Shown: piece after piece, positions 1 to 64,000 of the stretch | Numbering within the stretch: position 1 is the first letter of the stretch | Layout of the letters: every line of letters starts with the position of its first letter | Source of the DNA: Blastocatellia bacterium | GTDB lineage: Bacteria > Acidobacteriota > Blastocatellia > HR10 > J050 | Assembly (NCBI GenBank): GCA_026985075.1 | Contig: JALSQX010000005.1 | Coordinates: forward strand, 21,417-85,416 | Length of the DNA stretch: 64,000 nucleotides | Direction of reading: 5' to 3' | The notes under the pieces: generated by a model | Told to the model about the DNA's origin: nothing | What the model saw: the letters and a program-made list of their open reading frames with translations, nothing else | Database searches by the model: none | Made by a program: the position numbers and the translations under genes

Positions 1-1
1 A

Positions 2-916
2 GTGGTCAATCCAGGCATGCACACGGATGACATTCTCCGCCGATTCGGCCAGGGGCGACAGATCCTGGCCAGCCTCGATCATCCAAATATCGCCCGGTTG
101 CTCGATGGAGGGGCCACCGAAGACGGACGACCTTATTTCGTCATGGAATACATCGAGGGAGAACCGATCACGCAATACTGTGACCAGCAGCGACTTTCCA
201 TCAGAGAACGATTGCGATTATTCCAGCAGGTATGCGCTGCCGTTCAGTATGCTCATCAGAATCTCATTGTGCATCGGGATTTGAAGCCCAGCAATATTCT
301 GGTCACCACTGAGGGCGCGCCCAAACTTCTGGATTTCGGCATCGCCAAGATCCTCAATCCCCAACTCACCGAATGCTCCTCGATGACCATGACGCTGGGA
401 GTACGACCGATGACGCCCGAGTATGCCAGTCCGGAGCAAGTGCGCGATGGGCCTGTCACCACGGCGAGCGATGTGTATTCGCTCGGCGTCCTCCTCTACG
501 AACTGTTGACCGGGCACCGCCCCTATCGCCTGACCAGCCATCAGCCGGAAGAGATGTGCCGCATTATCACCGAGACCGAACTGGAGAAACCGAGCACCGC
601 CATCGGCCGACGCGATGAGCAGCGCCCGGCAGACGCTCACCTCCCCTCCCAACCCACCGCAGACCAGAGGCCGCCGGCGAACGGGCCGCTCGCCATCGAG
701 GTCATCAGCCGCCAGCGCGATACCACGCCGCAGCGACTCAAGCAACAGTTGAAGGGGGATTTGGACAACATCGTGCTGATGGCGCTCAGGAAGGAGCCGA
801 CCCGGCGGTATGCCTCGGTGGAACAGTTCGCTCAGGACATCAAGCGATACCTGGATGGACGCCCCGTCTTAGCGCGCGAAGATACGCTCACCTATCGCAC
901 CGGGAAGTTCATATGA
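2..916 (+). CDS. Ser/Thr protein kinase catalytic domain. 5' end is outside the window. Ends at an in-frame TGA.
   Basis: HRDLKPSNIL, DFGIAK and SPE motifs. The TGA at 914-916 is in the same frame as the ATG at 923. Confidence 0.85.
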   Translation: MVNPGMHTDDILRRFGQGRQILASLDHPNIARLLDGGATEDGRPYFVMEYIEGEPITQYCDQQRLSIRERLRLFQQVCAAVQYAHQNLIVHRDLKPSNILVTTEGAPKLLDFGIAKILNPQLTECSSMTMTLGVRPMTPEYASPEQVRDGPVTTASDVYSLGVLLYELLTGHRPYRLTSHQPEEMCRIITETELEKPSTAIGRRDEQRPADAHLPSQPTADQRPPANGPLAIEVISRQRDTTPQRLKQQLKGDLDNIVLMALRKEPTRRYASVEQFAQDIKRYLDGRPVLAREDTLTYRTGKFI

Positions 917-922
917 CGGCAT

Positions 923-2461
923 ATGGTCGGCGTGATGGCAGCTCTGTTCGTGGTCCTCTCGCTGGTGGGTGGTCTGGCCGTCGCCATTTGGCAGGCACAG
1001 GTGGCCGAAGCCGAACGAGCTCGAGCCGAACGGCGATTCAATGATGTGCGCCAGTTGGCCGATTTCCTCCTGTTCGAATTGTATGATGCCGTTGGCAGCC
1101 TCCCCGGGTCAACGCCCGTGCGGCAGCGGCTGGTCGAGCGAGCGCTGGAATATCTGGACAGCCTGAGCAAAGAGGCGGAAGGTGATCTCGCTCTCCAGGA
1201 AGACCTGGCCATGGCCTACGAACGGGTGGGCGACATCCAGGGGAATCCCAACTTGTCGAACCTGGGTGATATGACCGCGGCGCTCCAGAGCTATCGTCGG
1301 GCGCTGAACATTCGCCTGGCCTTGCTATCGGCTGACCCCACCAACGTGGAATGGCAACGCCATACCGCTCGAACTCTCCAGCGCATAGGCGATATCCTGT
1401 GGTGGAGTGGCGATACGCCGGGAGCCTTGGAGAGCTACCAACGCGCGCTTGACATTCATCAGGACCTGCGGAGCCAAGATCCAACCGATGAAACCACTCG
1501 CCGCGATCTGGCCGTGAGCCACGTCAACATCGGCGATGTGCTGGCCTGGAACGTCAAGACGGATGAAGCACTCGACCACTACCATCGAGCGCTCGCCACC
1601 CTGGAGGCGTTGTCGGTTCTTCATCCCGCCGATCCCCATATTCGCCGTAACCTGGCCAACTGTTACACGCGAATCGGAGATGCCCTGGGATGGGCGGGGG
1701 ATGGCGCCCAGGCGGTGACCAACATCCAACGGGCGATCGGCATTCTGGAAACCTTGTTGGCGGAGACTCCCACCGATACGAAGACCAGCCGCGCCCTGTG
1801 GCTTGGCTACGTGAAATTAGGCGAAAATTCGGATCCCCGCCGGGCGCTAGAGTATTTTCACAAGGCCTTATCTCTCGCCGAACGTCTCTCGGCCGCCGAT
1901 CCTCTCAATGCTCGGGCTCGCCGCGATTTGGCCCTCAGCTACGCTAAAATTGGAGACACGCTGGTCGAAACGGGGGATGCCTCTGCTGCGTTGAAGATGT
2001 ATCGCCAGGCGTTAGCCATCCAACGAGCCTTGTCGCAAGAAGACCTCAAGAACGCGGAAATGCGTCGGGACCTGGCCAATACGTTCACGCGAATTGGCGA
2101 TAGTCTCACCGTGATGGGTGACCTGTCCGGGGCGTGGGAGAACCACCGCCAAGCCCTCACCATTCGAGAGGCCCTGTTAGAGCAAGACCCGGCCAATGAA
2201 GCGATCCGTCGCGACGTAGCCATCTCCTGCATCAATCTGGGCGACATCGCCTCGACGCTGGCAGCACAGTCGACATCGTCTCCCCGGCAACAGATTGCAT
2301 ACTGGCGGCGAGCGCGCACCTGGTCTCAACGGAGCCTGACCATCTGGCGCGACCTCCGTCAACGCGGGGTATTAAAGGGAGCCGACGTTGAAATGTTGGA
2401 CCACCTGGCCAGCCGAGTCGCTCAATGCACCGCGGCCATTGAGCGACTCACCGGCCGGTGA
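923..2461 (+). CDS. TM helix plus TPR-repeat domain. This is the detached C-terminal half of the kinase.
   Basis: Hydrophobic segment MVGVMAALFVVLSLVGGLAVAIW, then repeated TPR-like units (ALxxYxxAL...). The FI*RHM junction corresponds to the KF(I/V)RRH junction that, as far as I recall, precedes the TM in acidobacterial STKs. Confidence 0.75.
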   Translation: MVGVMAALFVVLSLVGGLAVAIWQAQVAEAERARAERRFNDVRQLADFLLFELYDAVGSLPGSTPVRQRLVERALEYLDSLSKEAEGDLALQEDLAMAYERVGDIQGNPNLSNLGDMTAALQSYRRALNIRLALLSADPTNVEWQRHTARTLQRIGDILWWSGDTPGALESYQRALDIHQDLRSQDPTDETTRRDLAVSHVNIGDVLAWNVKTDEALDHYHRALATLEALSVLHPADPHIRRNLANCYTRIGDALGWAGDGAQAVTNIQRAIGILETLLAETPTDTKTSRALWLGYVKLGENSDPRRALEYFHKALSLAERLSAADPLNARARRDLALSYAKIGDTLVETGDASAALKMYRQALAIQRALSQEDLKNAEMRRDLANTFTRIGDSLTVMGDLSGAWENHRQALTIREALLEQDPANEAIRRDVAISCINLGDIASTLAAQSTSSPRQQIAYWRRARTWSQRSLTIWRDLRQRGVLKGADVEMLDHLASRVAQCTAAIERLTGR

Positions 2462-2468
2462 GTCGCCC

Positions 2469-4015
2469 TCATCGCCCCGCCTCACCATCCCGATCGATCG
2501 CCCGCGCCATCTCCCTCACCCAGTCGACGATCCAGGCAAAGGGCCAGGACGAGCGTTCATCGACCGTCCACCGGGACATGGATGACCCGTCATCGGCGGT
2601 GCCAGCATTGATGGCGGCTTCGTCGGCAAACCCCGCAGTTTCATCCTGGGCTTCGTTCAACCCCAATCCTCCACGACCCCAGGCTGGCTGAGCGCTTCGG
2701 CCATCATTGGTCAGTTGGATGAACTCCTGGCCATCAACTCGGAGAGCGTATATATCACTGCGTTCCACAACCGGCGCGATCAGGTTGGTGATGATCTGGA
2801 CGTCAAAGGCGAGGTATTGCCCGTCGGGCGACCAGCTCGGACTGGTGACAAACTGCGTGGTTCTGGCCGAGGTGAGCTGGTGCAGTCCCGTGCCATCGGC
2901 ATTGATCACAAAGAGATCAGACCAACCAAAGGTAGTGAGAGAGTGGTTTGAATGAAGGCGATCTGCCGCCCGTCCGGACGCCAACGACACTGGGTGATCA
3001 GTCGGATGAACTGGAATGAGTCGAGGGGCACTTGATAGATGGCCCGTGCGCTGCTCCCATCAGGGTTCATCGACACGAGGAACGCCTGACCGGCGCCTGG
3101 CCCCAGAGCAGCACAAGCGATGCAGTCTTGAACCGGAGACCAGTCGGCCCCACTCAGGTCGAAGATCTCGGCCCCCGGTATGGTCATCGGCTGGAGCTCT
3201 CCTCCGCTCCACAGAGCGAGATGATTCCCGCCGGTTGGTCGCCATTCGGGAAGCCCCGTATTGGGATTGGGTTGTCGGATCATGGAACGAACGTGGTTGG
3301 TGAGGACGAGTCGCCTGCCATCTGGCGACCACGAGGGTTAAATCGATTTCGAGAACGTCGGCTGTAAGGTAATGGTTCCGGCATTGATCGTCTGCCCCGG
3401 TCGGACCGTTATCCTGGCGAATCCCATCGAGAGACCCGGTCCGCCCAAGGAATCATTCACGGTCGCTTGGGCGCGCACCCAGATGGCGTCGCGAGGGACA
3501 TTATTGAGCACAAACCGGCCATCGGCATCACAACTCGCCGTCTGTGCCGCACCCTGGGCGCTGACGATGCATCCGGAGAGGGTGCCATTCTGACCAGGGA
3601 CCACGCGCCCGGTGACTGTCCCTGTAGGGCCGGGGAGTTGACCGAGGACGCCGAATCCAGTGAGCTGTCGCAGATTCGTGCCATCGAACCGGATGGCATA
3701 GAGACTCATCTCTTCGAGGCTGCGCAGTCCATTGTTGAAGTCTCCACTGAAGGCCAACTGACGGTAGTCTTTCGACCATACCGGGTCTTGAAGCCGGAGT
3801 GAAAACGCAAAGTTCGTGAGGCGCCTTCGCTCGGCTGGGTTCTGGACATCCATCAGCCAGAGATTGAAAAGCTTTCGCGCCGGATCGCGGGATCCCGAAT
3901 CCTCATGCACAAAGGCCATGAGGCCCGGTGGGAGGCCCGGTCGCTGGGCGATCGAATCCCGGCCAATGGCCAGGACCATGATGGCAAGGAGCATTCCTGT
4001 GATCCACCGTTTCAT
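2469..4015 (-). pseudogene. TolB-like PD40 beta-propeller protein with a CarboxypepD_reg-like domain. Broken into three ORF fragments: 3338-4015, 2906-3283 and 2469-2990.
   Basis: Signal peptide MKRWITGMLLAIMVLAIG. Repeated W(S/R)PDG(Q/R)xxAF blades occur in all three fragments. In-frame stop between 3338 and 3283. Frame change in the 2906-2990 overlap. Confidence 0.5.
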
Positions 4016-4085
4016 TGCTCATCTCCTCCCTTGGGGGAAGGCACAGCGGTTTGACCATGTGCCTCCCCCGGCAGATTGGGTACAG

Positions 4086-5045
4086 CTATTTGAACGGAGG
4101 GCATGTACCCCCCTGCTCCACCTTGACGGTGAACGGCCCAGTCGCCTGCACTTCGTTGGCAACGACCACGAAGAAAGCCGGACCAGCGGGGAAATTGAGC
4201 GTATTGGGACTCGTGCTCACATTACTGAGTTGCTCGGTGTTGGGATCCAGTGCCCCAATGAGCGGGGTGAACGCCGACGAGGTGGCGGTGATACGAACCG
4301 ATCCCCCTGGCGACTGGAACTGGAACACTTTAGCGAAGTGGACGCCGCCCTGCTGATCTTGAACCTGAGGATCATTGGACGTCAGCTCACAGGCCAGCTC
4401 CTGGTTCATCTGGATTTGAACGGGCGCGTCCAGCGTCCCACCCGTGCAACCGCCTCCAGATGCGCCACACGCCTGGCACTCGAGCATGACCGTATAGGGT
4501 CCGGCGCTCTGGGGTGAATCGCCGTTGATGACGAGCGCATACTCTCCCGGCGTGGACAGTACGCCGGTATATGTGACGGGCATGTTGGGCGCTCCAGCGG
4601 ATATCGCTTGGAGAAAGACGAATGGTCCCCGCTGCGCATCGAAGAAAAATAATGCCGATTGTACGGGGAAGCTCGACGATTGGGCCGTGATGATGAACGG
4701 CTGATTCGGTTGCATGGTCGTGAATGAATAGGCGTCGAAGTGAGTTCCGTCCGAAAAGGTTTGATCCGTTTGATCGATCGATCCTTTCTTCGTCTCTCCG
4801 CAACTAATGGGAGGAAATTGCTGTTGGGCAGCGATTTGACTCATCAATGTTCCCGATGAGGTCAGGACATGCCACTTCGAGCGGTTCTGAGCGGCATGTG
4901 ATGGCCCGGTCGCCGATGATCCCATCATCATCAGTGGCCAGACGATGATGAGGGCCAGGAACTTTCTGCTTCTAAGCCCCCGGCTCGACCGTCGTGGCGC
5001 GGTGCCGGCCTGGCCTCGCACCTCTGAGCTCTTTGCTCTCGTCAT
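4086..5045 (-). CDS. Secreted hypothetical protein with a Cys/Gly-rich segment.
   Basis: Strong SD (AGGAGG) before the ATG at 5045. Signal peptide RKFLALIIVWPLMMMGSSA. No recognisable catalytic motif. Confidence 0.6.
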   Translation of the reverse strand: MTRAKSSEVRGQAGTAPRRSSRGLRSRKFLALIIVWPLMMMGSSATGPSHAAQNRSKWHVLTSSGTLMSQIAAQQQFPPISCGETKKGSIDQTDQTFSDGTHFDAYSFTTMQPNQPFIITAQSSSFPVQSALFFFDAQRGPFVFLQAISAGAPNMPVTYTGVLSTPGEYALVINGDSPQSAGPYTVMLECQACGASGGGCTGGTLDAPVQIQMNQELACELTSNDPQVQDQQGGVHFAKVFQFQSPGGSVRITATSSAFTPLIGALDPNTEQLSNVSTSPNTLNFPAGPAFFVVVANEVQATGPFTVKVEQGGTCPPFK

Positions 5046-5497
5046 GACGAGTACCTCCTATCGTGGAGTTCGAGGATCGGCCAATTGACCGTCCTCATCT
5101 CATAACGCGCAAATCGGTCTGGGAATGGCTCATCATCGCAGAACATCAGAATGACGCTTCAATGCCCATGAGCCATGGGGCGCCGTTAGTAGTGCAGTGT
5201 TATATCTCGACCGCACCACTCGCTTTTTCGGGTCCGAGCTTGGGAAATACACCACGCTGGCTTCCCCATCGACGAGGCAGGAGGGTGGTCTCCCGTGAGT
5301 GAGTCGTTGTGGGGTATCCGGGAGAGCCGGAGGATGACTCCTTTGCTGGCTCGTCAGTGACGGTGAGTGGTTCTTTCCGGGACGCTGAACTGATGTCTCC
5401 GACCCTCGAGCAATTGGGAGGGACTCCAGGTCGGTGTGCTGATGTATGAGCTCCAGAGGGGAAATGCTCGTCGGTATCCGGTGGGGGCGTACTCCGC

Positions 5498-5929
5498 TCA
5501 AATATCCAGAATCACCATGGCCCGCCACCCATCCGCGGTGCGTTCCACCTGAAAGCGATGCAGCGTGACGGCTTTCACATCGACGAGAAGCTCGTGTTTC
5601 TGAGGGTCGAGTTCTTCTCCAGAGGCTTCGGCGGCGAGCAGGGCGTGATCATCTCGTCGGTCAATGTGGACCCGGGATACGCGCAACAGGAGCCGTTCGG
5701 CATCTTTGTAGTAAATGAGCTCCTGGAGGAACTCAAACAGGAGCATATCAATGGCATCGGCTTCGGCTCGGATCGTTCGGTGCTCACGGGGGATGATGGT
5801 CGTCAGATCTTCCACCATCACGTTCATCGTCGCGTCGGCGGCGGCGATGAAGAGTTCCTCGAGCGTTTGGCCCCAGGCTTCGAAGGCGACGTCAGCAGTG
5901 GCGATGTCATCCAGGTATCGGTAGGGCAT
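5498..5929 (-). CDS. Archease (RtcB activator).
   Basis: MPYRYLDDIATADVAFEAWG N-terminus is typical of the archease family. The ORF extends to 5977, but MPYRY is the likely start. Confidence 0.8.
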   Translation of the reverse strand: MPYRYLDDIATADVAFEAWGQTLEELFIAAADATMNVMVEDLTTIIPREHRTIRAEADAIDMLLFEFLQELIYYKDAERLLLRVSRVHIDRRDDHALLAAEASGEELDPQKHELLVDVKAVTLHRFQVERTADGWRAMVILDI

Positions 5930-5993
5930 CGAGATTCTCCCTCCACATCGGGCGAACGTGATCAGCGAGATACTCATTTCGGCTATCGGCCGA

Positions 5994-6911
5994 TCACCGC
6001 TCGCACGCGCGCAGTCGATTCACAATAGTCTCTCGGTCGTCGCTCGCGCCTTGGCCGATGAAGACCAGTTCGGTCTTTTGCGCAGCGAATTCTTCCAACT
6101 CCCATCGTCCCGTCACATAGTTGAACAGATAGCTTCCTTCGGGAAATCGAACGAATCCCTTGGCTCGATAAATGGCCGTCGGGAGTTCGGCAATGGCGTC
6201 TTCGAACTTGTCCCGATCCAAGAGCTTCTCGCTGGTGAAGGTGAAAGATTGCATGTTGACAGCAGTCTGACGAGAAGAAGGCTTGGGGCGTCCGCCAATG
6301 TCCAGACCGAGGAGTACATCGACATCGACATCGCATCGCACTGTCTTGAAGATGAGAGCCCTTTCGTTGAACGCGCGGACTTGAGCTTCGACGTCTTTCA
6401 CCTGTTCCGCGGTGATGAGATCGATCTTGTTGATGAGGATGACATCGGCCGCCTCCAGTTGCGTTCGAGCGGTGTAGCCGACGGCAGGGTATTTTATACT
6501 GGCATAAGCGTCGACGATACAGATGACGCTATCGAGGCGAACCTGGGGAAGATTATCTTCGACTTCGTACACCAGAGCATCGGCCTCGGCGACGCCAGTA
6601 GCCTCAACGACGATGAACTCCGGGTGCACGGTATCAATGATCTCCGCCACCGCTGCTTCGAATTCTCCGGTGAGCGAGCAGCAGACGCAACCGCCAGCGA
6701 GTTCGACGATCTGGACATTTTCGCCCTGAATGATTTGGCTATCGATAGCGATTTCTCCAAATTCGTTCATGAGCACGGCCAATCGCCGATCGGTCGTTTC
6801 CAATATACGGCGGAGCAACGTCGTCTTACCGCTGCCCAGTGATCCGGTGATGAGAGCAATGGGTGTTTTCATCATTGATGGTCGATTATTGGTCATGGTG
6901 AGAGGAGCCAT
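5994..6911 (-). CDS. COG0523 (CobW/Zng1-like) G3E GTPase metallochaperone.
   Basis: GSGKTTLL P-loop, GCVCCS metal-binding motif and CobW-C-like tail. The true start may be the MMKTP at about 6875. Confidence 0.85.
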   Translation of the reverse strand: MAPLTMTNNRPSMMKTPIALITGSLGSGKTTLLRRILETTDRRLAVLMNEFGEIAIDSQIIQGENVQIVELAGGCVCCSLTGEFEAAVAEIIDTVHPEFIVVEATGVAEADALVYEVEDNLPQVRLDSVICIVDAYASIKYPAVGYTARTQLEAADVILINKIDLITAEQVKDVEAQVRAFNERALIFKTVRCDVDVDVLLGLDIGGRPKPSSRQTAVNMQSFTFTSEKLLDRDKFEDAIAELPTAIYRAKGFVRFPEGSYLFNYVTGRWELEEFAAQKTELVFIGQGASDDRETIVNRLRACER

Positions 6912-6943
6912 GAGTCGATGGTACAGGCTTTGATGCGCATCGG

Positions 6944-8401
6944 TTATCCTTTGATGTTCCCGATAGGGACGAAGCGAACAACCCGTTTACTGATTCCCGC
7001 CAGCTCGGTCGCTTCAATCACGTCATCGATATTCTTGTAGGCCGGACCAGCTTCTTCGGCGAGTCCGGAGTAGGAGACGCTCCGTACGTAAATGCCGCGC
7101 GCCTCCATCTCCTTCTGGAGCTTCTTGCCCTGGAATTGCTTCCGCGCCTTCCGGCGACTCATGGTCCGACCGCTCCCATGGGCCGTGGTATAGAACGTTT
7201 GATCGCCGCTGGGAATGCCAGCGAGGAGATAAGACCCCGTCTCCATACTGCCGCCAATGATGACCGGTTGGCCGGTTTCTCGATAAATGTCGGGAAGTCC
7301 TTCCATGCCCGGACCAAAGGCGCGCGTCGCTCCTTTCCGATGGACGAGGACATCGCGCACCTCGCCGTCAACGACGTGTTTCTCCAGTTTGGCCGTATTG
7401 TGGGCGACATCGTATACCTGATGTAAACCGAGATCGGCCGGATCCTTATGAAAGACGTCAGAGAACACCTCGCGGATGCGATGAAGGATGACTTGCCGGT
7501 TGGCGAACGACATATTGATGCCGCATTTCATGGCCGCAAAATAATCCTGACCCTCGGGCGAGTGGAAGGGCGCACAGGCGAGTTCTCGATCCAGAATCTT
7601 GATCCCGTATTTGGTCTCCATCACTTTGAGAAAGATCTGCAGGTAGTCGGTGGCGACCTGGTGGCCGAAACCACGGCTGCCACAGTGGAACATGATCACC
7701 ACCTGATTGGGGAGCGTGATGCCGAACGCTTCGGCCAGCCGCCGGTCGAACACGTTCTCCGGCTTGGCCACTTGAATTTCCAGGTAGTGATTTCCCGAAC
7801 CCAAGGTACCAATCTGCTTGTAACCGCGTTCCACAGCTTTTTGGCTGATCTTAGAGGCGTCAGCGCCGGCGATACAGCCTCCTTCTTCCGTACGTTCGAG
7901 ATCTTCGGGCCATCCGTACCCGTTCTTGATGCACCAGCGAGCCCCTTGCTCCACCACTTGGCGGAACTCATCGTGGGAAATTCTCACAAACCCGGTGCTT
8001 CCTACGCCGGCCGGGACGCGCTGGAAGAGTTTGTCGACCAGCTCTCGCAGATGTGGTTTCACCTCTTCATACGTCAGATTGGTGAGCACGAGCCGCATGC
8101 CGCAATTGATGTCAAAGCCGATACCGCCCGGGGAGATGACGCCCGTCCGCGCATCCATGGCCGCCACGCCGCCGATAGGGAATCCATACCCCCAGTGACC
8201 ATCAGGCATACAGTAAGCGTACTTGAGAATACCCGGCAACGTAGCGACATTGGTCACTTGGTCGAAGACGCCTTCGTCCATTTCCCGGAGGAGCTTTTCC
8301 GTGGCGTAGATGCGTGCCGGAACGCGCATCCCGGGCTTATGTGTGGGGGGGATCTCCCAAACGGTATCCGAAATCTTCCTGATATCTTCAGGTATCGCCA
8401 T
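6944..8401 (-). CDS. rtcB: RNA-splicing ligase RtcB.
   Basis: GHWGYGFPIGG, HCGSRGFGHQ and AHGSGR motifs. The start at MAIPEDIRK has a GAGGAGGTG SD. The ORF track extends to 8476. Confidence 0.9.
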   Translation of the reverse strand: MAIPEDIRKISDTVWEIPPTHKPGMRVPARIYATEKLLREMDEGVFDQVTNVATLPGILKYAYCMPDGHWGYGFPIGGVAAMDARTGVISPGGIGFDINCGMRLVLTNLTYEEVKPHLRELVDKLFQRVPAGVGSTGFVRISHDEFRQVVEQGARWCIKNGYGWPEDLERTEEGGCIAGADASKISQKAVERGYKQIGTLGSGNHYLEIQVAKPENVFDRRLAEAFGITLPNQVVIMFHCGSRGFGHQVATDYLQIFLKVMETKYGIKILDRELACAPFHSPEGQDYFAAMKCGINMSFANRQVILHRIREVFSDVFHKDPADLGLHQVYDVAHNTAKLEKHVVDGEVRDVLVHRKGATRAFGPGMEGLPDIYRETGQPVIIGGSMETGSYLLAGIPSGDQTFYTTAHGSGRTMSRRKARKQFQGKKLQKEMEARGIYVRSVSYSGLAEEAGPAYKNIDDVIEATELAGISKRVVRFVPIGNIKG

Positions 8402-8538
8402 GGCTCGGTCACCTCCTCTCTCCAGCCGGGCATGGGCCTCCCCACGTCCGTCGGCTGGAGGGCATTCCTTGGTCAAACTGACGCGTGATTAGAATAAAAT
8501 ATAATCGCCAGTTGCCGTTCCGTCCAGCAGAAGTGGTG

Positions 8539-11031
8539 TTATTTGTAGACGGCGACGTCGGCTTTTCGGAGGATCTGTTGATGGTAGAAGAACCCACGCC
8601 TGAGAACGCGGGCGATAGCTTGACTGCGGCCGCCGGCGACGAGTTCGACAATATTGTGTTCCTCTGGTTGAAAGGGCTCCATGGGAATGGGGAGAATAGA
8701 CTTCATCCCGGCCGCCTGGAAGAGGTCTTTCAGCCGCCGCTCAAGGTCGTCATCCTGGCCTGGCGGAGCCACCTGACGATCGCAATAATCGATGGCGGCG
8801 ATGAGTTCTTCGGTCACCAGGCGATCGAGTTGCTGCTGGATATAGGCTCGTGGATCGGCGAATTTATCGATGGCCTCCTTCACAACACGCCCCAACTCTT
8901 CCAGGAAGATCATCCGCCCGGTGGGGCTGGCCGAGACCTGAATATGCAACTCCAGTTCTAATTGCCGACTCTCCAGTTGACTTCGGATGTGGACGATCTC
9001 CCGATGCAATCGCCGCGCTCGCTCTATGGCCCGACGAAGCTCATCGGGTTGGGTCCCCTGCTCTAGTGACAATCCTCGGGTGAGGTTCTCCAAGGCCGAG
9101 ACGATGGCCACCGCGCGTTCGGCCACCTCATCCAGCTCACCGGGCGAAGGGAGTTCCTCTTGAAAGAAGCGGTTGAGCATCTCCCCGGCGCGCTCGATGG
9201 TCGCCTCGATGGCCTGTTTACCGGAGCTTTCCATATGACCGGCGAAGATGAGCCCCAGGAGCCGAGCATAGAGGCGATCCTCGGTCGCTGGGGAGGGGAG
9301 CTTCGGGCGTGGAGTGACAGAAGAATCTCGTTCGGGGAGCATCCACTGACGAACGTGGTCGGTGATCTCCTGAAGTCGCTGATGATCCCGCTCGGATTGC
9401 TCACGTTGCTGCTTCAGCTCGCCGACCTGTTGGGCCAGGGCGCGTTCTAATTGGTCCATGCGCGCGCGAAGGGATTGCGTCTGCTTTTCCAGTTCTGCCT
9501 GAAGATCCCGGTTCAGTCGGTCAACGGTGAGAGCGAGGTCTTCTTGTATCTCCCGAACAGAGGGAGGTTGGGGGTGACTTTGAAGTCTTTGTTCTAACTC
9601 GTCCAACCGGTCGTTAATTTTATAGATATCGAGAACGGCCTCTTCGAGGGTTCCCAACTTCTGCTCGATCGTGAGCAGCTCTTTGGTGTGGATTTGAACC
9701 GTCTGAGTGAGATCGAGACCGGTGCGCTCCGGGTCACTGGGAGCATGTTGGAGAAGGGAGAGGTTCCTTCCGGGCCTCTCGGTCAAGCCTTCCTTCTCTG
9801 TTCGGCCTGATCGGGAGATCATACCCATTCGGCGCCACCACCGCCGGCGGCGCGGCTCGAGCCGTTCCGAAGGTTGGAGCTCGTCCTCCGAAGCCTTCTG
9901 TTGAGGGCGTTCCGGTTGTCGGGACGCCTGACGCTGCCGAACATATCGTCCAGCGAATCGGGCCAGCATCACTCCCATAAGGATGGCCAGTCCAATGAGC
10001 ACGGCGCGCCAGAGGGGGGACTCCAGGGCGTCGCGGAAGAACATCCTGGCGATCGCCATCAGCGAAGATGGTTCCCACTGGATGGGCATGACCCGACGCG
10101 GCCCGTGGGGTCGGACCCGGCCGGCCGCTATCGCTGCTCGCGCCACCGAAGGGGTGTCGCCAACCAATGTCGCTTCACCACCCTCGATGATCACGTTGGC
10201 CTGGCCGGCCTTTTTTGCCGCTTCTCTGAATGCGACCTGGAGAGTCAGTATCTTCTTGAAGCCGAACCATTGTTCATTGACCACATCCTGAGTCGATTCC
10301 AGCGTCGTGATTTCAGCCGATGTCTTCGGCGCCCAGATGCGAAGTCCTTCAGGAATATTGTGGAAACGAATGAACGTCCATCCAATGGGATCGCCGCGAA
10401 TCGAGAGCTTTTGGGGCTCGGGATAAGTTCCTTCCCCGGTGAAGAAATGTAATCGGGATGGTTCAACGGCGATGAGGTGGCGATCCGTCTCCCAAAAAAA
10501 CTTCAAGTAGTGCTTTTCGCCCTGGGCGGTGACGTGTCTCTCAGCAGCCAGTTGCCTGGCCCGCTCGGGCGTGCTCGGTTGACTCCTTCCATCAGGAAGG
10601 TGACCGATGAGATACTGGACGCTCACCGGTGAGGTGGCCGTGGCCTCGATCATCAGCGTGAGGGTGAACGTTCGTCGGAAGGGGTACCACCGTCCGGGCA
10701 GAATCTCCCCTTCTTCCCGACCAGTGGGAAGATCGCCAATGAGCTCGACATCTGGCGAGGGGAAATCGAACCGGATGAAGCGCCAGCCCCCGCGACTCAT
10801 TGTGAATCGGAGTGAGACCGCAATGGGAAGTTGACCGGTGAACGAATCGCTCACATCCTGGGTCATGGAACGAGGAGCAGAGATCTCTACCGTCACGAGG
10901 GGCGAGACAGGATGGGCCATCCCACGGACGACAGATCCAACGAGGACATCGATGAAGAGGACCGCTGAGATGATCGCATAATGGCGCCTCATAGGCCTTT
11001 CTCTGGAAACGTCAACAGTCTGGCGTCCCAA
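8539..11031 (-). CDS. 830-aa membrane protein: N-terminal TM, about 330-aa extracytoplasmic domain, second TM, about 300-aa coiled coil, C-terminal GrpE-like domain.
   Basis: Hydrophobic segments YAIISAVLFIDVLVGSVV and LWRAVLIGLAILMGVMLARFAG. Heptad-rich Q/E/L/R region. C-terminus PFQPEEHNIVELV...RGFFYHQQILRKADVAVYK aligns to the GrpE C-terminal PLDPNVHQAIAMV...KGYTLNGRTIRAAMVTVAK. Confidence 0.7.
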   Translation of the reverse strand: MGRQTVDVSRERPMRRHYAIISAVLFIDVLVGSVVRGMAHPVSPLVTVEISAPRSMTQDVSDSFTGQLPIAVSLRFTMSRGGWRFIRFDFPSPDVELIGDLPTGREEGEILPGRWYPFRRTFTLTLMIEATATSPVSVQYLIGHLPDGRSQPSTPERARQLAAERHVTAQGEKHYLKFFWETDRHLIAVEPSRLHFFTGEGTYPEPQKLSIRGDPIGWTFIRFHNIPEGLRIWAPKTSAEITTLESTQDVVNEQWFGFKKILTLQVAFREAAKKAGQANVIIEGGEATLVGDTPSVARAAIAAGRVRPHGPRRVMPIQWEPSSLMAIARMFFRDALESPLWRAVLIGLAILMGVMLARFAGRYVRQRQASRQPERPQQKASEDELQPSERLEPRRRRWWRRMGMISRSGRTEKEGLTERPGRNLSLLQHAPSDPERTGLDLTQTVQIHTKELLTIEQKLGTLEEAVLDIYKINDRLDELEQRLQSHPQPPSVREIQEDLALTVDRLNRDLQAELEKQTQSLRARMDQLERALAQQVGELKQQREQSERDHQRLQEITDHVRQWMLPERDSSVTPRPKLPSPATEDRLYARLLGLIFAGHMESSGKQAIEATIERAGEMLNRFFQEELPSPGELDEVAERAVAIVSALENLTRGLSLEQGTQPDELRRAIERARRLHREIVHIRSQLESRQLELELHIQVSASPTGRMIFLEELGRVVKEAIDKFADPRAYIQQQLDRLVTEELIAAIDYCDRQVAPPGQDDDLERRLKDLFQAAGMKSILPIPMEPFQPEEHNIVELVAGGRSQAIARVLRRGFFYHQQILRKADVAVYK

Positions 11032-11165
11032 CCGGCAAGATAGGAAATCTCACCCTCCGACCTCTCTCCACGTTATATTCTGACCATATTTAGTGGCTGA
11101 GCGCAACCCAATCCAGTGGTGGAGAGACCGGCGACATTCACGAGGCACTGTGGGAATAGTACCAG

Positions 11166-12200
11166 TCAGCCATGATCGACGCGCTGAGCGTCGATAGGAC
11201 GCTCTTCTCTCAGGGAATGAAGGGAGCGATGACGGAGCGCTGATGAGGATCTCAACGCCTCCTGGAGTTTCTCGACCATGCGCCGTTGGATCTCCTCTAG
11301 CCGCCCTTCTACGGTGCAGCCGGCGGCATTGCGATGACCCCCGCCACCGAAATACTCGGCGATCTTGGCGACGTTAATGGCGTCCTTGGAGCGCAGCGAG
11401 GCACGATAGACGTTGGGTCTGACTTCCTTTAAAAAAAGAACGACATCGATATCGGCTACGGCGAGGGGATAGTTGGCCAGTCCATCAGCATCCTCTTCGG
11501 TGGCCTGCGCCGCGGCCAACATCTGTTGGGTCACGGCCAGATAGGCGATGCGGCCCGTCTGGTCGCGCTGCAGGGAACTGAGGGCCAGTCCCATGAGCTT
11601 CAGTTTGCTGAACGGTTGCGAGTAATAAATGGCGCGGGAGATGCGCGCCGGATTGGCTCCGAGCCGGATGAGCTCGCTAGCCACCTTGAGCGTGCGGGCG
11701 GTCGTATTGGGGAAATGGAACGAGCCGGTGTCCGTCAGCAGGGCGGCATAAATGCACTCGGCAATCTCAGCAGTCACGCGCGCTCCCGTCGCTTTGCACA
11801 GGTTGTAAATCATTTCACCTACTGCCGACGCCGTCGAGTCGATCCAATTGATATCGCCGAAGCGAACCGTGGTGGTGTGGTGATCGATGTTGACCACGAA
11901 CTGTTCGGAGAGCCCGGGAAGGCCCGGCCGATCGATGTCACTGCATTCGATGACGAAAACGGCGTCGTATTGGTGGGGGTGATCAAATTGGTTGATTCTC
12001 TGCACGCGACGGGCGCCCGGCAGCGTCTGGTATGCTCTGGGAATGTGATCGCGCATCACGACGACGGCGTCTTTGTTCAACTCTTGGAGCATGAGCATCA
12101 GAGCCAGCGAAGACCCCACACTGTCTCCATCCGGTCGAACGTGGGAGGTAATAGCAAATCGGTGTTTGCTGTCGATCAACTCAACGACTTCACTCAGCAT
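11166..12200 (-). CDS. nrnA: DHH/DHHA1 phosphoesterase (NrnA-like oligoribonuclease / pAp phosphatase).
   Basis: ITSHVRPDGDSVGSSLAL, DHH and GGGH motifs. Confidence 0.8.
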   Translation of the reverse strand: MLSEVVELIDSKHRFAITSHVRPDGDSVGSSLALMLMLQELNKDAVVVMRDHIPRAYQTLPGARRVQRINQFDHPHQYDAVFVIECSDIDRPGLPGLSEQFVVNIDHHTTTVRFGDINWIDSTASAVGEMIYNLCKATGARVTAEIAECIYAALLTDTGSFHFPNTTARTLKVASELIRLGANPARISRAIYYSQPFSKLKLMGLALSSLQRDQTGRIAYLAVTQQMLAAAQATEEDADGLANYPLAVADIDVVLFLKEVRPNVYRASLRSKDAINVAKIAEYFGGGGHRNAAGCTVEGRLEEIQRRMVEKLQEALRSSSALRHRSLHSLREERPIDAQRVDHG

Positions 12201-12209
12201 GACTCTCTC

Positions 12210-12563
12210 TCAATCTTCGGGATCTTTCGCCGTCTCTGCCAGAAGTTCGTCAATTCGCGCCGCCACTTCCAGCGTATCATCATAATAGAATTTGAGTTCG
12301 GGAATGAAGCGAAGGCGAAGCCGAGGGTAAAGCTGGTGGCGGATGAAGCCAGCCGCTCGATTGAGTCCGTGCACGGTCTGGTCGATTTCCTCGCGCGATC
12401 CCGTGATGGTCACGTACACCCGGGCGTGGCGCAAATCCGGACTCACTTTGACGTGGGTCACGGTCGCCGGTTTGATCCGGCGATCCTCCAATTCATAGTG
12501 AATGATTTGACTGATCTCTTGTTTGAGCAATTCGGCCACACGAGCTGGTCGATAAGGTTTCAT
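12210..12563 (-). CDS. rbfA: Ribosome-binding factor A.
   Basis: MKPYRPARVAELLKQEISQII and VTHVKVSPDLRHARVYV. Confidence 0.9.
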   Translation of the reverse strand: MKPYRPARVAELLKQEISQIIHYELEDRRIKPATVTHVKVSPDLRHARVYVTITGSREEIDQTVHGLNRAAGFIRHQLYPRLRLRFIPELKFYYDDTLEVAARIDELLAETAKDPED

Positions 12564-12586
12564 CGTGACGCTCCTCGCTTCACTCC

Positions 12587-15163
12587 TCACAGCGCTTGAG
12601 CGACTCGTTCCACCGTGAAGACCTCGATGATGTCGCCCGGCTTAATGTCGTTATAATCCTCCAATCGAATACCACACTCGAATCCTTGTTTCACTTCCGT
12701 AGCATCCTCCTTGAATCGCTTGAGCGATTGAATGGTGCCCTCGTAAATGACGACGTTGTCCCGCAGCAGGCGCGCCCGGGCATTTCGTCGCACTACTCCC
12801 TCGGTGACCATGCAGCCAGCGACGTTGCCCACCTTGGGGATATGGAAGATTTGCCGGATCTCCGCCTGTCCAAGACGGACTTCTCGCTCTGTCGGTTCGA
12901 GCAAACCTTCCATGGCTTTTCGAATTTCTTCCTCCACTTTATAGATCACCGAATGGAAGCGAATGTCCACGTGTTCTTGACGGGCCAACTCCGCCGCTCG
13001 AGGTTCAGGACGAACGTTGAAACCGATAACGATGGCCGTGCGATCCATTTGATTGGCGGCGCTGGCCAGGAGGACGTCTGACTCGGTGATAGCACCTACA
13101 CCACTGCGGATGATCGTCACTTTCACTTTTGGACTGGAGAGCTTCTCCAGCGTTTGTCGAAGCGCCTCCAGGGACCCTTGGACATCGGCCTTGAGGATCA
13201 GTTGGAGTTCTTTCAGTTGTCCCGCTTGCAGGCGCTCGTAGAGTTGCTCAAGCGACGTGGCCGCGGTGACTCGGGCTCGCGCCTGGCGCTCGGCCGTCTG
13301 GCGGAGCGAGCTGATGCGCTGAGCCGTGGTCAGGTCGTCGACGACGATGAGCCGATCTCCGGCTTCGGGCACGGCTTCCAGTCCCGTCACTTCAACGGGC
13401 GTCGCGGGTGGAGCTTCAGCGAGTCGCCTCCCTCGGTGATCGAACATGGCCCGCACGCGACCAAACGTCGTGCCCACCAGAAACGCGTCGCCCACACGAA
13501 GGGTGCCCTGTCCGACGAGAATGGTGGCCACCGGACCACGCCCTCGGTCGAGCTTGCTCTCCAGGACCACGCCCGCCGCTTTTCGGTTGGGATTGGCTTT
13601 GAGGTCCAGCAAATCGGCAGTGAGCAGGATCATCTCCAGGAGCTCATCGAGATTGATGCGCTGCTTGGCCGAAACTTCCACCATGACCGTATCGCCTCCC
13701 CAGCCGTCCCACACGAGGCCGTGATCGGCCAGCTCTTTCTTGACGCGCTCGGGATTGGCTTCCGGTTTGTCGATCTTATTGATGGCGACGATGATGGGCA
13801 CGTTCGCCGCTCGCGCGTGCTCGATAGCCTCGATCGTCTGTGGCATGACGCCGTCGTCGGCGGCCACCACGAGCACGACGATGTCGGTCACTTGAGCGCC
13901 GCGAGCGCGCATCATCGTGAAAGCCTCATGGCCGGGGGTATCCAGAAACACGATCTGGCGCTTCTGTCCCGGAGCATCGGGATCATCGACCTCCACGGTG
14001 TAGGCGCCGATGTGCTGGGTGATGCCTCCCACCTCCGATTCGGCCACATGGGTTTCCCGAATGGCATCCAGGAGGCTCGTCTTCCCATGATCCACGTGCC
14101 CCATGACCGTGACCACCGGCGCGCGCGGCACGAGGACCTCTTCTTCTCCCGCGGCGAGCAGCTGCTCGATGACCGCCTCTTCGGCCAACTCTTCGAAGGA
14201 GGCGAAGTGAATATCATAGCCCAGTTCGCGGCCAATCTCTTTAGCGATGTCAGGTTCCAAGGGCTGATTAATGGTGGCCATAATTCCTCGTTTGAGGAGT
14301 CGCTGCATCACGTCGCGGGGGCGGACGTCTAACTTCTCGGAGAATTCCTTCACCGTGATGCCCTCCATGAGCTTGACCGTTCGGAGTTCAGCGGTGGTTG
14401 GCTTGGCGACGGCCGCCGCGGCCGGGCGCTCTTTGACGGGTACGCGTTTTTTCACTGGTGGGCGCGGTGGGCGACGACGACGGCGACGGTCATCGCGTGG
14501 GGGCACGTACACGCGATCTGAGATATCCATGGGCTTGGGGGGCGTCTGGGGCCGCGCGGGGGCTGAGGGGCGCAGAACGGTGACTTTCATCCCCGGCGGA
14601 GATGGGGGCGTTTGGCGGGCCGGCTGTGGGGGGGACGGTTCCGTCACTTCTGCTTTCGCCGCCGCCGTGGCCGGAGGCGCAGGGGACGGCTTGGTGGCTG
14701 GAGGGGCCGCTGGAGGCCGAACTAATTTCAGCGGTGTGACTTTCACCGCAGGCTGCGGTTCGGTCGACGGCTCTTCACCCTTTGGCGGCTTTTTCTTCAA
14801 TCGAACCGCTTTCATCTTCGGTGCCGGAGGCTCGGGGGGCGTCTTCTTCTTTTCGGCGCGAACGGGGGCCTCCATGGCCGCCGGCGCGGCGGGCTTTTCG
14901 ACAACCGTCGGCTCAGGGGATGTTGGCTCGGTGGAAACGGTCTCCGCCGGTTTCTCCTTGACTTTCTTCACCAGACGGACTTTCGGTTTCTTGGGTTCGA
15001 CTTTCTTAACGTAGTATTTGGACCGAATTTTCTCGGCCTCTTCTTCCGTGATCGAGTTAGAGGCCACGCGCACATCGAGGCCGAGACGGCGGGCGTCTTC
15101 AATCACCCGCTTGGGCTCGAGTTTGAGCTGTTTGGCGAGTTCGTAAATTCGTATTTTCCCCAT
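12587..15163 (-). CDS. infB: Translation initiation factor IF-2.
   Basis: [20 protein letters not shown] and NKIDK G-domain motifs. Pro/Ala/Lys-rich N-terminus. Confidence 0.95.
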
Positions 15164-15208
15164 AAACTTCCCTCTCAGCGCCCCGCATCAGCAGGGGATG
15201 CGGGCTCT

Positions 15209-16903
15209 TCAAGACGACGCTTCCAGTTCGCTCTGCGACGTTGCGGCCTGAGCGTCTCGCTCGGCCCGGGTGGGCGTTGGTTCGCTTTCGGAGTCATCTG
15301 GCGAACGGGTTGCCTCTTCTTCCCCCGATCCATCCGCTCCTGTCGGTGAAGGACGCTCTTGAGTTGACGGCCTGACCGAGGATTCGCCGCTCATCTCGCC
15401 GCTACTTGGCGGCTGGCCCACCGGGACGGACGCCTCTCGAGGGGGAGGCGCGGTAGTCGGTGACGACGTCGAAGCCTCTTGGGCTGTGGCGTCTTCCGGG
15501 GAGGGACCGGTCGAAGGGGCCATCGCTTCAGTGGTCGCCGACTCCTCAGCGGTCGCCTCTGCGGGCTCAGCCTTCGGCGGGGTGGTGGGGACAGGCTCCG
15601 TCTCTCGTGCCTGAGAGACGAGGACTGACTGAGCCACCTGTTTGAGCTGTGTGGCGCGATCCAGACTAATATCGAGTTTCTCGGCCAGTTCGTCGAGGTC
15701 GGCCTCGACCAGTTCCTCCAAGGTCGCGTATCCCTGGGCGGCGAGGCGATGCACCATATCTGCTCCGAGTTGGAGTCGAGCGACCTCCAGGGGCGTTGCA
15801 CCCGGCGAGATGAGCTGTTCGATCTGGGAGGCCACTTCCCGCTTCACGTCCGATTCGCTACGAATGTCGATGTTCCAGCCCACCAGTCGCGCCGCCAGGC
15901 GCACATTCTGCCCCTGTTTGCCAATGGCCAGCGAGAGTTGGTCATCCTCGACGATGACCTCGACCTTCTTCTGCACCGGATCGATGATTTGGACCTTATT
16001 GACCTTGGCCGGACTGAGCGCATTGGCCACAAAGATCGCCGGATTCTCCGACCATTCAATGATGTCGATCTTCTCGCCATGTAGCTCCCGTATCACGGCC
16101 TGAACGCGACTTCCCTTCATCCCCACGCAGGCGCCGACGGGATCAACGTCGCGGTCGATTGAGGTGACGGCAATCTTGGCCCGCTCGCCCGGCTCCCGGA
16201 CCGCTCCTTTGATCTGGACCGTGCCATCATAGATTTCGGGAACCTCCATCTCGAACAGGCGAATCAGCAATTCGGGACAGGTCCGCGAGAGGATGATCTG
16301 CTGTCCATGGGTTTCCTTGACCTCTTTGGTCACTTTGATGATCACGGCGCGAATGCGCTCATTGAGCGAGAACTTCTCCGCCTTCGACTGTTCCGACCGC
16401 GGCAACAGGGCTTCCACCGATCCCAGATCGACGATGATATCGCCCCGTTTTTCAAACCGTTTCACGAAGCCGTGAACCAACTCGCCCACTCGCTGGATGT
16501 ATTCTTCGTAGATATTCTGCCGTTCGGCCTCGCGGACCTTCTGGGTGATGACTTGCTTGGCCACCTGGGCAGCAATACGGCCCATGCCCTCAAAGGGGCG
16601 CTGGATCTCCAGGATATCGCCCACCTCGGCTCCCTCGACCAACTCGTTGGCTTCTTCCAGGCTGATCTCTCGAGCGGGATCGGTGACTTCCTCGACAACC
16701 GTCATCCGGGCGAAGATCTCGATCTGTCCCGTTTCGGCGTTGTAGCGCACGTCAACATCTTCGCCCAGGTGGCGATACTGCTTCTGATAGGCCTTCAAGA
16801 CGGCCTCGGTGATCGCCTCGATAATGGTTTGGGGGTCGATATTTTTCTCCCGACTCAGCAATTCAATGTTCTCTGCGATCGGGCTCGAATTTGCGCTTGC
16901 CAT
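15209..16903 (-). CDS. nusA: Transcription termination/antitermination factor NusA, with an acidic low-complexity C-terminal tail.
   Basis: Core sequence from MASANS... through the NusA N-domain, S1 and KH domains. The tail is S/T/E/P-rich. Confidence 0.95.
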   Translation of the reverse strand: MASANSSPIAENIELLSREKNIDPQTIIEAITEAVLKAYQKQYRHLGEDVDVRYNAETGQIEIFARMTVVEEVTDPAREISLEEANELVEGAEVGDILEIQRPFEGMGRIAAQVAKQVITQKVREAERQNIYEEYIQRVGELVHGFVKRFEKRGDIIVDLGSVEALLPRSEQSKAEKFSLNERIRAVIIKVTKEVKETHGQQIILSRTCPELLIRLFEMEVPEIYDGTVQIKGAVREPGERAKIAVTSIDRDVDPVGACVGMKGSRVQAVIRELHGEKIDIIEWSENPAIFVANALSPAKVNKVQIIDPVQKKVEVIVEDDQLSLAIGKQGQNVRLAARLVGWNIDIRSESDVKREVASQIEQLISPGATPLEVARLQLGADMVHRLAAQGYATLEELVEADLDELAEKLDISLDRATQLKQVAQSVLVSQARETEPVPTTPPKAEPAEATAEESATTEAMAPSTGPSPEDATAQEASTSSPTTAPPPREASVPVGQPPSSGEMSGESSVRPSTQERPSPTGADGSGEEEATRSPDDSESEPTPTRAERDAQAATSQSELEASS

Positions 16904-17004
16904 ATATCTCCCTCTCAAACAACAAATTTGCTCATCAGCGGCATTGACTCCGTCCCCTCATGTGGGCGGCTCTGGTCATGCAGCTTCTTCTGGATCGGTG
17001 CTCC

Positions 17005-17484
17005 TTATTTGTGCTTTCCCCAAGCAAAAATCAGATGTGCTTTCCGGATTTGTTGATAAGGAATGCGAACGTCTTTCCCCAGTCGATGCTCGCGAATGGT
17101 GACGGTATCGCCGCTGATGCCGAGCAATTCGCCTTGGAACGTTCGGCGTCCTTCGATCTGCTCGTGAGTGTGAATCTTCGCTTCGCGTCCAGCGAATCGC
17201 TCATAATCAGCCTTTTTGTGAAGCCTCCGCTCTAAGCCGGGTGAACACACTTCCAGGATGTATCGATTCGGGATAGGATCTTCAACATCCAACATGACGC
17301 TCACATGCTGGCTCACTTGCGCACAGTCGTCGATGGTGACGCCTCCGGGCTTGTCAATGTAAAGCCGCAACGTCATATTCCGGCGCTGACCGACCAGCTC
17401 TACATGGACCAACTCGAAGCCGTCGCCCACCACAATCGGCTCGATCATTTCCGTGATCCGTTGTGTCAACTGCTCCCTCGTCAT
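17005..17484 (-). CDS. rimP: Ribosome maturation factor RimP.
   Basis: Position upstream of nusA. DUF150-type sequence. Confidence 0.85.
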   Translation of the reverse strand: MTREQLTQRITEMIEPIVVGDGFELVHVELVGQRRNMTLRLYIDKPGGVTIDDCAQVSQHVSVMLDVEDPIPNRYILEVCSPGLERRLHKKADYERFAGREAKIHTHEQIEGRRTFQGELLGISGDTVTIREHRLGKDVRIPYQQIRKAHLIFAWGKHK

Positions 17485-17495
17485 CACTGCACTTC

Positions 17496-17525
17496 AAAAA
17501 AAAGTGGGCCGCCGCCCACTCTCAC
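17496..17525 (-). terminator. Hairpin plus U8 in the rimP-nusA leader. Intrinsic terminator/attenuator.
   Basis: Minus strand reads AGUGGGCGGCGGCCCACU followed by UUUUUUUU, ending about 12 nt before the rimP ATG. Confidence 0.55.
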
Positions 17526-17553
17526 CCATCTCCACGTGCGAATGTAACAAACT

Positions 17554-17582
17554 AATATAGCCAGTTATTCTCATAAAATCAA
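17554..17582 (-). promoter_or_regulatory. Sigma70-like promoter for rimP-nusA-infB. TTGATT-N17-TATATT.
   Basis: Read on the minus strand. About 60-nt leader to the rimP ATG. Confidence 0.4.
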
Positions 17583-17668
17583 GCCAGAGATCCCGATGAG
17601 ACCATCGCCCCATCTGGGAATCAAGCGATGTCGAGTGATCCCATCGAGGGATGGCGAACAGAAAGAGC

Positions 17669-18718
17669 CTACCGACGCGACGCCTCCGCCCGAGCCGCCA
17701 ACTGTCCGCATGCCGCATCGATGTCGCGACCGCGCGGCATACGAATGAACGCGGGAACACCACGTGCCCTCACGCGCGCCTGGAAGCCAAGGACGCGGTT
17801 CATCGGGGAAGAGCGGAAGGGAAGTTCGGGACTCGGATTGTAAGGGATGAGGTTGACCTTCGCCCGGAGGCCCCGCAATAAGTGGACGAGCTGATCCGCT
17901 TCCTCGTCGCTATCATTGACGCCGTCCAACATGACGTATTCGAAGGTAAGCCATTCCCGCCGGCGAAGAGGATAGCGCCGACAGGCGGCGAGGAGTTCTT
18001 CCAGCGGCCAGCGCTTGTTCAGCGGGATGAGTCGATCGCGAAGCGCATTCGTCGTAGCCGAGAGCGAGATGGCCAGCTCCGGACGAACGGGTTCCTTGGC
18101 CAGATCGTCGATGCCTGGAACCACGCCGGCCGTCGAGAGGGTGATGCGGCGCTGAGAGATCCCCATGCCTTGGGAATCACAAAGTAGACGAATCGCCTTC
18201 ATGACCTGGACGTAATTGAGCAGCGGTTCGCCCATACCCATGAGGACCAGATTGACGCCTCGAGCGGGCGGCCTCCCTACGCCATACTGATCGTTCAACA
18301 GCGCTCCCACTTGGGCGATGATCTCACCGGCCGTCAGGTTGCGTCGCCATCCGAGAACGCCGGTCATGCAGAATTGACAGGCGAGAGGACAGCCAGCCTG
18401 CGTGGAAAGACAGATCGTGTCGCGATCAGCTTCGGGGATCCACACGGCCTCAATCTGTACACCATCCGATGCCCGGAAAAGATAGCGGCGCGTCCCATCG
18501 CTGGATTGAAACACAGATGTCACCTCCAGCGAAGTGACCGTCCACCGCTCTCTTAGCGCAGCTCGCAGTGACTTAGGAAGCTCAGTCATCGCCCCGACAG
18601 CATAATTGCGCCGCTTGTATATTTCATGATAGAGTTGTCGCGCGCGATATGGGGGCACGTCGAAAGGTCGCAGCGTCTCGCTGAGTTCATCCAGTGTTTG
18701 TCCGAGGAGCTCGGTCAT
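17669..18718 (-). CDS. rlmN: 23S rRNA/tRNA m2A methyltransferase RlmN (radical SAM).
   Basis: CQFCMTG radical-SAM motif. Confidence 0.9.
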   Translation of the reverse strand: MTELLGQTLDELSETLRPFDVPPYRARQLYHEIYKRRNYAVGAMTELPKSLRAALRERWTVTSLEVTSVFQSSDGTRRYLFRASDGVQIEAVWIPEADRDTICLSTQAGCPLACQFCMTGVLGWRRNLTAGEIIAQVGALLNDQYGVGRPPARGVNLVLMGMGEPLLNYVQVMKAIRLLCDSQGMGISQRRITLSTAGVVPGIDDLAKEPVRPELAISLSATTNALRDRLIPLNKRWPLEELLAACRRYPLRRREWLTFEYVMLDGVNDSDEEADQLVHLLRGLRAKVNLIPYNPSPELPFRSSPMNRVLGFQARVRARGVPAFIRMPRGRDIDAACGQLAARAEASRR

Positions 18719-18875
18719 GACTCACTCAAAAATAAAGTATACCAGAGAGACCCCATTGGGGCTCAAGCGCCTCAGCGGAAGGGGGACACCACAGTGCCCC
18801 TCTGCCTCGCCGATCATCCCAGGTGGCTCCCCCTGGGCTTGGTCTGTGCTCGGGGGTAGAGTAAAGTTTAGAGAG

Positions 18876-20213
18876 ATGAGGTCGATGGAACGGATATCGG
18901 CAGATGAGCCACTCGTCGTCATCGTTGGCCGGCCCAACGTGGGGAAGTCGACGCTGTTCAATCGACTCATTGGCATGCGACGGGCCATCGTCGGCGACGA
19001 GCCGGGGATCACGCGAGACCGGATTCACGGTCGGGCCGAGTGGCGGGGTCGGTCGTTCGAAGTCGTGGATACCGGCGGCATCATCCCCGACGAGGAGGCT
19101 CATATCCCGGCGAGCATCCTGCGACAGGCCCAGGCGGTCATCGATATCGCCGACGTCGTCCTGATGATGGTTGACGTTCGGCAAGGGATGACCCCGGTCG
19201 ATCGGGAATTGGCGCGCCTTTTGCATCGATCGGGCGTCACTGTTTTCGTCCTCGCCAACAAAGCGGACACCCCAAATCTGGAGGTGCAGGCTGAGGAGTT
19301 CCGTCAACTGGGATTCGCGCACGTCTTTCCTATATCGGCCGAACACGGTCTGGGCGTCGGCGACATGCTCGATGTCCTGATCGAACATTTGAAACCAGCC
19401 CGACAGGTGGCCGAGAGATCCAGCGAGCCGGAGATTCGAGTGGCCATTATCGGTCGGCCCAACGTGGGGAAGTCGACACTGGTCAACCAACTGGTGGGCG
19501 CCGAGCGCGTCATCGTCGCTCCCGAACCGGGCACGACGCGCGACGCTGTGGACACCGCACTCGAGCTCGACAGCACGCGCTTCCGCCTCATCGATACGGC
19601 CGGCATTCGCCGGCGGAGTCGAGTAACTCTCCATGCCGAGAAAATCGCCGTGCTCATGGCTCGCAAACATATCCAGCGGGCTGACGTCGCCGTATTGCTC
19701 ATCGACGCCGTGGAGGGTCCAACAACACATGACGCTCGCATCGCCGGATATGTCCACGAAGCGGGGAAGTCGCTCATCATCGCCGTCAACAAATGGGATC
19801 TCATCGAGCATAAACGTCGGGCGGCCGTCGCCTGTGAGCAGGCTATCCGTCAGCGGCTGAAGTTCATCGAATACGCGCCGGTGATCTTCATTTCCGCACT
19901 CACCGGACAACGCGTGACGCGCATCCTCAACCTCGCCCGAAAGGCCTTCGCCGCTCGCTTCCAACGCGTCCCCACGGGCGAACTCAATCGATTCTTCCAC
20001 ACATACTTGGCCGAGCCGGGCGTGTTTCCTGGCGGCCTTCGGATTTACTACATCACCCAAGCGGCGGTCGACCCGCCGACGTTCGTCGTCTTCACGAATC
20101 ACCGGAAGAAACGGCTCCCCATCTCCGTGGAGCGCTATCTCATCAACCGCCTTCGTGAGAACTACGAGTTCTTCGCCACGCCCATCCGCATCAAGCAGAA
20201 GCCGCGGACGTGA
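18876..20213 (+). CDS. der: Ribosome-associated GTPase Der (EngA).
   Basis: Two G domains (GRPNVGKSTL twice) and a KH-like C-terminus. The ORF opens at 18717, but the first plausible ATG is at 18876 or 18885. Confidence 0.9.
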   Translation: MRSMERISADEPLVVIVGRPNVGKSTLFNRLIGMRRAIVGDEPGITRDRIHGRAEWRGRSFEVVDTGGIIPDEEAHIPASILRQAQAVIDIADVVLMMVDVRQGMTPVDRELARLLHRSGVTVFVLANKADTPNLEVQAEEFRQLGFAHVFPISAEHGLGVGDMLDVLIEHLKPARQVAERSSEPEIRVAIIGRPNVGKSTLVNQLVGAERVIVAPEPGTTRDAVDTALELDSTRFRLIDTAGIRRRSRVTLHAEKIAVLMARKHIQRADVAVLLIDAVEGPTTHDARIAGYVHEAGKSLIIAVNKWDLIEHKRRAAVACEQAIRQRLKFIEYAPVIFISALTGQRVTRILNLARKAFAARFQRVPTGELNRFFHTYLAEPGVFPGGLRIYYITQAAVDPPTFVVFTNHRKKRLPISVERYLINRLRENYEFFATPIRIKQKPRT

Positions 20214-20335
20214 GCGAACAGGCTCTCCAGGATGGTCGAGTTCGAGAATAGATGACGTGGGCCGAAAGGCGGGCCCACAGAGCGAGAGTGGGGTTTGGAG
20301 AGCGAGTCCGAAAAGGAGATCGCTTCGACGGGTTA

Positions 20336-21553
20336 TCAGGGCCCGGGGCGACGCACTCTCTCCGTTTCCATGATGGGATTGAAGATGATGAAATCTTGAT
20401 CACCTGCATCGGCGATGAGTCGCCCATCGTTCAAACGCGCGACCACCAGAATACGCGCCGAGTCGGTCCGCAGAGTGGTGGGAACGACCCATTCGAACTG
20501 CCGAGCGCGGGCAGGCAGCGAAGGGGCCAGCACGGAGGGAAAGGTGACTCCTCCATCGAAGGAGAGGCGAATTTGTTGTTGACGAACATCGACGCGGTCA
20601 TCCACTCGCCACGTGATGGTCAACTGCGCGCCTCCCTTGACGACATACCGATCATTGGGGTTGATGACGTCGATGAGCGATGAGGCTTTGTCCACGATCA
20701 TGAAGCTCTTTTCGTCGAGACCAAATCCCACATCATTGAAGGCCAATACGCCGATGCTCGCCGAGTCCGTCAACGCGTCGGGTACCGTCCACTCGTAGCT
20801 CCGACGATCGCTGGGGAGACCAGAGACGATGGACTGCGGCAGGGCGCCTGAGCGCGGGAAGAAGAGGATGTCAAAGCTCGTGGCGTTCACCGCCTCCCAC
20901 TGGATGATCAGTGATTCGCCAGGACTCACGACCTCACCTCCTTGGGGTGACACGAGCGTCACCGCCGGGAACGAGGGCGGCGAGACGCTCACCGTCGTCG
21001 TGTAGATCCAATCGCCCAGTCGGGTACCATCATTATTCGAGGCATTCCCCGCCGCATAAAAGGCCACCGGCCCTCTATCCGTCTCTGGCGCGATCCAATC
21101 GAACGTCCAACGAGCGCCGCTCGGTCGACCGGCGAACGTCCCGGCTTCAGTATGCTCAACATAAAGCCGACCGTCGGCTCCTTCGATCAGTTGCGTATGG
21201 AGAGGATCGGTGATGACGAACTGTCCGGCTGGCTGATCGGTATCGGCCGTCAGGGCAGTCACTTCAAATCCCCATCGTCGCTGCCCGGGATGAGTCACTT
21301 GGATAGTGATCGGGTATCGCTGTCCCGGTTCATAGCGCGATGGTGCCTGAATAGTCATGAAGCCGATTCCCTGATTGGGCGTTTCTCCAAACGAGTCGTG
21401 GCATTCAGTACAGTTGCTCTCTCCCGGCGCATTGGTGAATCCGGGGAGCGGTCCGGTCGAGAACGCCACAGCGAGGCTGGCCGCCGAGAGCGCGATGAAG
21501 ATGGTGATCAGTTTGGTGAGCCGTTGTCTCTTCTCATGCCGTGACATGTGCAT
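20336..21553 (-). CDS. Secreted protein with an N-terminal CxxCH motif and beta-sandwich-like repeats.
   Basis: Signal peptide. PGFTNAPGESNCTECHDS contains C-T-E-C-H. Confidence 0.6.
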   Translation of the reverse strand: MHMSRHEKRQRLTKLITIFIALSAASLAVAFSTGPLPGFTNAPGESNCTECHDSFGETPNQGIGFMTIQAPSRYEPGQRYPITIQVTHPGQRRWGFEVTALTADTDQPAGQFVITDPLHTQLIEGADGRLYVEHTEAGTFAGRPSGARWTFDWIAPETDRGPVAFYAAGNASNNDGTRLGDWIYTTTVSVSPPSFPAVTLVSPQGGEVVSPGESLIIQWEAVNATSFDILFFPRSGALPQSIVSGLPSDRRSYEWTVPDALTDSASIGVLAFNDVGFGLDEKSFMIVDKASSLIDVINPNDRYVVKGGAQLTITWRVDDRVDVRQQQIRLSFDGGVTFPSVLAPSLPARARQFEWVVPTTLRTDSARILVVARLNDGRLIADAGDQDFIIFNPIMETERVRRPGP

Positions 21554-21816
21554 CGGACTCTATTTGCCGGAATGAGTGGTGAGGGCGATGAGTTTTTCTC
21601 GACCCCATCGAGATGGCTTTCCGTCCAGCGTTCATAAGGCGGGAGGCTCATCCCCGTTTGACATTTCCCATCCACCCGGTAGTGAGGCGGGCCGGCTCCG
21701 AGGCGCGAACTGTCGGGTGGGGAGGCGGACTCGCCTCCCCACGACGCGCCGCCTGGACCCTCCAATCCGCCCGTCGAGGCGATCTGCGCTCAACCAGGAC
21801 TCTAGCCACCCATCGA

Positions 21817-23112
21817 CTAAAGGAACGGAATGAGCTCGAAAGAACCGCCCAGCAGCTCGGTGGCATCAACTTCCAACCATCGTTCCAGAATGGTGGCGTA
21901 GATCGAGCGAAAGTCGATGGTGAACTTGGTATCATCCACGCTGCTCAAATCGGTCAAATCGGGGTGCTCGCCGAAAATACCGCCATTGATCGGGGTCCCA
22001 AAGACGAATTGTGGTGCCGAAGCGCCATGATCCGTGCCTTGATTCCCGTTCTCCCTCACCTTTCGACCGAACTCGGACCAGGTCATCATCAGGATCCGAT
22101 CGTCCTTCCCCAGCCGCTGCATGTCTCGGTAGAACGTATTGACGGCATCGGCGAGATAGCCCAGCAACTGAGCGTGACGATTGGCCTGTCCTTGGTGAGT
22201 GTCAAACCCTCCGATGCTCACGTAGAGAATTCTGGTGCCCAAGTCGCCGGCGATAATTTGAGCCGCTTGTTGCATGGCTCGAGCCAGAGGATTGTTCGCC
22301 GCGTAGGTGATATTGGGATCCGGCGTATACCTCTGAATGCCTTGCTGGAGGGTCACCGAACTCTCGAAAGCCTCCAGAGCCGTTTCGCGGATCTGCTCGT
22401 AGAGGACGCGCTGGGGCGCTCCTTCCTGGTTCAGGGCGAGGAAGGTCTGGATCCTGTTCTGCGCATCTCCCGGGAATCGGGGATCCGTCTGGAACTGATA
22501 GGTTTCCACATTTCCAATGGCCGGCACGGCGATGCGATCGGCCCGGAGAGTGAGGGGGAGCCGCCCACCAGCCAGCGAGACGGCGATCAGGGGGTTGTCA
22601 TTGGATGGGAAGGCAGCATCCAGATAGTCGCCTAACCAGCCCGTCGCGTCCGGTCGATCGGGATTGGCCGTATGCCAGATATCCATGGATCGGAAGTGGG
22701 AGCGGTTGGGATTGGGATAGCCGACGGATTGGATCACCCCCATTCGCCCCTGATCGTAGAGTTCTTTGATCGGAGCTAGGCTGGGATGTAATCCCAGTCC
22801 GGTGCCTCCGGCGTCCGTTCCGATGGAGAGGATCTCCCCTTCGGGGATCTCCAGCGTGCTACGAAACTGTCGATAGAGTGAGGCATTCTGCCCACTCAAT
22901 GGAATCACGGTGTTCAACCCATCATTGCCTCCGGCCAATTGGATGACCACCAGAGTGCGGTCGTTCTCGCTGAGCGCTGCCGCTTGCGTCAACGTACTAT
23001 TGGCCGCCATGGCCAGGTGACGCATGAAGGCGCGCCCGCTCAATCCTACGGTCACCAGGGTGAAGCCGCTCTTTTTTATGAACTCGCGTCGTGTTGTCTT
23101 CCCCATAGTCAC
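21817..23112 (-). CDS. DUF1501 family protein with a Tat signal.
   Basis: RREFIKKSGFTLVTVGLSGRAF twin-arginine leader. Sulfatase-like fold family, usually paired with DUF1800. Confidence 0.8.
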   Translation of the reverse strand: MTMGKTTRREFIKKSGFTLVTVGLSGRAFMRHLAMAANSTLTQAAALSENDRTLVVIQLAGGNDGLNTVIPLSGQNASLYRQFRSTLEIPEGEILSIGTDAGGTGLGLHPSLAPIKELYDQGRMGVIQSVGYPNPNRSHFRSMDIWHTANPDRPDATGWLGDYLDAAFPSNDNPLIAVSLAGGRLPLTLRADRIAVPAIGNVETYQFQTDPRFPGDAQNRIQTFLALNQEGAPQRVLYEQIRETALEAFESSVTLQQGIQRYTPDPNITYAANNPLARAMQQAAQIIAGDLGTRILYVSIGGFDTHQGQANRHAQLLGYLADAVNTFYRDMQRLGKDDRILMMTWSEFGRKVRENGNQGTDHGASAPQFVFGTPINGGIFGEHPDLTDLSSVDDTKFTIDFRSIYATILERWLEVDATELLGGSFELIPFL

Positions 23113-23117
23113 TCTCC

Positions 23118-24671
23118 TTAACTCAGTTGAAATTCGGGCATGGTCATGATCAGATGGATCAGCCCGCGAACCTTCATATTGACGAAGTTGCGAGGAGTGT
23201 TCTCCGTGGCGTTCTCGCTCGGGGCATTCAGATAATCAATGAGCGTCTGCCGCTGTCCGGGCGAGAGAGGTGCCTGAAGCAGTAAACGGGCGAAGAAGTC
23301 GACGATCTCGCTGGCTGAAGCTCCTCGCAGATCGTTCTGATCCATGATCCGATCCACATCGATGCCACCTTGGCGCGCCTGCAATCCGGTGGCGATGGCG
23401 TTGGCGAAGTTGAACCGTGCCAGGTCGAAAGTCGTGTTGATCCAATTCAATCCCTCCTTCCAACCACTCACATCCGGAGGGAAGAGGAGATACTGTCCCA
23501 TGCCAATCATGGCATTGATGAGCGTTCGAACCAGGAGTCGGTTCTTGCTCAAACTGTCTGGTTCCCCGGATTGCCGATCGAAATTGAGGAGCCGGAAGGC
23601 GCCCACGATATACTCGGTGGGACTCTTGACGTGCGCTTTGAAGGCCCGTTCGGAATAAAACGCCTCGGAGACTACGTTGCCCGGCGTGAAGATGGTCCGC
23701 AGCATGTTGCGAATGCTGTAGGGTTGTTCGCCATGAGCCCCATCGAAGACATCCGCCAAGGCATTGATGATCTCCGGTTCAGGATCGTCATAGCCGAAGA
23801 AGATGAACAGTCGATAGCCCAGGAATCGGCCCACGGCGCTCTGCTGTTGTCCTGGATTGCGATGCCGGACGATGTTATCGAAGATGAAATCGGCGTTGGT
23901 GCCGCCACGCTGACCCAAATGTTCATAGGGCCCAAAATCGTGATTCCGCGCGTCGAAGACGAACTGGCGGGGGAAGGTGCTCTGATTCCTCCGACCACGA
24001 AGGATCGTCCAGCCGGTGAGCGCGCGAGAGGCTTGACGAATGTCGCGCTCGGTGTAATTGGGAACTTTCGCCACGACATCTTCTACGCCCATGGAGAAGA
24101 GTTCATGAAGTTCGCGCGCGTAGTTCTCATTGGTGCCAACCTCGCTGTTCAGCTTGCGATTGAGCCAGTTATCGAGCCAGAACAGCATGGCCGGATCTTT
24201 AGTCAAATACTCCAGAATGAGGCGGAAATTCCCCAGGGGGAAAGGGCTTCGGGGATTGGGTCTCATGATTTGACCGGTCTCGGGTTCGAAATTTCCGCGG
24301 AAGTTCTCATTCTGGAGATACATTTGCCGGGGATCGGGGAGGCCGGCGATGGAGGTGGCAAACAGGTTGTGCCAGAACAGCGTCATCTTCTCCACTAGCG
24401 GTCGCTTGGTGGTGATCATGGCATTGAGCCACCACCGTTCCAGACCGCCGATGAACGTCCCTCGCATCCGGTTGAACTCATCGACGGGAAGATCCAGCAT
24501 ACTCACCAAGTCTTCATCTGGCTCGACATCGGGGTATTTCTCAAAATTGATCAGGTCGTCGACGGTGGCTTCGAGTCCTCGAGCAACTTTTTGCTCAATC
24601 TCATCCGGATGGGCACCGAAGCCAGCTCGTCGGAGCAGGTGAGCGATCTGGTCATACTTGTCTAAGGGCAT
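23118..24671 (-). CDS. DUF1800 family protein.
   Basis: Immediately upstream of DUF1501 on the same strand, the standard pairing. Confidence 0.75.
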   Translation of the reverse strand: MPLDKYDQIAHLLRRAGFGAHPDEIEQKVARGLEATVDDLINFEKYPDVEPDEDLVSMLDLPVDEFNRMRGTFIGGLERWWLNAMITTKRPLVEKMTLFWHNLFATSIAGLPDPRQMYLQNENFRGNFEPETGQIMRPNPRSPFPLGNFRLILEYLTKDPAMLFWLDNWLNRKLNSEVGTNENYARELHELFSMGVEDVVAKVPNYTERDIRQASRALTGWTILRGRRNQSTFPRQFVFDARNHDFGPYEHLGQRGGTNADFIFDNIVRHRNPGQQQSAVGRFLGYRLFIFFGYDDPEPEIINALADVFDGAHGEQPYSIRNMLRTIFTPGNVVSEAFYSERAFKAHVKSPTEYIVGAFRLLNFDRQSGEPDSLSKNRLLVRTLINAMIGMGQYLLFPPDVSGWKEGLNWINTTFDLARFNFANAIATGLQARQGGIDVDRIMDQNDLRGASASEIVDFFARLLLQAPLSPGQRQTLIDYLNAPSENATENTPRNFVNMKVRGLIHLIMTMPEFQLS

Positions 24672-25039
24672 ATGACTTCCTCCTTTAGTTACATGTCAAG
24701 CATTCATAGAGTGGCTCGTTTGGTTGAGACGAGGTCATCGGCTCGAAAGTCTTGAAAATTTTGACGCCGAGTTCCATCGTACTCGCATGCAGTCCTGAAG
24801 TTAAACCACCTCAATGGAGGCAAGACCATCGGCGGAACCGTATGGGCTCTTCAAGTACCGGGCCCTCGTTGTAAATTCTCTTCCATTGTATACCGATGAG
24901 GCCGAGGAGGTCAATAATTTTTTCCTCTCGCCCCGCGTCATTTTCGGCTCGCTATCCATCGACAGCGGGGAAGGGGACTGGTAAAATCGAACCTTCACTT
25001 GAGAGATGCGAGCTTCATCACCCGTGGAGAAGGCACATT

Positions 25040-26278
25040 ATGGCATTAGCGCTGGAAGGCATTCGAGTCCTCGACCTCTCGCGATTGTTACCCGGTCCCT
25101 ATTGCTCGATGATCCTGGCCGACCTCGGCGCCGAGGTCATCAAGATCGAGGAGCCAAACTGGGGCGACCCCACTCGTTGGACTCCGCCACGAAGGAAAGA
25201 TGTGAGCATCGCTTTTCTCAATCTGAATCGAAACAAAAAGAGCGTGACTCTCAATTTGAAACAGCCACAAGGGGTAGAGATCTTTCGCCGACTGGCCCAA
25301 CGCGCCGATGTCATCCTGGAGGGATTTCGGCCCGGCGTGGTGGATCAATTGGGCATCGGATATGAGGACATCAGACAACTCAATCCGCGCATCATCTATT
25401 GCTCGCTCAGTGGTTATGGTCAAGATGGGCCCTATCGTCATCGAAGCGGTCATGACCTGAACTACATCGCTCTGGCCGGCGCGCTGGGACTCACCGCCGA
25501 CGAGCAGGGCCGGCCCGTCATTCCCGCCGCCCAACTGGCCGATTTGGGCGGAGCCATGGCCGCGACCATCGCTATCCTGGCCGCTCTGCTGGCCCGCGAG
25601 CGATTGGGTCGAGGACAATATATCGATGTCGCCTTGCTCGACGCTGCGCTCGGCTTGCTCCCCGTGGCCGCCGCGAGCGTGTTTGCCGGACAATCGCTTC
25701 CGGTGGGCGGGCGCTTCGGGTTGAATGGCTTGTTCCCCTTCTATTCCGTGTACGAGACGAAAGATGGCCGCTATCTGGCCGTCGCTCCCCTCGAGCCTAA
25801 ATTCTGGCAGAATCTGTGTCAGGCATTAGGCCGACCCGATCTGTCTGACAAGCAGTTTGCTCAAGGAGAGGAACGCCAGGCACTGTTTGATGAGTTGCGT
25901 CGTCTCTTTCTCACCAAATCTCTGAACGAATGGCGGGAGATTCTCGACCGCGCCGACGTGTGTTGCGAACCGGTGTTGAGCCTGGAAGAAGCGCTTCACC
26001 ATCCTCAGATCGCACATCGTCAGATGGTCGTTCAGATGACCCATCCTGATGTGGGGGATGTGAAGTTTCTGACGCTCCCCTTTAAGCTCTCGGAGACGCC
26101 AGCGACGATTCGCACGCCGGCACCCCGCTTGGGTCAGCATACGGAGGCCATCCTGCGGGAGTTGGGGTACACCGATGAGCACATTCGCGCTCTGAACAAA
26201 GCCGGAGTGACGAAGGCCAAAGGAGGAAGCGTTCGTCATCTCCTCGCTAAGATGGTGCTCAAAATCGTTGGCGAGTGA
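25040..26278 (+). CDS. CoA-transferase family III (CaiB/BaiF-like).
   Basis: MALALEGIRVLDLSRLLPGPYCSMILADLGAEVIKIE N-terminus. Confidence 0.85.
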   Translation: MALALEGIRVLDLSRLLPGPYCSMILADLGAEVIKIEEPNWGDPTRWTPPRRKDVSIAFLNLNRNKKSVTLNLKQPQGVEIFRRLAQRADVILEGFRPGVVDQLGIGYEDIRQLNPRIIYCSLSGYGQDGPYRHRSGHDLNYIALAGALGLTADEQGRPVIPAAQLADLGGAMAATIAILAALLARERLGRGQYIDVALLDAALGLLPVAAASVFAGQSLPVGGRFGLNGLFPFYSVYETKDGRYLAVAPLEPKFWQNLCQALGRPDLSDKQFAQGEERQALFDELRRLFLTKSLNEWREILDRADVCCEPVLSLEEALHHPQIAHRQMVVQMTHPDVGDVKFLTLPFKLSETPATIRTPAPRLGQHTEAILRELGYTDEHIRALNKAGVTKAKGGSVRHLLAKMVLKIVGE

Positions 26279-26478
26279 ACCCCGATCATGAGCAGGTGGA
26301 CGCTGGATGGCCAGTCATTCCCCTACCGATGGGAACCGGAGAGCGAGGCGCGCGCCTGCTCGGGCGACGCGCTCACCGAGCTGCTCCACATTGCTCCATA
26401 TGGGGTTCCTCAGCAGGCGGGCGAGGAGATGGAGGCGTCATCACCGTCACCGGATGACATGGTGAACCGGCACTCGCC

Positions 26479-27336
26479 TCAATGGCGCACCTGCGGTTGT
26501 GAGGTGCGGGGATGCGCATTTTGTGTTTCGACCAATTCCCGAGCCCGCTCGGCGGCCTTGACGACGGCTTTGATGAGCGTCACGCGGAGCTTCCCTTCTT
26601 CGAGTTCCAGCAGGCCGTCAATCGTGCATCCGGCCGGTGTGGTGACGACATCTTTGAGCAGAGCCGGATGGGCCTTTGATTCCAGGACCATACGCGCGGC
26701 GCCCAGCATCGTCTGGGCGGCCAGCAGCGTGGCGATATCTCGAGGAATCCCCAGTTTCACGCCCGCCTCGGCCAGCGATTCGATGATGACGTAGAGATAG
26801 GCTGGACCGCTGGCCGAGAGGCCGGTCACCCCATCCATCAGCGATTCATCGATGAACACCGTCTCTCCAACCGCTCGAAAGATCTCCTCGGCCGTACGGA
26901 GATGTTCGTCTTGGGCATAGAGCCCACCGCAGAGGGCCGTCATCCCGGCTCCGAGCACGCAGGGCGTGTTGGGCATGGCTCGGACTACGGGGACTGGTGC
27001 TCGGAGGCGCGCCTCGACAAACTGGGTGGTGACCGAGGCGGCTACGGTGATCACCAATTGTTGAGGAGTGACCACTTCAGCGATCTCTGTGAGCACACGA
27101 TCCATGTTTTGCGGCTTGACGGCGAGGAGGATGATATCGCGCCCGTCGACGAGGCGGCGATTGTCAGTCATCGCTTCGATGCCCAGTCGCTCTCTGATTC
27201 GCCCGAGCGACTCTTCGTGAGCCACGCTACCGGCAATGTCTTCGCGACGAACATCGCCTTGCTTAAGCAATCCCATCACCAGTGCTTCACCGAGCTTTCC
27301 CACGCCGAGAACAGCGAGCTTTTTCCCTGTGAGCAT
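26479..27336 (-). CDS. proC: Pyrroline-5-carboxylate reductase.
   Basis: LAVLGVGKLGEAL Rossmann motif and the ProC dimerisation domain. Confidence 0.85.
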   Translation of the reverse strand: MLTGKKLAVLGVGKLGEALVMGLLKQGDVRREDIAGSVAHEESLGRIRERLGIEAMTDNRRLVDGRDIILLAVKPQNMDRVLTEIAEVVTPQQLVITVAASVTTQFVEARLRAPVPVVRAMPNTPCVLGAGMTALCGGLYAQDEHLRTAEEIFRAVGETVFIDESLMDGVTGLSASGPAYLYVIIESLAEAGVKLGIPRDIATLLAAQTMLGAARMVLESKAHPALLKDVVTTPAGCTIDGLLELEEGKLRVTLIKAVVKAAERARELVETQNAHPRTSQPQVRH

Positions 27337-27652
27337 ATCAAGACCTCGCTCTGAATCAACCGGCCTTCCACCCGTTGGAGGAAGGCTCTTGCTCCGACGC
27401 CTGGGAGCCGTTCCCATACGCCTTCATATTCTCCCCCGACGCCGAATATAGAAAGCCAATAGCATAGAGCATTCCGGGGTGAATGGCAAACTCCTGAGAA
27501 CGCGCTGAGGCGAGGAGACGAGTCGTCCTCCAACGCGTCCCAGGGGATCGCTCGGGGGACCGTGGCGTGAGAGCAAACCAATGAAGCGAATGGATTCGTC
27601 CTGACGGGCAGTGGCGCGTCATTCCCTCCGCGCCCATGTCAGGGGACAACCG

Positions 27653-27750
27653 AGATGGATCAACGCCACTCTCTCTGGAGGTTGGGGCGAGAGAGGGTGT
27701 GCCCCGGCGGGCCGCAACGATCCAGATGGATCAACGTCACTCTCTCCGGA
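27653..27750. repeat. Direct repeat of about 27 nt, two copies 71 nt apart: AGATGGATCAACG(C/T)CACTCTCTC(T/C)GGA.
   Basis: Copies at 27653-27679 and 27724-27750. The second copy overlaps the stop of the aldo/keto reductase gene. Confidence 0.7.
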
Positions 27751-28849
27751 AGAGCTTCAGGAAGTCCTCTAACGGCGCGGGAGGGATCTGCGCCGTTTCG
27801 AGATTCTCCTCGACGTGCGCCACCTGGCTCATTCCCACCAGCGCCGTGGTGACGCCGGGCGTTGAACGGACGAACTGAATGGCGCGTTGGGCATCCGTAT
27901 CCAGCCCACTGAGACATTCGGCCACAAATGCCGGCAATCCTCGCGCCAATCGACTTTGTAAAATGGAAGCGCTGGTCATCACAATGATTCCCAGGCGGGC
28001 GGCCGCTTCCAGCGTGGAGAGCATTTCACCGTCATAGGGTTGGTTGCGTCTCCCCAACGCTTCGAGCATTCCCAGGTTATAAGGGAGTTGAATGACGCGG
28101 AAGTGATGGTCGATTCCGGCGATGTCGCGGGCGAGGTCAACCAGATCTCGGAGCGAGAGATAGTCAGGGGCTTCGGGCGGTTGCCGGAATCCATTCCAGG
28201 TGGCCACGCCATATAGGCGAATTTTCCCCTCCGCCACCTTCGCTTCCAGGAACTCGAAAGCGGCGCGCAATCGCTCGGCGAACGCGGCACGGGGGATCTC
28301 TCCGAGTTGCTGTTCCGGGTTGTGCACGTAGTAGATATCGATACATTCGAGCCCCAGGTTTTCTAAGCTCGTCTCTAATTGATGCTCTAGATATCTCGGA
28401 GTCATGCAATGCCAGCCGCCACCAGTGAGGTCGGCTGGCGTGATGATACCCGGATCGAAGAAGGTCTCTTTCATGTACCGGGCAGTGTCAACCGGTGGCG
28501 CTCCATCGAAGGGGATATACCCACCCTTGGTGGCGATAATGAGTTCATCGCGCGCCGCCCGATCCTCTCCAAAGAGCATTCGCAGTGCCTGACCGATCGC
28601 CCGCTCGCTCCGTTGGAAGCGATAATTGATCGCCGTGTCAATGACATTGCAGCCGAGCTCAACGGCTCGGATGATGGCCTGGCGATAGCGAGCGTCGGTT
28701 TCGTCATCATAGCCACCCAGATAGGTTCCCAGGCCGATCGAGGAGAACCATAATCCTCGTTCCTGGCGAAAGTGTCCCGGCGCGACTCGGTCGGCGAATC
28801 GATGGCGGTAGCGAGCCGTTCCTTCGGCGGTCGCCCAAGATGTGCTCAT
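27737..28849 (-). CDS. Aldo/keto reductase.
   Basis: AKR-type sequence throughout. Confidence 0.85.
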   Translation of the reverse strand: MSTSWATAEGTARYRHRFADRVAPGHFRQERGLWFSSIGLGTYLGGYDDETDARYRQAIIRAVELGCNVIDTAINYRFQRSERAIGQALRMLFGEDRAARDELIIATKGGYIPFDGAPPVDTARYMKETFFDPGIITPADLTGGGWHCMTPRYLEHQLETSLENLGLECIDIYYVHNPEQQLGEIPRAAFAERLRAAFEFLEAKVAEGKIRLYGVATWNGFRQPPEAPDYLSLRDLVDLARDIAGIDHHFRVIQLPYNLGMLEALGRRNQPYDGEMLSTLEAAARLGIIVMTSASILQSRLARGLPAFVAECLSGLDTDAQRAIQFVRSTPGVTTALVGMSQVAHVEENLETAQIPPAPLEDFLKLFRRE

Positions 28850-29017
28850 GAGAATTCCTCCATAGATTGGGGAGTTATTGTAGCAGACATCCTCCCGTTT
28901 GGTCGGGGGTCATTGAGGGGCGAGGAAGGAGAGGGGCTTCTCCCCTTGTCCCTTTCCACATGCTCACCCGAAAGGAGAGGAGGGAGCGGTGTTCCTCTCG
29001 GTCGCCTCTCGGTCTTT

Positions 29018-30217
29018 CTAGGCGTTGGCACCATTCCGAGAGCGGGCCAGTGCCCGTCGTATCCCGCGAACGGCTTGCCGAATGCGATGCTCATTTTCAA
29101 TGAGAGCAAATCGAACATAACCATCACCGTAATGTCCGAATCCGATGCCCGGCGAGACGGCGACCTTGGCTTCGCGTAGCAGGAACTTGGCGAAGTCCAG
29201 CGAGCCCATGGGGCGGAAAGGTGAGGGAATCTCCCCCCAGATGAACATAGTGGCGCGAGGTTTCTCAATCGACCAACCAATCCGCGCCAGGCCGTTGATC
29301 AGGACGTCGCGTCGCCGGCGATAAGTATCGCAGATCTCCTGGACGACGTGCTGTGGACCATTCAGGGCCTGGATGGCGGCGATTTGAATGGGCTGGAAGA
29401 TGCCGTAGTCTAAATAACTTTTCAGGCGGGCCAGCGCGGCGATCATCTCCGCATTTCCGACGCAAAAGCCCACTCGCCAGCCAGGCATATTATAGCTTTT
29501 CGAGAGGGAGAAGAATTCAACACCAACCTTCTTAGCCTCGGGAACTTGCATGAAGCTCGGCGCTTGATACCCGTCGAAGCAGATGTCGGCATAGGCCAAG
29601 TCATGAATGATCAGGATCTCGTGTTCTCGGGCAAAATCCACGATTCGCTGGAAGAACTGGAGATCGACGACTTCCGTAGTGGGATTGTGCGGGAAGCTCA
29701 AGATGAGGAGTTTCGGTTTGGGCCACGTTTGGCGAAACGCCTCTTCCAGATGGGCGAAGAAATCCTCGCCTGGGATGAGCGGTACGCTGCGTAGATCGCC
29801 ACCGGCGATGATCACCGAGTACTGATGAATCGGATAGGTGGGATCGGGGCACAACACGACATCGCCACGATCAATGATCCCCAGGACGAGGTGAGCGATG
29901 CCTTCCTTGGCGCCCATCGTCACAATAGCCTCGGACTCCGGATCGAGATCTACACCGTAGCGGCGACGATACCAGTCGGTGATGGCCAGGCGGAGCTTGT
30001 AAATCCCGCGGGAGACCGAATAGCGGTGATTCCGGGGATTGCCGACCGCCTCGATGAGCTTGTCCACGATGGGAGCGGGCGTCGGGCGATCGGGATTACC
30101 CATGCTCAAGTCGACGATGTCTTCACCGGCCCGGCGCGCGCGCATTTTCAGCTCGTTCATCACAGAGAAGACATACGGTGGCAACCGTTTGATGCGATTA
30201 AACTCCATATGACTCAT
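29018..30217 (-). CDS. PLP-dependent aminotransferase, class I/II (AlaA/AspC-like).
   Basis: LSMGNPD and [15 protein letters not shown] (Lys-PLP) motifs. Confidence 0.85.
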
Positions 30218-30411
30218 CCTCAGTATTTCTCATTGCACGTATGAATATAACCCGAGCAGGAGGTGGGCACAACGTTTCTGAGGACCTCATCAACACTGCT
30301 CGCCAGGGGAACAGTAGGGCTGAATGGGCATCGGCGTTCCCTTGACTTCCCGTCAGTTCTGGCTCATAGTATGAGATTGATGGCTGGAATTTGAGAAGAT
30401 GAGGATTTCAT

Positions 30412-30666
30412 ATGTTTGGTTCGTTGGGCTGGCCCGAGTTGTTGTTCATTTTGATCATTGCTCTGATCATTTTTGGGCCGCGAAAACTCCCTCAATTGGG
30501 CCGCACGCTGGGAGAGAGCCTGGCTCAGTTCCGGCGGGCGTCAGAGGATTTCAAGCGCTCCTGGGAGGAAGAAATCATCCTGGAAGAGAAACGCATGCGC
30601 ACGGCCATACCAGACGAATCACCATCTGAATCGAAAGATGAGCGGTCAATCGCATCTGAGAACTGA
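30412..30666 (+). CDS. tatA: Twin-arginine translocase TatA/E.
   Basis: MFGSLGWPELLFILIIALIIFGPRKLPQLGR. Confidence 0.85.
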   Translation: MFGSLGWPELLFILIIALIIFGPRKLPQLGRTLGESLAQFRRASEDFKRSWEEEIILEEKRMRTAIPDESPSESKDERSIASEN

Positions 30667-31684
30667 GGTGGAGGAAGAGGCCCAAGACGAGTTGGCCGGG
30701 ACGGAAATGTCACTGCTGGAGCATTTGGAAGAACTGCGCCAGCGGCTCATTCGTTGTGCCCTCGCCGTCGGAATCCTCTTCGTCATGAGTTGGTTTTTTG
30801 CCGATCATCTTTTCGGGTTCATTCAAAAACCGGTCGTGGAGGCCTTGGCCAAGGCACAAAGTATGCAACTGGCGACCGTCGTCCGGCCACTCAGCGTGGA
30901 GTCGCTTCAGGAAGGCGATACGGTACAATACACCTTCCCAGTCGAGAGTACGCTGGGAGACATCCCCATTCCGGCTGGCGTGACCATACGCGGTCTGGTG
31001 CAGAAGAAGGGGGATAAGTTAGTCGTCGTCACAACAGAGAAACTGGTCGTTCGCGATGTCGTCATCCCCCCGGGGACGGTCCTCCCCATCGAGATCGAGG
31101 TGAACAGTCCGAGTGAACGATTGATCATCGACACGGTGCCCGGAGCATTTTATCTCTATATGCGCGTGGCCTTCTATGCGGCGATCGCCTTCGCGATGCC
31201 TTTTTTGCTTTACCAGTTATGGGCGTTCATTTCCCCTGGGCTTTATCGGCATGAGCGACGTTACATTGCTCCCTTCATCATCCTGGGGACGATTTTCTTC
31301 GTCTTGGGCGCGGCATTTGGATACTACGTCGCGTTCCCCCGCGCCGCCCTTTGGTTGCTCCAGTTTGCTCATGGCTTTCGACCCCTGATCAAAGCCAATG
31401 AATACTTCGACCTCATCATCGTCATCATGCTGGGATTGGGATTGGTCTTCCAGATCCCGACCGTCACGCTGTTCTTGGCTCGCATGGGAGTGGTCACGCC
31501 GAAGAAGATGATTCAGCCGTGGCGCTACGTGATCGTGGGCATTACTGTTCTGGCGGCGGTCATTTCACCCACGGGCGATATCCCCAACCTTCTGGTTTTC
31601 GCTCTGCCTATGCTGATCTTATATGTTCTGAGCATAGGCATCGCTTGGGCTTTCGGAAGACCGCGAGACGGAGAGGCCAGATGA
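30638..31684 (+). CDS. tatC: Twin-arginine translocase TatC, with an enlarged first periplasmic loop.
   Basis: LLEHLEELRQRLIRCALAV... TatC signature. About 125 aa lie between TM1 and TM2. The start at 30638 overlaps the tatA 3' end. Confidence 0.85.
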   Translation: MSGQSHLRTEVEEEAQDELAGTEMSLLEHLEELRQRLIRCALAVGILFVMSWFFADHLFGFIQKPVVEALAKAQSMQLATVVRPLSVESLQEGDTVQYTFPVESTLGDIPIPAGVTIRGLVQKKGDKLVVVTTEKLVVRDVVIPPGTVLPIEIEVNSPSERLIIDTVPGAFYLYMRVAFYAAIAFAMPFLLYQLWAFISPGLYRHERRYIAPFIILGTIFFVLGAAFGYYVAFPRAALWLLQFAHGFRPLIKANEYFDLIIVIMLGLGLVFQIPTVTLFLARMGVVTPKKMIQPWRYVIVGITVLAAVISPTGDIPNLLVFALPMLILYVLSIGIAWAFGRPRDGEAR

Positions 31685-31735
31685 CCAGAGGAGCGGGCCG
31701 CACCCCGGTAGAGAGAGGTGTGGGGGTGAGTCAGG

Positions 31736-31764
31736 TTGACCGGATATTCCCCAACCATTATACT
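31736..31764 (+). promoter_or_regulatory. Sigma70-like promoter TTGACC-N17-TATACT upstream of the GWxTD gene.
   Basis: Seen directly in the sequence. About 25-40 nt before the ORF. Confidence 0.45.
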
Positions 31765-31787
31765 TTGAAACCGTAGAGTGAATTTTC

Positions 31788-33512
31788 GTGCGAGGGAGTG
31801 AGGCTATGGTGAGCATGGGCAAAAGGTGTGGATTCCTCTCCGTCATCGCTCTCTTGATCATGGCTCTGTTGACCCCCGTCTCTGGATGGACGCCGACGTC
31901 TCCCAAGGACGGGCACAAACAGAAGCAGAAGGCACAGAGCAAGCGGGAGAAGCGGCGCGCCAAGAAGCGGCGGCGCGAATTGAGCGAGGTCTACAAGCGC
32001 TGGCTGGAGGAAGACGTCCGGTGGATCATCACTGAGGAGGAGCGAAAGGCGTTCAAGAAGCTAGAGACCGACGAGGAACGCGAGCAGTTCATCGAGCAGT
32101 TCTGGCTCCGGCGCGATCCCAATCCCGATACCCTGGAAAATGAGTACCGTGAGGAATATTATCGACGCATCGCCTATGCGAACCAGCATTTCTCCTCCGG
32201 CATTCCCGGTTGGAAGACCGATCGGGGTCGGATTTACATCATGTTCGGTCCTCCCGATAGTATCGAAAGTCATCCGGCCGGCGGGAGTTATGATCGGCCG
32301 TTCTGGGAGGGTGGCGGGACGACGAGTACCTATCCGTTCGAGATCTGGTTTTATCGCTATATTCCCGGCGTGGGGAGCGGGATCGAGATCGAGTTCGTCG
32401 ATCCCACCATGTCGGGAGAATACCGCATTGCTCGCAGTCCTGATGAAAAAGATGCGCTGTTGTTCGTTCCCAATGCTGGATTGACGTTAGCCGAACAGTT
32501 GGGACTGGCTAGCAAAGCCGACCGTCCCTTCTTCTCCCCGGGCAACCGCGAGCGCTATCCACTGATGCATCAACGGGTCCAGGACATGCCCTTTGAGCGG
32601 CTCGAATTGTTGGCCAAACTCCAACGACCGCCTCAGGTGAAATTCCGCGATCTGGCTACTATTGCCGATGCCGAGTTAACGGTGGAATTCGATGTCCTGC
32701 CGTTTCAATTGCGGACCGACTACTTGCGCATCATGGATAACTCTATCCTCACCGTGTTCACCATTCTCATCGAGAACCAGGATTTGGCGTTCAAAAATGT
32801 CGGAGGTATTTTGGAAGCCAAGGTCAACATTCATGCCCGCATTCGGCCGGTCACGGGACGTCGACCCTACCTGTTTGAGGATGTGGTCACTCAGAAATAT
32901 ACCGATGATGTCTTCGACATCGGTGTGCGACAGAAGTCCATCTACCAGCACAAGATCACCCTTCCGCCGGGAAACTATGTTGTTGATCTGGTGTTGCGCG
33001 ATGTCAACAGCGGTCGCACGGGCGTCGTTCATCATGGGATCGAGGTGCCACGATATGCCGAAGGACAGCTCTCTACGAGTTCCCTCATCCTGGCCGATAA
33101 GATTGAGCCTCTTCATGGGCGGCTGGCGGCGGGACCGTTCGTGTTGGGGAACCTGAAGGTGCGCCCGAGTGTGAACTCCCGGTTCAAACAGGGACGACCG
33201 GTGGGGGTCTACATGGAAGTGTATAATCCGGGTATTGACCAGACGACGCTCAGGCCGGCCGTGGATATCGAGTACATCATCTCTCGCGACGGCCAGGAAG
33301 TCATGCGGGTGAAGGAGGATGGTCAGAGTGGATTGTCTCGCTTTACAACGCAGGAGATCACACTCGCCCGGTTGCTCCCGGTCGATACACTTGATCCCGG
33401 AACCTACACTCTGGAGGTTCGCATCACCGATCATGTGAAACAGACGACGGTGGCTCCCAAGACACAATTCACTATTTTCGCCCCCTCAGAGGAGGCACTT
33501 GCCGGGCAATAG
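31788..33512 (+). CDS. GWxTD domain-containing secreted protein.
   Basis: Signal peptide. [19 protein letters not shown] matches the GWxTD motif. The family is found in PEP-CTERM/exosortase contexts. Confidence 0.8.
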
Positions 33513-33613
33513 CTGCCCGAGTGGGTTCCTGGGAATGAGCGAATGAAGGCTTGAGGGGCCTCTTGGAGCGCCGACGAAGGGGCGAACCGCCCGCGAGAGG
33601 GCGCTCTGGTGCG

Positions 33614-34336
33614 TCAGTCGAAGAAAACGAGTTGATGCTCGAATGCCTCTCTCAAGTGGTCTACTTCAATATCCCCTCGCTTCTGCTCCAGTATTTGGAA
33701 TACGGCAGAAACGAAAGTGGCGAATTGAATCACCGCCTGACGGATGTCCAGATACCAGTACATCCCTTCGCGTAAGGCCTGAAGCTTCCATCCTGCCGGG
33801 AGCTTCTTTGCCGCCTGGTCCAAAATAGACGCCGTCGCGTTCAACCCCAAGGCGATCTCCAGTCGGGCGCGGATGATGCCATCAAAAGCGCCGGTTAACA
33901 TCCGGAGTAGCTCCTGTGAGGTTTTCATCGCCAGTTGTACGTCAACCCCATCTGCCTCATGGGCCTGTTGGGTGAGTAAGGCCTTCACGACATTCACCAG
34001 CTTCGTGAGCGTCAGCTCTTTGGCAATGAACATGTCAGCTCCCGCCTGAAATCCGCGCAAGATGTCAATGACGCGGGTCCGCCCCGTGAATAATATAACC
34101 GGAAGCTGATGGGTTGCCGCGCTCCGTTTCAGTTGCTCGCAGATCTGAATGCCATCAATATCAGGGAGGAGCAAGTCAAGAATGATCAAATCCGGCCGCT
34201 GCTCGGACGCCAGTGCGAGACCATCGGCTCCCTGTGTGGTGGTGAGAATATCATAACCGAGGCGCCGGAAGACCCGGGAGAGAGTCTGGCATTGGACCGG
34301 CGAGTTATCGATGATGAGTAGTTTCTGAGAGTTCAT
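33614..34336 (-). CDS. Response regulator: REC domain plus a C-terminal domain of unknown function.
   Basis: LLIIDNS...DLIILDLLLPDIDG receiver motifs (D, D, K). Confidence 0.8.
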   Translation of the reverse strand: MNSQKLLIIDNSPVQCQTLSRVFRRLGYDILTTTQGADGLALASEQRPDLIILDLLLPDIDGIQICEQLKRSAATHQLPVILFTGRTRVIDILRGFQAGADMFIAKELTLTKLVNVVKALLTQQAHEADGVDVQLAMKTSQELLRMLTGAFDGIIRARLEIALGLNATASILDQAAKKLPAGWKLQALREGMYWYLDIRQAVIQFATFVSAVFQILEQKRGDIEVDHLREAFEHQLVFFD

Positions 34337-34728
34337 ACGGAACGTCCTGGTCTGCGCATGGCGTCTAATTCAAAAAACACGATAACATCCGCCACGCCGG
34401 GCATCCAGCCACATCTCCGCGACTTCCGGCGAAGCTCATGTGATTGATAGCAAGCACCGTGCCGCGAGGATGTGCCCGAGGTTCTTCAGACAAGCCCCAT
34501 CAAAGCAATGGGTTATATGTCTTGGGGATGAATGGTGAGGGATGGCGACGAGGAGATATTTCACCGGCGAAACGCCTCCTTTTCACCAGTGATACATCCG
34601 GTGACCCCACGCAAAGTCCAGGCGTGACGGTGACATCGCATGGCCCTTCCCAGCAACGTCACCGCTCGTCCCTCGTTGGCCGATTCAGCGTTCGGCAACA
34701 ACGGCCGTTCGACCCGCCATCGTTCAGT

Positions 34729-35094
34729 TCAATAGAGCCGTGCCGGTCCCCCTGAGATGATGAAGAGGAGGAGCTGAAAGGCAGTCCCCGGTACCGTGAG
34801 GGGAACGGGGGTGAAGAGTGGCCAGGAGTTCTGGGTAGAGGAGAACGTCCCGCCGAATCGGAAAACGGGTCCAAAACGCGAAGGGAACCCCTTGCTCCTC
34901 GGACCGCTCACCATGCCAATACCCGGTGATGTGGGTTTGCCCGCGTGACTCTCCCGGCCCGTGGTGGAGATCGTGCCCGGTTTGTCCGGCCGGCCAGCAT
35001 GGCTCTCGCGAGCGGGGACGAGCCTGGTTGGAACGAGTAGAGTTGATGCAAGGAGCACGAAGATGAGTAGCCGTTTCATGATGTTCCTCCTCAC
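34729..35094 (-). CDS. Small secreted Pro/Gly-rich protein.
   Basis: Signal peptide MKRLLIFVLLASTLLVP. Internal duplicated RESHAG(R/K)P unit. Confidence 0.4.
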   Translation of the reverse strand: MRRNIMKRLLIFVLLASTLLVPTRLVPARESHAGRPDKPGTISTTGRESHAGKPTSPGIGMVSGPRSKGFPSRFGPVFRFGGTFSSTQNSWPLFTPVPLTVPGTAFQLLLFIISGGPARLY

Positions 35095-35174
35095 TATGCG
35101 GTGTTCCGGGCTCGCTACGTTAGATGACCTTGACGGCGAGACGTTGCTCCACAGTGGCCGTGTTGTCGGGAGAA

Positions 35175-36626
35175 TTACACATTATACTTCCTTCTCAACA
35201 TCGTGACATAGGCTTTCGTGACGCCCAATAGTTTGGCCGCTTTCACCTGACTCCCTCCCGCGCGATTGAGCGCTTCGGCGAGGAGGAATTTCCCCAACGC
35301 TTCGTGAGCTTCGCGCCACGTGGGGAGGAAACTACTCCTGATCATGAATACGCCTCCAGAGACCTTTATCTTCTCCGCATCGAGCAGCTTCTCGACCCGC
35401 TCCATTTGTGCCTTGAGGTGCGCATCGCTGTAATGCTCCATCAGCCCTTGAGCGCGTTCAAAGTATTCATAAGCGCGCGTCCCGTCACCCTTACGGGCAT
35501 GGATCTCGGCCAGATAGATACAGCTTTCGCACTCGAGCATCTTGCTGTTGAGTTGAATGGCGAGGCGGAGAGCTTGATCAAGCTTCTCCTGAGCTTCATT
35601 GACTGCCCCTTGTGCGGCTAAAACTCGTCCCAGGGTGATGAGGGCAAACGCCTTCTCGGGGGGACTCTTGGCTAGATCGGCCAGTTCGATAGCTGACTGG
35701 AGCACTCGCCGCGCTTCATCCAGATGCCCTCGCTCCAGGTGGAGGATTCCCATCAATTCCAGCGTGACCGATTCGCCGGCAATATCGTTGGCCCGGCGGC
35801 GGAGTTCTAAACTCTCGTGCAACAGTTCCTCGGCTTTGTCCAGATGACCGAGCTGAATCTCCACATAAGCAAGATTGTTGGTCGCATGAGCCAGATCATC
35901 GAACGAAGCGCTCTCGGAGAAGTAGGTTATGGCTTCTTGGTAACACTGGGCGGCCCGCTCGTATTCCCCTTTCGCTCTGAGGAGCATCCCGTAGCTGTTC
36001 AGCACGAAGCCATAATATCGCCCATTCTCTGTTCGCTTGAGCAATCGCATCGCCTCTTCATACAGTGACTCTGCTCGCTCCAATTCTCCTAACTGGTGGT
36101 GTACGACTCCGAGGTTGAACCGGATAGTGCCAGTCAAAAAGTCCGTCTCCTCGACCTGCGCCTGATGTTGAGCGATGTCGAGAGCTTCTTCAAGGTGCCC
36201 TCTCGCCCGTTCATAATGGCCTTGTCGACGGTAAAGGCGACCAAGAAGACAAAGCGCGCGGGCTTGACCAAAGGCATCTCGCCGGATTCGGTAGATGCCG
36301 AGTACGTTGTGGAGATGCTTTTCGGCCGCCTCATACTCTCCTCGCCAGTAAAGCCATTCGGCTCTGGCCATCTCGAACTCGGCGACATCCCTCAGATTCG
36401 ATTCATCCTCTATGGCTGCCTCGAATGGTTCCAGGACCTCGGCCGCTTCATCCAACCGTCCCTGATAGATCAAAAGTTGTGCGCGCACCGCGGCCGTTCT
36501 CAAATCCTCGGTTTCGGGGAGGGCTTCTATGACTTCAGCCGCTCTCTTGAAGTCGCCCCGGTGAATTAATCCCTCTGCCCGGACGACCTTTTCCCTCCAT
36601 TGCGTTCGCGCCATATGTTGCTCCAT
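35175..36626 (-). CDS. TPR-repeat protein with a C-terminal Fis-type HTH.
   Basis: Multiple TPR units. C-terminal ...SQVKAAKLLGVTKAYVTMLRRKYNV matches the HTH_8 pattern. Confidence 0.75.
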   Translation of the reverse strand: MEQHMARTQWREKVVRAEGLIHRGDFKRAAEVIEALPETEDLRTAAVRAQLLIYQGRLDEAAEVLEPFEAAIEDESNLRDVAEFEMARAEWLYWRGEYEAAEKHLHNVLGIYRIRRDAFGQARALCLLGRLYRRQGHYERARGHLEEALDIAQHQAQVEETDFLTGTIRFNLGVVHHQLGELERAESLYEEAMRLLKRTENGRYYGFVLNSYGMLLRAKGEYERAAQCYQEAITYFSESASFDDLAHATNNLAYVEIQLGHLDKAEELLHESLELRRRANDIAGESVTLELMGILHLERGHLDEARRVLQSAIELADLAKSPPEKAFALITLGRVLAAQGAVNEAQEKLDQALRLAIQLNSKMLECESCIYLAEIHARKGDGTRAYEYFERAQGLMEHYSDAHLKAQMERVEKLLDAEKIKVSGGVFMIRSSFLPTWREAHEALGKFLLAEALNRAGGSQVKAAKLLGVTKAYVTMLRRKYNV

Positions 36627-36639
36627 GAGTTCAATGATT

Positions 36640-36790
36640 TACATAAAATCTCGGTGAAAGATTTTATACAATAACTTTTCGAATGTCAATAGATTTTATC
36701 ACAAAAATTTTGGTATATAATTATTACCTCGGCTATTGACATTTTAGTTAATGATCATATACAATACGCACGTATGCCAAAATAAACCAT
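36640..36790. promoter_or_regulatory. AT-rich (about 25% GC) divergent promoter island.
   Basis: Plus strand: TTGACA(36736-41)-N18-TACAAT(36760-65), then AGGAG. Minus strand: TTGACA-N15/16-TATAAA facing the TPR-HTH gene. Confidence 0.55.
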
Positions 36791-36806
36791 GAAAGGAGAA
36801 ACGGAC

Positions 36807-36917
36807 CATGAAGAGAACTCACCGACAACGGGGACAGGCTGATCCGAGTGGCTTGCTGTTGCCGATATTGCTGGCCTTGCTGGCGTTATTGGGTGGAGCG
36901 TGTCCGCCGGTTCAGTG
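36807..36917 (+). CDS. 36-aa small ORF with a signal/lipoprotein-like peptide: MKRTHRQRGQADPSGLLLPILLALLALLGGACPPVQ.
   Basis: AGGAG sits 9 nt upstream. Downstream of the sigma70-like promoter. Below the ORF-track length cutoff. Could be a remnant. Confidence 0.25.
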
Positions 36918-37028
36918 AATGGTCGTCCGAGGGCGCCACGACCGACCTTTCGGCTCTTGGTAGCGACTCACTCTGTGAGAAGGCGGGGAGGTTGGTCGCC
37001 GGCCGCTCTTTCTTCAAGGGAAGGGCTC

Positions 37029-37063
37029 GCGCTTGGAGGGGGATGCCCACACTGAGCTGGAAC
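37029..37063 (+). promoter_or_regulatory. Perfect 10-bp stem hairpin (GGGGATGCCC-N15-GGGCATCCCC), 42 nt upstream of the ECF sigma ATG.
   Basis: Seen directly in the sequence. No U-tract follows. Confidence 0.4.
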
Positions 37064-37104
37064 GGGCATCCCCAGCCCAAGCGATGCAGTGATGAGGGAC
37101 GAAT

Positions 37105-37698
37105 ATGGCCACGACGCCGTCTGCGTTGAACATGGACACTCAACTGGCTCGAGCTTCTGCCGCGGGAGATCACCATGCTTTTGAAACGCTGTACCATCGG
37201 CATCATCAACGAGTCTATAGCCTCTGTCTCCGAATGCTACAGAATCCCGAGGAGGCTGAAGACCTCACCCAGGATGTGTTTCTCCATGTCTATCGAAGGA
37301 TTGGCACATTTCGTGGCACTTCGGCTTTCACCACCTGGCTTCATCGACTCACCATCAATACGATACTAATGTACATGCGGCGGCGGCAACGATGGCGCGC
37401 TGAGCTGTCGCTCGACGCTGGCGACCTTGGCGCGCTCGGAGAGAAAAATGCGCCTTGGCCGGGACGCGAGCTCCGGATAGAACCGATCGATTTGGAACGA
37501 GCCATCAATCGGTTACCCGTCGGCTATCGAGTGGTATTTGTGTTACATGACATAGAAGGCTACGAGCATGCTGAGATCAGCCGATTACTGGGCGTCAAGA
37601 TCGGGACGAGCAAGTCTCAGTTGCACAAGGCGCGATTACAGCTCCGACGAATGTTGACATACAAGGTGGGGGATGATCCAGGCCGGAGTACATCATAG
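37105..37698 (+). CDS. ECF (sigma-70 family) RNA polymerase sigma factor.
   Basis: Regions 2 and 4 present: DLTQDVFLHVY, and VFVLHDIEGYEHAEISRLLGVKIGTSKSQL. Confidence 0.85.
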   Translation: MATTPSALNMDTQLARASAAGDHHAFETLYHRHHQRVYSLCLRMLQNPEEAEDLTQDVFLHVYRRIGTFRGTSAFTTWLHRLTINTILMYMRRRQRWRAELSLDAGDLGALGEKNAPWPGRELRIEPIDLERAINRLPVGYRVVFVLHDIEGYEHAEISRLLGVKIGTSKSQLHKARLQLRRMLTYKVGDDPGRSTS

Positions 37699-38787
37699 AG
37701 CGATGCTCTTTGACGCCTCCTCCTGGTGGGGGCAGCAAGGACCGGGGGGAATGGCCTTACCGTGGGGGCAGAACCGAGGGTGGCCGAGAAATGTGCAGAT
37801 GCGATTGGTTGCCTCCGGACTCAAGATGTGTTCGAAGACGCAGGCTTCCACTTCCGCCTGGTAGTTGGACATACTGAGCGTTTGGGAGAACAGGAGTTCG
37901 GCCAGCCGGTGTCGTCGAATCAGGGCGCGCGCCCGGGCCTCACCTTCCGGGGTGAATGTGAGGCGGTGGTCGCGCAGAGCGATGAGCCGGTTCAGTCGGC
38001 CGGACAGCAGGTACGATTCACCGCGTCGGCCGCAAACTCGTCGAAGACCTTCCAGAGTCAATTGATCGGTCTCTTTTAATATCCACAGTTGTTTCATCAT
38101 CTCGTCGATTGTTTCCTCTACTCTCTCAGAGGTGGGATCGAATCCGGCAATGCGCCCATGCTCTAATTGGATCTGGCGATCGGCTCGCCGCCCTATTTGA
38201 ACGTCATGCGTCACGATGACGATGGTGTGCCCCTCTCGATGCAGTTGAGTGAACAGGTCCATCACGAGGCGTTCATTCTCGGCGTCCAGATTCCCCGTCG
38301 GTTCATCGGCCAATAGCAGAGGAGGCTGGTTGATCAACGCGCGAGCGATGCACACGCGTTGCTGTTCGCCGCCGGAGAGTTCCGATGGGAGATGATGCCA
38401 TCGATCGCCCAAGCCGACTCGCTGGAGCGCCTCCAGCGCTTCCGCTTCATCGACCATGCTGTGGTAATATTGCGCCAGCATGACGTTTTCCACGGCGGTG
38501 AGATAGGGGATGAGGTGGAATTGTTGAAAGATGAGGCCGATGTACTCGCGGCGGAATTCGGTCAACGCGGCGCTATCCAGTTGGGTGAGATCGTGGCCAT
38601 CGATGATGACGCGACCCTCGTCTGGCGTATCCAGGCCGCCGAGCAGATTCAGAAGCGTGGTCTTCCCGGAACCCGATGGCCCCATGATCGAGACCCACTC
38701 GCCACGTTCAATGGTCAAGCTGACGCGATCCAAGGCGCGAACCGAGCCATATTGTTTCGTGACCTCCTCCAACGTAACGAACGACAT
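37693..38787 (-). CDS. ABC transporter ATP-binding protein (MacB/LolD type) fused to a C-terminal DtxR-family metal-dependent regulator domain.
   Basis: Walker [10 protein letters not shown], signature [15 protein letters not shown], Walker [13 protein letters not shown]. Then a DtxR-like module, [10 protein letters not shown]...[10 protein letters not shown]...[10 protein letters not shown], with conserved Cys/Glu/His metal ligands. Confidence 0.85.
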
Positions 38788-38789
38788 GG

Positions 38790-39938
38790 TTACTCCCCTC
38801 TGAGAACCGCCGCCGGTTCAATAGCCAGAGCGCGCTTGATGGGCGCATAAGCGGCCAGACCACAGATCAGCAGGGCAACGCCCAAAATCCCCGGGATGGT
38901 CTCGGGCCTCGGCGAGATATGTGCGTGGAACAGTCGCTCTCCCACAAGTCGGGAACAGAGGACGCCGCCCAGGTAGCCCAACCATCCTCCGAGGAATGCG
39001 AAGATGAAGGCTTCGCTCAAAAAGAGCGAGAGGATCTCGCCTCGCTGGGCCCCCAGCGCTTTCATCAGTCCAATTTCACGCTGGCGTTCGACGACCACGG
39101 CCATCATCGTCGTCATCACGCCGAGCGCCGAGATGATCAAGATGAGCGTCGTCGAGGCGAGCAACATCCACTCGATCTTGCTCAGAATCCGGCCTTCGGC
39201 GAGGGCGATTCTCCTCAGTGGACGTGCCTCCAGGCCTTCCCACCGACGCTCGATGTCACGCGCCAGCTGTTCAACCTGTTCGAACCGCCCAACAGCATTC
39301 ACAGCAAGAAGTGAGACTTCTCCCTCCTGCCTCAGGGCGTACTGAAGGAGAGGGAGATTGACAAACACCTGTCCGTCTTCGGCCTCACCCGTGGTCACGA
39401 TGCCGGTCACGACGAATTCCTCGTTCCAACGCTCCGCATTCAGGCTGAGCCGAAATCGGTCGCCGACGGCCAGGTGAAACCGTCGCGCGATTTCCGAGCC
39501 AATCATTCCCGAGGCGAGATCATCGGTACGGGCCCACTCTCCCTCTACCTGCCAGTATGGATTCACTCTTTTGATCTCTTCGAACCGCACGCCGGCCACC
39601 ATGACAACGTCAGCGGCCTTGTTTGTTTGCATCATCGCCGGGGTGTAAAGGTAGGAGGCCACTGCCACGATCTCGCCGGTCCGGGACAGCGGCATCAGGT
39701 CCTCGAGTCGAGGCTCGAGCATCGTTTTGTTCGGGCTCTTCGGGATCACGATGAGGTTGGCGCCGTAGGTTCTCAGCTCGCGCTTCATTTTACTCTCGAC
39801 ATCATACGTCAGATTCAGTAGCGTCGCGGCGGCCGTAACCCCAACGCTCAGCGCGACCAGGGCGATGACCACCTTGGACGCCCGACGCGTCAGCGATCTG
39901 AGCAGAATGCGAAAGAAGAGTTTCTGCCTTCTCGTCAT
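38790..39938 (-). CDS. FtsX-family ABC permease (MacB/LolE-like).
   Basis: N-terminal TM, large periplasmic domain, C-terminal FtsX helices. Confidence 0.8.
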   Translation of the reverse strand: MTRRQKLFFRILLRSLTRRASKVVIALVALSVGVTAAATLLNLTYDVESKMKRELRTYGANLIVIPKSPNKTMLEPRLEDLMPLSRTGEIVAVASYLYTPAMMQTNKAADVVMVAGVRFEEIKRVNPYWQVEGEWARTDDLASGMIGSEIARRFHLAVGDRFRLSLNAERWNEEFVVTGIVTTGEAEDGQVFVNLPLLQYALRQEGEVSLLAVNAVGRFEQVEQLARDIERRWEGLEARPLRRIALAEGRILSKIEWMLLASTTLILIISALGVMTTMMAVVVERQREIGLMKALGAQRGEILSLFLSEAFIFAFLGGWLGYLGGVLCSRLVGERLFHAHISPRPETIPGILGVALLICGLAAYAPIKRALAIEPAAVLRGE

Positions 39939-41212
39939 GTGCTCCTCAGAATGTCAACCGGCCGCAAACGAAGCAACATTCGGACCGGAGCGGCGCAGCC
40001 GATGAGGGTGATGAGTTCGGCGGCGATGAGCGAGATGGGAAGGATCAGGAGATTGACGCCAATATGAACGCCGAAGACCGCTTGTCCGATCACCTGAGCG
40101 AGAAAGACGCCAATGGCGCCCCCGATCACCGCCCCGATGAGGCCGATGATGAGAGCCTCGGCCAAAAATAAGCGGACGACCGGGCTATTACCCGATCCAA
40201 TGGCCTTCAGGAGTCCAATCTCGGAGCGGCGTTCGAGCACCATGGTCATCATCGTGCTCATCACCGCCAGAGCGGCGGCCATGAGGGCGAGCGCCACAAT
40301 GATCATCATCATGAGCATCACCTTATTCAGGATGCGCCCTTCGGATTCAGCGACCCGGCGAATCGGCTTCACCTCGGCGGTGGGAAAGATCTCGTTCAGT
40401 TGGAAGGCGATGGAGCTGATAAAGGGCGTGCAATACCAGCTCTCGAATTCCTCAGGCGATAGCTCCCGGGGCGAGCGTCCCAATCGCTCGTAGACCTTAT
40501 CTTCAGGGGTCGTCAAGGCGCTCACCAGGATGCGCTCCACCTGCCCCTGCCGATGCGTGAGCTCCTGCACGATGTCCAGCGTCGTGAACAGCTGATCGTC
40601 CTCGGCTCCTCCAGTGGCTACGATTCCAGCGATCGAGAAGGAAGCCCGTTTCTCTCCGACCTCGATCGTGATCCTTTCTCCCGGGCGAAGCTGAAACGCC
40701 TCGGCCAGCGCGCGCCCCACCATGACCTGTGGTTGCTCGGCATCGTCCGCGATCCACGCGCCGGTGACGTGCCAATATGGCGCCAGGTGCCTCATGCCCG
40801 TCACGACCGTCTCCCCTTGACAGGGCACCGGTCGGCTGAACCATGTGCCCACCAGAGTGACGATTCGGCCGCGAAAGGTCGCCGAGGTAGTCAGAAAGGG
40901 AGTGAAGGCGAGGATATTATTACGCCAGAAAATTGTCTTGATTTTGGGAATGAGGGGTTCGGGCAGGAAAGTCTCTCGCCCCAAGCGACTCACATCTTCG
41001 CCGCCCACTTCCAGGGGGAGCGTCCGGCCCTTGGGAATGATGACCAGATTGGCACCGAAGGCTTTCAACTCGCGATTGATTTTATCGCCGATATCCAGAG
41101 CGATGGTGGTCATGGCCACGGCCACGCTGGTACCTAATACCACCGCTGACGTGGCAATGGCTTTGCGCCGTCGCTGTCGTCGGAATGATTGTGCCACTAT
41201 CCGGAAGAACAT
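39935..41212 (-). CDS. FtsX-family ABC permease (second copy).
   Basis: Same architecture. Start/stop overlaps the neighbouring permease. Confidence 0.8.
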   Translation of the reverse strand: MFFRIVAQSFRRQRRRKAIATSAVVLGTSVAVAMTTIALDIGDKINRELKAFGANLVIIPKGRTLPLEVGGEDVSRLGRETFLPEPLIPKIKTIFWRNNILAFTPFLTTSATFRGRIVTLVGTWFSRPVPCQGETVVTGMRHLAPYWHVTGAWIADDAEQPQVMVGRALAEAFQLRPGERITIEVGEKRASFSIAGIVATGGAEDDQLFTTLDIVQELTHRQGQVERILVSALTTPEDKVYERLGRSPRELSPEEFESWYCTPFISSIAFQLNEIFPTAEVKPIRRVAESEGRILNKVMLMMMIIVALALMAAALAVMSTMMTMVLERRSEIGLLKAIGSGNSPVVRLFLAEALIIGLIGAVIGGAIGVFLAQVIGQAVFGVHIGVNLLILPISLIAAELITLIGCAAPVRMLLRLRPVDILRST

Positions 41213-41247
41213 CTTGAGGCGCCCACTCTTGTGCTGGACACATCACC

Positions 41248-42669
41248 TCAGTGCGCGTATTTTCCTGGATCGCGCCCGAACGCTGCCCTACAGGATGGCA
41301 TGTCGCAGAAATAGTACGTCTCGTCCTGGTACGTCATCCTTGGCCGGGCCTCGGTGATGCGCACCTTCATCCCACATACTGGATCGATGGCCTCCAGCGT
41401 CCCGGTCGGAGTGAACAGCGTCTCGCCCTTTCGTAAGTCGTTGACGGCGATGACCAGCGCGTCACCCTCAACATGTGAGGGAAGAGGAATGGGGTTGCAG
41501 CCGCCCGAGCGTCCGATGGTAGAGGGGTGAATATCGGCCGCGCAGTTCAGACAAACGATCGTCCGTCCCTCTTGCACATATCCATAGTCGCCGCAGATTT
41601 GACAGGCATCGAATGCGGTGCCGATTTTCCCCTCCGGTGTCTTCATGGTGAGAAAGCGAATGGTCACATCGCCAATGCGATATCCCCATCGGTGAAGGGC
41701 GCCATCGTCGATCTCGGCCAGGGGAATCCTCACCCATCCGCCCTCAGATTGAATCAGCACGGGAGGATCAATCGTCCGCGAGCGGTGCGAGTAGGCATAA
41801 TTGACCGTCAGCGTGGTCATGACCAGAACGCCGAGCGCGGCCATGGCCCGTCGCCAGCGCTTCGCCCGGCTCAACTGGGCCATTCGTTTGCGTCGCTCGG
41901 GTCCTCGCAGGGTTGCCAATTCCGCCCATTGTGCCCGCTCCTGACCACTGGGAATGACGGTGAGAATGAGAGGGAGAGCGAGGATCACCAGGATGAACAG
42001 AACGTCATGTTTGACCATTGGTCCGATGAGCGCCATTTCATGGCGCCCGAGTGGAATGAGACCGGCTTCGGCTAACTCGTGGACTCCACCAATCAGGAGT
42101 TGGAACGAGAGGACCATCAGAACGATTCCGGTGACCTTGAAGAAGCGCCCCAGGTCCATGTGTAGGGTTCCCTTGAGCAGTGAGACGGCCAACCCCACGG
42201 CCAGCCCCAGCCCGAGCATCGCGCCGAGGACACTCATCAGGCCTTCCGTAGTCAGATTGATCGCACTGAGAAGGAGAACGGTCTCAACGCCCTCCCGGAA
42301 GACCATGAGAAAAGTAAAGGCAATGAGCCCCAAGGAGTAGCGCGATCGCGCGTCGGTCGCGAGAGCATTGACGCGTTGCTCGATGTGGCCCTTGAGGTGC
42401 CGGGCCGTGCGCCACATCCACACAACCATTGTGCCGACAAAGAAAGCCGCCAGGAGCATAACCACGCCTTCAAACACCTCTTCGTTGACGCGGAGATCGC
42501 CCAATGCCCAGGCGCCGAGTGCGCTCGCCCCCACGGCCAGTCCCAATCCGGTATACACGGATCGACTGAGGTCTTTGCGCCCGACTTTCTGCAGATACGT
42601 CAGGATAATGCCGATGATTAACGCCGCCTCAACACCCTCTCGCAGCGTGATGACCAGTGATTCCAGCAT
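41248..42669 (-). CDS. FTR1 (EfeU-like) iron permease fused to a four-Cys DUF2318-like domain and a C-terminal YHS/TRASH metal-binding domain.
   Basis: Two REGVE(A/T) motifs in the TM helices. CQICGDYGY...CLNCAADI. DPVCGMKV...YYFCDMPSC. The likely start is MLESLVITLREGVEA, although the ORF stays open to 42888. Confidence 0.8.
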   Translation of the reverse strand: MLESLVITLREGVEAALIIGIILTYLQKVGRKDLSRSVYTGLGLAVGASALGAWALGDLRVNEEVFEGVVMLLAAFFVGTMVVWMWRTARHLKGHIEQRVNALATDARSRYSLGLIAFTFLMVFREGVETVLLLSAINLTTEGLMSVLGAMLGLGLAVGLAVSLLKGTLHMDLGRFFKVTGIVLMVLSFQLLIGGVHELAEAGLIPLGRHEMALIGPMVKHDVLFILVILALPLILTVIPSGQERAQWAELATLRGPERRKRMAQLSRAKRWRRAMAALGVLVMTTLTVNYAYSHRSRTIDPPVLIQSEGGWVRIPLAEIDDGALHRWGYRIGDVTIRFLTMKTPEGKIGTAFDACQICGDYGYVQEGRTIVCLNCAADIHPSTIGRSGGCNPIPLPSHVEGDALVIAVNDLRKGETLFTPTGTLEAIDPVCGMKVRITEARPRMTYQDETYYFCDMPSCRAAFGRDPGKYAH

Positions 42670-42670
42670 G

Positions 42671-42685
42671 AGATCATTTTGAAAA
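42671..42685. promoter_or_regulatory. AT-rich palindrome TCATTTT-g-AAAATGA next to the start codon of the FTR1 fusion gene.
   Basis: 7-1-7 inverted repeat, seen directly in the sequence. Confidence 0.4.
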
Positions 42686-42919
42686 TGAATATCAACTTCA
42701 AAGAAGGAGAGACTACCATCGGTCGACCAGAAAGTCAAGGGGGGTCGCCAATGGGCTGTGGTGAATCGCCGATGACGGGCGACCGTTTCGACTCGCCGAG
42801 AGTGAGTGTTTCCAGATTGGTGAAGCCCCTGCCTCGACCGTCGATCAATTTGACAGTGGTGAGGTTCAGACCTATATTTTGCGGGCAATGGCCATTGTCG
42901 GTACGAGGAGAGAGGAGCT

Positions 42920-43513
42920 ATGTCTCATCATGTAACGCGCTCATCCGAGTTTCGCCATCCCCATCTGGACGTGCTCATCGAGGAGGCGACGTTGAAAGCC
43001 CGAATCGCTGAGCTCGGTGCGGCCATCACCCGGGATTTTGCGGGTCGTGTACCCCACCTGATATGTGTGCTGAAGGGAGCCGTGGTGTTTCTGTCCGAAC
43101 TCATGCGCACCATTGATCTTCCCCTGACCATCGATTTCATTGCTGTTTCCAGCTATGGTGATGCGACGCGAACCTCCGGCGAGGTGAGAATCGTCAAGGA
43201 TCTGGATACGAGCCCAGCGGGTCGAGATGTCATCCTGGTGGAAGATATCTTGGATACAGGACTGACGTTAAACTATCTACTCGGTAATTTGCGCGCTCGA
43301 AACGTCCGCTCCGTCTGCGTGGCCGCTTTGTTGAACAAACCGGCACGGCGCCTGGTCGATGTGGAGGTCGCTTACAAGGGCTTCGATATTCCTAATGAAT
43401 TTGTCGTCGGGTTCGGTCTGGATTGTGCCCAGCGATTTCGAAATCTTCCCTATGTGGCGGTGCTGAAACAACCGAGCGAGGTGTGGCCCCGGGGCGCGGT
43501 TATGGGAGAATGA
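42920..43513 (+). CDS. hpt: Hypoxanthine-guanine phosphoribosyltransferase.
   Basis: [18 protein letters not shown]-binding motif. Confidence 0.9.
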
Positions 43514-44711
43514 TCTGGCGCAGGAAGCTTCGCCCGTGAGACAGCGTGAGACCGAAGTTCTCAGCCACCGTTTGACCGATATCGGCTAAACTCGATCGGG
43601 TTCCCAAGCATGTACCCGCTCGCACGCGCTGCCCGTAGGCGAGGAGGGGCACATATTCCCGCGAGTGATCGGTGGAGGGGGTTGTGGGATCACAACCGTG
43701 ATCGGCGGTGATGAGCAGCAGATCATCGGCATTGAGGCGAGCTTCAATCTCCGGGAGGCGAGCATCGAATTCTTCCAGCGCCCGCGCATAGCCTTCTGGA
43801 TTGTTGCGATGACCATAGAGCATGTCGAAATCCACCAGATTGACGAAAATGAGGCCCGACCCGTTTGAGGTCGTTTCCTCGAGCGCGCGAATGGTTCCAT
43901 CCACCGAGGCCATATTATTACCGGCCGGAATCTCCCGGGTGAATCCTCGGTGGCAGAAGATAGACCCGACCTTCCCCACGCTGATCGTTTGATAGCCGGC
44001 TTCTTTGAGGAGATCCAGGAGCGTCGGATAAGGCGGAGGAATGGCGTAGTCACGCCGAGCTTCGGTTCGCTTGAAATTTCCCGGAGTCCCAATGAATGGG
44101 CGGGCGATGACGCGACCCACTCGGTGCTTTCCGGTGAGCAGGCGGCGGGCGATTTCACAAATGCGATAGAGCTCTTCCAGGGGGATGACCTCCTCATGGG
44201 CGGCGATTTGAAACACACTATCGGCCGACGTGTAGAGAATCGGGTAACCGGTCCGCATATGCTCTTGGCCGAGTTCCTTGATGATCTCCGTGCCCGAGGC
44301 CGGTCGATTCCCCAACACTTTTCGGCCAATGGCCTTCTCGAACGGCTTGACGATCTCATCGGGAAATCCTTGTGGATAGGTAGGAAACGGTTCCTCGGTG
44401 ATGATGCCGGCGATCTCCCAGTGGCCGGTGGTGGTGTCCTTACCTTTGGAGGCGATGGCCGCGCGGCCAAAGGCCCCCGCCGGACGCTCGACCGGGGGGA
44501 GGTTCAAAGGACGAATATTGGCTAATCCATATCGGCGAAGGTGGGGGACGTGGAGGCGGCGAAAAGCGAACAGATGTCCCAGCGTGTCGCTGCCCGCATC
44601 GCCGTACTCGGCGGCATCAGGCATCTCTCCGATGCCCACGCTATCCAGCACGATGAGGACGATCCGGTTGAAGTGACGATGGGAGTGTGTGGCATTGGCT
44701 GGCCAATCCAT
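43500..44711 (-). CDS. deoB: Phosphopentomutase.
   Basis: [31 protein letters not shown]. Confidence 0.9.
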
Positions 44712-44736
44712 GCGGTCGAATCCTCCCAGAGCCGCC

Positions 44737-45471
44737 TCAACTGGCAGATTTGGACTCTGCTTCCACCGTGCCTTTGTAGTAGAGAATGCGGCTGCAGTTA
44801 TCGCAAGTCAGAATTTGTTCCCCTTTGCGCACGTCAGCGTATACCTGTGGTCGCACGGTCATGAAACATGCCGTACAAGAGCCGTCGCGGACTTCGGCCA
44901 AGGCCATTCCATCGCGCAACTGGACCAAACGGTTGTAGATGCTCAGCAGATCGGCGGGGATGGTGTTAGCGAGGTCCTCGCGCTCACGGGTCAACCTCTC
45001 CAGTTCGGCATTCAATGTCTCCAGTTTCGCCGAACAGGCATCGATGCGCACATCGAACTCCTGGCGCTTGGTTTCGATTTCCGGAGTCAAGACGTTGATC
45101 TCCTTCTCCAGGTGTTCGATGAGGTCGAGTTTTTGTAGGACCTCCGTCTCCAAGCTACTGATTTTCTTCTTGGTCGCATCGATCTCTCGCAATACGGTGC
45201 TATACTCGCGCTCATTGCGTACCTGCATCAAATCCTGCTTGTACTTTTCCAACGCCGATTCGGCTGCTTGGAGGTCGAGTTCCAGTTGGCGATGTTCTCT
45301 CTTGGCTGTGTCGAGGCGGCTCTTTTTGTCCAGGTAATCGGCAGCGAAGGTATTGAATTCAGTCTCTATTGCGGCTTTCTGTTTGGGGATGTTGTCGATC
45401 TCCTCTTTGATCTCCTTGATCTTAATGTCGAGTTCCTGTAACGCGATAAGCTTCTGCAATTCTGAGTTCAC
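44737..45471 (-). CDS. COG1579-type coiled-coil protein with a C-terminal C4 zinc ribbon.
   Basis: Long coiled coil, then CTAC...CDNC. Confidence 0.75.
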
Positions 45472-45698
45472 AGTCAGGTCCTCCGACCAGCGAACATCTC
45501 CTCATCGGTGATGGAGATGTCCAGCACTTTCTCAAAATTCCGTATCTCCAGATGATGAATCCTCACTGTCATTCTCGTTAAAACCTACTTATTTTAACAC
45601 ACCTCATCAGCAATAGAGAAGGCGTCCGTGACATATTTCCTCGCCGTCCGGAGGCGGACTCCTCACGTGAATGTCATGCCTCGGGAATCGGTTGAACT

Positions 45699-46952
45699 CT
45701 AGAGCGCGCGATATCCCGGTCGCGCCCGCACATAGGCCCCAGGGCGGTTCACCCTCACTCGAATTCGGTGATAGCGTCCATCGCCGGCGCTCGTCGGATA
45801 GTATCCGAGGGTGTACTGGTGGCGCAATTCCTCAGCGATCTGTCCGAACACCCGGGGGAGATCTTGCAGCAGATTCGCCTCATAATAGGTCCCGCCCGTT
45901 CGATCGGCCAGGTCCCAGAGATACTGCTCCCCGCGTTGATATTCCATGTCCAGGGGATCATTGGGCCGTGGCTGTGGGCGGCGTCGAGGCATCCGCGGAG
46001 GAGGTGCGGGTGACGGAGCAGGCGTCGGGTAGGGAACCCGGGAGGAGGGCGGCTGGGGAGTCGGATATCTGTCCGGATAGGGCGTCGGGTAGGGATTGGG
46101 CATGGGCCATCGGCGAGGAAGAGGGAATGGTCGGGAAGATGGATCAGGCCAGCGACCCGACGGCGGATTCGGAGGCGCGGGCGCCGGTCTAGGTCGTCGC
46201 TGGGGTCCGGGCGGAGGAAGCGTTCCAATGTTAATTTTCTTGGGGCGACGAAGCCGGCGCCGGACAGCTTCCCGCGTATCGTAGCGGATGGAGTACACCA
46301 GCACGTTGGATTCTTCGAGATGTCGGCGGGTTCCCTCTGCGGTCGCTTCCCGGCTCGCCGTGTCTACTCCGTCGGTGAATAGGATCAAAGCCTTGCGCCC
46401 CGCTATGGGATTCATCCACTGTCGGACGACGGCATCGACGGCGTCAAAAAGACGCGTCGATTCGCCCGATTGTAACTGGGCGAGAGCCCGGGCGAGTCTC
46501 CCTCGGTCAGAGGTGAACTCGCTGATCACTCTCACTTCATCGTCGAACGAGACGATCATGACTTCGTCCCGAGGGTGAAGCTGTCCGATGAACGTCAGCG
46601 CTGCTTGCCGTATTCGCGGGAGTTCTTCTTCGGTACTGCCACTCGTATCGATCAACAGGGCGACATGAAAGGGCTCTTCCGTGTGAGCAAAAAAGGCGAT
46701 GTGCTGCTCGATGCCATCCTCGTAGAGGATGAAATCTTCTTTCTTCAGATCGGGGATGTATTGGTTCTGGCGGTTCCGAACAATGACGGGGACTTCTACG
46801 AGGTCGCCTTGGAGACGAAGGGCCTCATCTTGCCCGCCACCCTCGACGGGACGCTGGGAAAAACTCGTAGGCGCTAGACACGCCATCATGGCCCAGATGG
46901 TAACGGTCGCCATTGCTGAGACGCGCATAACCGATTCCTCCTCGCTGGGCAC
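45699..46952 (-). CDS. VWFA-domain secreted protein (Acidobacterial VWFA-related type) with an extreme Pro-rich linker.
   Basis: LLIDTSGSTEEEL (MIDAS). PxP-repeat segment. Confidence 0.8.
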   Translation of the reverse strand: MPSEEESVMRVSAMATVTIWAMMACLAPTSFSQRPVEGGGQDEALRLQGDLVEVPVIVRNRQNQYIPDLKKEDFILYEDGIEQHIAFFAHTEEPFHVALLIDTSGSTEEELPRIRQAALTFIGQLHPRDEVMIVSFDDEVRVISEFTSDRGRLARALAQLQSGESTRLFDAVDAVVRQWMNPIAGRKALILFTDGVDTASREATAEGTRRHLEESNVLVYSIRYDTREAVRRRLRRPKKINIGTLPPPGPQRRPRPAPAPPNPPSGRWPDPSSRPFPLPRRWPMPNPYPTPYPDRYPTPQPPSSRVPYPTPAPSPAPPPRMPRRRPQPRPNDPLDMEYQRGEQYLWDLADRTGGTYYEANLLQDLPRVFGQIAEELRHQYTLGYYPTSAGDGRYHRIRVRVNRPGAYVRARPGYRAL

Positions 46953-47156
46953 TGAACCCTCATCCGGTCACTGGAAATTATACCTCCCCGCGAGGGAATG
47001 GGCAGCAGACGAGACATTAAATTTCTCTAATGAAGCGCACGGGAGGTCCCGGGTCACCGAATCGCCGAAGAGACAACGAGGGGTATTCACGAGCGCGATT
47101 CCTCGTCCGGGCATTCTATGGAATTGACCGCTTCTCGGGGCAAGAGCCCCTCAGCC

Positions 47157-47699
47157 TCAATCGCCGTCGGCGAGAACGGCCAGTATCCGATCCATCATCG
47201 TGTCTCGATTTTCCACGGTGAGCGAGAAGAGGGCGACATCCAGTCGACTCCGCAATTGATCGAGAAAGGGATCAGGGCGTCGCTGGATAGTGGCGATGAC
47301 GCGCTTGGGACTGGTCAGGGCATCGAGCACGATGCGACGAAATGCGGGCGAGAGCAGTTCCATGGTGGCGATTTCATCCATGACGATGAATATCACACGG
47401 GGATCGGATATCCCACAGCGTATGGCCTGGACTGCGATTCGGTCGATCGCTTCAACATCGACGCCATATTTGCCGACCCGGTAGGGGCTCTCGAGATCGA
47501 CATCGGCCATGATTCCCCTGTCACCCGTTAGGGAGGCAATTTCAAAGCCGGTTCGCCGGCCCCGAGTATCGCGGCGTTCGCGAGTATAAAAACCGGCCGC
47601 TTGGCCCGGCAGCCGGGGAATCAATTTCGTGATCAGCGTCGTCTTCCCCACGCCCGGTTTCCCGGTGATCAGGACATGGGGACGGGGCTTTCCGTCCAT
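47157..47699 (-). CDS. COG1618 / THEP1-like P-loop NTPase.
   Basis: VLITGKPGVGKTTLITKL. Confidence 0.75.
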   Translation of the reverse strand: MDGKPRPHVLITGKPGVGKTTLITKLIPRLPGQAAGFYTRERRDTRGRRTGFEIASLTGDRGIMADVDLESPYRVGKYGVDVEAIDRIAVQAIRCGISDPRVIFIVMDEIATMELLSPAFRRIVLDALTSPKRVIATIQRRPDPFLDQLRSRLDVALFSLTVENRDTMMDRILAVLADGD

Positions 47700-47927
47700 C
47701 GTCAGGATGATAACGAAAAGATATCCCAGGTATCAATCGTCGCTTCCGGGGCGGAGTGACCCGTTCGAAAGGTGGAGGGAGTCATAGGCTCTGAGCCTCC
47801 ACGGCGGAGGAATCTCAGCACTCCCTCGGAATACCAGGGCTGGTGGGTGTGGCGGCGGCGCATCGTTTGGCGGCAAATCGGATCCTGGGAGAGTGGATTT
47901 CAACCCGTCTCACTCATGAAATTGAGG

Positions 47928-47943
47928 TTTTCATCGTTGAAAC
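47928..47943. promoter_or_regulatory. Palindromic upstream motif TTTTCA-N4-TGAAAC, about 120 bp upstream of sigma54 promoter A.
   Basis: Inverted repeat. The same TTTCA-N4-TGAAA motif recurs at 50639-50652. Confidence 0.4.
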
Positions 47944-48054
47944 GGACAGGGCCAAAGTTGGTATGGGAGAAAATCTCCTCAGTTCACGCAAGATGCGCAC
48001 GTTCAGCGAGTTCTGGCTTCGCAGAGATGACCATTCCTCCGCTTCATTGAGGTT

Positions 48055-48070
48055 TGGCACAGGTCTTGCG
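48055..48070 (+). promoter_or_regulatory. Sigma54 promoter TGGCAC-N5-TTGC (TTTGGCACAGgtCTTGCGC).
   Basis: Perfect -24/-12 consensus, about 65 nt before the ATG of the beta-helix gene. Confidence 0.65.
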
Positions 48071-48135
48071 CTCAACTTTGTTCCCTGAGGTAACTCAGGC
48101 AAGAGGGTCAAAACGAACGACATGGGGGTAAGAAA

Positions 48136-50577
48136 ATGAGGACGAATAATACTCGCGCTCAACACACATCGTTTCTGCGAGCTCTCCTGATCGTCGGATT
48201 CATAGGATGGATGATTATGATGGCCTGGGGCGCTGTGGACCGGGTCATCGCCCAGGGCCCCAGAACCTATTATGTGGATGCGACGGGCGGTGACGATGCC
48301 CATGATGGGCTCTCGCCAGGGACGGCGTGGCGCACGATGGACAAAGTCAATCATACGCACTTTCGACCGGGCGATCGCATCCTCTTCAAGCGTGGCGAAA
48401 TATGGTACGACACGCTGGAAGTCAATAGTAGCGGGCAGCCCGGCAATCCCATCACGTTCGGTGCTTATGGTGATGGACCACGTCCGGTCATCGATGGCCA
48501 GTTCCGCTTGAGTCGGGCCGTTCAGATTTATGATCAGAGCTTCGTAGTCATCGAATCTCTCGAACTTCGTAATTGCACCGGTAGCGGGCTCTGGACCGGT
48601 GGCCAGATTTCCGATCTGACGTTTCGCGATCTGAATGTCCATCACAACGATTCCAATGGAATCTTTCTGGATCACGCCAACAATGTGATCATCGAAAATT
48701 GCGAGATTCACGATCAATCAGGATTGACCGATCCGTCACTCTTGGGGGCTGGGATCGATGTCTTGGGCGGGACGGGCATCTTGGAGATTCGCTACTGTCA
48801 GATCTACAATAATGCCACCCATGGGATTTATCACGAGACGCCGGGGGCGCACATTCATCACAATACCATCTATGGCAATGGGGTGGGCAATGCGAGCTTC
48901 GCCCAGCATGGCATCTACTCCAATGCGAATAACACCATCGTGGAATACAACGAAATTTTCGACAATTACACCACCGGTATCTCCATGCGCGAGAGCGGGG
49001 GCATTTGTCAATACAACACGTGTTACAATAATGGATTCGCCCAGATCCACTACTCGCAGCCCGATGAACAGGTGGACATTTCCGATACGGAGTTTCGATT
49101 CAACGTGTGTTGGACGACGCGAGATACGAGCTATGGATTTTCCGGCACCAATATGAACGGAGTTCGTTTGTTCAACAATACGTTCTATTGCGATACGCCC
49201 GGATGGACAGCGGCCGTGGAGATCCCTGAGAATTGCCGCAGCGTGACATTGAAGAACAACATCCTGTACGTCACGCATCAATGGGCTGTCAGCCTGTTCG
49301 TGGTGAGCGGTGCTCAGGGCGTTGTGGAGGATTACAACTTATTGCAACGGGAGGATCGCCGTTCCGATGACGCCCACGTCAATTGGCAGGGAGGACTCTA
49401 TACCTTGGCCGAGTATCAACATCTCTCTGGTCAGGGCGCTCATTCCATGGAGGGAGACCCTCGCTTCGTAGATCCACAGTTACGCGATTTCTCGCTTCGG
49501 CCGGACAGCCCGTGCATTGATGCGGGCATCGATGTGGGATTGCCGTATCAGGGGAATGCCCCCGATATTGGGGGCATTGAGTCGGATCTGGCTTCCCCGC
49601 CTGATCCGTCAGAACCCGATCTGGTGATCCAGGCTTTGACGGTGTCACCGTCGGCGGCGTTTCCAGGAGATTCGGTGACCGTCTCGTTCACCGTGGCGAA
49701 TATCGGTGAAGGAACGGCGCCCTCGTCGTGGGTCCGTGTCGTCTTCTCGCCGGACGCCGATGTCACGGCCGATGATGTCTCATTGACCAATTTGGTCATC
49801 GAGGAGTTGCCCAGCCAGGGGTCGCAGAGCTTCACGACGTCGGTCAATATCCCCACCCAAGCGGCTCCGGGCATCGCGTTCATCGGCGTGATCGCCGACG
49901 TGACCGGGAGCGTTCAGGAAGCTGATGAGGGGAATAATACGGCGAGTGCACCGCTCACCATCAACAACGATTCCTCCATCACCGTTGTGACGCCCAATGG
50001 AGGGGAGGTATGGGGGATGGGAGAGGTGGTGACCATCACCTGGGAGTCGGTGGGATTGGGTGATGGGTTGAAGATTGAGTTATCGCGGGATGGGGGGCAG
50101 ACGTATGAGACGTTGTATGCCAACACGGACAACGATGGAGTGCAGGAGTGGTGGGTGAACGGGGAGCCGACCACGGCGGCGGTGATTCGGATATCCAGCA
50201 ATGAGGATCCGTCGGTGGTCGATACCAGCGATGGGGTGTTCAGCATCGTGGAGACCTCGCCGCCACCTCCACCACCCCCCTCGGAGGCCTCCATCACCGT
50301 TGTGACGCCCAATGGAGGGGAGACGTGGCTGATTGGTCACCTGCAGACGATCCGATGGACGTCGACCGGCATCACGGGAAATGTGCGCATCAAGCTCTTG
50401 TATCGTGATGGGCGTCGCTCTCGTATTCTCTTCAGAAGCGTGCCTAATACCGGTTCCGTGCAGTGGATGGTGAAAGGTCCGGCCTCATCACAGTGTCAGA
50501 TCGAAATCATCAGCTTGGAAGATCGGACCGTTCGAGATCGGAGTGATGGATCGTTCACCATTGCCAGATCGCCGTGA
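48136..50577 (+). CDS. Secreted right-handed beta-helix (pectate-lyase-like) protein with two tandem C-terminal repeats of about 95 aa.
   Basis: N-terminal TM/signal. Many NxxxH/G beta-helix rungs. Two tandem C-terminal repeats, ITVVTPNGGE(V/T)W...I(T/R)W(E/T)S. Confidence 0.85.
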   Translation: MRTNNTRAQHTSFLRALLIVGFIGWMIMMAWGAVDRVIAQGPRTYYVDATGGDDAHDGLSPGTAWRTMDKVNHTHFRPGDRILFKRGEIWYDTLEVNSSGQPGNPITFGAYGDGPRPVIDGQFRLSRAVQIYDQSFVVIESLELRNCTGSGLWTGGQISDLTFRDLNVHHNDSNGIFLDHANNVIIENCEIHDQSGLTDPSLLGAGIDVLGGTGILEIRYCQIYNNATHGIYHETPGAHIHHNTIYGNGVGNASFAQHGIYSNANNTIVEYNEIFDNYTTGISMRESGGICQYNTCYNNGFAQIHYSQPDEQVDISDTEFRFNVCWTTRDTSYGFSGTNMNGVRLFNNTFYCDTPGWTAAVEIPENCRSVTLKNNILYVTHQWAVSLFVVSGAQGVVEDYNLLQREDRRSDDAHVNWQGGLYTLAEYQHLSGQGAHSMEGDPRFVDPQLRDFSLRPDSPCIDAGIDVGLPYQGNAPDIGGIESDLASPPDPSEPDLVIQALTVSPSAAFPGDSVTVSFTVANIGEGTAPSSWVRVVFSPDADVTADDVSLTNLVIEELPSQGSQSFTTSVNIPTQAAPGIAFIGVIADVTGSVQEADEGNNTASAPLTINNDSSITVVTPNGGEVWGMGEVVTITWESVGLGDGLKIELSRDGGQTYETLYANTDNDGVQEWWVNGEPTTAAVIRISSNEDPSVVDTSDGVFSIVETSPPPPPPPSEASITVVTPNGGETWLIGHLQTIRWTSTGITGNVRIKLLYRDGRRSRILFRSVPNTGSVQWMVKGPASSQCQIEIISLEDRTVRDRSDGSFTIARSP

Positions 50578-50638
50578 AACGGCATGCTGTAGCGAGATGC
50601 GCTCAAGGGTCGGACCCGATGGTCAGACGCCCAAACGG

Positions 50639-50652
50639 TTTCATTTTTGAAA
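50639..50652. promoter_or_regulatory. Palindromic upstream motif TTTCA-N4-TGAAA, about 138 bp upstream of sigma54 promoter B.
   Basis: Same motif as at 47928. A further TTGAAAC half-site lies at about 50668. Confidence 0.4.
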
Positions 50653-50781
50653 GAGGTTTTACACGATTGAAACTTTGGAGGTGAATCGAAGCTCGGCTGA
50701 GTCGCAGTGGTGAAGCAACAACTCCTACGGGCACAGTGCCTTCGGCGCTAGTGGTCTGGACGTCCTGGAGACTCCACTGTT

Positions 50782-50797
50782 TGGCACAGCGCTTGCG
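50782..50797 (+). promoter_or_regulatory. Sigma54 promoter TGGCAC-N5-TTGC (TTTGGCACAGcgCTTGCGC).
   Basis: Perfect consensus, near-identical to the one at 48055. About 210 nt before the ATG at 51007. Confidence 0.6.
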
Positions 50798-51006
50798 CAG
50801 GGAAGATGGGGGAGTTGTGGAGTGATGAGGGAACGAGCGCGTCTGACAAAAAGAGCGCTGGCCAGCAGGATGCCATGGTCCGGCCGATGCGAGACAGGAT
50901 GGAGCATCCGGTCCGAGCCGATGTCAGTTGACATCTGTTCGCTTGCTCGGTCTCATGGGGTTAAGGTAACATTGCATCCGTCTCCGCCAGAGAGAAGGAG
51001 TCGAGC

Positions 51007-53151
51007 ATGATGGTGACGAAGTCGGAACCTCGCATACTCATCGTGGACGATGAACCATTGGTCCGTCGCACGCTGGCGGAGATCATCCGCAATGGTGGAT
51101 TCTCGGCGACGGCGGTGAGTCGAGGCAAAGAGGCGATTGGCGAGATACAGCGTCAGTTCTATCACCTCGTCCTATTAGATTTGAACCTCCCGGATATGAG
51201 TGGGCTCGATGTGGTGAAGCACATCAAGCACCACTCTCCCAAAACGGAAATCGTCATCATCACCGGATATGCCTCACTGAAGACGGCGATTGAGGCGCTC
51301 GAGCGCGGCGTCATGGCGTACGTGGAGAAGCCCGTTCGCCCCAATCAATTAATCGCCACCATCAACAGCGTTCTGGAGAAGCAGCGGTTGAAGTTCGAAA
51401 ACGAACGCATGCTTCGCCAACTCTCGGCCTTGCTCTATTTCGCTCAGGACATCACTTCCGAACTGGAACTCGACGAATTGCTCCGGCGCATTGTCATCCG
51501 GGCGACGGAATTGACCAATGCCGAGAAGGGGTTCATCGCCCTTCGAGAGGGTGATGTCCTCCAACTTCGCCAGTACTGGGATGGTCGATGCTGGGTTGAT
51601 CTGGAAATGGCGTGGAAGCGCGGCGAAGGGATTCCCGGGCAGGTGTGGGTGACGGAGCATCCATATATGTATACGAAGTCCGATCCAGATCCGCTGGTCA
51701 CCCCATCTGTCCTCTCCGCATTTCAGCTCGAGGCCTGTCTCTGCTCGCCCATTACGGATACGATGGGGCGCTTCATCGGCGTGTTGCAAGTCATCAATAA
51801 GGTGGGTGATGAGCCATTCACGCTCGATGACTTGTCGATGCTCCAAGCGCTCAGTCGTCAGGCGGCCATCGCCATCGAGAATGCCCGGCTCTACGAGCGG
51901 CAAAAAGAAGAGGCCGAGATCTCCACTTCGCTCCTTCGCGTCGCCGAGAGCATCAGTCAATTCACCAACCTGGATGAGCTCCTCGGCATGGCCTCGAAAA
52001 TCGTCCCCGGCCTTCTGGGGTGTGATCAGTTCGGTCTCTTTTTGCTCGATCGGGCGAAGAACATATTTTATGGGGCCAAGGCCCGCGGTTCATCGGCCGA
52101 GCAAGAAGCGGCGTTCTGTGCCTTGAAATTCAGGCGAGGGAAGGCCGGGATTTTGGACGAAGTCACCGAGCGACGGGAAGCCATGGTGTTGGAGGATGTC
52201 GCTCGAGAGCAGGCGATCGATCCCTCCTATGTGCGCCAGTTGAACCTGCGTTCGTGCCTGCTGGTCCCTCTCATCGCCAAGGGAGACGTCGTCGGCGTGA
52301 TGGGCGTAGGGTATTCGATGGGTCCTCATCGATTCACCGCTCGCGACATCAAGATTGCCACCGGAGTCGCTCATCAATTGGCTGTGGCCATTGAGAATGC
52401 CAATCTATTCGCCGAAGTCTCGTCGCATAAAGCGGCGCTTCAGCGTCTCTCCATGCGGTTGGCCAATGTCCTAGAGGAAGAGCGCGCGCGGATATCGCGG
52501 GAACTGCATGACGGGGTGGGGCAAGTACTCTCCGGCATGCTCATTGGCATGGACGTCTTGGAGGAGAAGGTCCCCCCGTCGCTTGGCGAAATCAAAGAAG
52601 GATTGAAGCAGATGAAGATGTTAACGGAGAAGACGCTCGACGAACTGCGGCGACTCTCTCACGATTTGCGGCCGTCGCTCCTTGATGATCTGGGACTCCT
52701 CGACGCGCTCCAGTGGTTGGGAGACTATCTGGCCGAACGATGCGGATGGACGGTGAACCTGATCGTCGACGAGGACTTTCCTCGATTGCCGACGGAGATC
52801 GAGACGGCCCTGTTCCGCATCAGCCAGGAGGCGCTGAATAATATCCGCGCCCACGCCAATGCTTCCACGGTGACGCTTCGCCTCCATCGCCAGGACGATA
52901 TCATTCAACTGGAAATCAGCGATGACGGTCGCGGGTTCGATCCCGCCGCGCTGGATGGCGCGCATCGGGGGTTGGGGTTGCTCTCGATGCGAGAGCGCGC
53001 CACCGCATTGGGAGGAGAGGCGTTCATCGAATCAGAGGTCGGGAAGGGGACGACAATCAAGATCATCGTCCCATGGCCGAATTCTCCTCGGCCTCCCGCA
53101 CCCGTCTCCGTCGAGGAGACTCCCTATGTGGCCGAAAAGCAGGGATCGTGA
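51007..53151 (+). CDS. Hybrid sensor histidine kinase: REC, GAF, GAF, HisKA_3, HATPase_c.
   Basis: N-terminal receiver (LVLLDLNLPDMSG). H-box ISRELHDGVGQ. GLGLLSMRERA ATPase motifs. AAGGAG SD. Confidence 0.9.
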   Translation: MMVTKSEPRILIVDDEPLVRRTLAEIIRNGGFSATAVSRGKEAIGEIQRQFYHLVLLDLNLPDMSGLDVVKHIKHHSPKTEIVIITGYASLKTAIEALERGVMAYVEKPVRPNQLIATINSVLEKQRLKFENERMLRQLSALLYFAQDITSELELDELLRRIVIRATELTNAEKGFIALREGDVLQLRQYWDGRCWVDLEMAWKRGEGIPGQVWVTEHPYMYTKSDPDPLVTPSVLSAFQLEACLCSPITDTMGRFIGVLQVINKVGDEPFTLDDLSMLQALSRQAAIAIENARLYERQKEEAEISTSLLRVAESISQFTNLDELLGMASKIVPGLLGCDQFGLFLLDRAKNIFYGAKARGSSAEQEAAFCALKFRRGKAGILDEVTERREAMVLEDVAREQAIDPSYVRQLNLRSCLLVPLIAKGDVVGVMGVGYSMGPHRFTARDIKIATGVAHQLAVAIENANLFAEVSSHKAALQRLSMRLANVLEEERARISRELHDGVGQVLSGMLIGMDVLEEKVPPSLGEIKEGLKQMKMLTEKTLDELRRLSHDLRPSLLDDLGLLDALQWLGDYLAERCGWTVNLIVDEDFPRLPTEIETALFRISQEALNNIRAHANASTVTLRLHRQDDIIQLEISDDGRGFDPAALDGAHRGLGLLSMRERATALGGEAFIESEVGKGTTIKIIVPWPNSPRPPAPVSVEETPYVAEKQGS

Positions 53152-53222
53152 GGATGCAGTCAAGAAGCCTGACCGGGTGGCGACGGTTGGGTGGAGGATC
53201 AGAACCGTTCGAGGAGTGATCC

Positions 53223-53903
53223 ATGAGTGCGACCATTGGACGAGATACGGTGAGAATCTTGCTGGCTGACGATCACATCATTGTCTGTGATGCCTTGGCC
53301 AGTTTGCTGGAGGCGGATCCTCGATTCAAGGTCGTCGGCCAGGCTCACAGTGGTCTGGAAGCGCTGGAGAAGATCGAACAACTGCGGCCGGACATCATCG
53401 TCGTTGATATTGGCATGCCCGGGCTGAATGGCATCGAGGTGATCAAGCGGGTGAAAAAGAAAGACGCGCATATTAAGGCCATCGTCCTGTCCATGCACAA
53501 GGATGAAGCCTACATATACTGGGCACTCCGCGCCGGGGCTTCCGGATATGTTCTCAAGCAAAGTGCGGCCCGCGAACTGGTCGATGCGATCTCCCAGGTT
53601 CGACTGGGCAACACCTACTTGAGCCCTTCCATTTCTAACACGGTGATCAAAGGCTATCTGAGGCGACCTCAGGCGGCCGATGCAGCCCCTGATCCCTTGA
53701 CGTTGCTGACCGACCGCGAACGAGAGATTCTCCAACTGGTCGCCGAAGGACTGACCAGTAAGGAGATCGCCCAGAAACTCAATCTGAGCACCCGCACCAT
53801 TGATGCTCACCGGGCCAATATCATGAACAAGTTGAATATCCACACTACTCCCGGGTTGGTGAAATTCGCCATTCGGCACCGATTGACCACGCTGGACGAT
53901 TGA
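53223..53903 (+). CDS. NarL/FixJ-family response regulator (REC plus LuxR HTH).
   Basis: ILLADDH...IIVVDIGMPGLNG. LTDREREILQLVAEGLTSKEIA. Confidence 0.9.
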   Translation: MSATIGRDTVRILLADDHIIVCDALASLLEADPRFKVVGQAHSGLEALEKIEQLRPDIIVVDIGMPGLNGIEVIKRVKKKDAHIKAIVLSMHKDEAYIYWALRAGASGYVLKQSAARELVDAISQVRLGNTYLSPSISNTVIKGYLRRPQAADAAPDPLTLLTDREREILQLVAEGLTSKEIAQKLNLSTRTIDAHRANIMNKLNIHTTPGLVKFAIRHRLTTLDD

Positions 53904-54252
53904 GAGGGAAGTCTCCCATACGCGCCGGGTGAAGCTCGGGCGGGGCTGTGTACGGGAGCGGGGAGTCCTCTTCACTCCATCAACTTTGAAAGAGCGCCAT
54001 ATTGATTCCTCCTGGCGAAGCTCGGGGAATCTCCTCGCCGGTGTCCCCCGGGTTCTGCCCGAGGGGCAAGGGAATTGTGGGTGTCTCTCAAGCGCGAACA
54101 GAGAATGTCTGCGTCCGCGTCTCCTGGATTCAGCTCGTCGGCCTTCACTTCGGTCGGTCTCTCGATGGTTCTTTTGGGGGCCTGCGAGAGCCGCTCGTCA
54201 GATGCGGTTCGCCGTCGCCGGCCGAGACGAATCGCTCCGGTGAGAGTCCCCT

Positions 54253-55683
54253 TCAGGCGAGTTTCGCCGCACGGTGAGCGCTCGCCCTTCGAGGCCGGAA
54301 TTGATCGGGGTTGATATGATACCGCTTCATTTTCTGATAGAGATGCCCTTCGAACATTCCCGTGGCTCGAGCCGTCTGCGCCACGTTGCCACGGTGCAGG
54401 GACAAGTGGTGAAGAATGTATTGGCGCTCGAAATCGCCAAGAAATCGCTCCTTGGCAACCTTGAAGGGCGCGTTGAAATCTGGTGTCGAGGGGAAAGCCT
54501 CTCGCATGAGTTGCCGGGATGGGTGGAGTTCGTCAGGCAGGTGCTCGGGGCACACTTCGCCGTCATCGCACATGATGACGGCTCGCTCGATCGCGTTCTG
54601 CAGTTCTCTGACATTGCCCGGCCAGTCGTGTCGTTCCAGAAGCTGAAGAGCTTCTGGGGAGAGCCGAGGGGCTGGCCGGTTCAGTCGCTGTGAACATTTC
54701 TGGAGGAAAAAGTGGACCAGAGCAGGGATATCATCTTTTCGCTCCCGGAGGGGCGGCAGATGGAGGTGGACGACATTCAGTCGGTAATACAAATCGGCGC
54801 GAAATCGCCCCGCGCGCACGGCATCGGAGAGATTTTGATTGGTGGCGGCCAGCACGCGGACATCGGTGTGGTAGACGCGCGTGTCTCCCACGCGGTTGTA
54901 TTCTCCTTGTTGGAGCACGCGCAACAGCTTCAGTTGGAAGGTGGGACTGACGTCTCCAATCTCGTCCAGGAAGATCGTCCCTCCATTGGCGATCTCGAAG
55001 AAGCCGGGCTTGGCCTGATCAGCCCCCGTGAATGCGCCACGGGCGTGGCCAAACAACTCTGACTCCAGCAACGTCTCGGACAGAGCGGCACAGTTGACGA
55101 CGACAAACGGGCGACTGGCGCGCCGACTCAGTCGATGAATCTCTTGTGCCAGCAGCTCCTTTCCCGTGCCCGTCTCTCCTGTGATGAGGATAGTCGTATC
55201 GGTTCGAGCCGCTTTGGCGGCCATGGTGAGAATCGACTGGAAAGCGGGGTTCTGCGTGATGATCGTCGGCATGGAGGGACTCTGGCGCCAGGAGAGCGGA
55301 GGGGATGAGGGAGGCAAGCGCTCGCTCAGCGCGCGGTCCAGACAGCGTATGAGCTCATGCTCCGCAAACGGTTTGATGATCAGTTGAGAGGCCCCATGTT
55401 CGATGACTTCGCTGAGCACTTTCACCGGCGTCTCCTCGGCGGCAATCACCAAGGCGCTCATCCGCAGTAGCTCGCGCACAATCCGGTTCGCGCAGTCGTG
55501 ATTCGAGATACCCCGAGGCCCAATCTCGGTGATCGTGGTAATGATGGGATGACGTTGAATCTGTTCCATCGCGCTCGTCGCCGTCTCGGCGATGAGAACG
55601 CGATACCCGCGGTGGGTCAAGGTCCTGAATAATAGGTTTTGGATCTCTCGATCTTGAGTGACTAGCAGAATCGTCCCACTCAT
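54253..55683 (-). CDS. Sigma54-dependent response regulator (NtrC family, possibly PrsR-like).
   Basis: REC domain. AAA+ domain with GETGTGKE, GAFTGA and ESELFGH. C-terminal Fis HTH. Confidence 0.9.
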   Translation of the reverse strand: MSGTILLVTQDREIQNLLFRTLTHRGYRVLIAETATSAMEQIQRHPIITTITEIGPRGISNHDCANRIVRELLRMSALVIAAEETPVKVLSEVIEHGASQLIIKPFAEHELIRCLDRALSERLPPSSPPLSWRQSPSMPTIITQNPAFQSILTMAAKAARTDTTILITGETGTGKELLAQEIHRLSRRASRPFVVVNCAALSETLLESELFGHARGAFTGADQAKPGFFEIANGGTIFLDEIGDVSPTFQLKLLRVLQQGEYNRVGDTRVYHTDVRVLAATNQNLSDAVRAGRFRADLYYRLNVVHLHLPPLRERKDDIPALVHFFLQKCSQRLNRPAPRLSPEALQLLERHDWPGNVRELQNAIERAVIMCDDGEVCPEHLPDELHPSRQLMREAFPSTPDFNAPFKVAKERFLGDFERQYILHHLSLHRGNVAQTARATGMFEGHLYQKMKRYHINPDQFRPRRASAHRAAKLA

Positions 55684-55984
55684 CGACCCTCCCTCTCTTG
55701 ATGAAGAAAGGCAAGTTGCTTCGGGATGACCCCGGAAGCCCCTTGCCTGAGTTTACCGCCCAGCTCGTGGAGGCGAGCTGGGCCAAGCCCTGTCTTTCTT
55801 GTTCTTATCTCTGCTCAACCCTGCGTTCATGAGTGTCTCTAGTTTCTCTCCCGAATGCGCCACAGATGATATTGTCTCACAGATGGCGATAAACACAATT
55901 GGTGAGATCACCTAACCGAGTGAGTATTTTTACTGAATACGGAATGAGGAAATTACCTACAGACGCCCTCTCCTCTCATCTCGT

Positions 55985-56007
55985 AGAGGAACGTCCTCTC
56001 TTTTTTT
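55985..56007 (+). terminator. Orphan intrinsic terminator: AGAGGA-acg-TCCTCT, then C and T7.
   Basis: Hairpin plus U-tract on the plus strand. No plus-strand CDS lies upstream within 2 kb. Confidence 0.45.
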
Positions 56008-56191
56008 GCAGTGATGCTAACTGACGATTTGCGGGTGAATTAAGCTCGCGCCGGCCACATCATCGAGGCTGGCGATCCTCTAAAAAAGTGGAGGATTCCG
56101 AATCCCGCTGACTCCCGCGAATGACCCCTTATTCCAGGCAACCTTATCGAAACACGAGGCTTACGTGTGCCGCCCAGATACCTCATGAGAG

Positions 56192-56207
56192 CCGGCATGC
56201 CGCTTGC
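56192..56207 (+). promoter_or_regulatory. Sigma54-like promoter cGGCAT-N5-TTGCA.
   Basis: GG-N10-GC spacing with an extended match, about 135 nt upstream of the zinc-ribbon ORF. Confidence 0.35.
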
Positions 56208-56338
56208 AATGGCCTTCCCGTGCGGAAACGCAACCGCGATTGCGGAGATTCAAACGAAGGTCCCACCGAGCGTCTCTGCATGCTCGGTGGGGCTCAACTC
56301 GGCAAGGACTCAGACACGCTTCTGTGGAGAGCGAGATT

Positions 56339-56587
56339 ATGAAACAGATATTTGAGTCACTCACTGCATCAGGATGGATGAGTGCGACAGAGACATACTA
56401 CACGTGCCCACGCTGTGATTATTTCTCGAACGCTAGACTCCAGGAGAACTATTGCTCGAACTGTGGGGCCCGGTTGCTGACCGAGTGCTCCCGCTGCCGA
56501 GGAGCGATCTCGAATCCTTATGCCAAGTTCTGCTCAAGCTGTGGGGGCCGACTCAAAGAGGCCGCCGCGATCACGGAACAGCGTTAG
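56339..56587 (+). CDS. 82-aa double zinc-ribbon protein.
   Basis: CPRCDY...CSNCGA and CSRCRG...CSSCGG. GGAGAG SD. Confidence 0.55.
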   Translation: MKQIFESLTASGWMSATETYYTCPRCDYFSNARLQENYCSNCGARLLTECSRCRGAISNPYAKFCSSCGGRLKEAAAITEQR

Positions 56588-57158
56588 GCCCGTCGATTGC
56601 GTGAGTTCGACGGAAACGGAATGGGAGAGCGATGCCGAGCAGTGATCGCAAATGGGTGTGCCAGTGGGTAGAGGATGAACGGAAGAGAGCGATGAGACGA
56701 GAACCACTCATGGACACCACGAATCGTTGGCCCAGGCGCTGCGGGTGGACGTCGCCATCCGGGAGGGATTCCGTGAACGCGAATGGGCGGTTCCTCAGCA
56801 GGTCTGGGTTGGAGGCGAGGGAGTGGCTTGTGGATCGTCTCTGGGAGCATGTCGACGGTTCATTCTCCAGGCGCTCTCGCGCTCGAGCGATGGAACGGGG
56901 AGCGTACATCCCCGCCCGCGTCGTGCGGGGAGAAGATCCGGTTCGGCGACGGTGGCTACGCCCACAACCGTCCATCCTCGATATTCTCGCCGGTCGGCCA
57001 ACGAATGTGGTTGGCGGGCGATCGGCCCTAGCGGGCGATTGTGGGGAGCGGGTTGAGCGACCGTTTGTGACGTGCCCGTGAGCGGTGGACGGTCGCACTG
57101 AGAGGCGGAGCCGGAAGGCGACGCCGCTCATTCACCATGACGGTGGAGGAACAGCATC

Positions 57159-57893
57159 ATGCGACGAAAAACGGTTGAAAAACCGGGACGGCGGCAGCCT
57201 GCCCGATTCGGGATTCTCGTTCTGTTGTGGCTTACATGCGGCCTGGTCGGATGGGCTCAAGATGCGCCTCAACCCCGGGAGGGAATTCCCGCCGCCAGCG
57301 CTCCCGAGCTCGTTCATCCTGCCGGATATCGATTGCATCTCGGCGACAAGATCGAGATCCGATTCTTTTACCAACCGGAATTGAACCAGGAAACAATCAT
57401 CAAGCCCGATGGGAGGATCTCTCTGCAATTGATCGGCGAAGTGAACGCTGTTGGACTGACCACCGGTGAGCTGGAACGGCGATTGACCGAACTCTATGCC
57501 GATATCCTCGTGGATCCGGTGATCTCTGTGATTCTCAAGGAGTACGTGAAACCGCGCGTGTTCATCAGTGGTGAAGTGACCAGGCCCGGTCCCTATGAGT
57601 TGCGCCAGGGAGAGACATTAGCTCAGGCCCTGGCCCTGGCCGGTGGATTCACTCCTCGGGCGCACCGTAAGGTGGTCATTCATGCTCGACCCATGGGCGA
57701 GGGGCAATTGCGGGTGACGGTCATCGATGCCACCAAGCTCTTCGGGCGCCATCCCGACCCCGAATTGAATCTCGCCTTGAAGGATGGCGATCTCATCTAC
57801 GTGCCGGAATCCAAGCTGAGCCGATTGAGCAAGATCCTCAGCGCCCTGCGCATTCAAACATTCGGGCTGTTCACCGATCCCTTCCGAAGGTGA
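57159..57893 (+). CDS. Polysaccharide export protein (Wza / Poly_export plus SLBB type).
   Basis: Signal peptide. LGDKIEIRFFYQPELNQETIIKPDGRISL matches the Poly_export pattern. Confidence 0.85.
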   Translation: MRRKTVEKPGRRQPARFGILVLLWLTCGLVGWAQDAPQPREGIPAASAPELVHPAGYRLHLGDKIEIRFFYQPELNQETIIKPDGRISLQLIGEVNAVGLTTGELERRLTELYADILVDPVISVILKEYVKPRVFISGEVTRPGPYELRQGETLAQALALAGGFTPRAHRKVVIHARPMGEGQLRVTVIDATKLFGRHPDPELNLALKDGDLIYVPESKLSRLSKILSALRIQTFGLFTDPFRR

Positions 57894-57899
57894 ACCGTC

Positions 57900-59327
57900 A
57901 TGATGAGAATGAGCCAAAGTCACTCTCAGAATCGGCATTTCGTCTCGGTTCGGCGTCATGGATCATCAACGGCGGAGCTTCGCGCCTTGTTTTCCTCGCC
58001 CCGTCTCGTGGAGATCATCGGGCATCACTGGCGCCTGCTTCTCATGATCTTCGCGCTCGCCTTGACCCTGCGGGTTGGATTCGCCCTGACCTTGCCCGAC
58101 CGGATGATCTGGGAAGATGGGTATCGATATGAGAAAGTGGCGCTCAATCTGCTCACCACGGGCGGGTTTGGATCGTTGGAGGACAATGCGGCCTCGGTGC
58201 CTCTGCCTCCGCTGCTCATGGCGGCCATCTATGCCCTGACGGGGCGGCATCTCTGGCCTCTGCGCCTGGTCTGGGCCGTGTTGGGAGCGCTGACCTGCGT
58301 GTTGGCCTACCTGTTGGGATACAAGCTCGTGAATCATCGAGTGGGGGCATTGGCCGGACTGGTGCTGGCTGGGTATCCCTATTACGTCTACCTGAACACG
58401 ATGTGTGAGTATCCCCAGACGATCTTCATCTTCTTGATGGCGCTCTGTTTTCTGGGGCTGGTCGTCTTCGAGGAATCGCGTCGTTGGCGACCGTTGTTCG
58501 GAGGCAGTCTCTGTTTGGGTCTGGCCACGCTGGCGGTGCCGACGGTTCTGGTCTTCCTCCCCTTCGTGTTGTGGTGGCTTCTGTTCACCGCCAAACCCAG
58601 AGAACGCATCGGCATTCCGTGCCTGGTTGTGCTCATAGGAGCCTTGTCACCCCTGGCCATTTGGGCTGGCAGGAACTATCGCGCCTATGATCGGTTCGTC
58701 CTCATCAATTGCGCCGGAGGATTGAATTTCTGGAAAGGGAATAACCAGACGTACGCGACCTACGGCAAGCGAGGGACGGAGCTCGCGGCTGGAGAGACGC
58801 CGGATCCCCGCTATACCTTCCTGATCGAACTCGATCAGGTCAACCGGGAGGTCGCTGCCCTGGGGCCCATTGATTCATGGATTGAGCGCGAGCGTATTGG
58901 TTGGCGGCGAGGGATGGCTTTCATCCGCCAGGATGTTGGTCGGTTCATTCGACTCACCGGACAGAAGTTCCTTCACCTGTGGAGTCCCTATCCCGATGCC
59001 GTGAGCCACAACGGACAGAAGACGCCGGGGCGAGTCTTGCTGGCCGTGATCACCTATGGCCCGCTCCTCGTCCTCGGGATCATCGGTCTCCTCCTCAGTC
59101 TGAGCCATCACCGTCGGTTCGCTTTGATCTACGCCTACCTGGGTTCATTGGCCGGAACCTATGCCCTGTTTCTGCCGACCACGCGCTATCGGTTGCCGCT
59201 CGATTTCTTCCTGGCACTCTTTGCGGCATATGCCGTGACGCAGATGATATATCACTGGAAAGGAGGATGGTATGTCATCTTCAAATCGCGTCTCACATCC
59301 CCGGAGAGGGTCCAGGCGGGATATTGA
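57900..59327 (+). CDS. GT39/ArnT-like membrane glycosyltransferase.
   Basis: Multi-TM. EDGYRYEKVALNLLTTGGFG matches the PMT/ArnT N-terminal loop. Confidence 0.75.
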   Translation: MMRMSQSHSQNRHFVSVRRHGSSTAELRALFSSPRLVEIIGHHWRLLLMIFALALTLRVGFALTLPDRMIWEDGYRYEKVALNLLTTGGFGSLEDNAASVPLPPLLMAAIYALTGRHLWPLRLVWAVLGALTCVLAYLLGYKLVNHRVGALAGLVLAGYPYYVYLNTMCEYPQTIFIFLMALCFLGLVVFEESRRWRPLFGGSLCLGLATLAVPTVLVFLPFVLWWLLFTAKPRERIGIPCLVVLIGALSPLAIWAGRNYRAYDRFVLINCAGGLNFWKGNNQTYATYGKRGTELAAGETPDPRYTFLIELDQVNREVAALGPIDSWIERERIGWRRGMAFIRQDVGRFIRLTGQKFLHLWSPYPDAVSHNGQKTPGRVLLAVITYGPLLVLGIIGLLLSLSHHRRFALIYAYLGSLAGTYALFLPTTRYRLPLDFFLALFAAYAVTQMIYHWKGGWYVIFKSRLTSPERVQAGY

Positions 59328-60537
59328 GGTCTCCGTCGTCATCCCCTGCTTGAATGAAGAAGCGACCATTGGTATCTGTATTCGAAAAGCCCAGGCGACG
59401 CTCCAGCGATTGGGAATCGCGGGCGAAGTGATTGTCGCCGATAATGGATCTACAGATCGCTCGGTAGAGATTGCCCAATCATTGGGGGCGCGCGTGGTGC
59501 ACGAATTCCGCAAAGGATATGGATGGGCATTGATGCGCGGATTCCGAGCCGCGCGAGGTGAATTCATCATCATGGGCGATGGCGATGACTCCTACGATTT
59601 CACCGATCTCGAGCGGTTCATCAAACCGCTTCGGGAGGGCGCCGATCTGGTCATGGGTACACGATTGAAAGGAATCATACTCCCTGGGGCCATGCCGTGG
59701 AAGAACCGGTATATTGGCAATCCTTTCCTCAGTGGATTGTTGAACATGCTGTTCCGAACCGGCGTCTCGGATTGCCACTGTGGCATGCGGGCGTTCAGGA
59801 GGGATGCGCTTCGGAAGATGCAATTGCGATGCTCGGGCATGGAGTTCGCCTCGGAGATGGTCATCAAAGCCGCCAAAGCTGGACTCCGCATTGTCGAGGT
59901 CCCCATTACCCTGTACCCCGATGGGCGAACGCGTCCGCCCCATCTGCGTCCATGGCGCGATGGCTGGCGACATCTGAAACTCATGCTCTCATTCAGTCCG
60001 ACCTGGCTTTTCTCGATTCCCGGCATTCTCCTCCTGCTGATGGGATGGCTGATCCTGTTGTGGTCGGGCGCAGCCTCCTCCTCGCCAGGCCCGTTGAGTG
60101 GGGGCGCTCATTGGGCCGCAGCGGGAAGTTTGTGCGCCATTCTCGGATATCAGGTCGTTCACCTCGGCCTGGTCGCCCGCGCCTATTCGGTCCTCCATCG
60201 CTTTCGGGAGGTGGATCGATTGTTGGATGTCATTTTCCGGTTTATCGGGCTCGAGAGAGGATTGCTCATCGGGGCGATTTTCGTCTTGCTCGGACTGGGC
60301 GTGAATGCGCACGCGGTACTCACGTGGCCTACAGATGGCGGATCTCTCCAGCACTTTCGGACCTCACTGTGTGGATCAGCGCTCATGGTCATGGGTATTC
60401 AGACGATCTTCAACGCCTTCTTGTTGAGCCTGCTCGGCGAACAATACGAGCGAAAACGCGTCCCGTCCAAGAACCAGCGTTCCCACTCGTCGCTCGCTTT
60501 GATCCATTCCCAGCGGGTCGCTCAGCAATCGTCATAG
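59272..60537 (+). CDS. GT2 glycosyltransferase with a C-terminal TM domain (polyprenyl-phosphate sugar synthase, ArnC/GtrB-like).
   Basis: VSVVIPCLNEE...ADNGSTD...DGDDSYD. Confidence 0.85.
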   Translation: MSSSNRVSHPRRGSRRDIEVSVVIPCLNEEATIGICIRKAQATLQRLGIAGEVIVADNGSTDRSVEIAQSLGARVVHEFRKGYGWALMRGFRAARGEFIIMGDGDDSYDFTDLERFIKPLREGADLVMGTRLKGIILPGAMPWKNRYIGNPFLSGLLNMLFRTGVSDCHCGMRAFRRDALRKMQLRCSGMEFASEMVIKAAKAGLRIVEVPITLYPDGRTRPPHLRPWRDGWRHLKLMLSFSPTWLFSIPGILLLLMGWLILLWSGAASSSPGPLSGGAHWAAAGSLCAILGYQVVHLGLVARAYSVLHRFREVDRLLDVIFRFIGLERGLLIGAIFVLLGLGVNAHAVLTWPTDGGSLQHFRTSLCGSALMVMGIQTIFNAFLLSLLGEQYERKRVPSKNQRSHSSLALIHSQRVAQQSS

Positions 60538-60711
60538 CCTCGATGTGACACCACTCTTGAAGATATCCCATTCGCCGTCTCATCCAAGAGACGCTCATCA
60601 TCGAATGGCGTGAGAGAGTGAGGGAGATGCCCATCCCCGCCCTCAGGAGATGACAGGGAGAGAGTGCTCATCCATTATTCTCTCGCACCATTGAGAGATT
60701 GAGGAGGGATT

Positions 60712-61503
60712 ATGGAACCTTCAATGACCGCGTCAGTGGCCACTCATGATGGTCAGACGATGGCTGGGGAAGCGGTCGTACCAGTCCGACCGGCCACCTC
60801 CCCTCGCCGCCATCGCCTCTCCATCATCATTCCCATCTACAATGAATCGCTCAATATTGACCGGGTCGTTGCCCGCATTCAATCCGTCACATTGCCTGAG
60901 GGCGTGGAGAAGGAAATCATTCTCGTCGATGATGGATCCAATGACGGGACCTCGGAGAAGCTGGAAAAGTATAAGGATGTGGAACATATGACCGTCCACC
61001 ACACCATGCTCAATTTCGGTAAAGGGACGGCCATTCGCGTGGGGATTCGCTATGCGACTGGGGATGTGATCCTCATTCAGGATGGCGATATGGAGTACGA
61101 TCCTGACGATTATCCCAAGCTCATTCAACCTATTCTCGATGGACAGGCTGACGTCGTCTATGGGTCCCGCTTCCTGGGCAGCATTCAGAACATGCGGTGG
61201 GCTAATTTCCTCGCCAATAAGATTCTCACTCTGGCTGCGAACGTACTGTTCGGAGGGCGCATCACCGATGAAGCGACGGCCTACAAGGTGTTTCGAGCCG
61301 ACGTGCTGAAGCGGATGAACCTTAAGGCGACTCGTTTCGAGTTTTGCCCCGAGGTGACCGCCAAGGTGTTACGAGCCGGATATCGCATCCACGAGGTGCC
61401 CATCACTTATTACGGCCGATCTATCGAAGAAGGTAAAAAAATTCGCTGGTATGATGGATTCATCGCCTTGTTGACGTTGTTACGGTATCGCCTCTTCAGA
61501 TAG
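60712..61503 (+). CDS. GT2 glycosyltransferase (Dpm1-like).
   Basis: LSIIIPIYNE...VDDGSNDGT...QDGDMEYDP. Confidence 0.85.
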   Translation: MEPSMTASVATHDGQTMAGEAVVPVRPATSPRRHRLSIIIPIYNESLNIDRVVARIQSVTLPEGVEKEIILVDDGSNDGTSEKLEKYKDVEHMTVHHTMLNFGKGTAIRVGIRYATGDVILIQDGDMEYDPDDYPKLIQPILDGQADVVYGSRFLGSIQNMRWANFLANKILTLAANVLFGGRITDEATAYKVFRADVLKRMNLKATRFEFCPEVTAKVLRAGYRIHEVPITYYGRSIEEGKKIRWYDGFIALLTLLRYRLFR

Positions 61504-61532
61504 CCATCGCATCCAGCAAAGGAGACGCACTC

Positions 61533-63023
61533 ATGCTGCTCATGTCACTCAGTCCGCGATATTTCCTCATTGTCCTCTTCGCCCGCAAGAGGCTCGTGTT
61601 GGGCATGTCGGCGCTCGTCTTGCTGACGGTCGTCGTCGGTTCGTTTCTCATGACGCCCACCTATGAGTCGAGCATCAAGATCTTGCTCCGACGAGAACGC
61701 ACCGATCCCGTCGTTTCACCAGAAGCAACCTCATCACCGGCGTCTGTATTACCAGAGGTGAGCGAAGCGGAGTTGAATTCGGAAGTCGAGTTACTGACCA
61801 GTCGACCTCTCTTAGCCGAAGTCGTGCGGGCAACCGGTTTAGATCGACGTCATGGCCAGAGGGAGGGGGCGCTCGGCGGGTGGATTGAGCGCATCTATCG
61901 TCAATTGCACCGGCAACCTTCCGTCCATCCGGCGGATCAGGCCGTCGACCTCCTGCGACAGCAGTTAAAGGTCATCCCCATCAAGAAGTCTAATGTCATC
62001 GAAGTGAGGTATCGAGCGAACGATCCCAAGGCGGCTGCCCAGGTGTTGAATGTCTTATCCCAACTTTACATCGACCATCACGTCAAGCTGCGGCAGGCCG
62101 CGACGGCCGCCGCATTCTATTCGGAGCAAGCCGAGGCGTTGCGGCGGAAACTGGAGGAAGTCGAATCGGAACTGCGCACTTTCGAGCTCCGACATGGTCT
62201 GGCTACCGGGGAGGAGCAGGAGTCCCTGGCTCTGCAGAAACTGGCCGATTTCAAGGCCCAGTTAGGCGAGGCTCGGGTCGACCTCCAGGGAAGCATTGAG
62301 CGCCTGCACACTCTGGAGGCTCTCTTGGCCGCTCAGCCCGAGCGCATCACCAAGGAGACGCGGACGACCTATCATAAAGGACTTGACTTATTGCGCCAAA
62401 AACTGGGAGAATTAGAGTTGAAAGAAGCCGAAATTCGGCAGAAATATAAGCCGTCGAGCCGAATGGTGAGACAGATCGAGGAGCAAGTGGCGACGCTGAG
62501 GCGATACCTGGAGAACGCCGACCAACAGCCCACCCGAGAGGTAGCCGAGGGCGTTAATGAGCTCTATCTGACGTTGAAAAACGATCTCATGCGGACGCGG
62601 GCCGAGGTCGCTATGCAACGGGAGCGAGTCAATGCTCTGGCCCGGCTCGTTCAATCGTATGAACAGGGACTGCGCGAATATCGCAAGAACAGCTACCAAC
62701 AGAGGAGTTTGAGCCGCGTGCGGGATGTGATCGAGAAAACCTATGTGGCGTACTTGAAGAAGGCAATGGAAGCACGATTGGCGCAAGCTCTGGATCAGCA
62801 AAAGATCGTCAATGTGAGTATCGCAGAATCGGCGATACCCAATTATCGGCCCGTGAGCCCTAACCTGTTTCTCAATGGCATCCTCGGCCTGGTGGTGGGT
62901 CTTTTTTCCAGCGTCGCTATGGCGTTCGGATTGGAGTATGTCGAACGTCCGGTCAGAACGGGGGAGATCATCGAGCACGAGCTCCAGCTGAAAGTTCTCG
63001 CAGCACTCCCAGCGAAGCGGTAG
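61533..63023 (+). CDS. Polysaccharide co-polymerase / chain-length determinant (Wzz/GumC-like).
   Basis: N-terminal TM, Wzz motif SIKILLRRE, long coiled coil, C-terminal TM. Confidence 0.8.
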   Translation: MLLMSLSPRYFLIVLFARKRLVLGMSALVLLTVVVGSFLMTPTYESSIKILLRRERTDPVVSPEATSSPASVLPEVSEAELNSEVELLTSRPLLAEVVRATGLDRRHGQREGALGGWIERIYRQLHRQPSVHPADQAVDLLRQQLKVIPIKKSNVIEVRYRANDPKAAAQVLNVLSQLYIDHHVKLRQAATAAAFYSEQAEALRRKLEEVESELRTFELRHGLATGEEQESLALQKLADFKAQLGEARVDLQGSIERLHTLEALLAAQPERITKETRTTYHKGLDLLRQKLGELELKEAEIRQKYKPSSRMVRQIEEQVATLRRYLENADQQPTREVAEGVNELYLTLKNDLMRTRAEVAMQRERVNALARLVQSYEQGLREYRKNSYQQRSLSRVRDVIEKTYVAYLKKAMEARLAQALDQQKIVNVSIAESAIPNYRPVSPNLFLNGILGLVVGLFSSVAMAFGLEYVERPVRTGEIIEHELQLKVLAALPAKR

Positions 63024-63038
63024 GAGGATGAGCGGATC

Positions 63039-64000
63039 ATGTACATCGAACACTTCGGATTCAAAGAAGACCCATTTGGCGTGAGCCCCGATCCCCGTTT
63101 TCTCTATCTCGGCCCTGTGCATCATGAGGCGTTCGCTGCCTTGCTCTATGGCATCAAGATGCGGCGCGGGTTCATGTGCCTGATTGGCGAACCGGGCACG
63201 GGCAAGACCACGTTGTTATATGCTCTGCTCGAACGCCTGGAGGATCATTTGAAGACGGTCTTTCTCCCCGGAACCGATTTGACCTTCAAACAGCGGCTGC
63301 AGTTCATCATCGAATCCCTGAGCGGACGACAGACCGATGGGACGGTGTTGAGCTTGACGCGACAACTCCAGGATATACTGGCCGAAGAGTGGCGCGCCGG
63401 CAGCAACGTGGTGCTCATCTTTGATGAGGCCCAGAATCTCGCCGTGCGGGAGATGGAGGATATTCGCTTGTTGACCAACTTCGAAATTCCTCAGGCGAAG
63501 CTCCTCCAAGTCATCCTGGTCGGTCAACCGGGATTGAAAGAGAAGTTAGCCCTGCCCGAGCTCGCCCAGCTCAAACAACGTATCACGGTGAACGTGAGTC
63601 TACGGCCATTGACGCTCATGGAGACGGGAGAGTATATCGAGCACCGTCTGCGCGTGGCCGGATGGGCGAAGCCCCTTCATGAACTCTTTCAGCGTCCGGT
63701 GATCACTGCCATCTACGAGGCGTCTCGAGGTGTGCCGCGCCTGATCAATGCCGTGTGCCATAATGCCCTCCTCATTGCTTATGCAGAGAATAAGATGCGC
63801 ATCGAAATTCCCATGATCGAGGAGGCGGCGACGGAACTCGACCTTGTCGAAGTAGCGGAGAGAGGCAAACTGGTCGCCAGGCCGTTGGAATCATCCCTCC
63901 CTTCGGTGGGGGCTCCGGTTCCGGTGGAAGGTCCATCGACGCCTCCCGCCGTAGAGGCCATGCGCCCGATGGAATCCCCATCTCCGGTAGAACGCTCGGA
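63039..64000 (+). CDS. ExeA/GspA-like AAA ATPase (PEP-CTERM-locus type). 3' end is outside the window.
   Basis: GEPGTGKTTLLYAL Walker A, IFDEAQNL Walker B. AGGAGG SD. Absent from the ORF track because there is no in-window stop. Confidence 0.8.
   Translation, partial: MYIEHFGFKEDPFGVSPDPRFLYLGPVHHEAFAALLYGIKMRRGFMCLIGEPGTGKTTLLYALLERLEDHLKTVFLPGTDLTFKQRLQFIIESLSGRQTDGTVLSLTRQLQDILAEEWRAGSNVVLIFDEAQNLAVREMEDIRLLTNFEIPQAKLLQVILVGQPGLKEKLALPELAQLKQRITVNVSLRPLTLMETGEYIEHRLRVAGWAKPLHELFQRPVITAIYEASRGVPRLINAVCHNALLIAYAENKMRIEIPMIEEAATELDLVEVAERGKLVARPLESSLPSVGAPVPVEGPSTPPAVEAMRPMESPSPVERS

Follow-up and report, generated by a model that had tools for sequence, protein, structure and literature searches.

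A predicted sigma-54 regulon with tandem TTTCA-N4-TGAAA enhancer sites in an uncultured Acidobacteriota clade

Introduction

Acidobacteria are common in soil and seldom cultured. Their regulation by sigma-54 has hardly been studied, and they go unmentioned in a survey from 2025 that covered sigma-54 regulons across phyla (PMC12316311). In a 64-kb stretch of DNA from a Blastocatellia bacterium (hereafter, the window), a first-pass annotation noted two sigma-54-type promoters that share a palindromic upstream motif. One was assigned to a gene for a secreted beta-helix protein and the other to genes for a histidine kinase and a LuxR-type response regulator, with a gene for a sigma-54-dependent activator close by. 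Here, we ask whether these elements form a regulon and which enhancer-binding protein (EBP) is likely to act on them.

Results

The motif TGGCAC-N5-TTGC has two exact matches in the 64-kb window (48055 and 50782; 0.07 expected), both intergenic and on the plus strand. The strings that contain them, TTTGGCACAGgtCTTGCGC and TTTGGCACAGcgCTTGCGC, start at 48053 and 50780, and are the perfect sigma-54 elements that had been described. The inverted repeat TTTCA-N4-TGAAA is also found in two exact copies (47929 and 50639; 0.05 expected), located 124 and 141 bp before the promoter strings, in line with the 120 to 140 bp given earlier. While the dyad itself was thus correctly recognized, its number was not, as each promoter is preceded by two copies (47908 and 47929; 50639 and 50659) and not by one. 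With up to one mismatch allowed, the window contains six dyads, which form three tandem pairs with a spacing of 20 to 22 bp, all of them 94 to 133 nt upstream of -24/-12 elements. The third pair belongs to a module overlooked by the first-pass annotation, which lies on the minus strand (34594-34450) ahead of a gene for a CheY-like protein (Table 1). The dyad spans 14 bp, with the extended consensus GTTTCA-N4-TGAAAC (alignment A1 consensus, GTTTCAnTCnTGAAAT...TTTCACTnTTGAAAC), and the dyad centers map to approximately -143 and -164 with the promoter GG set to -24. Because a spacing of 20 to 22 bp corresponds to two helical turns, both dyads would face the same side of the DNA. Upstream activator sites (UAS) of sigma-54 promoters usually occur in multiple copies, 100 to 250 bp upstream (PMC6615313).

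Table 1. Positions of the three modules, their target genes and the neighboring EBP locus in the window.
Feature	Position	Strand	Sequence and remarks
Module 1, distal dyad	47908..47921	+	TCTCACTCATGAAA; 1 mismatch; kept in J050 L062 and L002
Module 1, proximal dyad	47929..47942	+	TTTCATCGTTGAAA; 21 bp from distal; 112 nt before TGGCAC
Module 1, IHF-like core	48001..48013	+	GTTCAGCGAGTTC; putative bend site; conserved island in alignment A1
Module 1, sigma-54 -24/-12 element	48055..48069	+	TGGCACAGGTCTTGC; kept in L062, L002 and L089
Target gene 1	48136..50577	+	813-aa protein, Beta_helix + CARDB
Module 2, distal dyad	50639..50652	+	TTTCATTTTTGAAA
Module 2, proximal dyad	50659..50672	+	TTACACGATTGAAA; 20 bp from distal; 109 nt before TGGCAC
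Module 2, IHF-like core	50731..50743	+	GCACAGTGCCTTC; weak match; aligned column block in A1
Module 2, sigma-54 -24/-12 element	50782..50796	+	TGGCACAGCGCTTGC; kept upstream of 6/6 orthologous kinase genes examined
Target operon 2	51007..53903	+	Kinase and NarL/LuxR-type response regulator; leader of ~200 nt
Kinase gene	51007-53151	+	REC-GAF-GAF-HisKA_3-HATPase
NarL/LuxR-type response regulator gene	53223-53903	+	REC-GerE
Module 3, tandem dyads	34559..34594	-	Distal TATCACTGGTGAAA, 34594-34581; proximal TTTCGCCGGTGAAA, 34572-34559; 22 bp apart
Module 3, sigma-54-like -24/-12 element	34450..34464	-	CGGCACGGTGCTTGC; 1 mismatch, imperfect -24
Target gene 3	33614..34336	-	240-aa CheY-like receiver protein; C-terminal half uncharacterized
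Neighboring EBP gene	54253..55683	-	476 aa, Sigma54_activat; pseudo-receiver, AAA+ with GAFTGA, atypical Fis-type HTH GMFEGHLYQKMKRY
EBP-DZR spacer, conserved non-TTTCA elements	55896..56094	+	Block CAATTGGTGAGATCACC... at 55896-55962
EBP-DZR spacer, CCTCT-N8-AGAGG dyads	55972-55989, 56077-56094	+	
EBP-DZR spacer, hairpin with T-run	55985-56008	+	
Separate sigma-54-like element	56193..56207	+	CGGCATGCCGCTTGC; upstream of DZR gene and EPS export operon

The domain content of the encoded proteins agreed with the gene calls of the first-pass annotation for the beta-helix gene, the kinase/LuxR operon and the sigma-54 activator gene. The beta-helix protein has an N-terminal signal or anchor followed by right-handed beta-helix, CARDB and Kre9_KNH-like domains, and it ends in ...DGSFTIARSP without a PEP-CTERM tail. 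The -24/-12 elements at 48055 and 50782 are 67 and 211 nt from the respective start codons. They combine a -24 GG and a -12 GC at fixed spacing with an intergenic position, an orientation toward a gene, a UAS and conservation in orthologues, all of which points to sigma-54 dependence. No sigma-70-like promoters were predicted in the intergenic regions of module 1 or module 2, and no Rfam RNA families were found across the window. Neither rpoN nor IHF genes are located within the 64 kb. An EBP with the GAFTGA motif is encoded there, which implies that the organism uses sigma-54.

As consensus matches are in general no proof of function, we considered that the motifs might resemble regulatory sites by chance or be remnants of a duplicated segment without a regulatory role. 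Both exact motifs were far more frequent than expected, and a composite search, which required a -24/-12 element (up to one mismatch) and two dyads (up to one mismatch each) 18 to 33 bp apart and 80 to 150 nt upstream, returned three sites in the window but none in 300 first-order Markov simulations.

Orthologous loci were collected by a search for homologous proteins followed by retrieval of the encoding contigs. In seven further lineages from metagenomes, we found the module upstream of orthologues whose proteins are 51 to 91% identical. The comparison covered 13 promoters from 8 lineages, the orthologous loci being L002, L009, L062, L087, L089, L090, L092 and L096, and the dyads are present upstream of the sigma-54 elements across this set. 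The conserved module comprises a pair of dyads followed by an IHF-like core and the -24/-12 element. Alignment A1 resolves three conserved islands, while the remaining spacer has diverged, and the gap between the proximal dyad and TGGCAC is 108 to 112 nt in 12 of the 13 promoters. The IHF-like core lies at -50 to -54 from TGGCAC in 8/13 promoters, although it agrees with only 6 to 8 of the 9 specified consensus positions. In module 3 the gap is 94 nt; its orthologue in L096 has dyads and CGGTATGCTGGTTGC separated by 110. The two window modules in A1 have only the functional islands in common and are thus not the product of a recent duplication. The conservation of the islands across 13 promoters with diverged flanks, together with the simulations, effectively refutes the chance explanation, to which we assign a negligible probability. 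It also makes the reading as promoters with a common activator site, and as a small sigma-54 regulon, much stronger than could be known from the first inspection, and module 3 adds a further member.

Several other candidates were set aside. A sigma-54 match at 11679 in L004 falls inside the coding region of a lipoprotein signal peptide and was judged to be due to chance. A possible fourth module in L087, with its dyad at 16448 and its promoter at 16608 ahead of a gene for an ECF sigma factor, was left uncounted because its gap is 146 nt and it has no canonical second dyad; nothing was found in the equivalent spacer of L090. A search of metagenome contigs with the kinase gave only four distant matches (27 to 33% identity) and no orthologues.

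To place the dyads in a wider context, GTDB species-representative genomes were scanned for dyad-N(105-135)-TTTGGCAY-N5-TTGC. The scan returned 75 loci, and a second dyad was present 18 to 21 bp away in 27/75, as compared to ~0.24% expected. The EBP genes that adjoin these sites nearly all code for proteins with the helix (I/M)S(R/K)xTLWR(K/R). The S-R-x-T-L-W-R-K pattern accompanies a tandem TTTCA-N4-TGAAA UAS in at least nine independent lineages, as opposed to 1/120 generic EBP homologues with such a helix; eight of the supporting helix/site loci are Poribacteria orthologues. The helix-to-site code is not absolute, since a different helix, VSPATLSRR, is seen in two EBPs of Bacillota that adjoin tandem dyads, and the pairing is a statistical correlation and not a structural one. 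Poribacteria, Pseudomonas and Bacillota share the dyad with the acidobacterial modules, in tandem copies 18 to 21 bp apart and 105 to 135 nt upstream of TTTGGCAY-N5-TTGC. However, in those groups the enhancers adjoin an EBP gene and serve catabolic genes (acyl-CoA ligase, M24 peptidase, oxoprolinase/hydantoinase, FAH-family hydrolase, ETF and aldehyde dehydrogenase), while the acidobacterial modules probably lack an adjacent EBP of their own and precede regulators and a secreted protein.

The helix resembles that of PrpR. An EBP encoded directly beside tandem TTTCA-N4-TGAAA dyads in Pseudomonas passes the PrpR family cutoff (TIGR02329, 514.8 against 499.2), and the corresponding helix of E. 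coli PrpR is ISRTTFWRRL. The prpBCDE promoter of E. coli and Salmonella has GTTTCA/TGAAAC half-sites upstream of TGGCAC-N5-TTGC; the E. coli spacer contains GTTTCAT-N10-ATGAAAC, and in strain K-12 the TGAAA half-site is 110 nt from TGGCAC, the distance seen here. Expression of prpBCDE reportedly requires PrpR, sigma-54 and IHF, and PrpR is said by Palacios and Escalante-Semerena to footprint two dyad-symmetric sites. The systems differ in that the E. coli dyad is TTTCA-N12-TGAAA with additional GAAAC repeats in place of tandem N4 dyads, and in that the targets in the window are signaling and surface proteins and not genes of propionate catabolism or the 2-methylcitrate cycle. Moreover, the window has no PrpR-type EBP: six-frame translation of the window and of 16 lineage loci revealed no PrpR-like helix, and a search of the window and the lineage loci gave no second EBP. 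Our literature search found no paper that names the tandem TTTCA-N4-TGAAA motif and nothing usable on PrpR footprints; a supplement on Clostridiales sigma-54 systems lists only N3-spaced TTTCA/TGTCA sites, assigned to AorR.

The same data bear on whether the dyads are operators for a regulator other than an EBP, namely the operon's own NarL/LuxR protein or the TPR-HTH_8 protein encoded at 35175-36626, with the EBP acting from elsewhere or from solution. A GerE-type dimer could plausibly bind a 14-bp palindrome, one of the promoters has the LuxR gene among its targets, as in autoregulation, and module 3 is closely preceded by the gene for the TPR protein, which has a Fis-type HTH. However, tandem dyads at the same distance adjoin EBP genes in Poribacteria, Pseudomonas and Bacillota with no need for NarL-type or TPR-HTH genes, and the TPR-HTH gene is not adjacent to the orthologue of the CheY-like gene in L096. 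The strict gap of 108 to 112 nt and the central bend-like element are a better fit to looping by an enhancer-bound ATPase. Thus, we regard a non-EBP operator as very unlikely.

We then turned to the EBP encoded next to the kinase operon, the activator implied by the first-pass annotation. Its gene lies on the strand opposite to the LuxR gene and is convergent with it, which had been overlooked. The protein is indeed an EBP (PF00158, 235.9 bits; GAFTGA present; HTH_8, 27.4 bits against a cutoff of 22), but it does not appear to be a working response regulator, as the acceptor aspartate is replaced by glutamate. In alignment A3, the acceptor column holds glutamate in 5/5 orthologues, the DD pair is changed to TQ, TK or AQ and the conserved threonine to alanine or proline, and the receiver scores only 32.1 bits against Pfam REC. 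The protein is thus of the NtrC type by its AAA+ domain with GAFTGA and its Fis-type HTH, and lacks a phospho-acceptor receiver. The three modules share with NtrC/DctD/NtrC1-type enhancers (glnAp2, dctA and nifH, with two dimer sites and IHF) the general architecture and the presumed looping, but differ in the recognition sequence, and the neighboring EBP cannot be phosphorylated at the canonical aspartate.

If this EBP bound the dyads and activated all three promoters, its activity would have to be constitutive or independent of phosphorylation, given the glutamate in place of the acceptor aspartate. No other EBP is encoded in the 64 kb, and genes for EBPs are usually located near their targets (PMC6615313). 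In three lineages it lies 0.4 to 4.5 kb from the kinase operon, as would be expected of a cognate regulator; it is found 350 bp past the LuxR gene in the window as in MAG J050 (L009), and at 4.5 kb in L002. The EBP and the kinase families resemble each other in their small, lineage-restricted distributions, and both are found in MAG GCA_975965185.1. However, the kinase locus is unlinked from the EBP in L004 and in L006/L087, whereas in all loci compared the EBP is divergent from a zinc-ribbon (DZR)/EPS operon, the promoter region of which has no TTTCA dyads and carries other conserved palindromes instead. In L002, L004 and L005, the sigma-54-like element of this operon is a perfect or nearly perfect match. 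The CCTCT-N8-AGAGG repeats in the spacer may not be a clean "class II UAS," since one pair overlaps a terminator-like hairpin with a T-run. In addition, the EBP helix, GMFEGHLYQKM, is conserved in all its orthologues and does not match the S-R-x-T-L-W-R-K pattern, and a paralogue without the REC domain, encoded in the same MAG, lies beside a further sigma-54 promoter that likewise lacks canonical TTTCA dyads. Judged from its helix and gene neighborhood, the adjacent EBP is probably not the protein that binds the TTTCA dyads; we consider its control of the three modules unlikely. The pseudo-receiver EBP probably serves the divergent DZR/EPS promoter instead.

The proposed link to a PEP-CTERM-type locus was not supported. 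The EBP reached 319.4 bits against TIGR02915 (PEP_resp_reg, PrsR; cutoff 502.6), and the neighboring kinase is a cytoplasmic REC-GAF-GAF protein and not PrsK. PEP-CTERM tails were not found in the window, nor was an exosortase among the window ORFs scanned, with the EPS locus extending past the window edge. The PrsK/PrsR regulon (Haft et al. 2006, PMC1569441) is likewise an EPS-associated sigma-54 regulon of environmental bacteria; its operons consist of single genes for secreted proteins and have long upstream regions as well as a -24/-12 element and a conserved motif for the activator. The PrsR box, however, is a TTTACA-containing motif 1 located ~63 nt from the sigma-54 motif and restricted to Proteobacteria (PMC1569441), as opposed to TTTCA-N4-TGAAA at 108 to 112 nt in our loci. 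On the grounds of family cutoff, motif, spacing and missing PEP-CTERM tails, we rejected the PrsR explanation. The suggested tie to EPS is, at best, indirect.

Discussion

We consider it probable that the three composite modules define a sigma-54 regulon whose activator is an EBP with a PrpR-like helix encoded outside the window, while the local EBP is devoted to the DZR/EPS operon. The activator would most likely carry the helix (I/M)S(R/K)xTLWR(K/R) and, as an AAA+ protein, would oligomerize on the tandem dyads. The DNA between the dyads and the promoter would be bent, possibly by IHF at the core ~50 nt upstream of the -24 element, allowing the EBP to contact the closed sigma-54 holoenzyme complex and to open it with ATP. 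The predicted regulon comprises the REC-GAF-GAF kinase and NarL/LuxR operon, the secreted beta-helix/CARDB protein and the CheY-like protein. As these genes form a conserved set, the regulon may constitute the upper tier of a cascade that induces a further two-component system and, along with it, a protein located at the surface or outside the cell. The local EBP more probably drives the divergent zinc-ribbon/EPS operon through a separate sigma-54 promoter and different upstream sites.

A further step would be a two-tier surface circuit, in which an unlinked EBP with a PrpR-like helix controls the dyad regulon and a phosphorylation-blind EBP controls EPS export, in combination with a recognition code between helix and TGAAAC that extends across phyla. 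This scheme is possible, and we put it forward only tentatively. If true, such a code would make EBP targets predictable from sequence alone. Tandem TTTCA-N4-TGAAA enhancers are widespread and co-occur with one recognizable type of HTH helix, and this pairing may be usable to connect orphan EBPs with their promoters in metagenomic data. The locus also serves as a caution that closeness to a promoter does not by itself identify its activator.

Judged by its orthologous loci, the predicted regulon is conserved across an uncultured Acidobacteriota clade and offers a testable system with an unusually rigid enhancer geometry. It would join a GAF-type sensor kinase and a secreted beta-helix protein, with an EPS operon nearby, and these are functions of the cell exterior of the kind proposed to be under sigma-54 control.

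A tandem-dyad, predicted sigma-54 module recurs in the window

The first-pass annotation had described two sigma-54 promoters, each with one upstream palindrome, and both promoter strings were confirmed at their positions: TGGCAC-N5-TTGC has two exact matches in the 64-kb window (48055 and 50782, both intergenic on the + strand; 0.07 expected). TTTCA-N4-TGAAA also has two exact matches (47929 and 50639; 0.05 expected), and six were found with at most one mismatch, versus 1.35 expected. All six belong to tandem pairs (47908 + 47929, 50639 + 50659, and 34559 + 34581). Thus, the two promoters and their dyads are real, but each has two dyads, 20 to 22 bp apart, and a third module had been missed. 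A composite of a -24/-12 element with at most one mismatch and two dyads with at most one mismatch each was counted three times in the window, and 300 first-order Markov simulations produced none. Prediction of sigma-70-type promoters over the two intergenic regions returned none, and no Rfam family matched anywhere in the window. The modules precede a beta-helix gene (module 1), a kinase/LuxR operon (module 2), and, on the minus strand, a CheY-like gene (module 3); earlier gene calls (beta-helix protein, REC-GAF-GAF kinase, LuxR regulator, and sigma-54 enhancer-binding protein, EBP) were correct.

Features of the window and of the compared spacers
Feature	Position	Strand	Remarks
CheY-like protein, 240 aa	33614-34336		preceded by module 3 -24/-12 element
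Module 3 -24/-12 element, CGGCACGGTGCTTGC	34464-34450	minus	1 mismatch; downstream of third dyad pair
Beta-helix protein, 813 aa	48136-50577		N-terminal hydrophobic segment; Beta_helix, CARDB, Kre9_KNH-like domains
Histidine kinase	51007-53151		REC-GAF-GAF-HisKA_3-HATPase
NarL/LuxR regulator	53223-53903		REC-GerE
Neighbouring EBP	54253-55683	minus	sigma-54 EBP with GAFTGA
EBP-DZR spacer	55684-56345; L002 9282-10000; L004 9339-10000; L005 5999-6544		strongly conserved architecture
Block CAATTGGTGAGATCACCTAG-N4-CTAGGTATTTTTA...TTACCTAG	55896-55962		conserved
Hairpin with T-run	55985-56008		terminator-like; overlaps one CCTCT-N8-AGAGG palindrome
Palindrome CCTCTAAAAAAGTGGAGG	56077-56094		

The window derives from a metagenome contig (Logan SRR7968113), and the closest named relatives are "Acidobacteria bacterium" MAGs. 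Orthologues of the kinase form 11 clusters at 61-70% identity, the next homologues falling to ~34%. In all six further lineages whose upstream region was recovered (loci L002, L009, L087, L089, L090, and L092), the kinase is preceded by a -24/-12 element and a pair of dyads at 20-bp spacing; the module upstream of the beta-helix gene is kept in L002, L062, and L089. At L096, which encodes a CheY-like orthologue (51% identity), the dyads lie 18 bp apart, with CGGTATGCTGGTTGC 110 nt downstream. With three modules in the window and conservation across lineages, the small sigma-54 regulon proposed earlier holds.

In 12 of 13 promoters, 108-112 nt separate the proximal dyad from the T of TGGCAC, and only module 3 of the window departs from this (94 nt); because this spacing is rigid, we argue that looping geometry is under selection. 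Only three islands survive in a 12-sequence alignment (A1): the dyads, a middle core, and the -24/-12 element. The core has an invariant CA-N5-TT ~49 nt upstream of GG, spaced as in the IHF consensus WATCAANNNNTTR. In 8 of the 13 promoters, 6-8 of the nine specified consensus positions are matched at -50 to -54 from TGGCAC; the core is putatively IHF-like. Setting GG at -24 places the centres of the dyads around -143 and -164 and the bend-like core around -72. As predicted from sequence, this is the classical plan of enhancer-dependent sigma-54 promoters, upstream activator site (UAS), bend, and promoter; several palindromic UAS copies 100-250 bp upstream are the standard layout (PMC6615313). 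We infer sigma-54 dependence, the role of IHF, and the identity of the activator.

Surroundings of the target genes

The kinase leader, from sigma-54 promoter to start codon (50797-51006), is ~200 nt, a length kept in most orthologues; equivalents occur in L002, L089, L090, and L092, and that of L087 is just ~35 nt as annotated. Where the kinase/LuxR operon lies apart from the EBP (L087 12296-16144, L090 4152-7850, and L092 4171-7868), it is followed by genes for an ECF-type sigma factor, a CarboxypepD_reg protein, and TadE/TadG-like pilus components, which hints at what this two-component system controls. A little upstream of module 3 lies a gene (35175-36626, minus strand) for a 483-aa TPR protein with a C-terminal Fis-type HTH (HTH_8, 22.5 bits) and without an AAA+ domain; the pairing is not kept next to the REC orthologue in L096. 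Between it and the module 3 dyads, 34729-35094 (minus strand) encodes a small protein of 121 aa that is predicted to be secreted, has no Pfam match, and is hydrophobic along a C-terminal stretch. In L002, CGGCTCAGATGCCAGAGG occurs three times at 69-bp spacing (14800-14955), which points to a tandem repeat in the stretch of small ORFs that separates the Crp-like gene from the LuxR gene. The window also carries an RtcB RNA ligase gene (6944-8476, minus strand) with no adjoining RtcR EBP. Because the remaining genes are housekeeping (IF-2, NusA, Der, TatC, and ProC), the window is chromosomal DNA rather than a mobile element.

The neighbouring EBP has its own conserved locus

Being the only EBP encoded in the window, the neighbouring EBP is the natural candidate for the activator that binds the TTTCA dyads. 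We nevertheless consider this assignment unlikely. Wherever upstream DNA is present (window, L002/L003, L004, and L005), the EBP gene and a small double-zinc-ribbon (DZR) gene are divergently arranged, and Poly_export, Wzz, and AAA-type EPS genes follow the latter. The kinase operon, in contrast, lies close to the EBP in just three cases (the window, the acidobacterial MAG J050, and L002); none lies within 4-10 kb of the EBP in L004, and in sample 3300037506 the EBP (L006) and the operon (L087) are on different contigs. Moreover, a separate sigma-54 element is conserved in the EBP-DZR spacer (CGGCATGCCGCTTGC at 56193-56207 in the window, TGGCACGAGGCTTGC in L002, TGGAACACTCATTGC in L004, and TGGCACACCCGTTGC in L005), and this spacer lacks TTTCA dyads even with two mismatches. 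A REC-less paralogue, P0008, encoded in the same MAG as P0002, adjoins another sigma-54 promoter, which drives an FG-GAP protein and likewise lacks canonical TTTCA dyads. Since this paralogue adjoins its own promoter, several EBPs of this family exist in the lineage, each apparently associated with the promoter beside it.

Within the spacer, CAATTGGTGAGATCACCTAG-N4-CTAGGTATTTTTA lies a constant ~294 bp from the promoter in all four loci. CCTCT-N8-AGAGG palindromes are also conserved; given the hairpin overlap their nature is ambiguous, but they are distinct from the TTTCA motif. The leader after the sigma-54 element contains a conserved GGAG(G/A)TTCAA and a hairpin. Either a UAS for the local EBP or a small transcript could account for this architecture.

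Tandem dyads in other phyla are paired with a different recognition helix

Scanning GTDB species-representative genomes for TTTCA-N4-TGAAA-N(105-135)-TTTGGCAY-N5-TTGC yielded 75 loci, 27 of which have a second dyad (at most one mismatch) 18-21 bp away, versus 0.24% expected. The tandem-dyad loci come from Poribacteria (8 loci), Pseudomonas, many Bacillota, and J050. Outside Acidobacteria, catabolic genes lie downstream and an EBP gene usually adjoins. Almost all EBPs beside these sites end in ...LG(I/M)S(R/K)xTLWR(K/R)..., and one from Pseudomonas scores above the equivalog cutoff of the propionate regulator PrpR (TIGR02329, 514.8 > 499.2). A helix of the (I/M)S(R/K)xTLWR(K/R) type was found in just 1 of 120 generic EBP homologues. 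The local EBP and all its orthologues instead carry TGMFEGHLYQK(M/I)KRY. Thus, synteny, the separate EBP-DZR promoter, the P0008 paralogue, and the recognition helix all speak against the suggested link to the adjacent EBP. As to the activator, we give most weight to an EBP that is unlinked and whose helix resembles that of PrpR. Neither the window nor any of 16 related loci encodes a protein with such a helix.

The C-terminal end of E. coli K-12 PrpR reads LGISRTTFWRRLKS. The prpR-prpB spacer (L098, NC_000913 348443-348682) contains GTTTCAT-N10-ATGAAAC, then three GAAAC repeats, and its TGAAA half-site lies 110 nt from TGGCAC, equal to the acidobacterial modules.

In the eight Candidatus Poribacteria genomes (loci L013, L014, L031, L034, L037, L041, L061, and L073), a common promoter carries TTTCA-N4-TGAAA twice, both copies exact, at 18-bp spacing. 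L014 is flanked by a downstream M24 (Xaa-Pro peptidase/creatinase-like) gene and a divergent PAS-domain EBP ending in LGISRTTLWRKLKAV, whose C-terminal helix recurs in EBPs of L013, L031, L037, L041, L061, and L073.

The neighbouring EBP carries a predicted pseudo-receiver

We aligned (A3) the local EBP receivers with canonical ones, namely P0011 (a 41%-identical homologue) and the window's three REC domains. The phospho-acceptor column is Glu in all five EBP orthologues, TQ, TK, or AQ stands in place of the acidic DD pair, and Ala or Pro in place of the conserved Thr/Ser. Judged from these columns, the domain is a predicted pseudo-receiver, and the label "response regulator" no longer fits. 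Asp-to-Glu at the acceptor position of NtrC is a classical activating substitution. By analogy, the Glu is possibly phosphomimetic, which makes a constitutive or otherwise regulated EBP plausible.

REC-less paralogues of the EBP are encoded at L094 2632-6759 and L095 414-5415 and are 56-59% identical to it across the AAA+ and HTH regions. Downstream of each come a sigma-54 element and a gene for a very large FG-GAP/beta-helix protein. One paralogue resides in MAG GCA_975965185.1, also host to EBP and kinase orthologues.

Relation to known systems

In theme the regulon resembles the PEP-CTERM/PrsR box, which is likewise EPS-linked and has secreted proteins encoded singly behind long upstream regions (Haft 2006), but it differs in every testable feature. 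That box is a TTTACA-containing motif ~63 nt from the sigma-54 element and is confined to Proteobacteria (Haft 2006). The EBP scores 319 against the PrsR cutoff of 502.6, the EPS proteins of the window are under XrtA-system cutoffs, and neither PEP-CTERM tails nor an exosortase were found in the window; with motif and spacing also different, we abandon the PEP-CTERM connection suggested earlier. PrpR-type enhancers are closest in mechanism and half-site; membership fails, however, as a PrpR-like EBP is absent from the loci scanned and the target genes differ. Our literature search found no paper giving TTTCA-N4-TGAAA as an EBP site.

Together, the finding is real: a conserved, lineage-specific sigma-54 regulon built of textbook-type modules rather than a new mechanism. 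Its surprises are modest: the rigid 110-nt geometry, main targets that are regulators, forming a cascade, and not catabolic enzymes, an adjacent pseudo-receiver EBP for which proximity and predicted specificity disagree, and the co-occurrence, across phyla, of the TGAAAC half-site with a single type of HTH helix.
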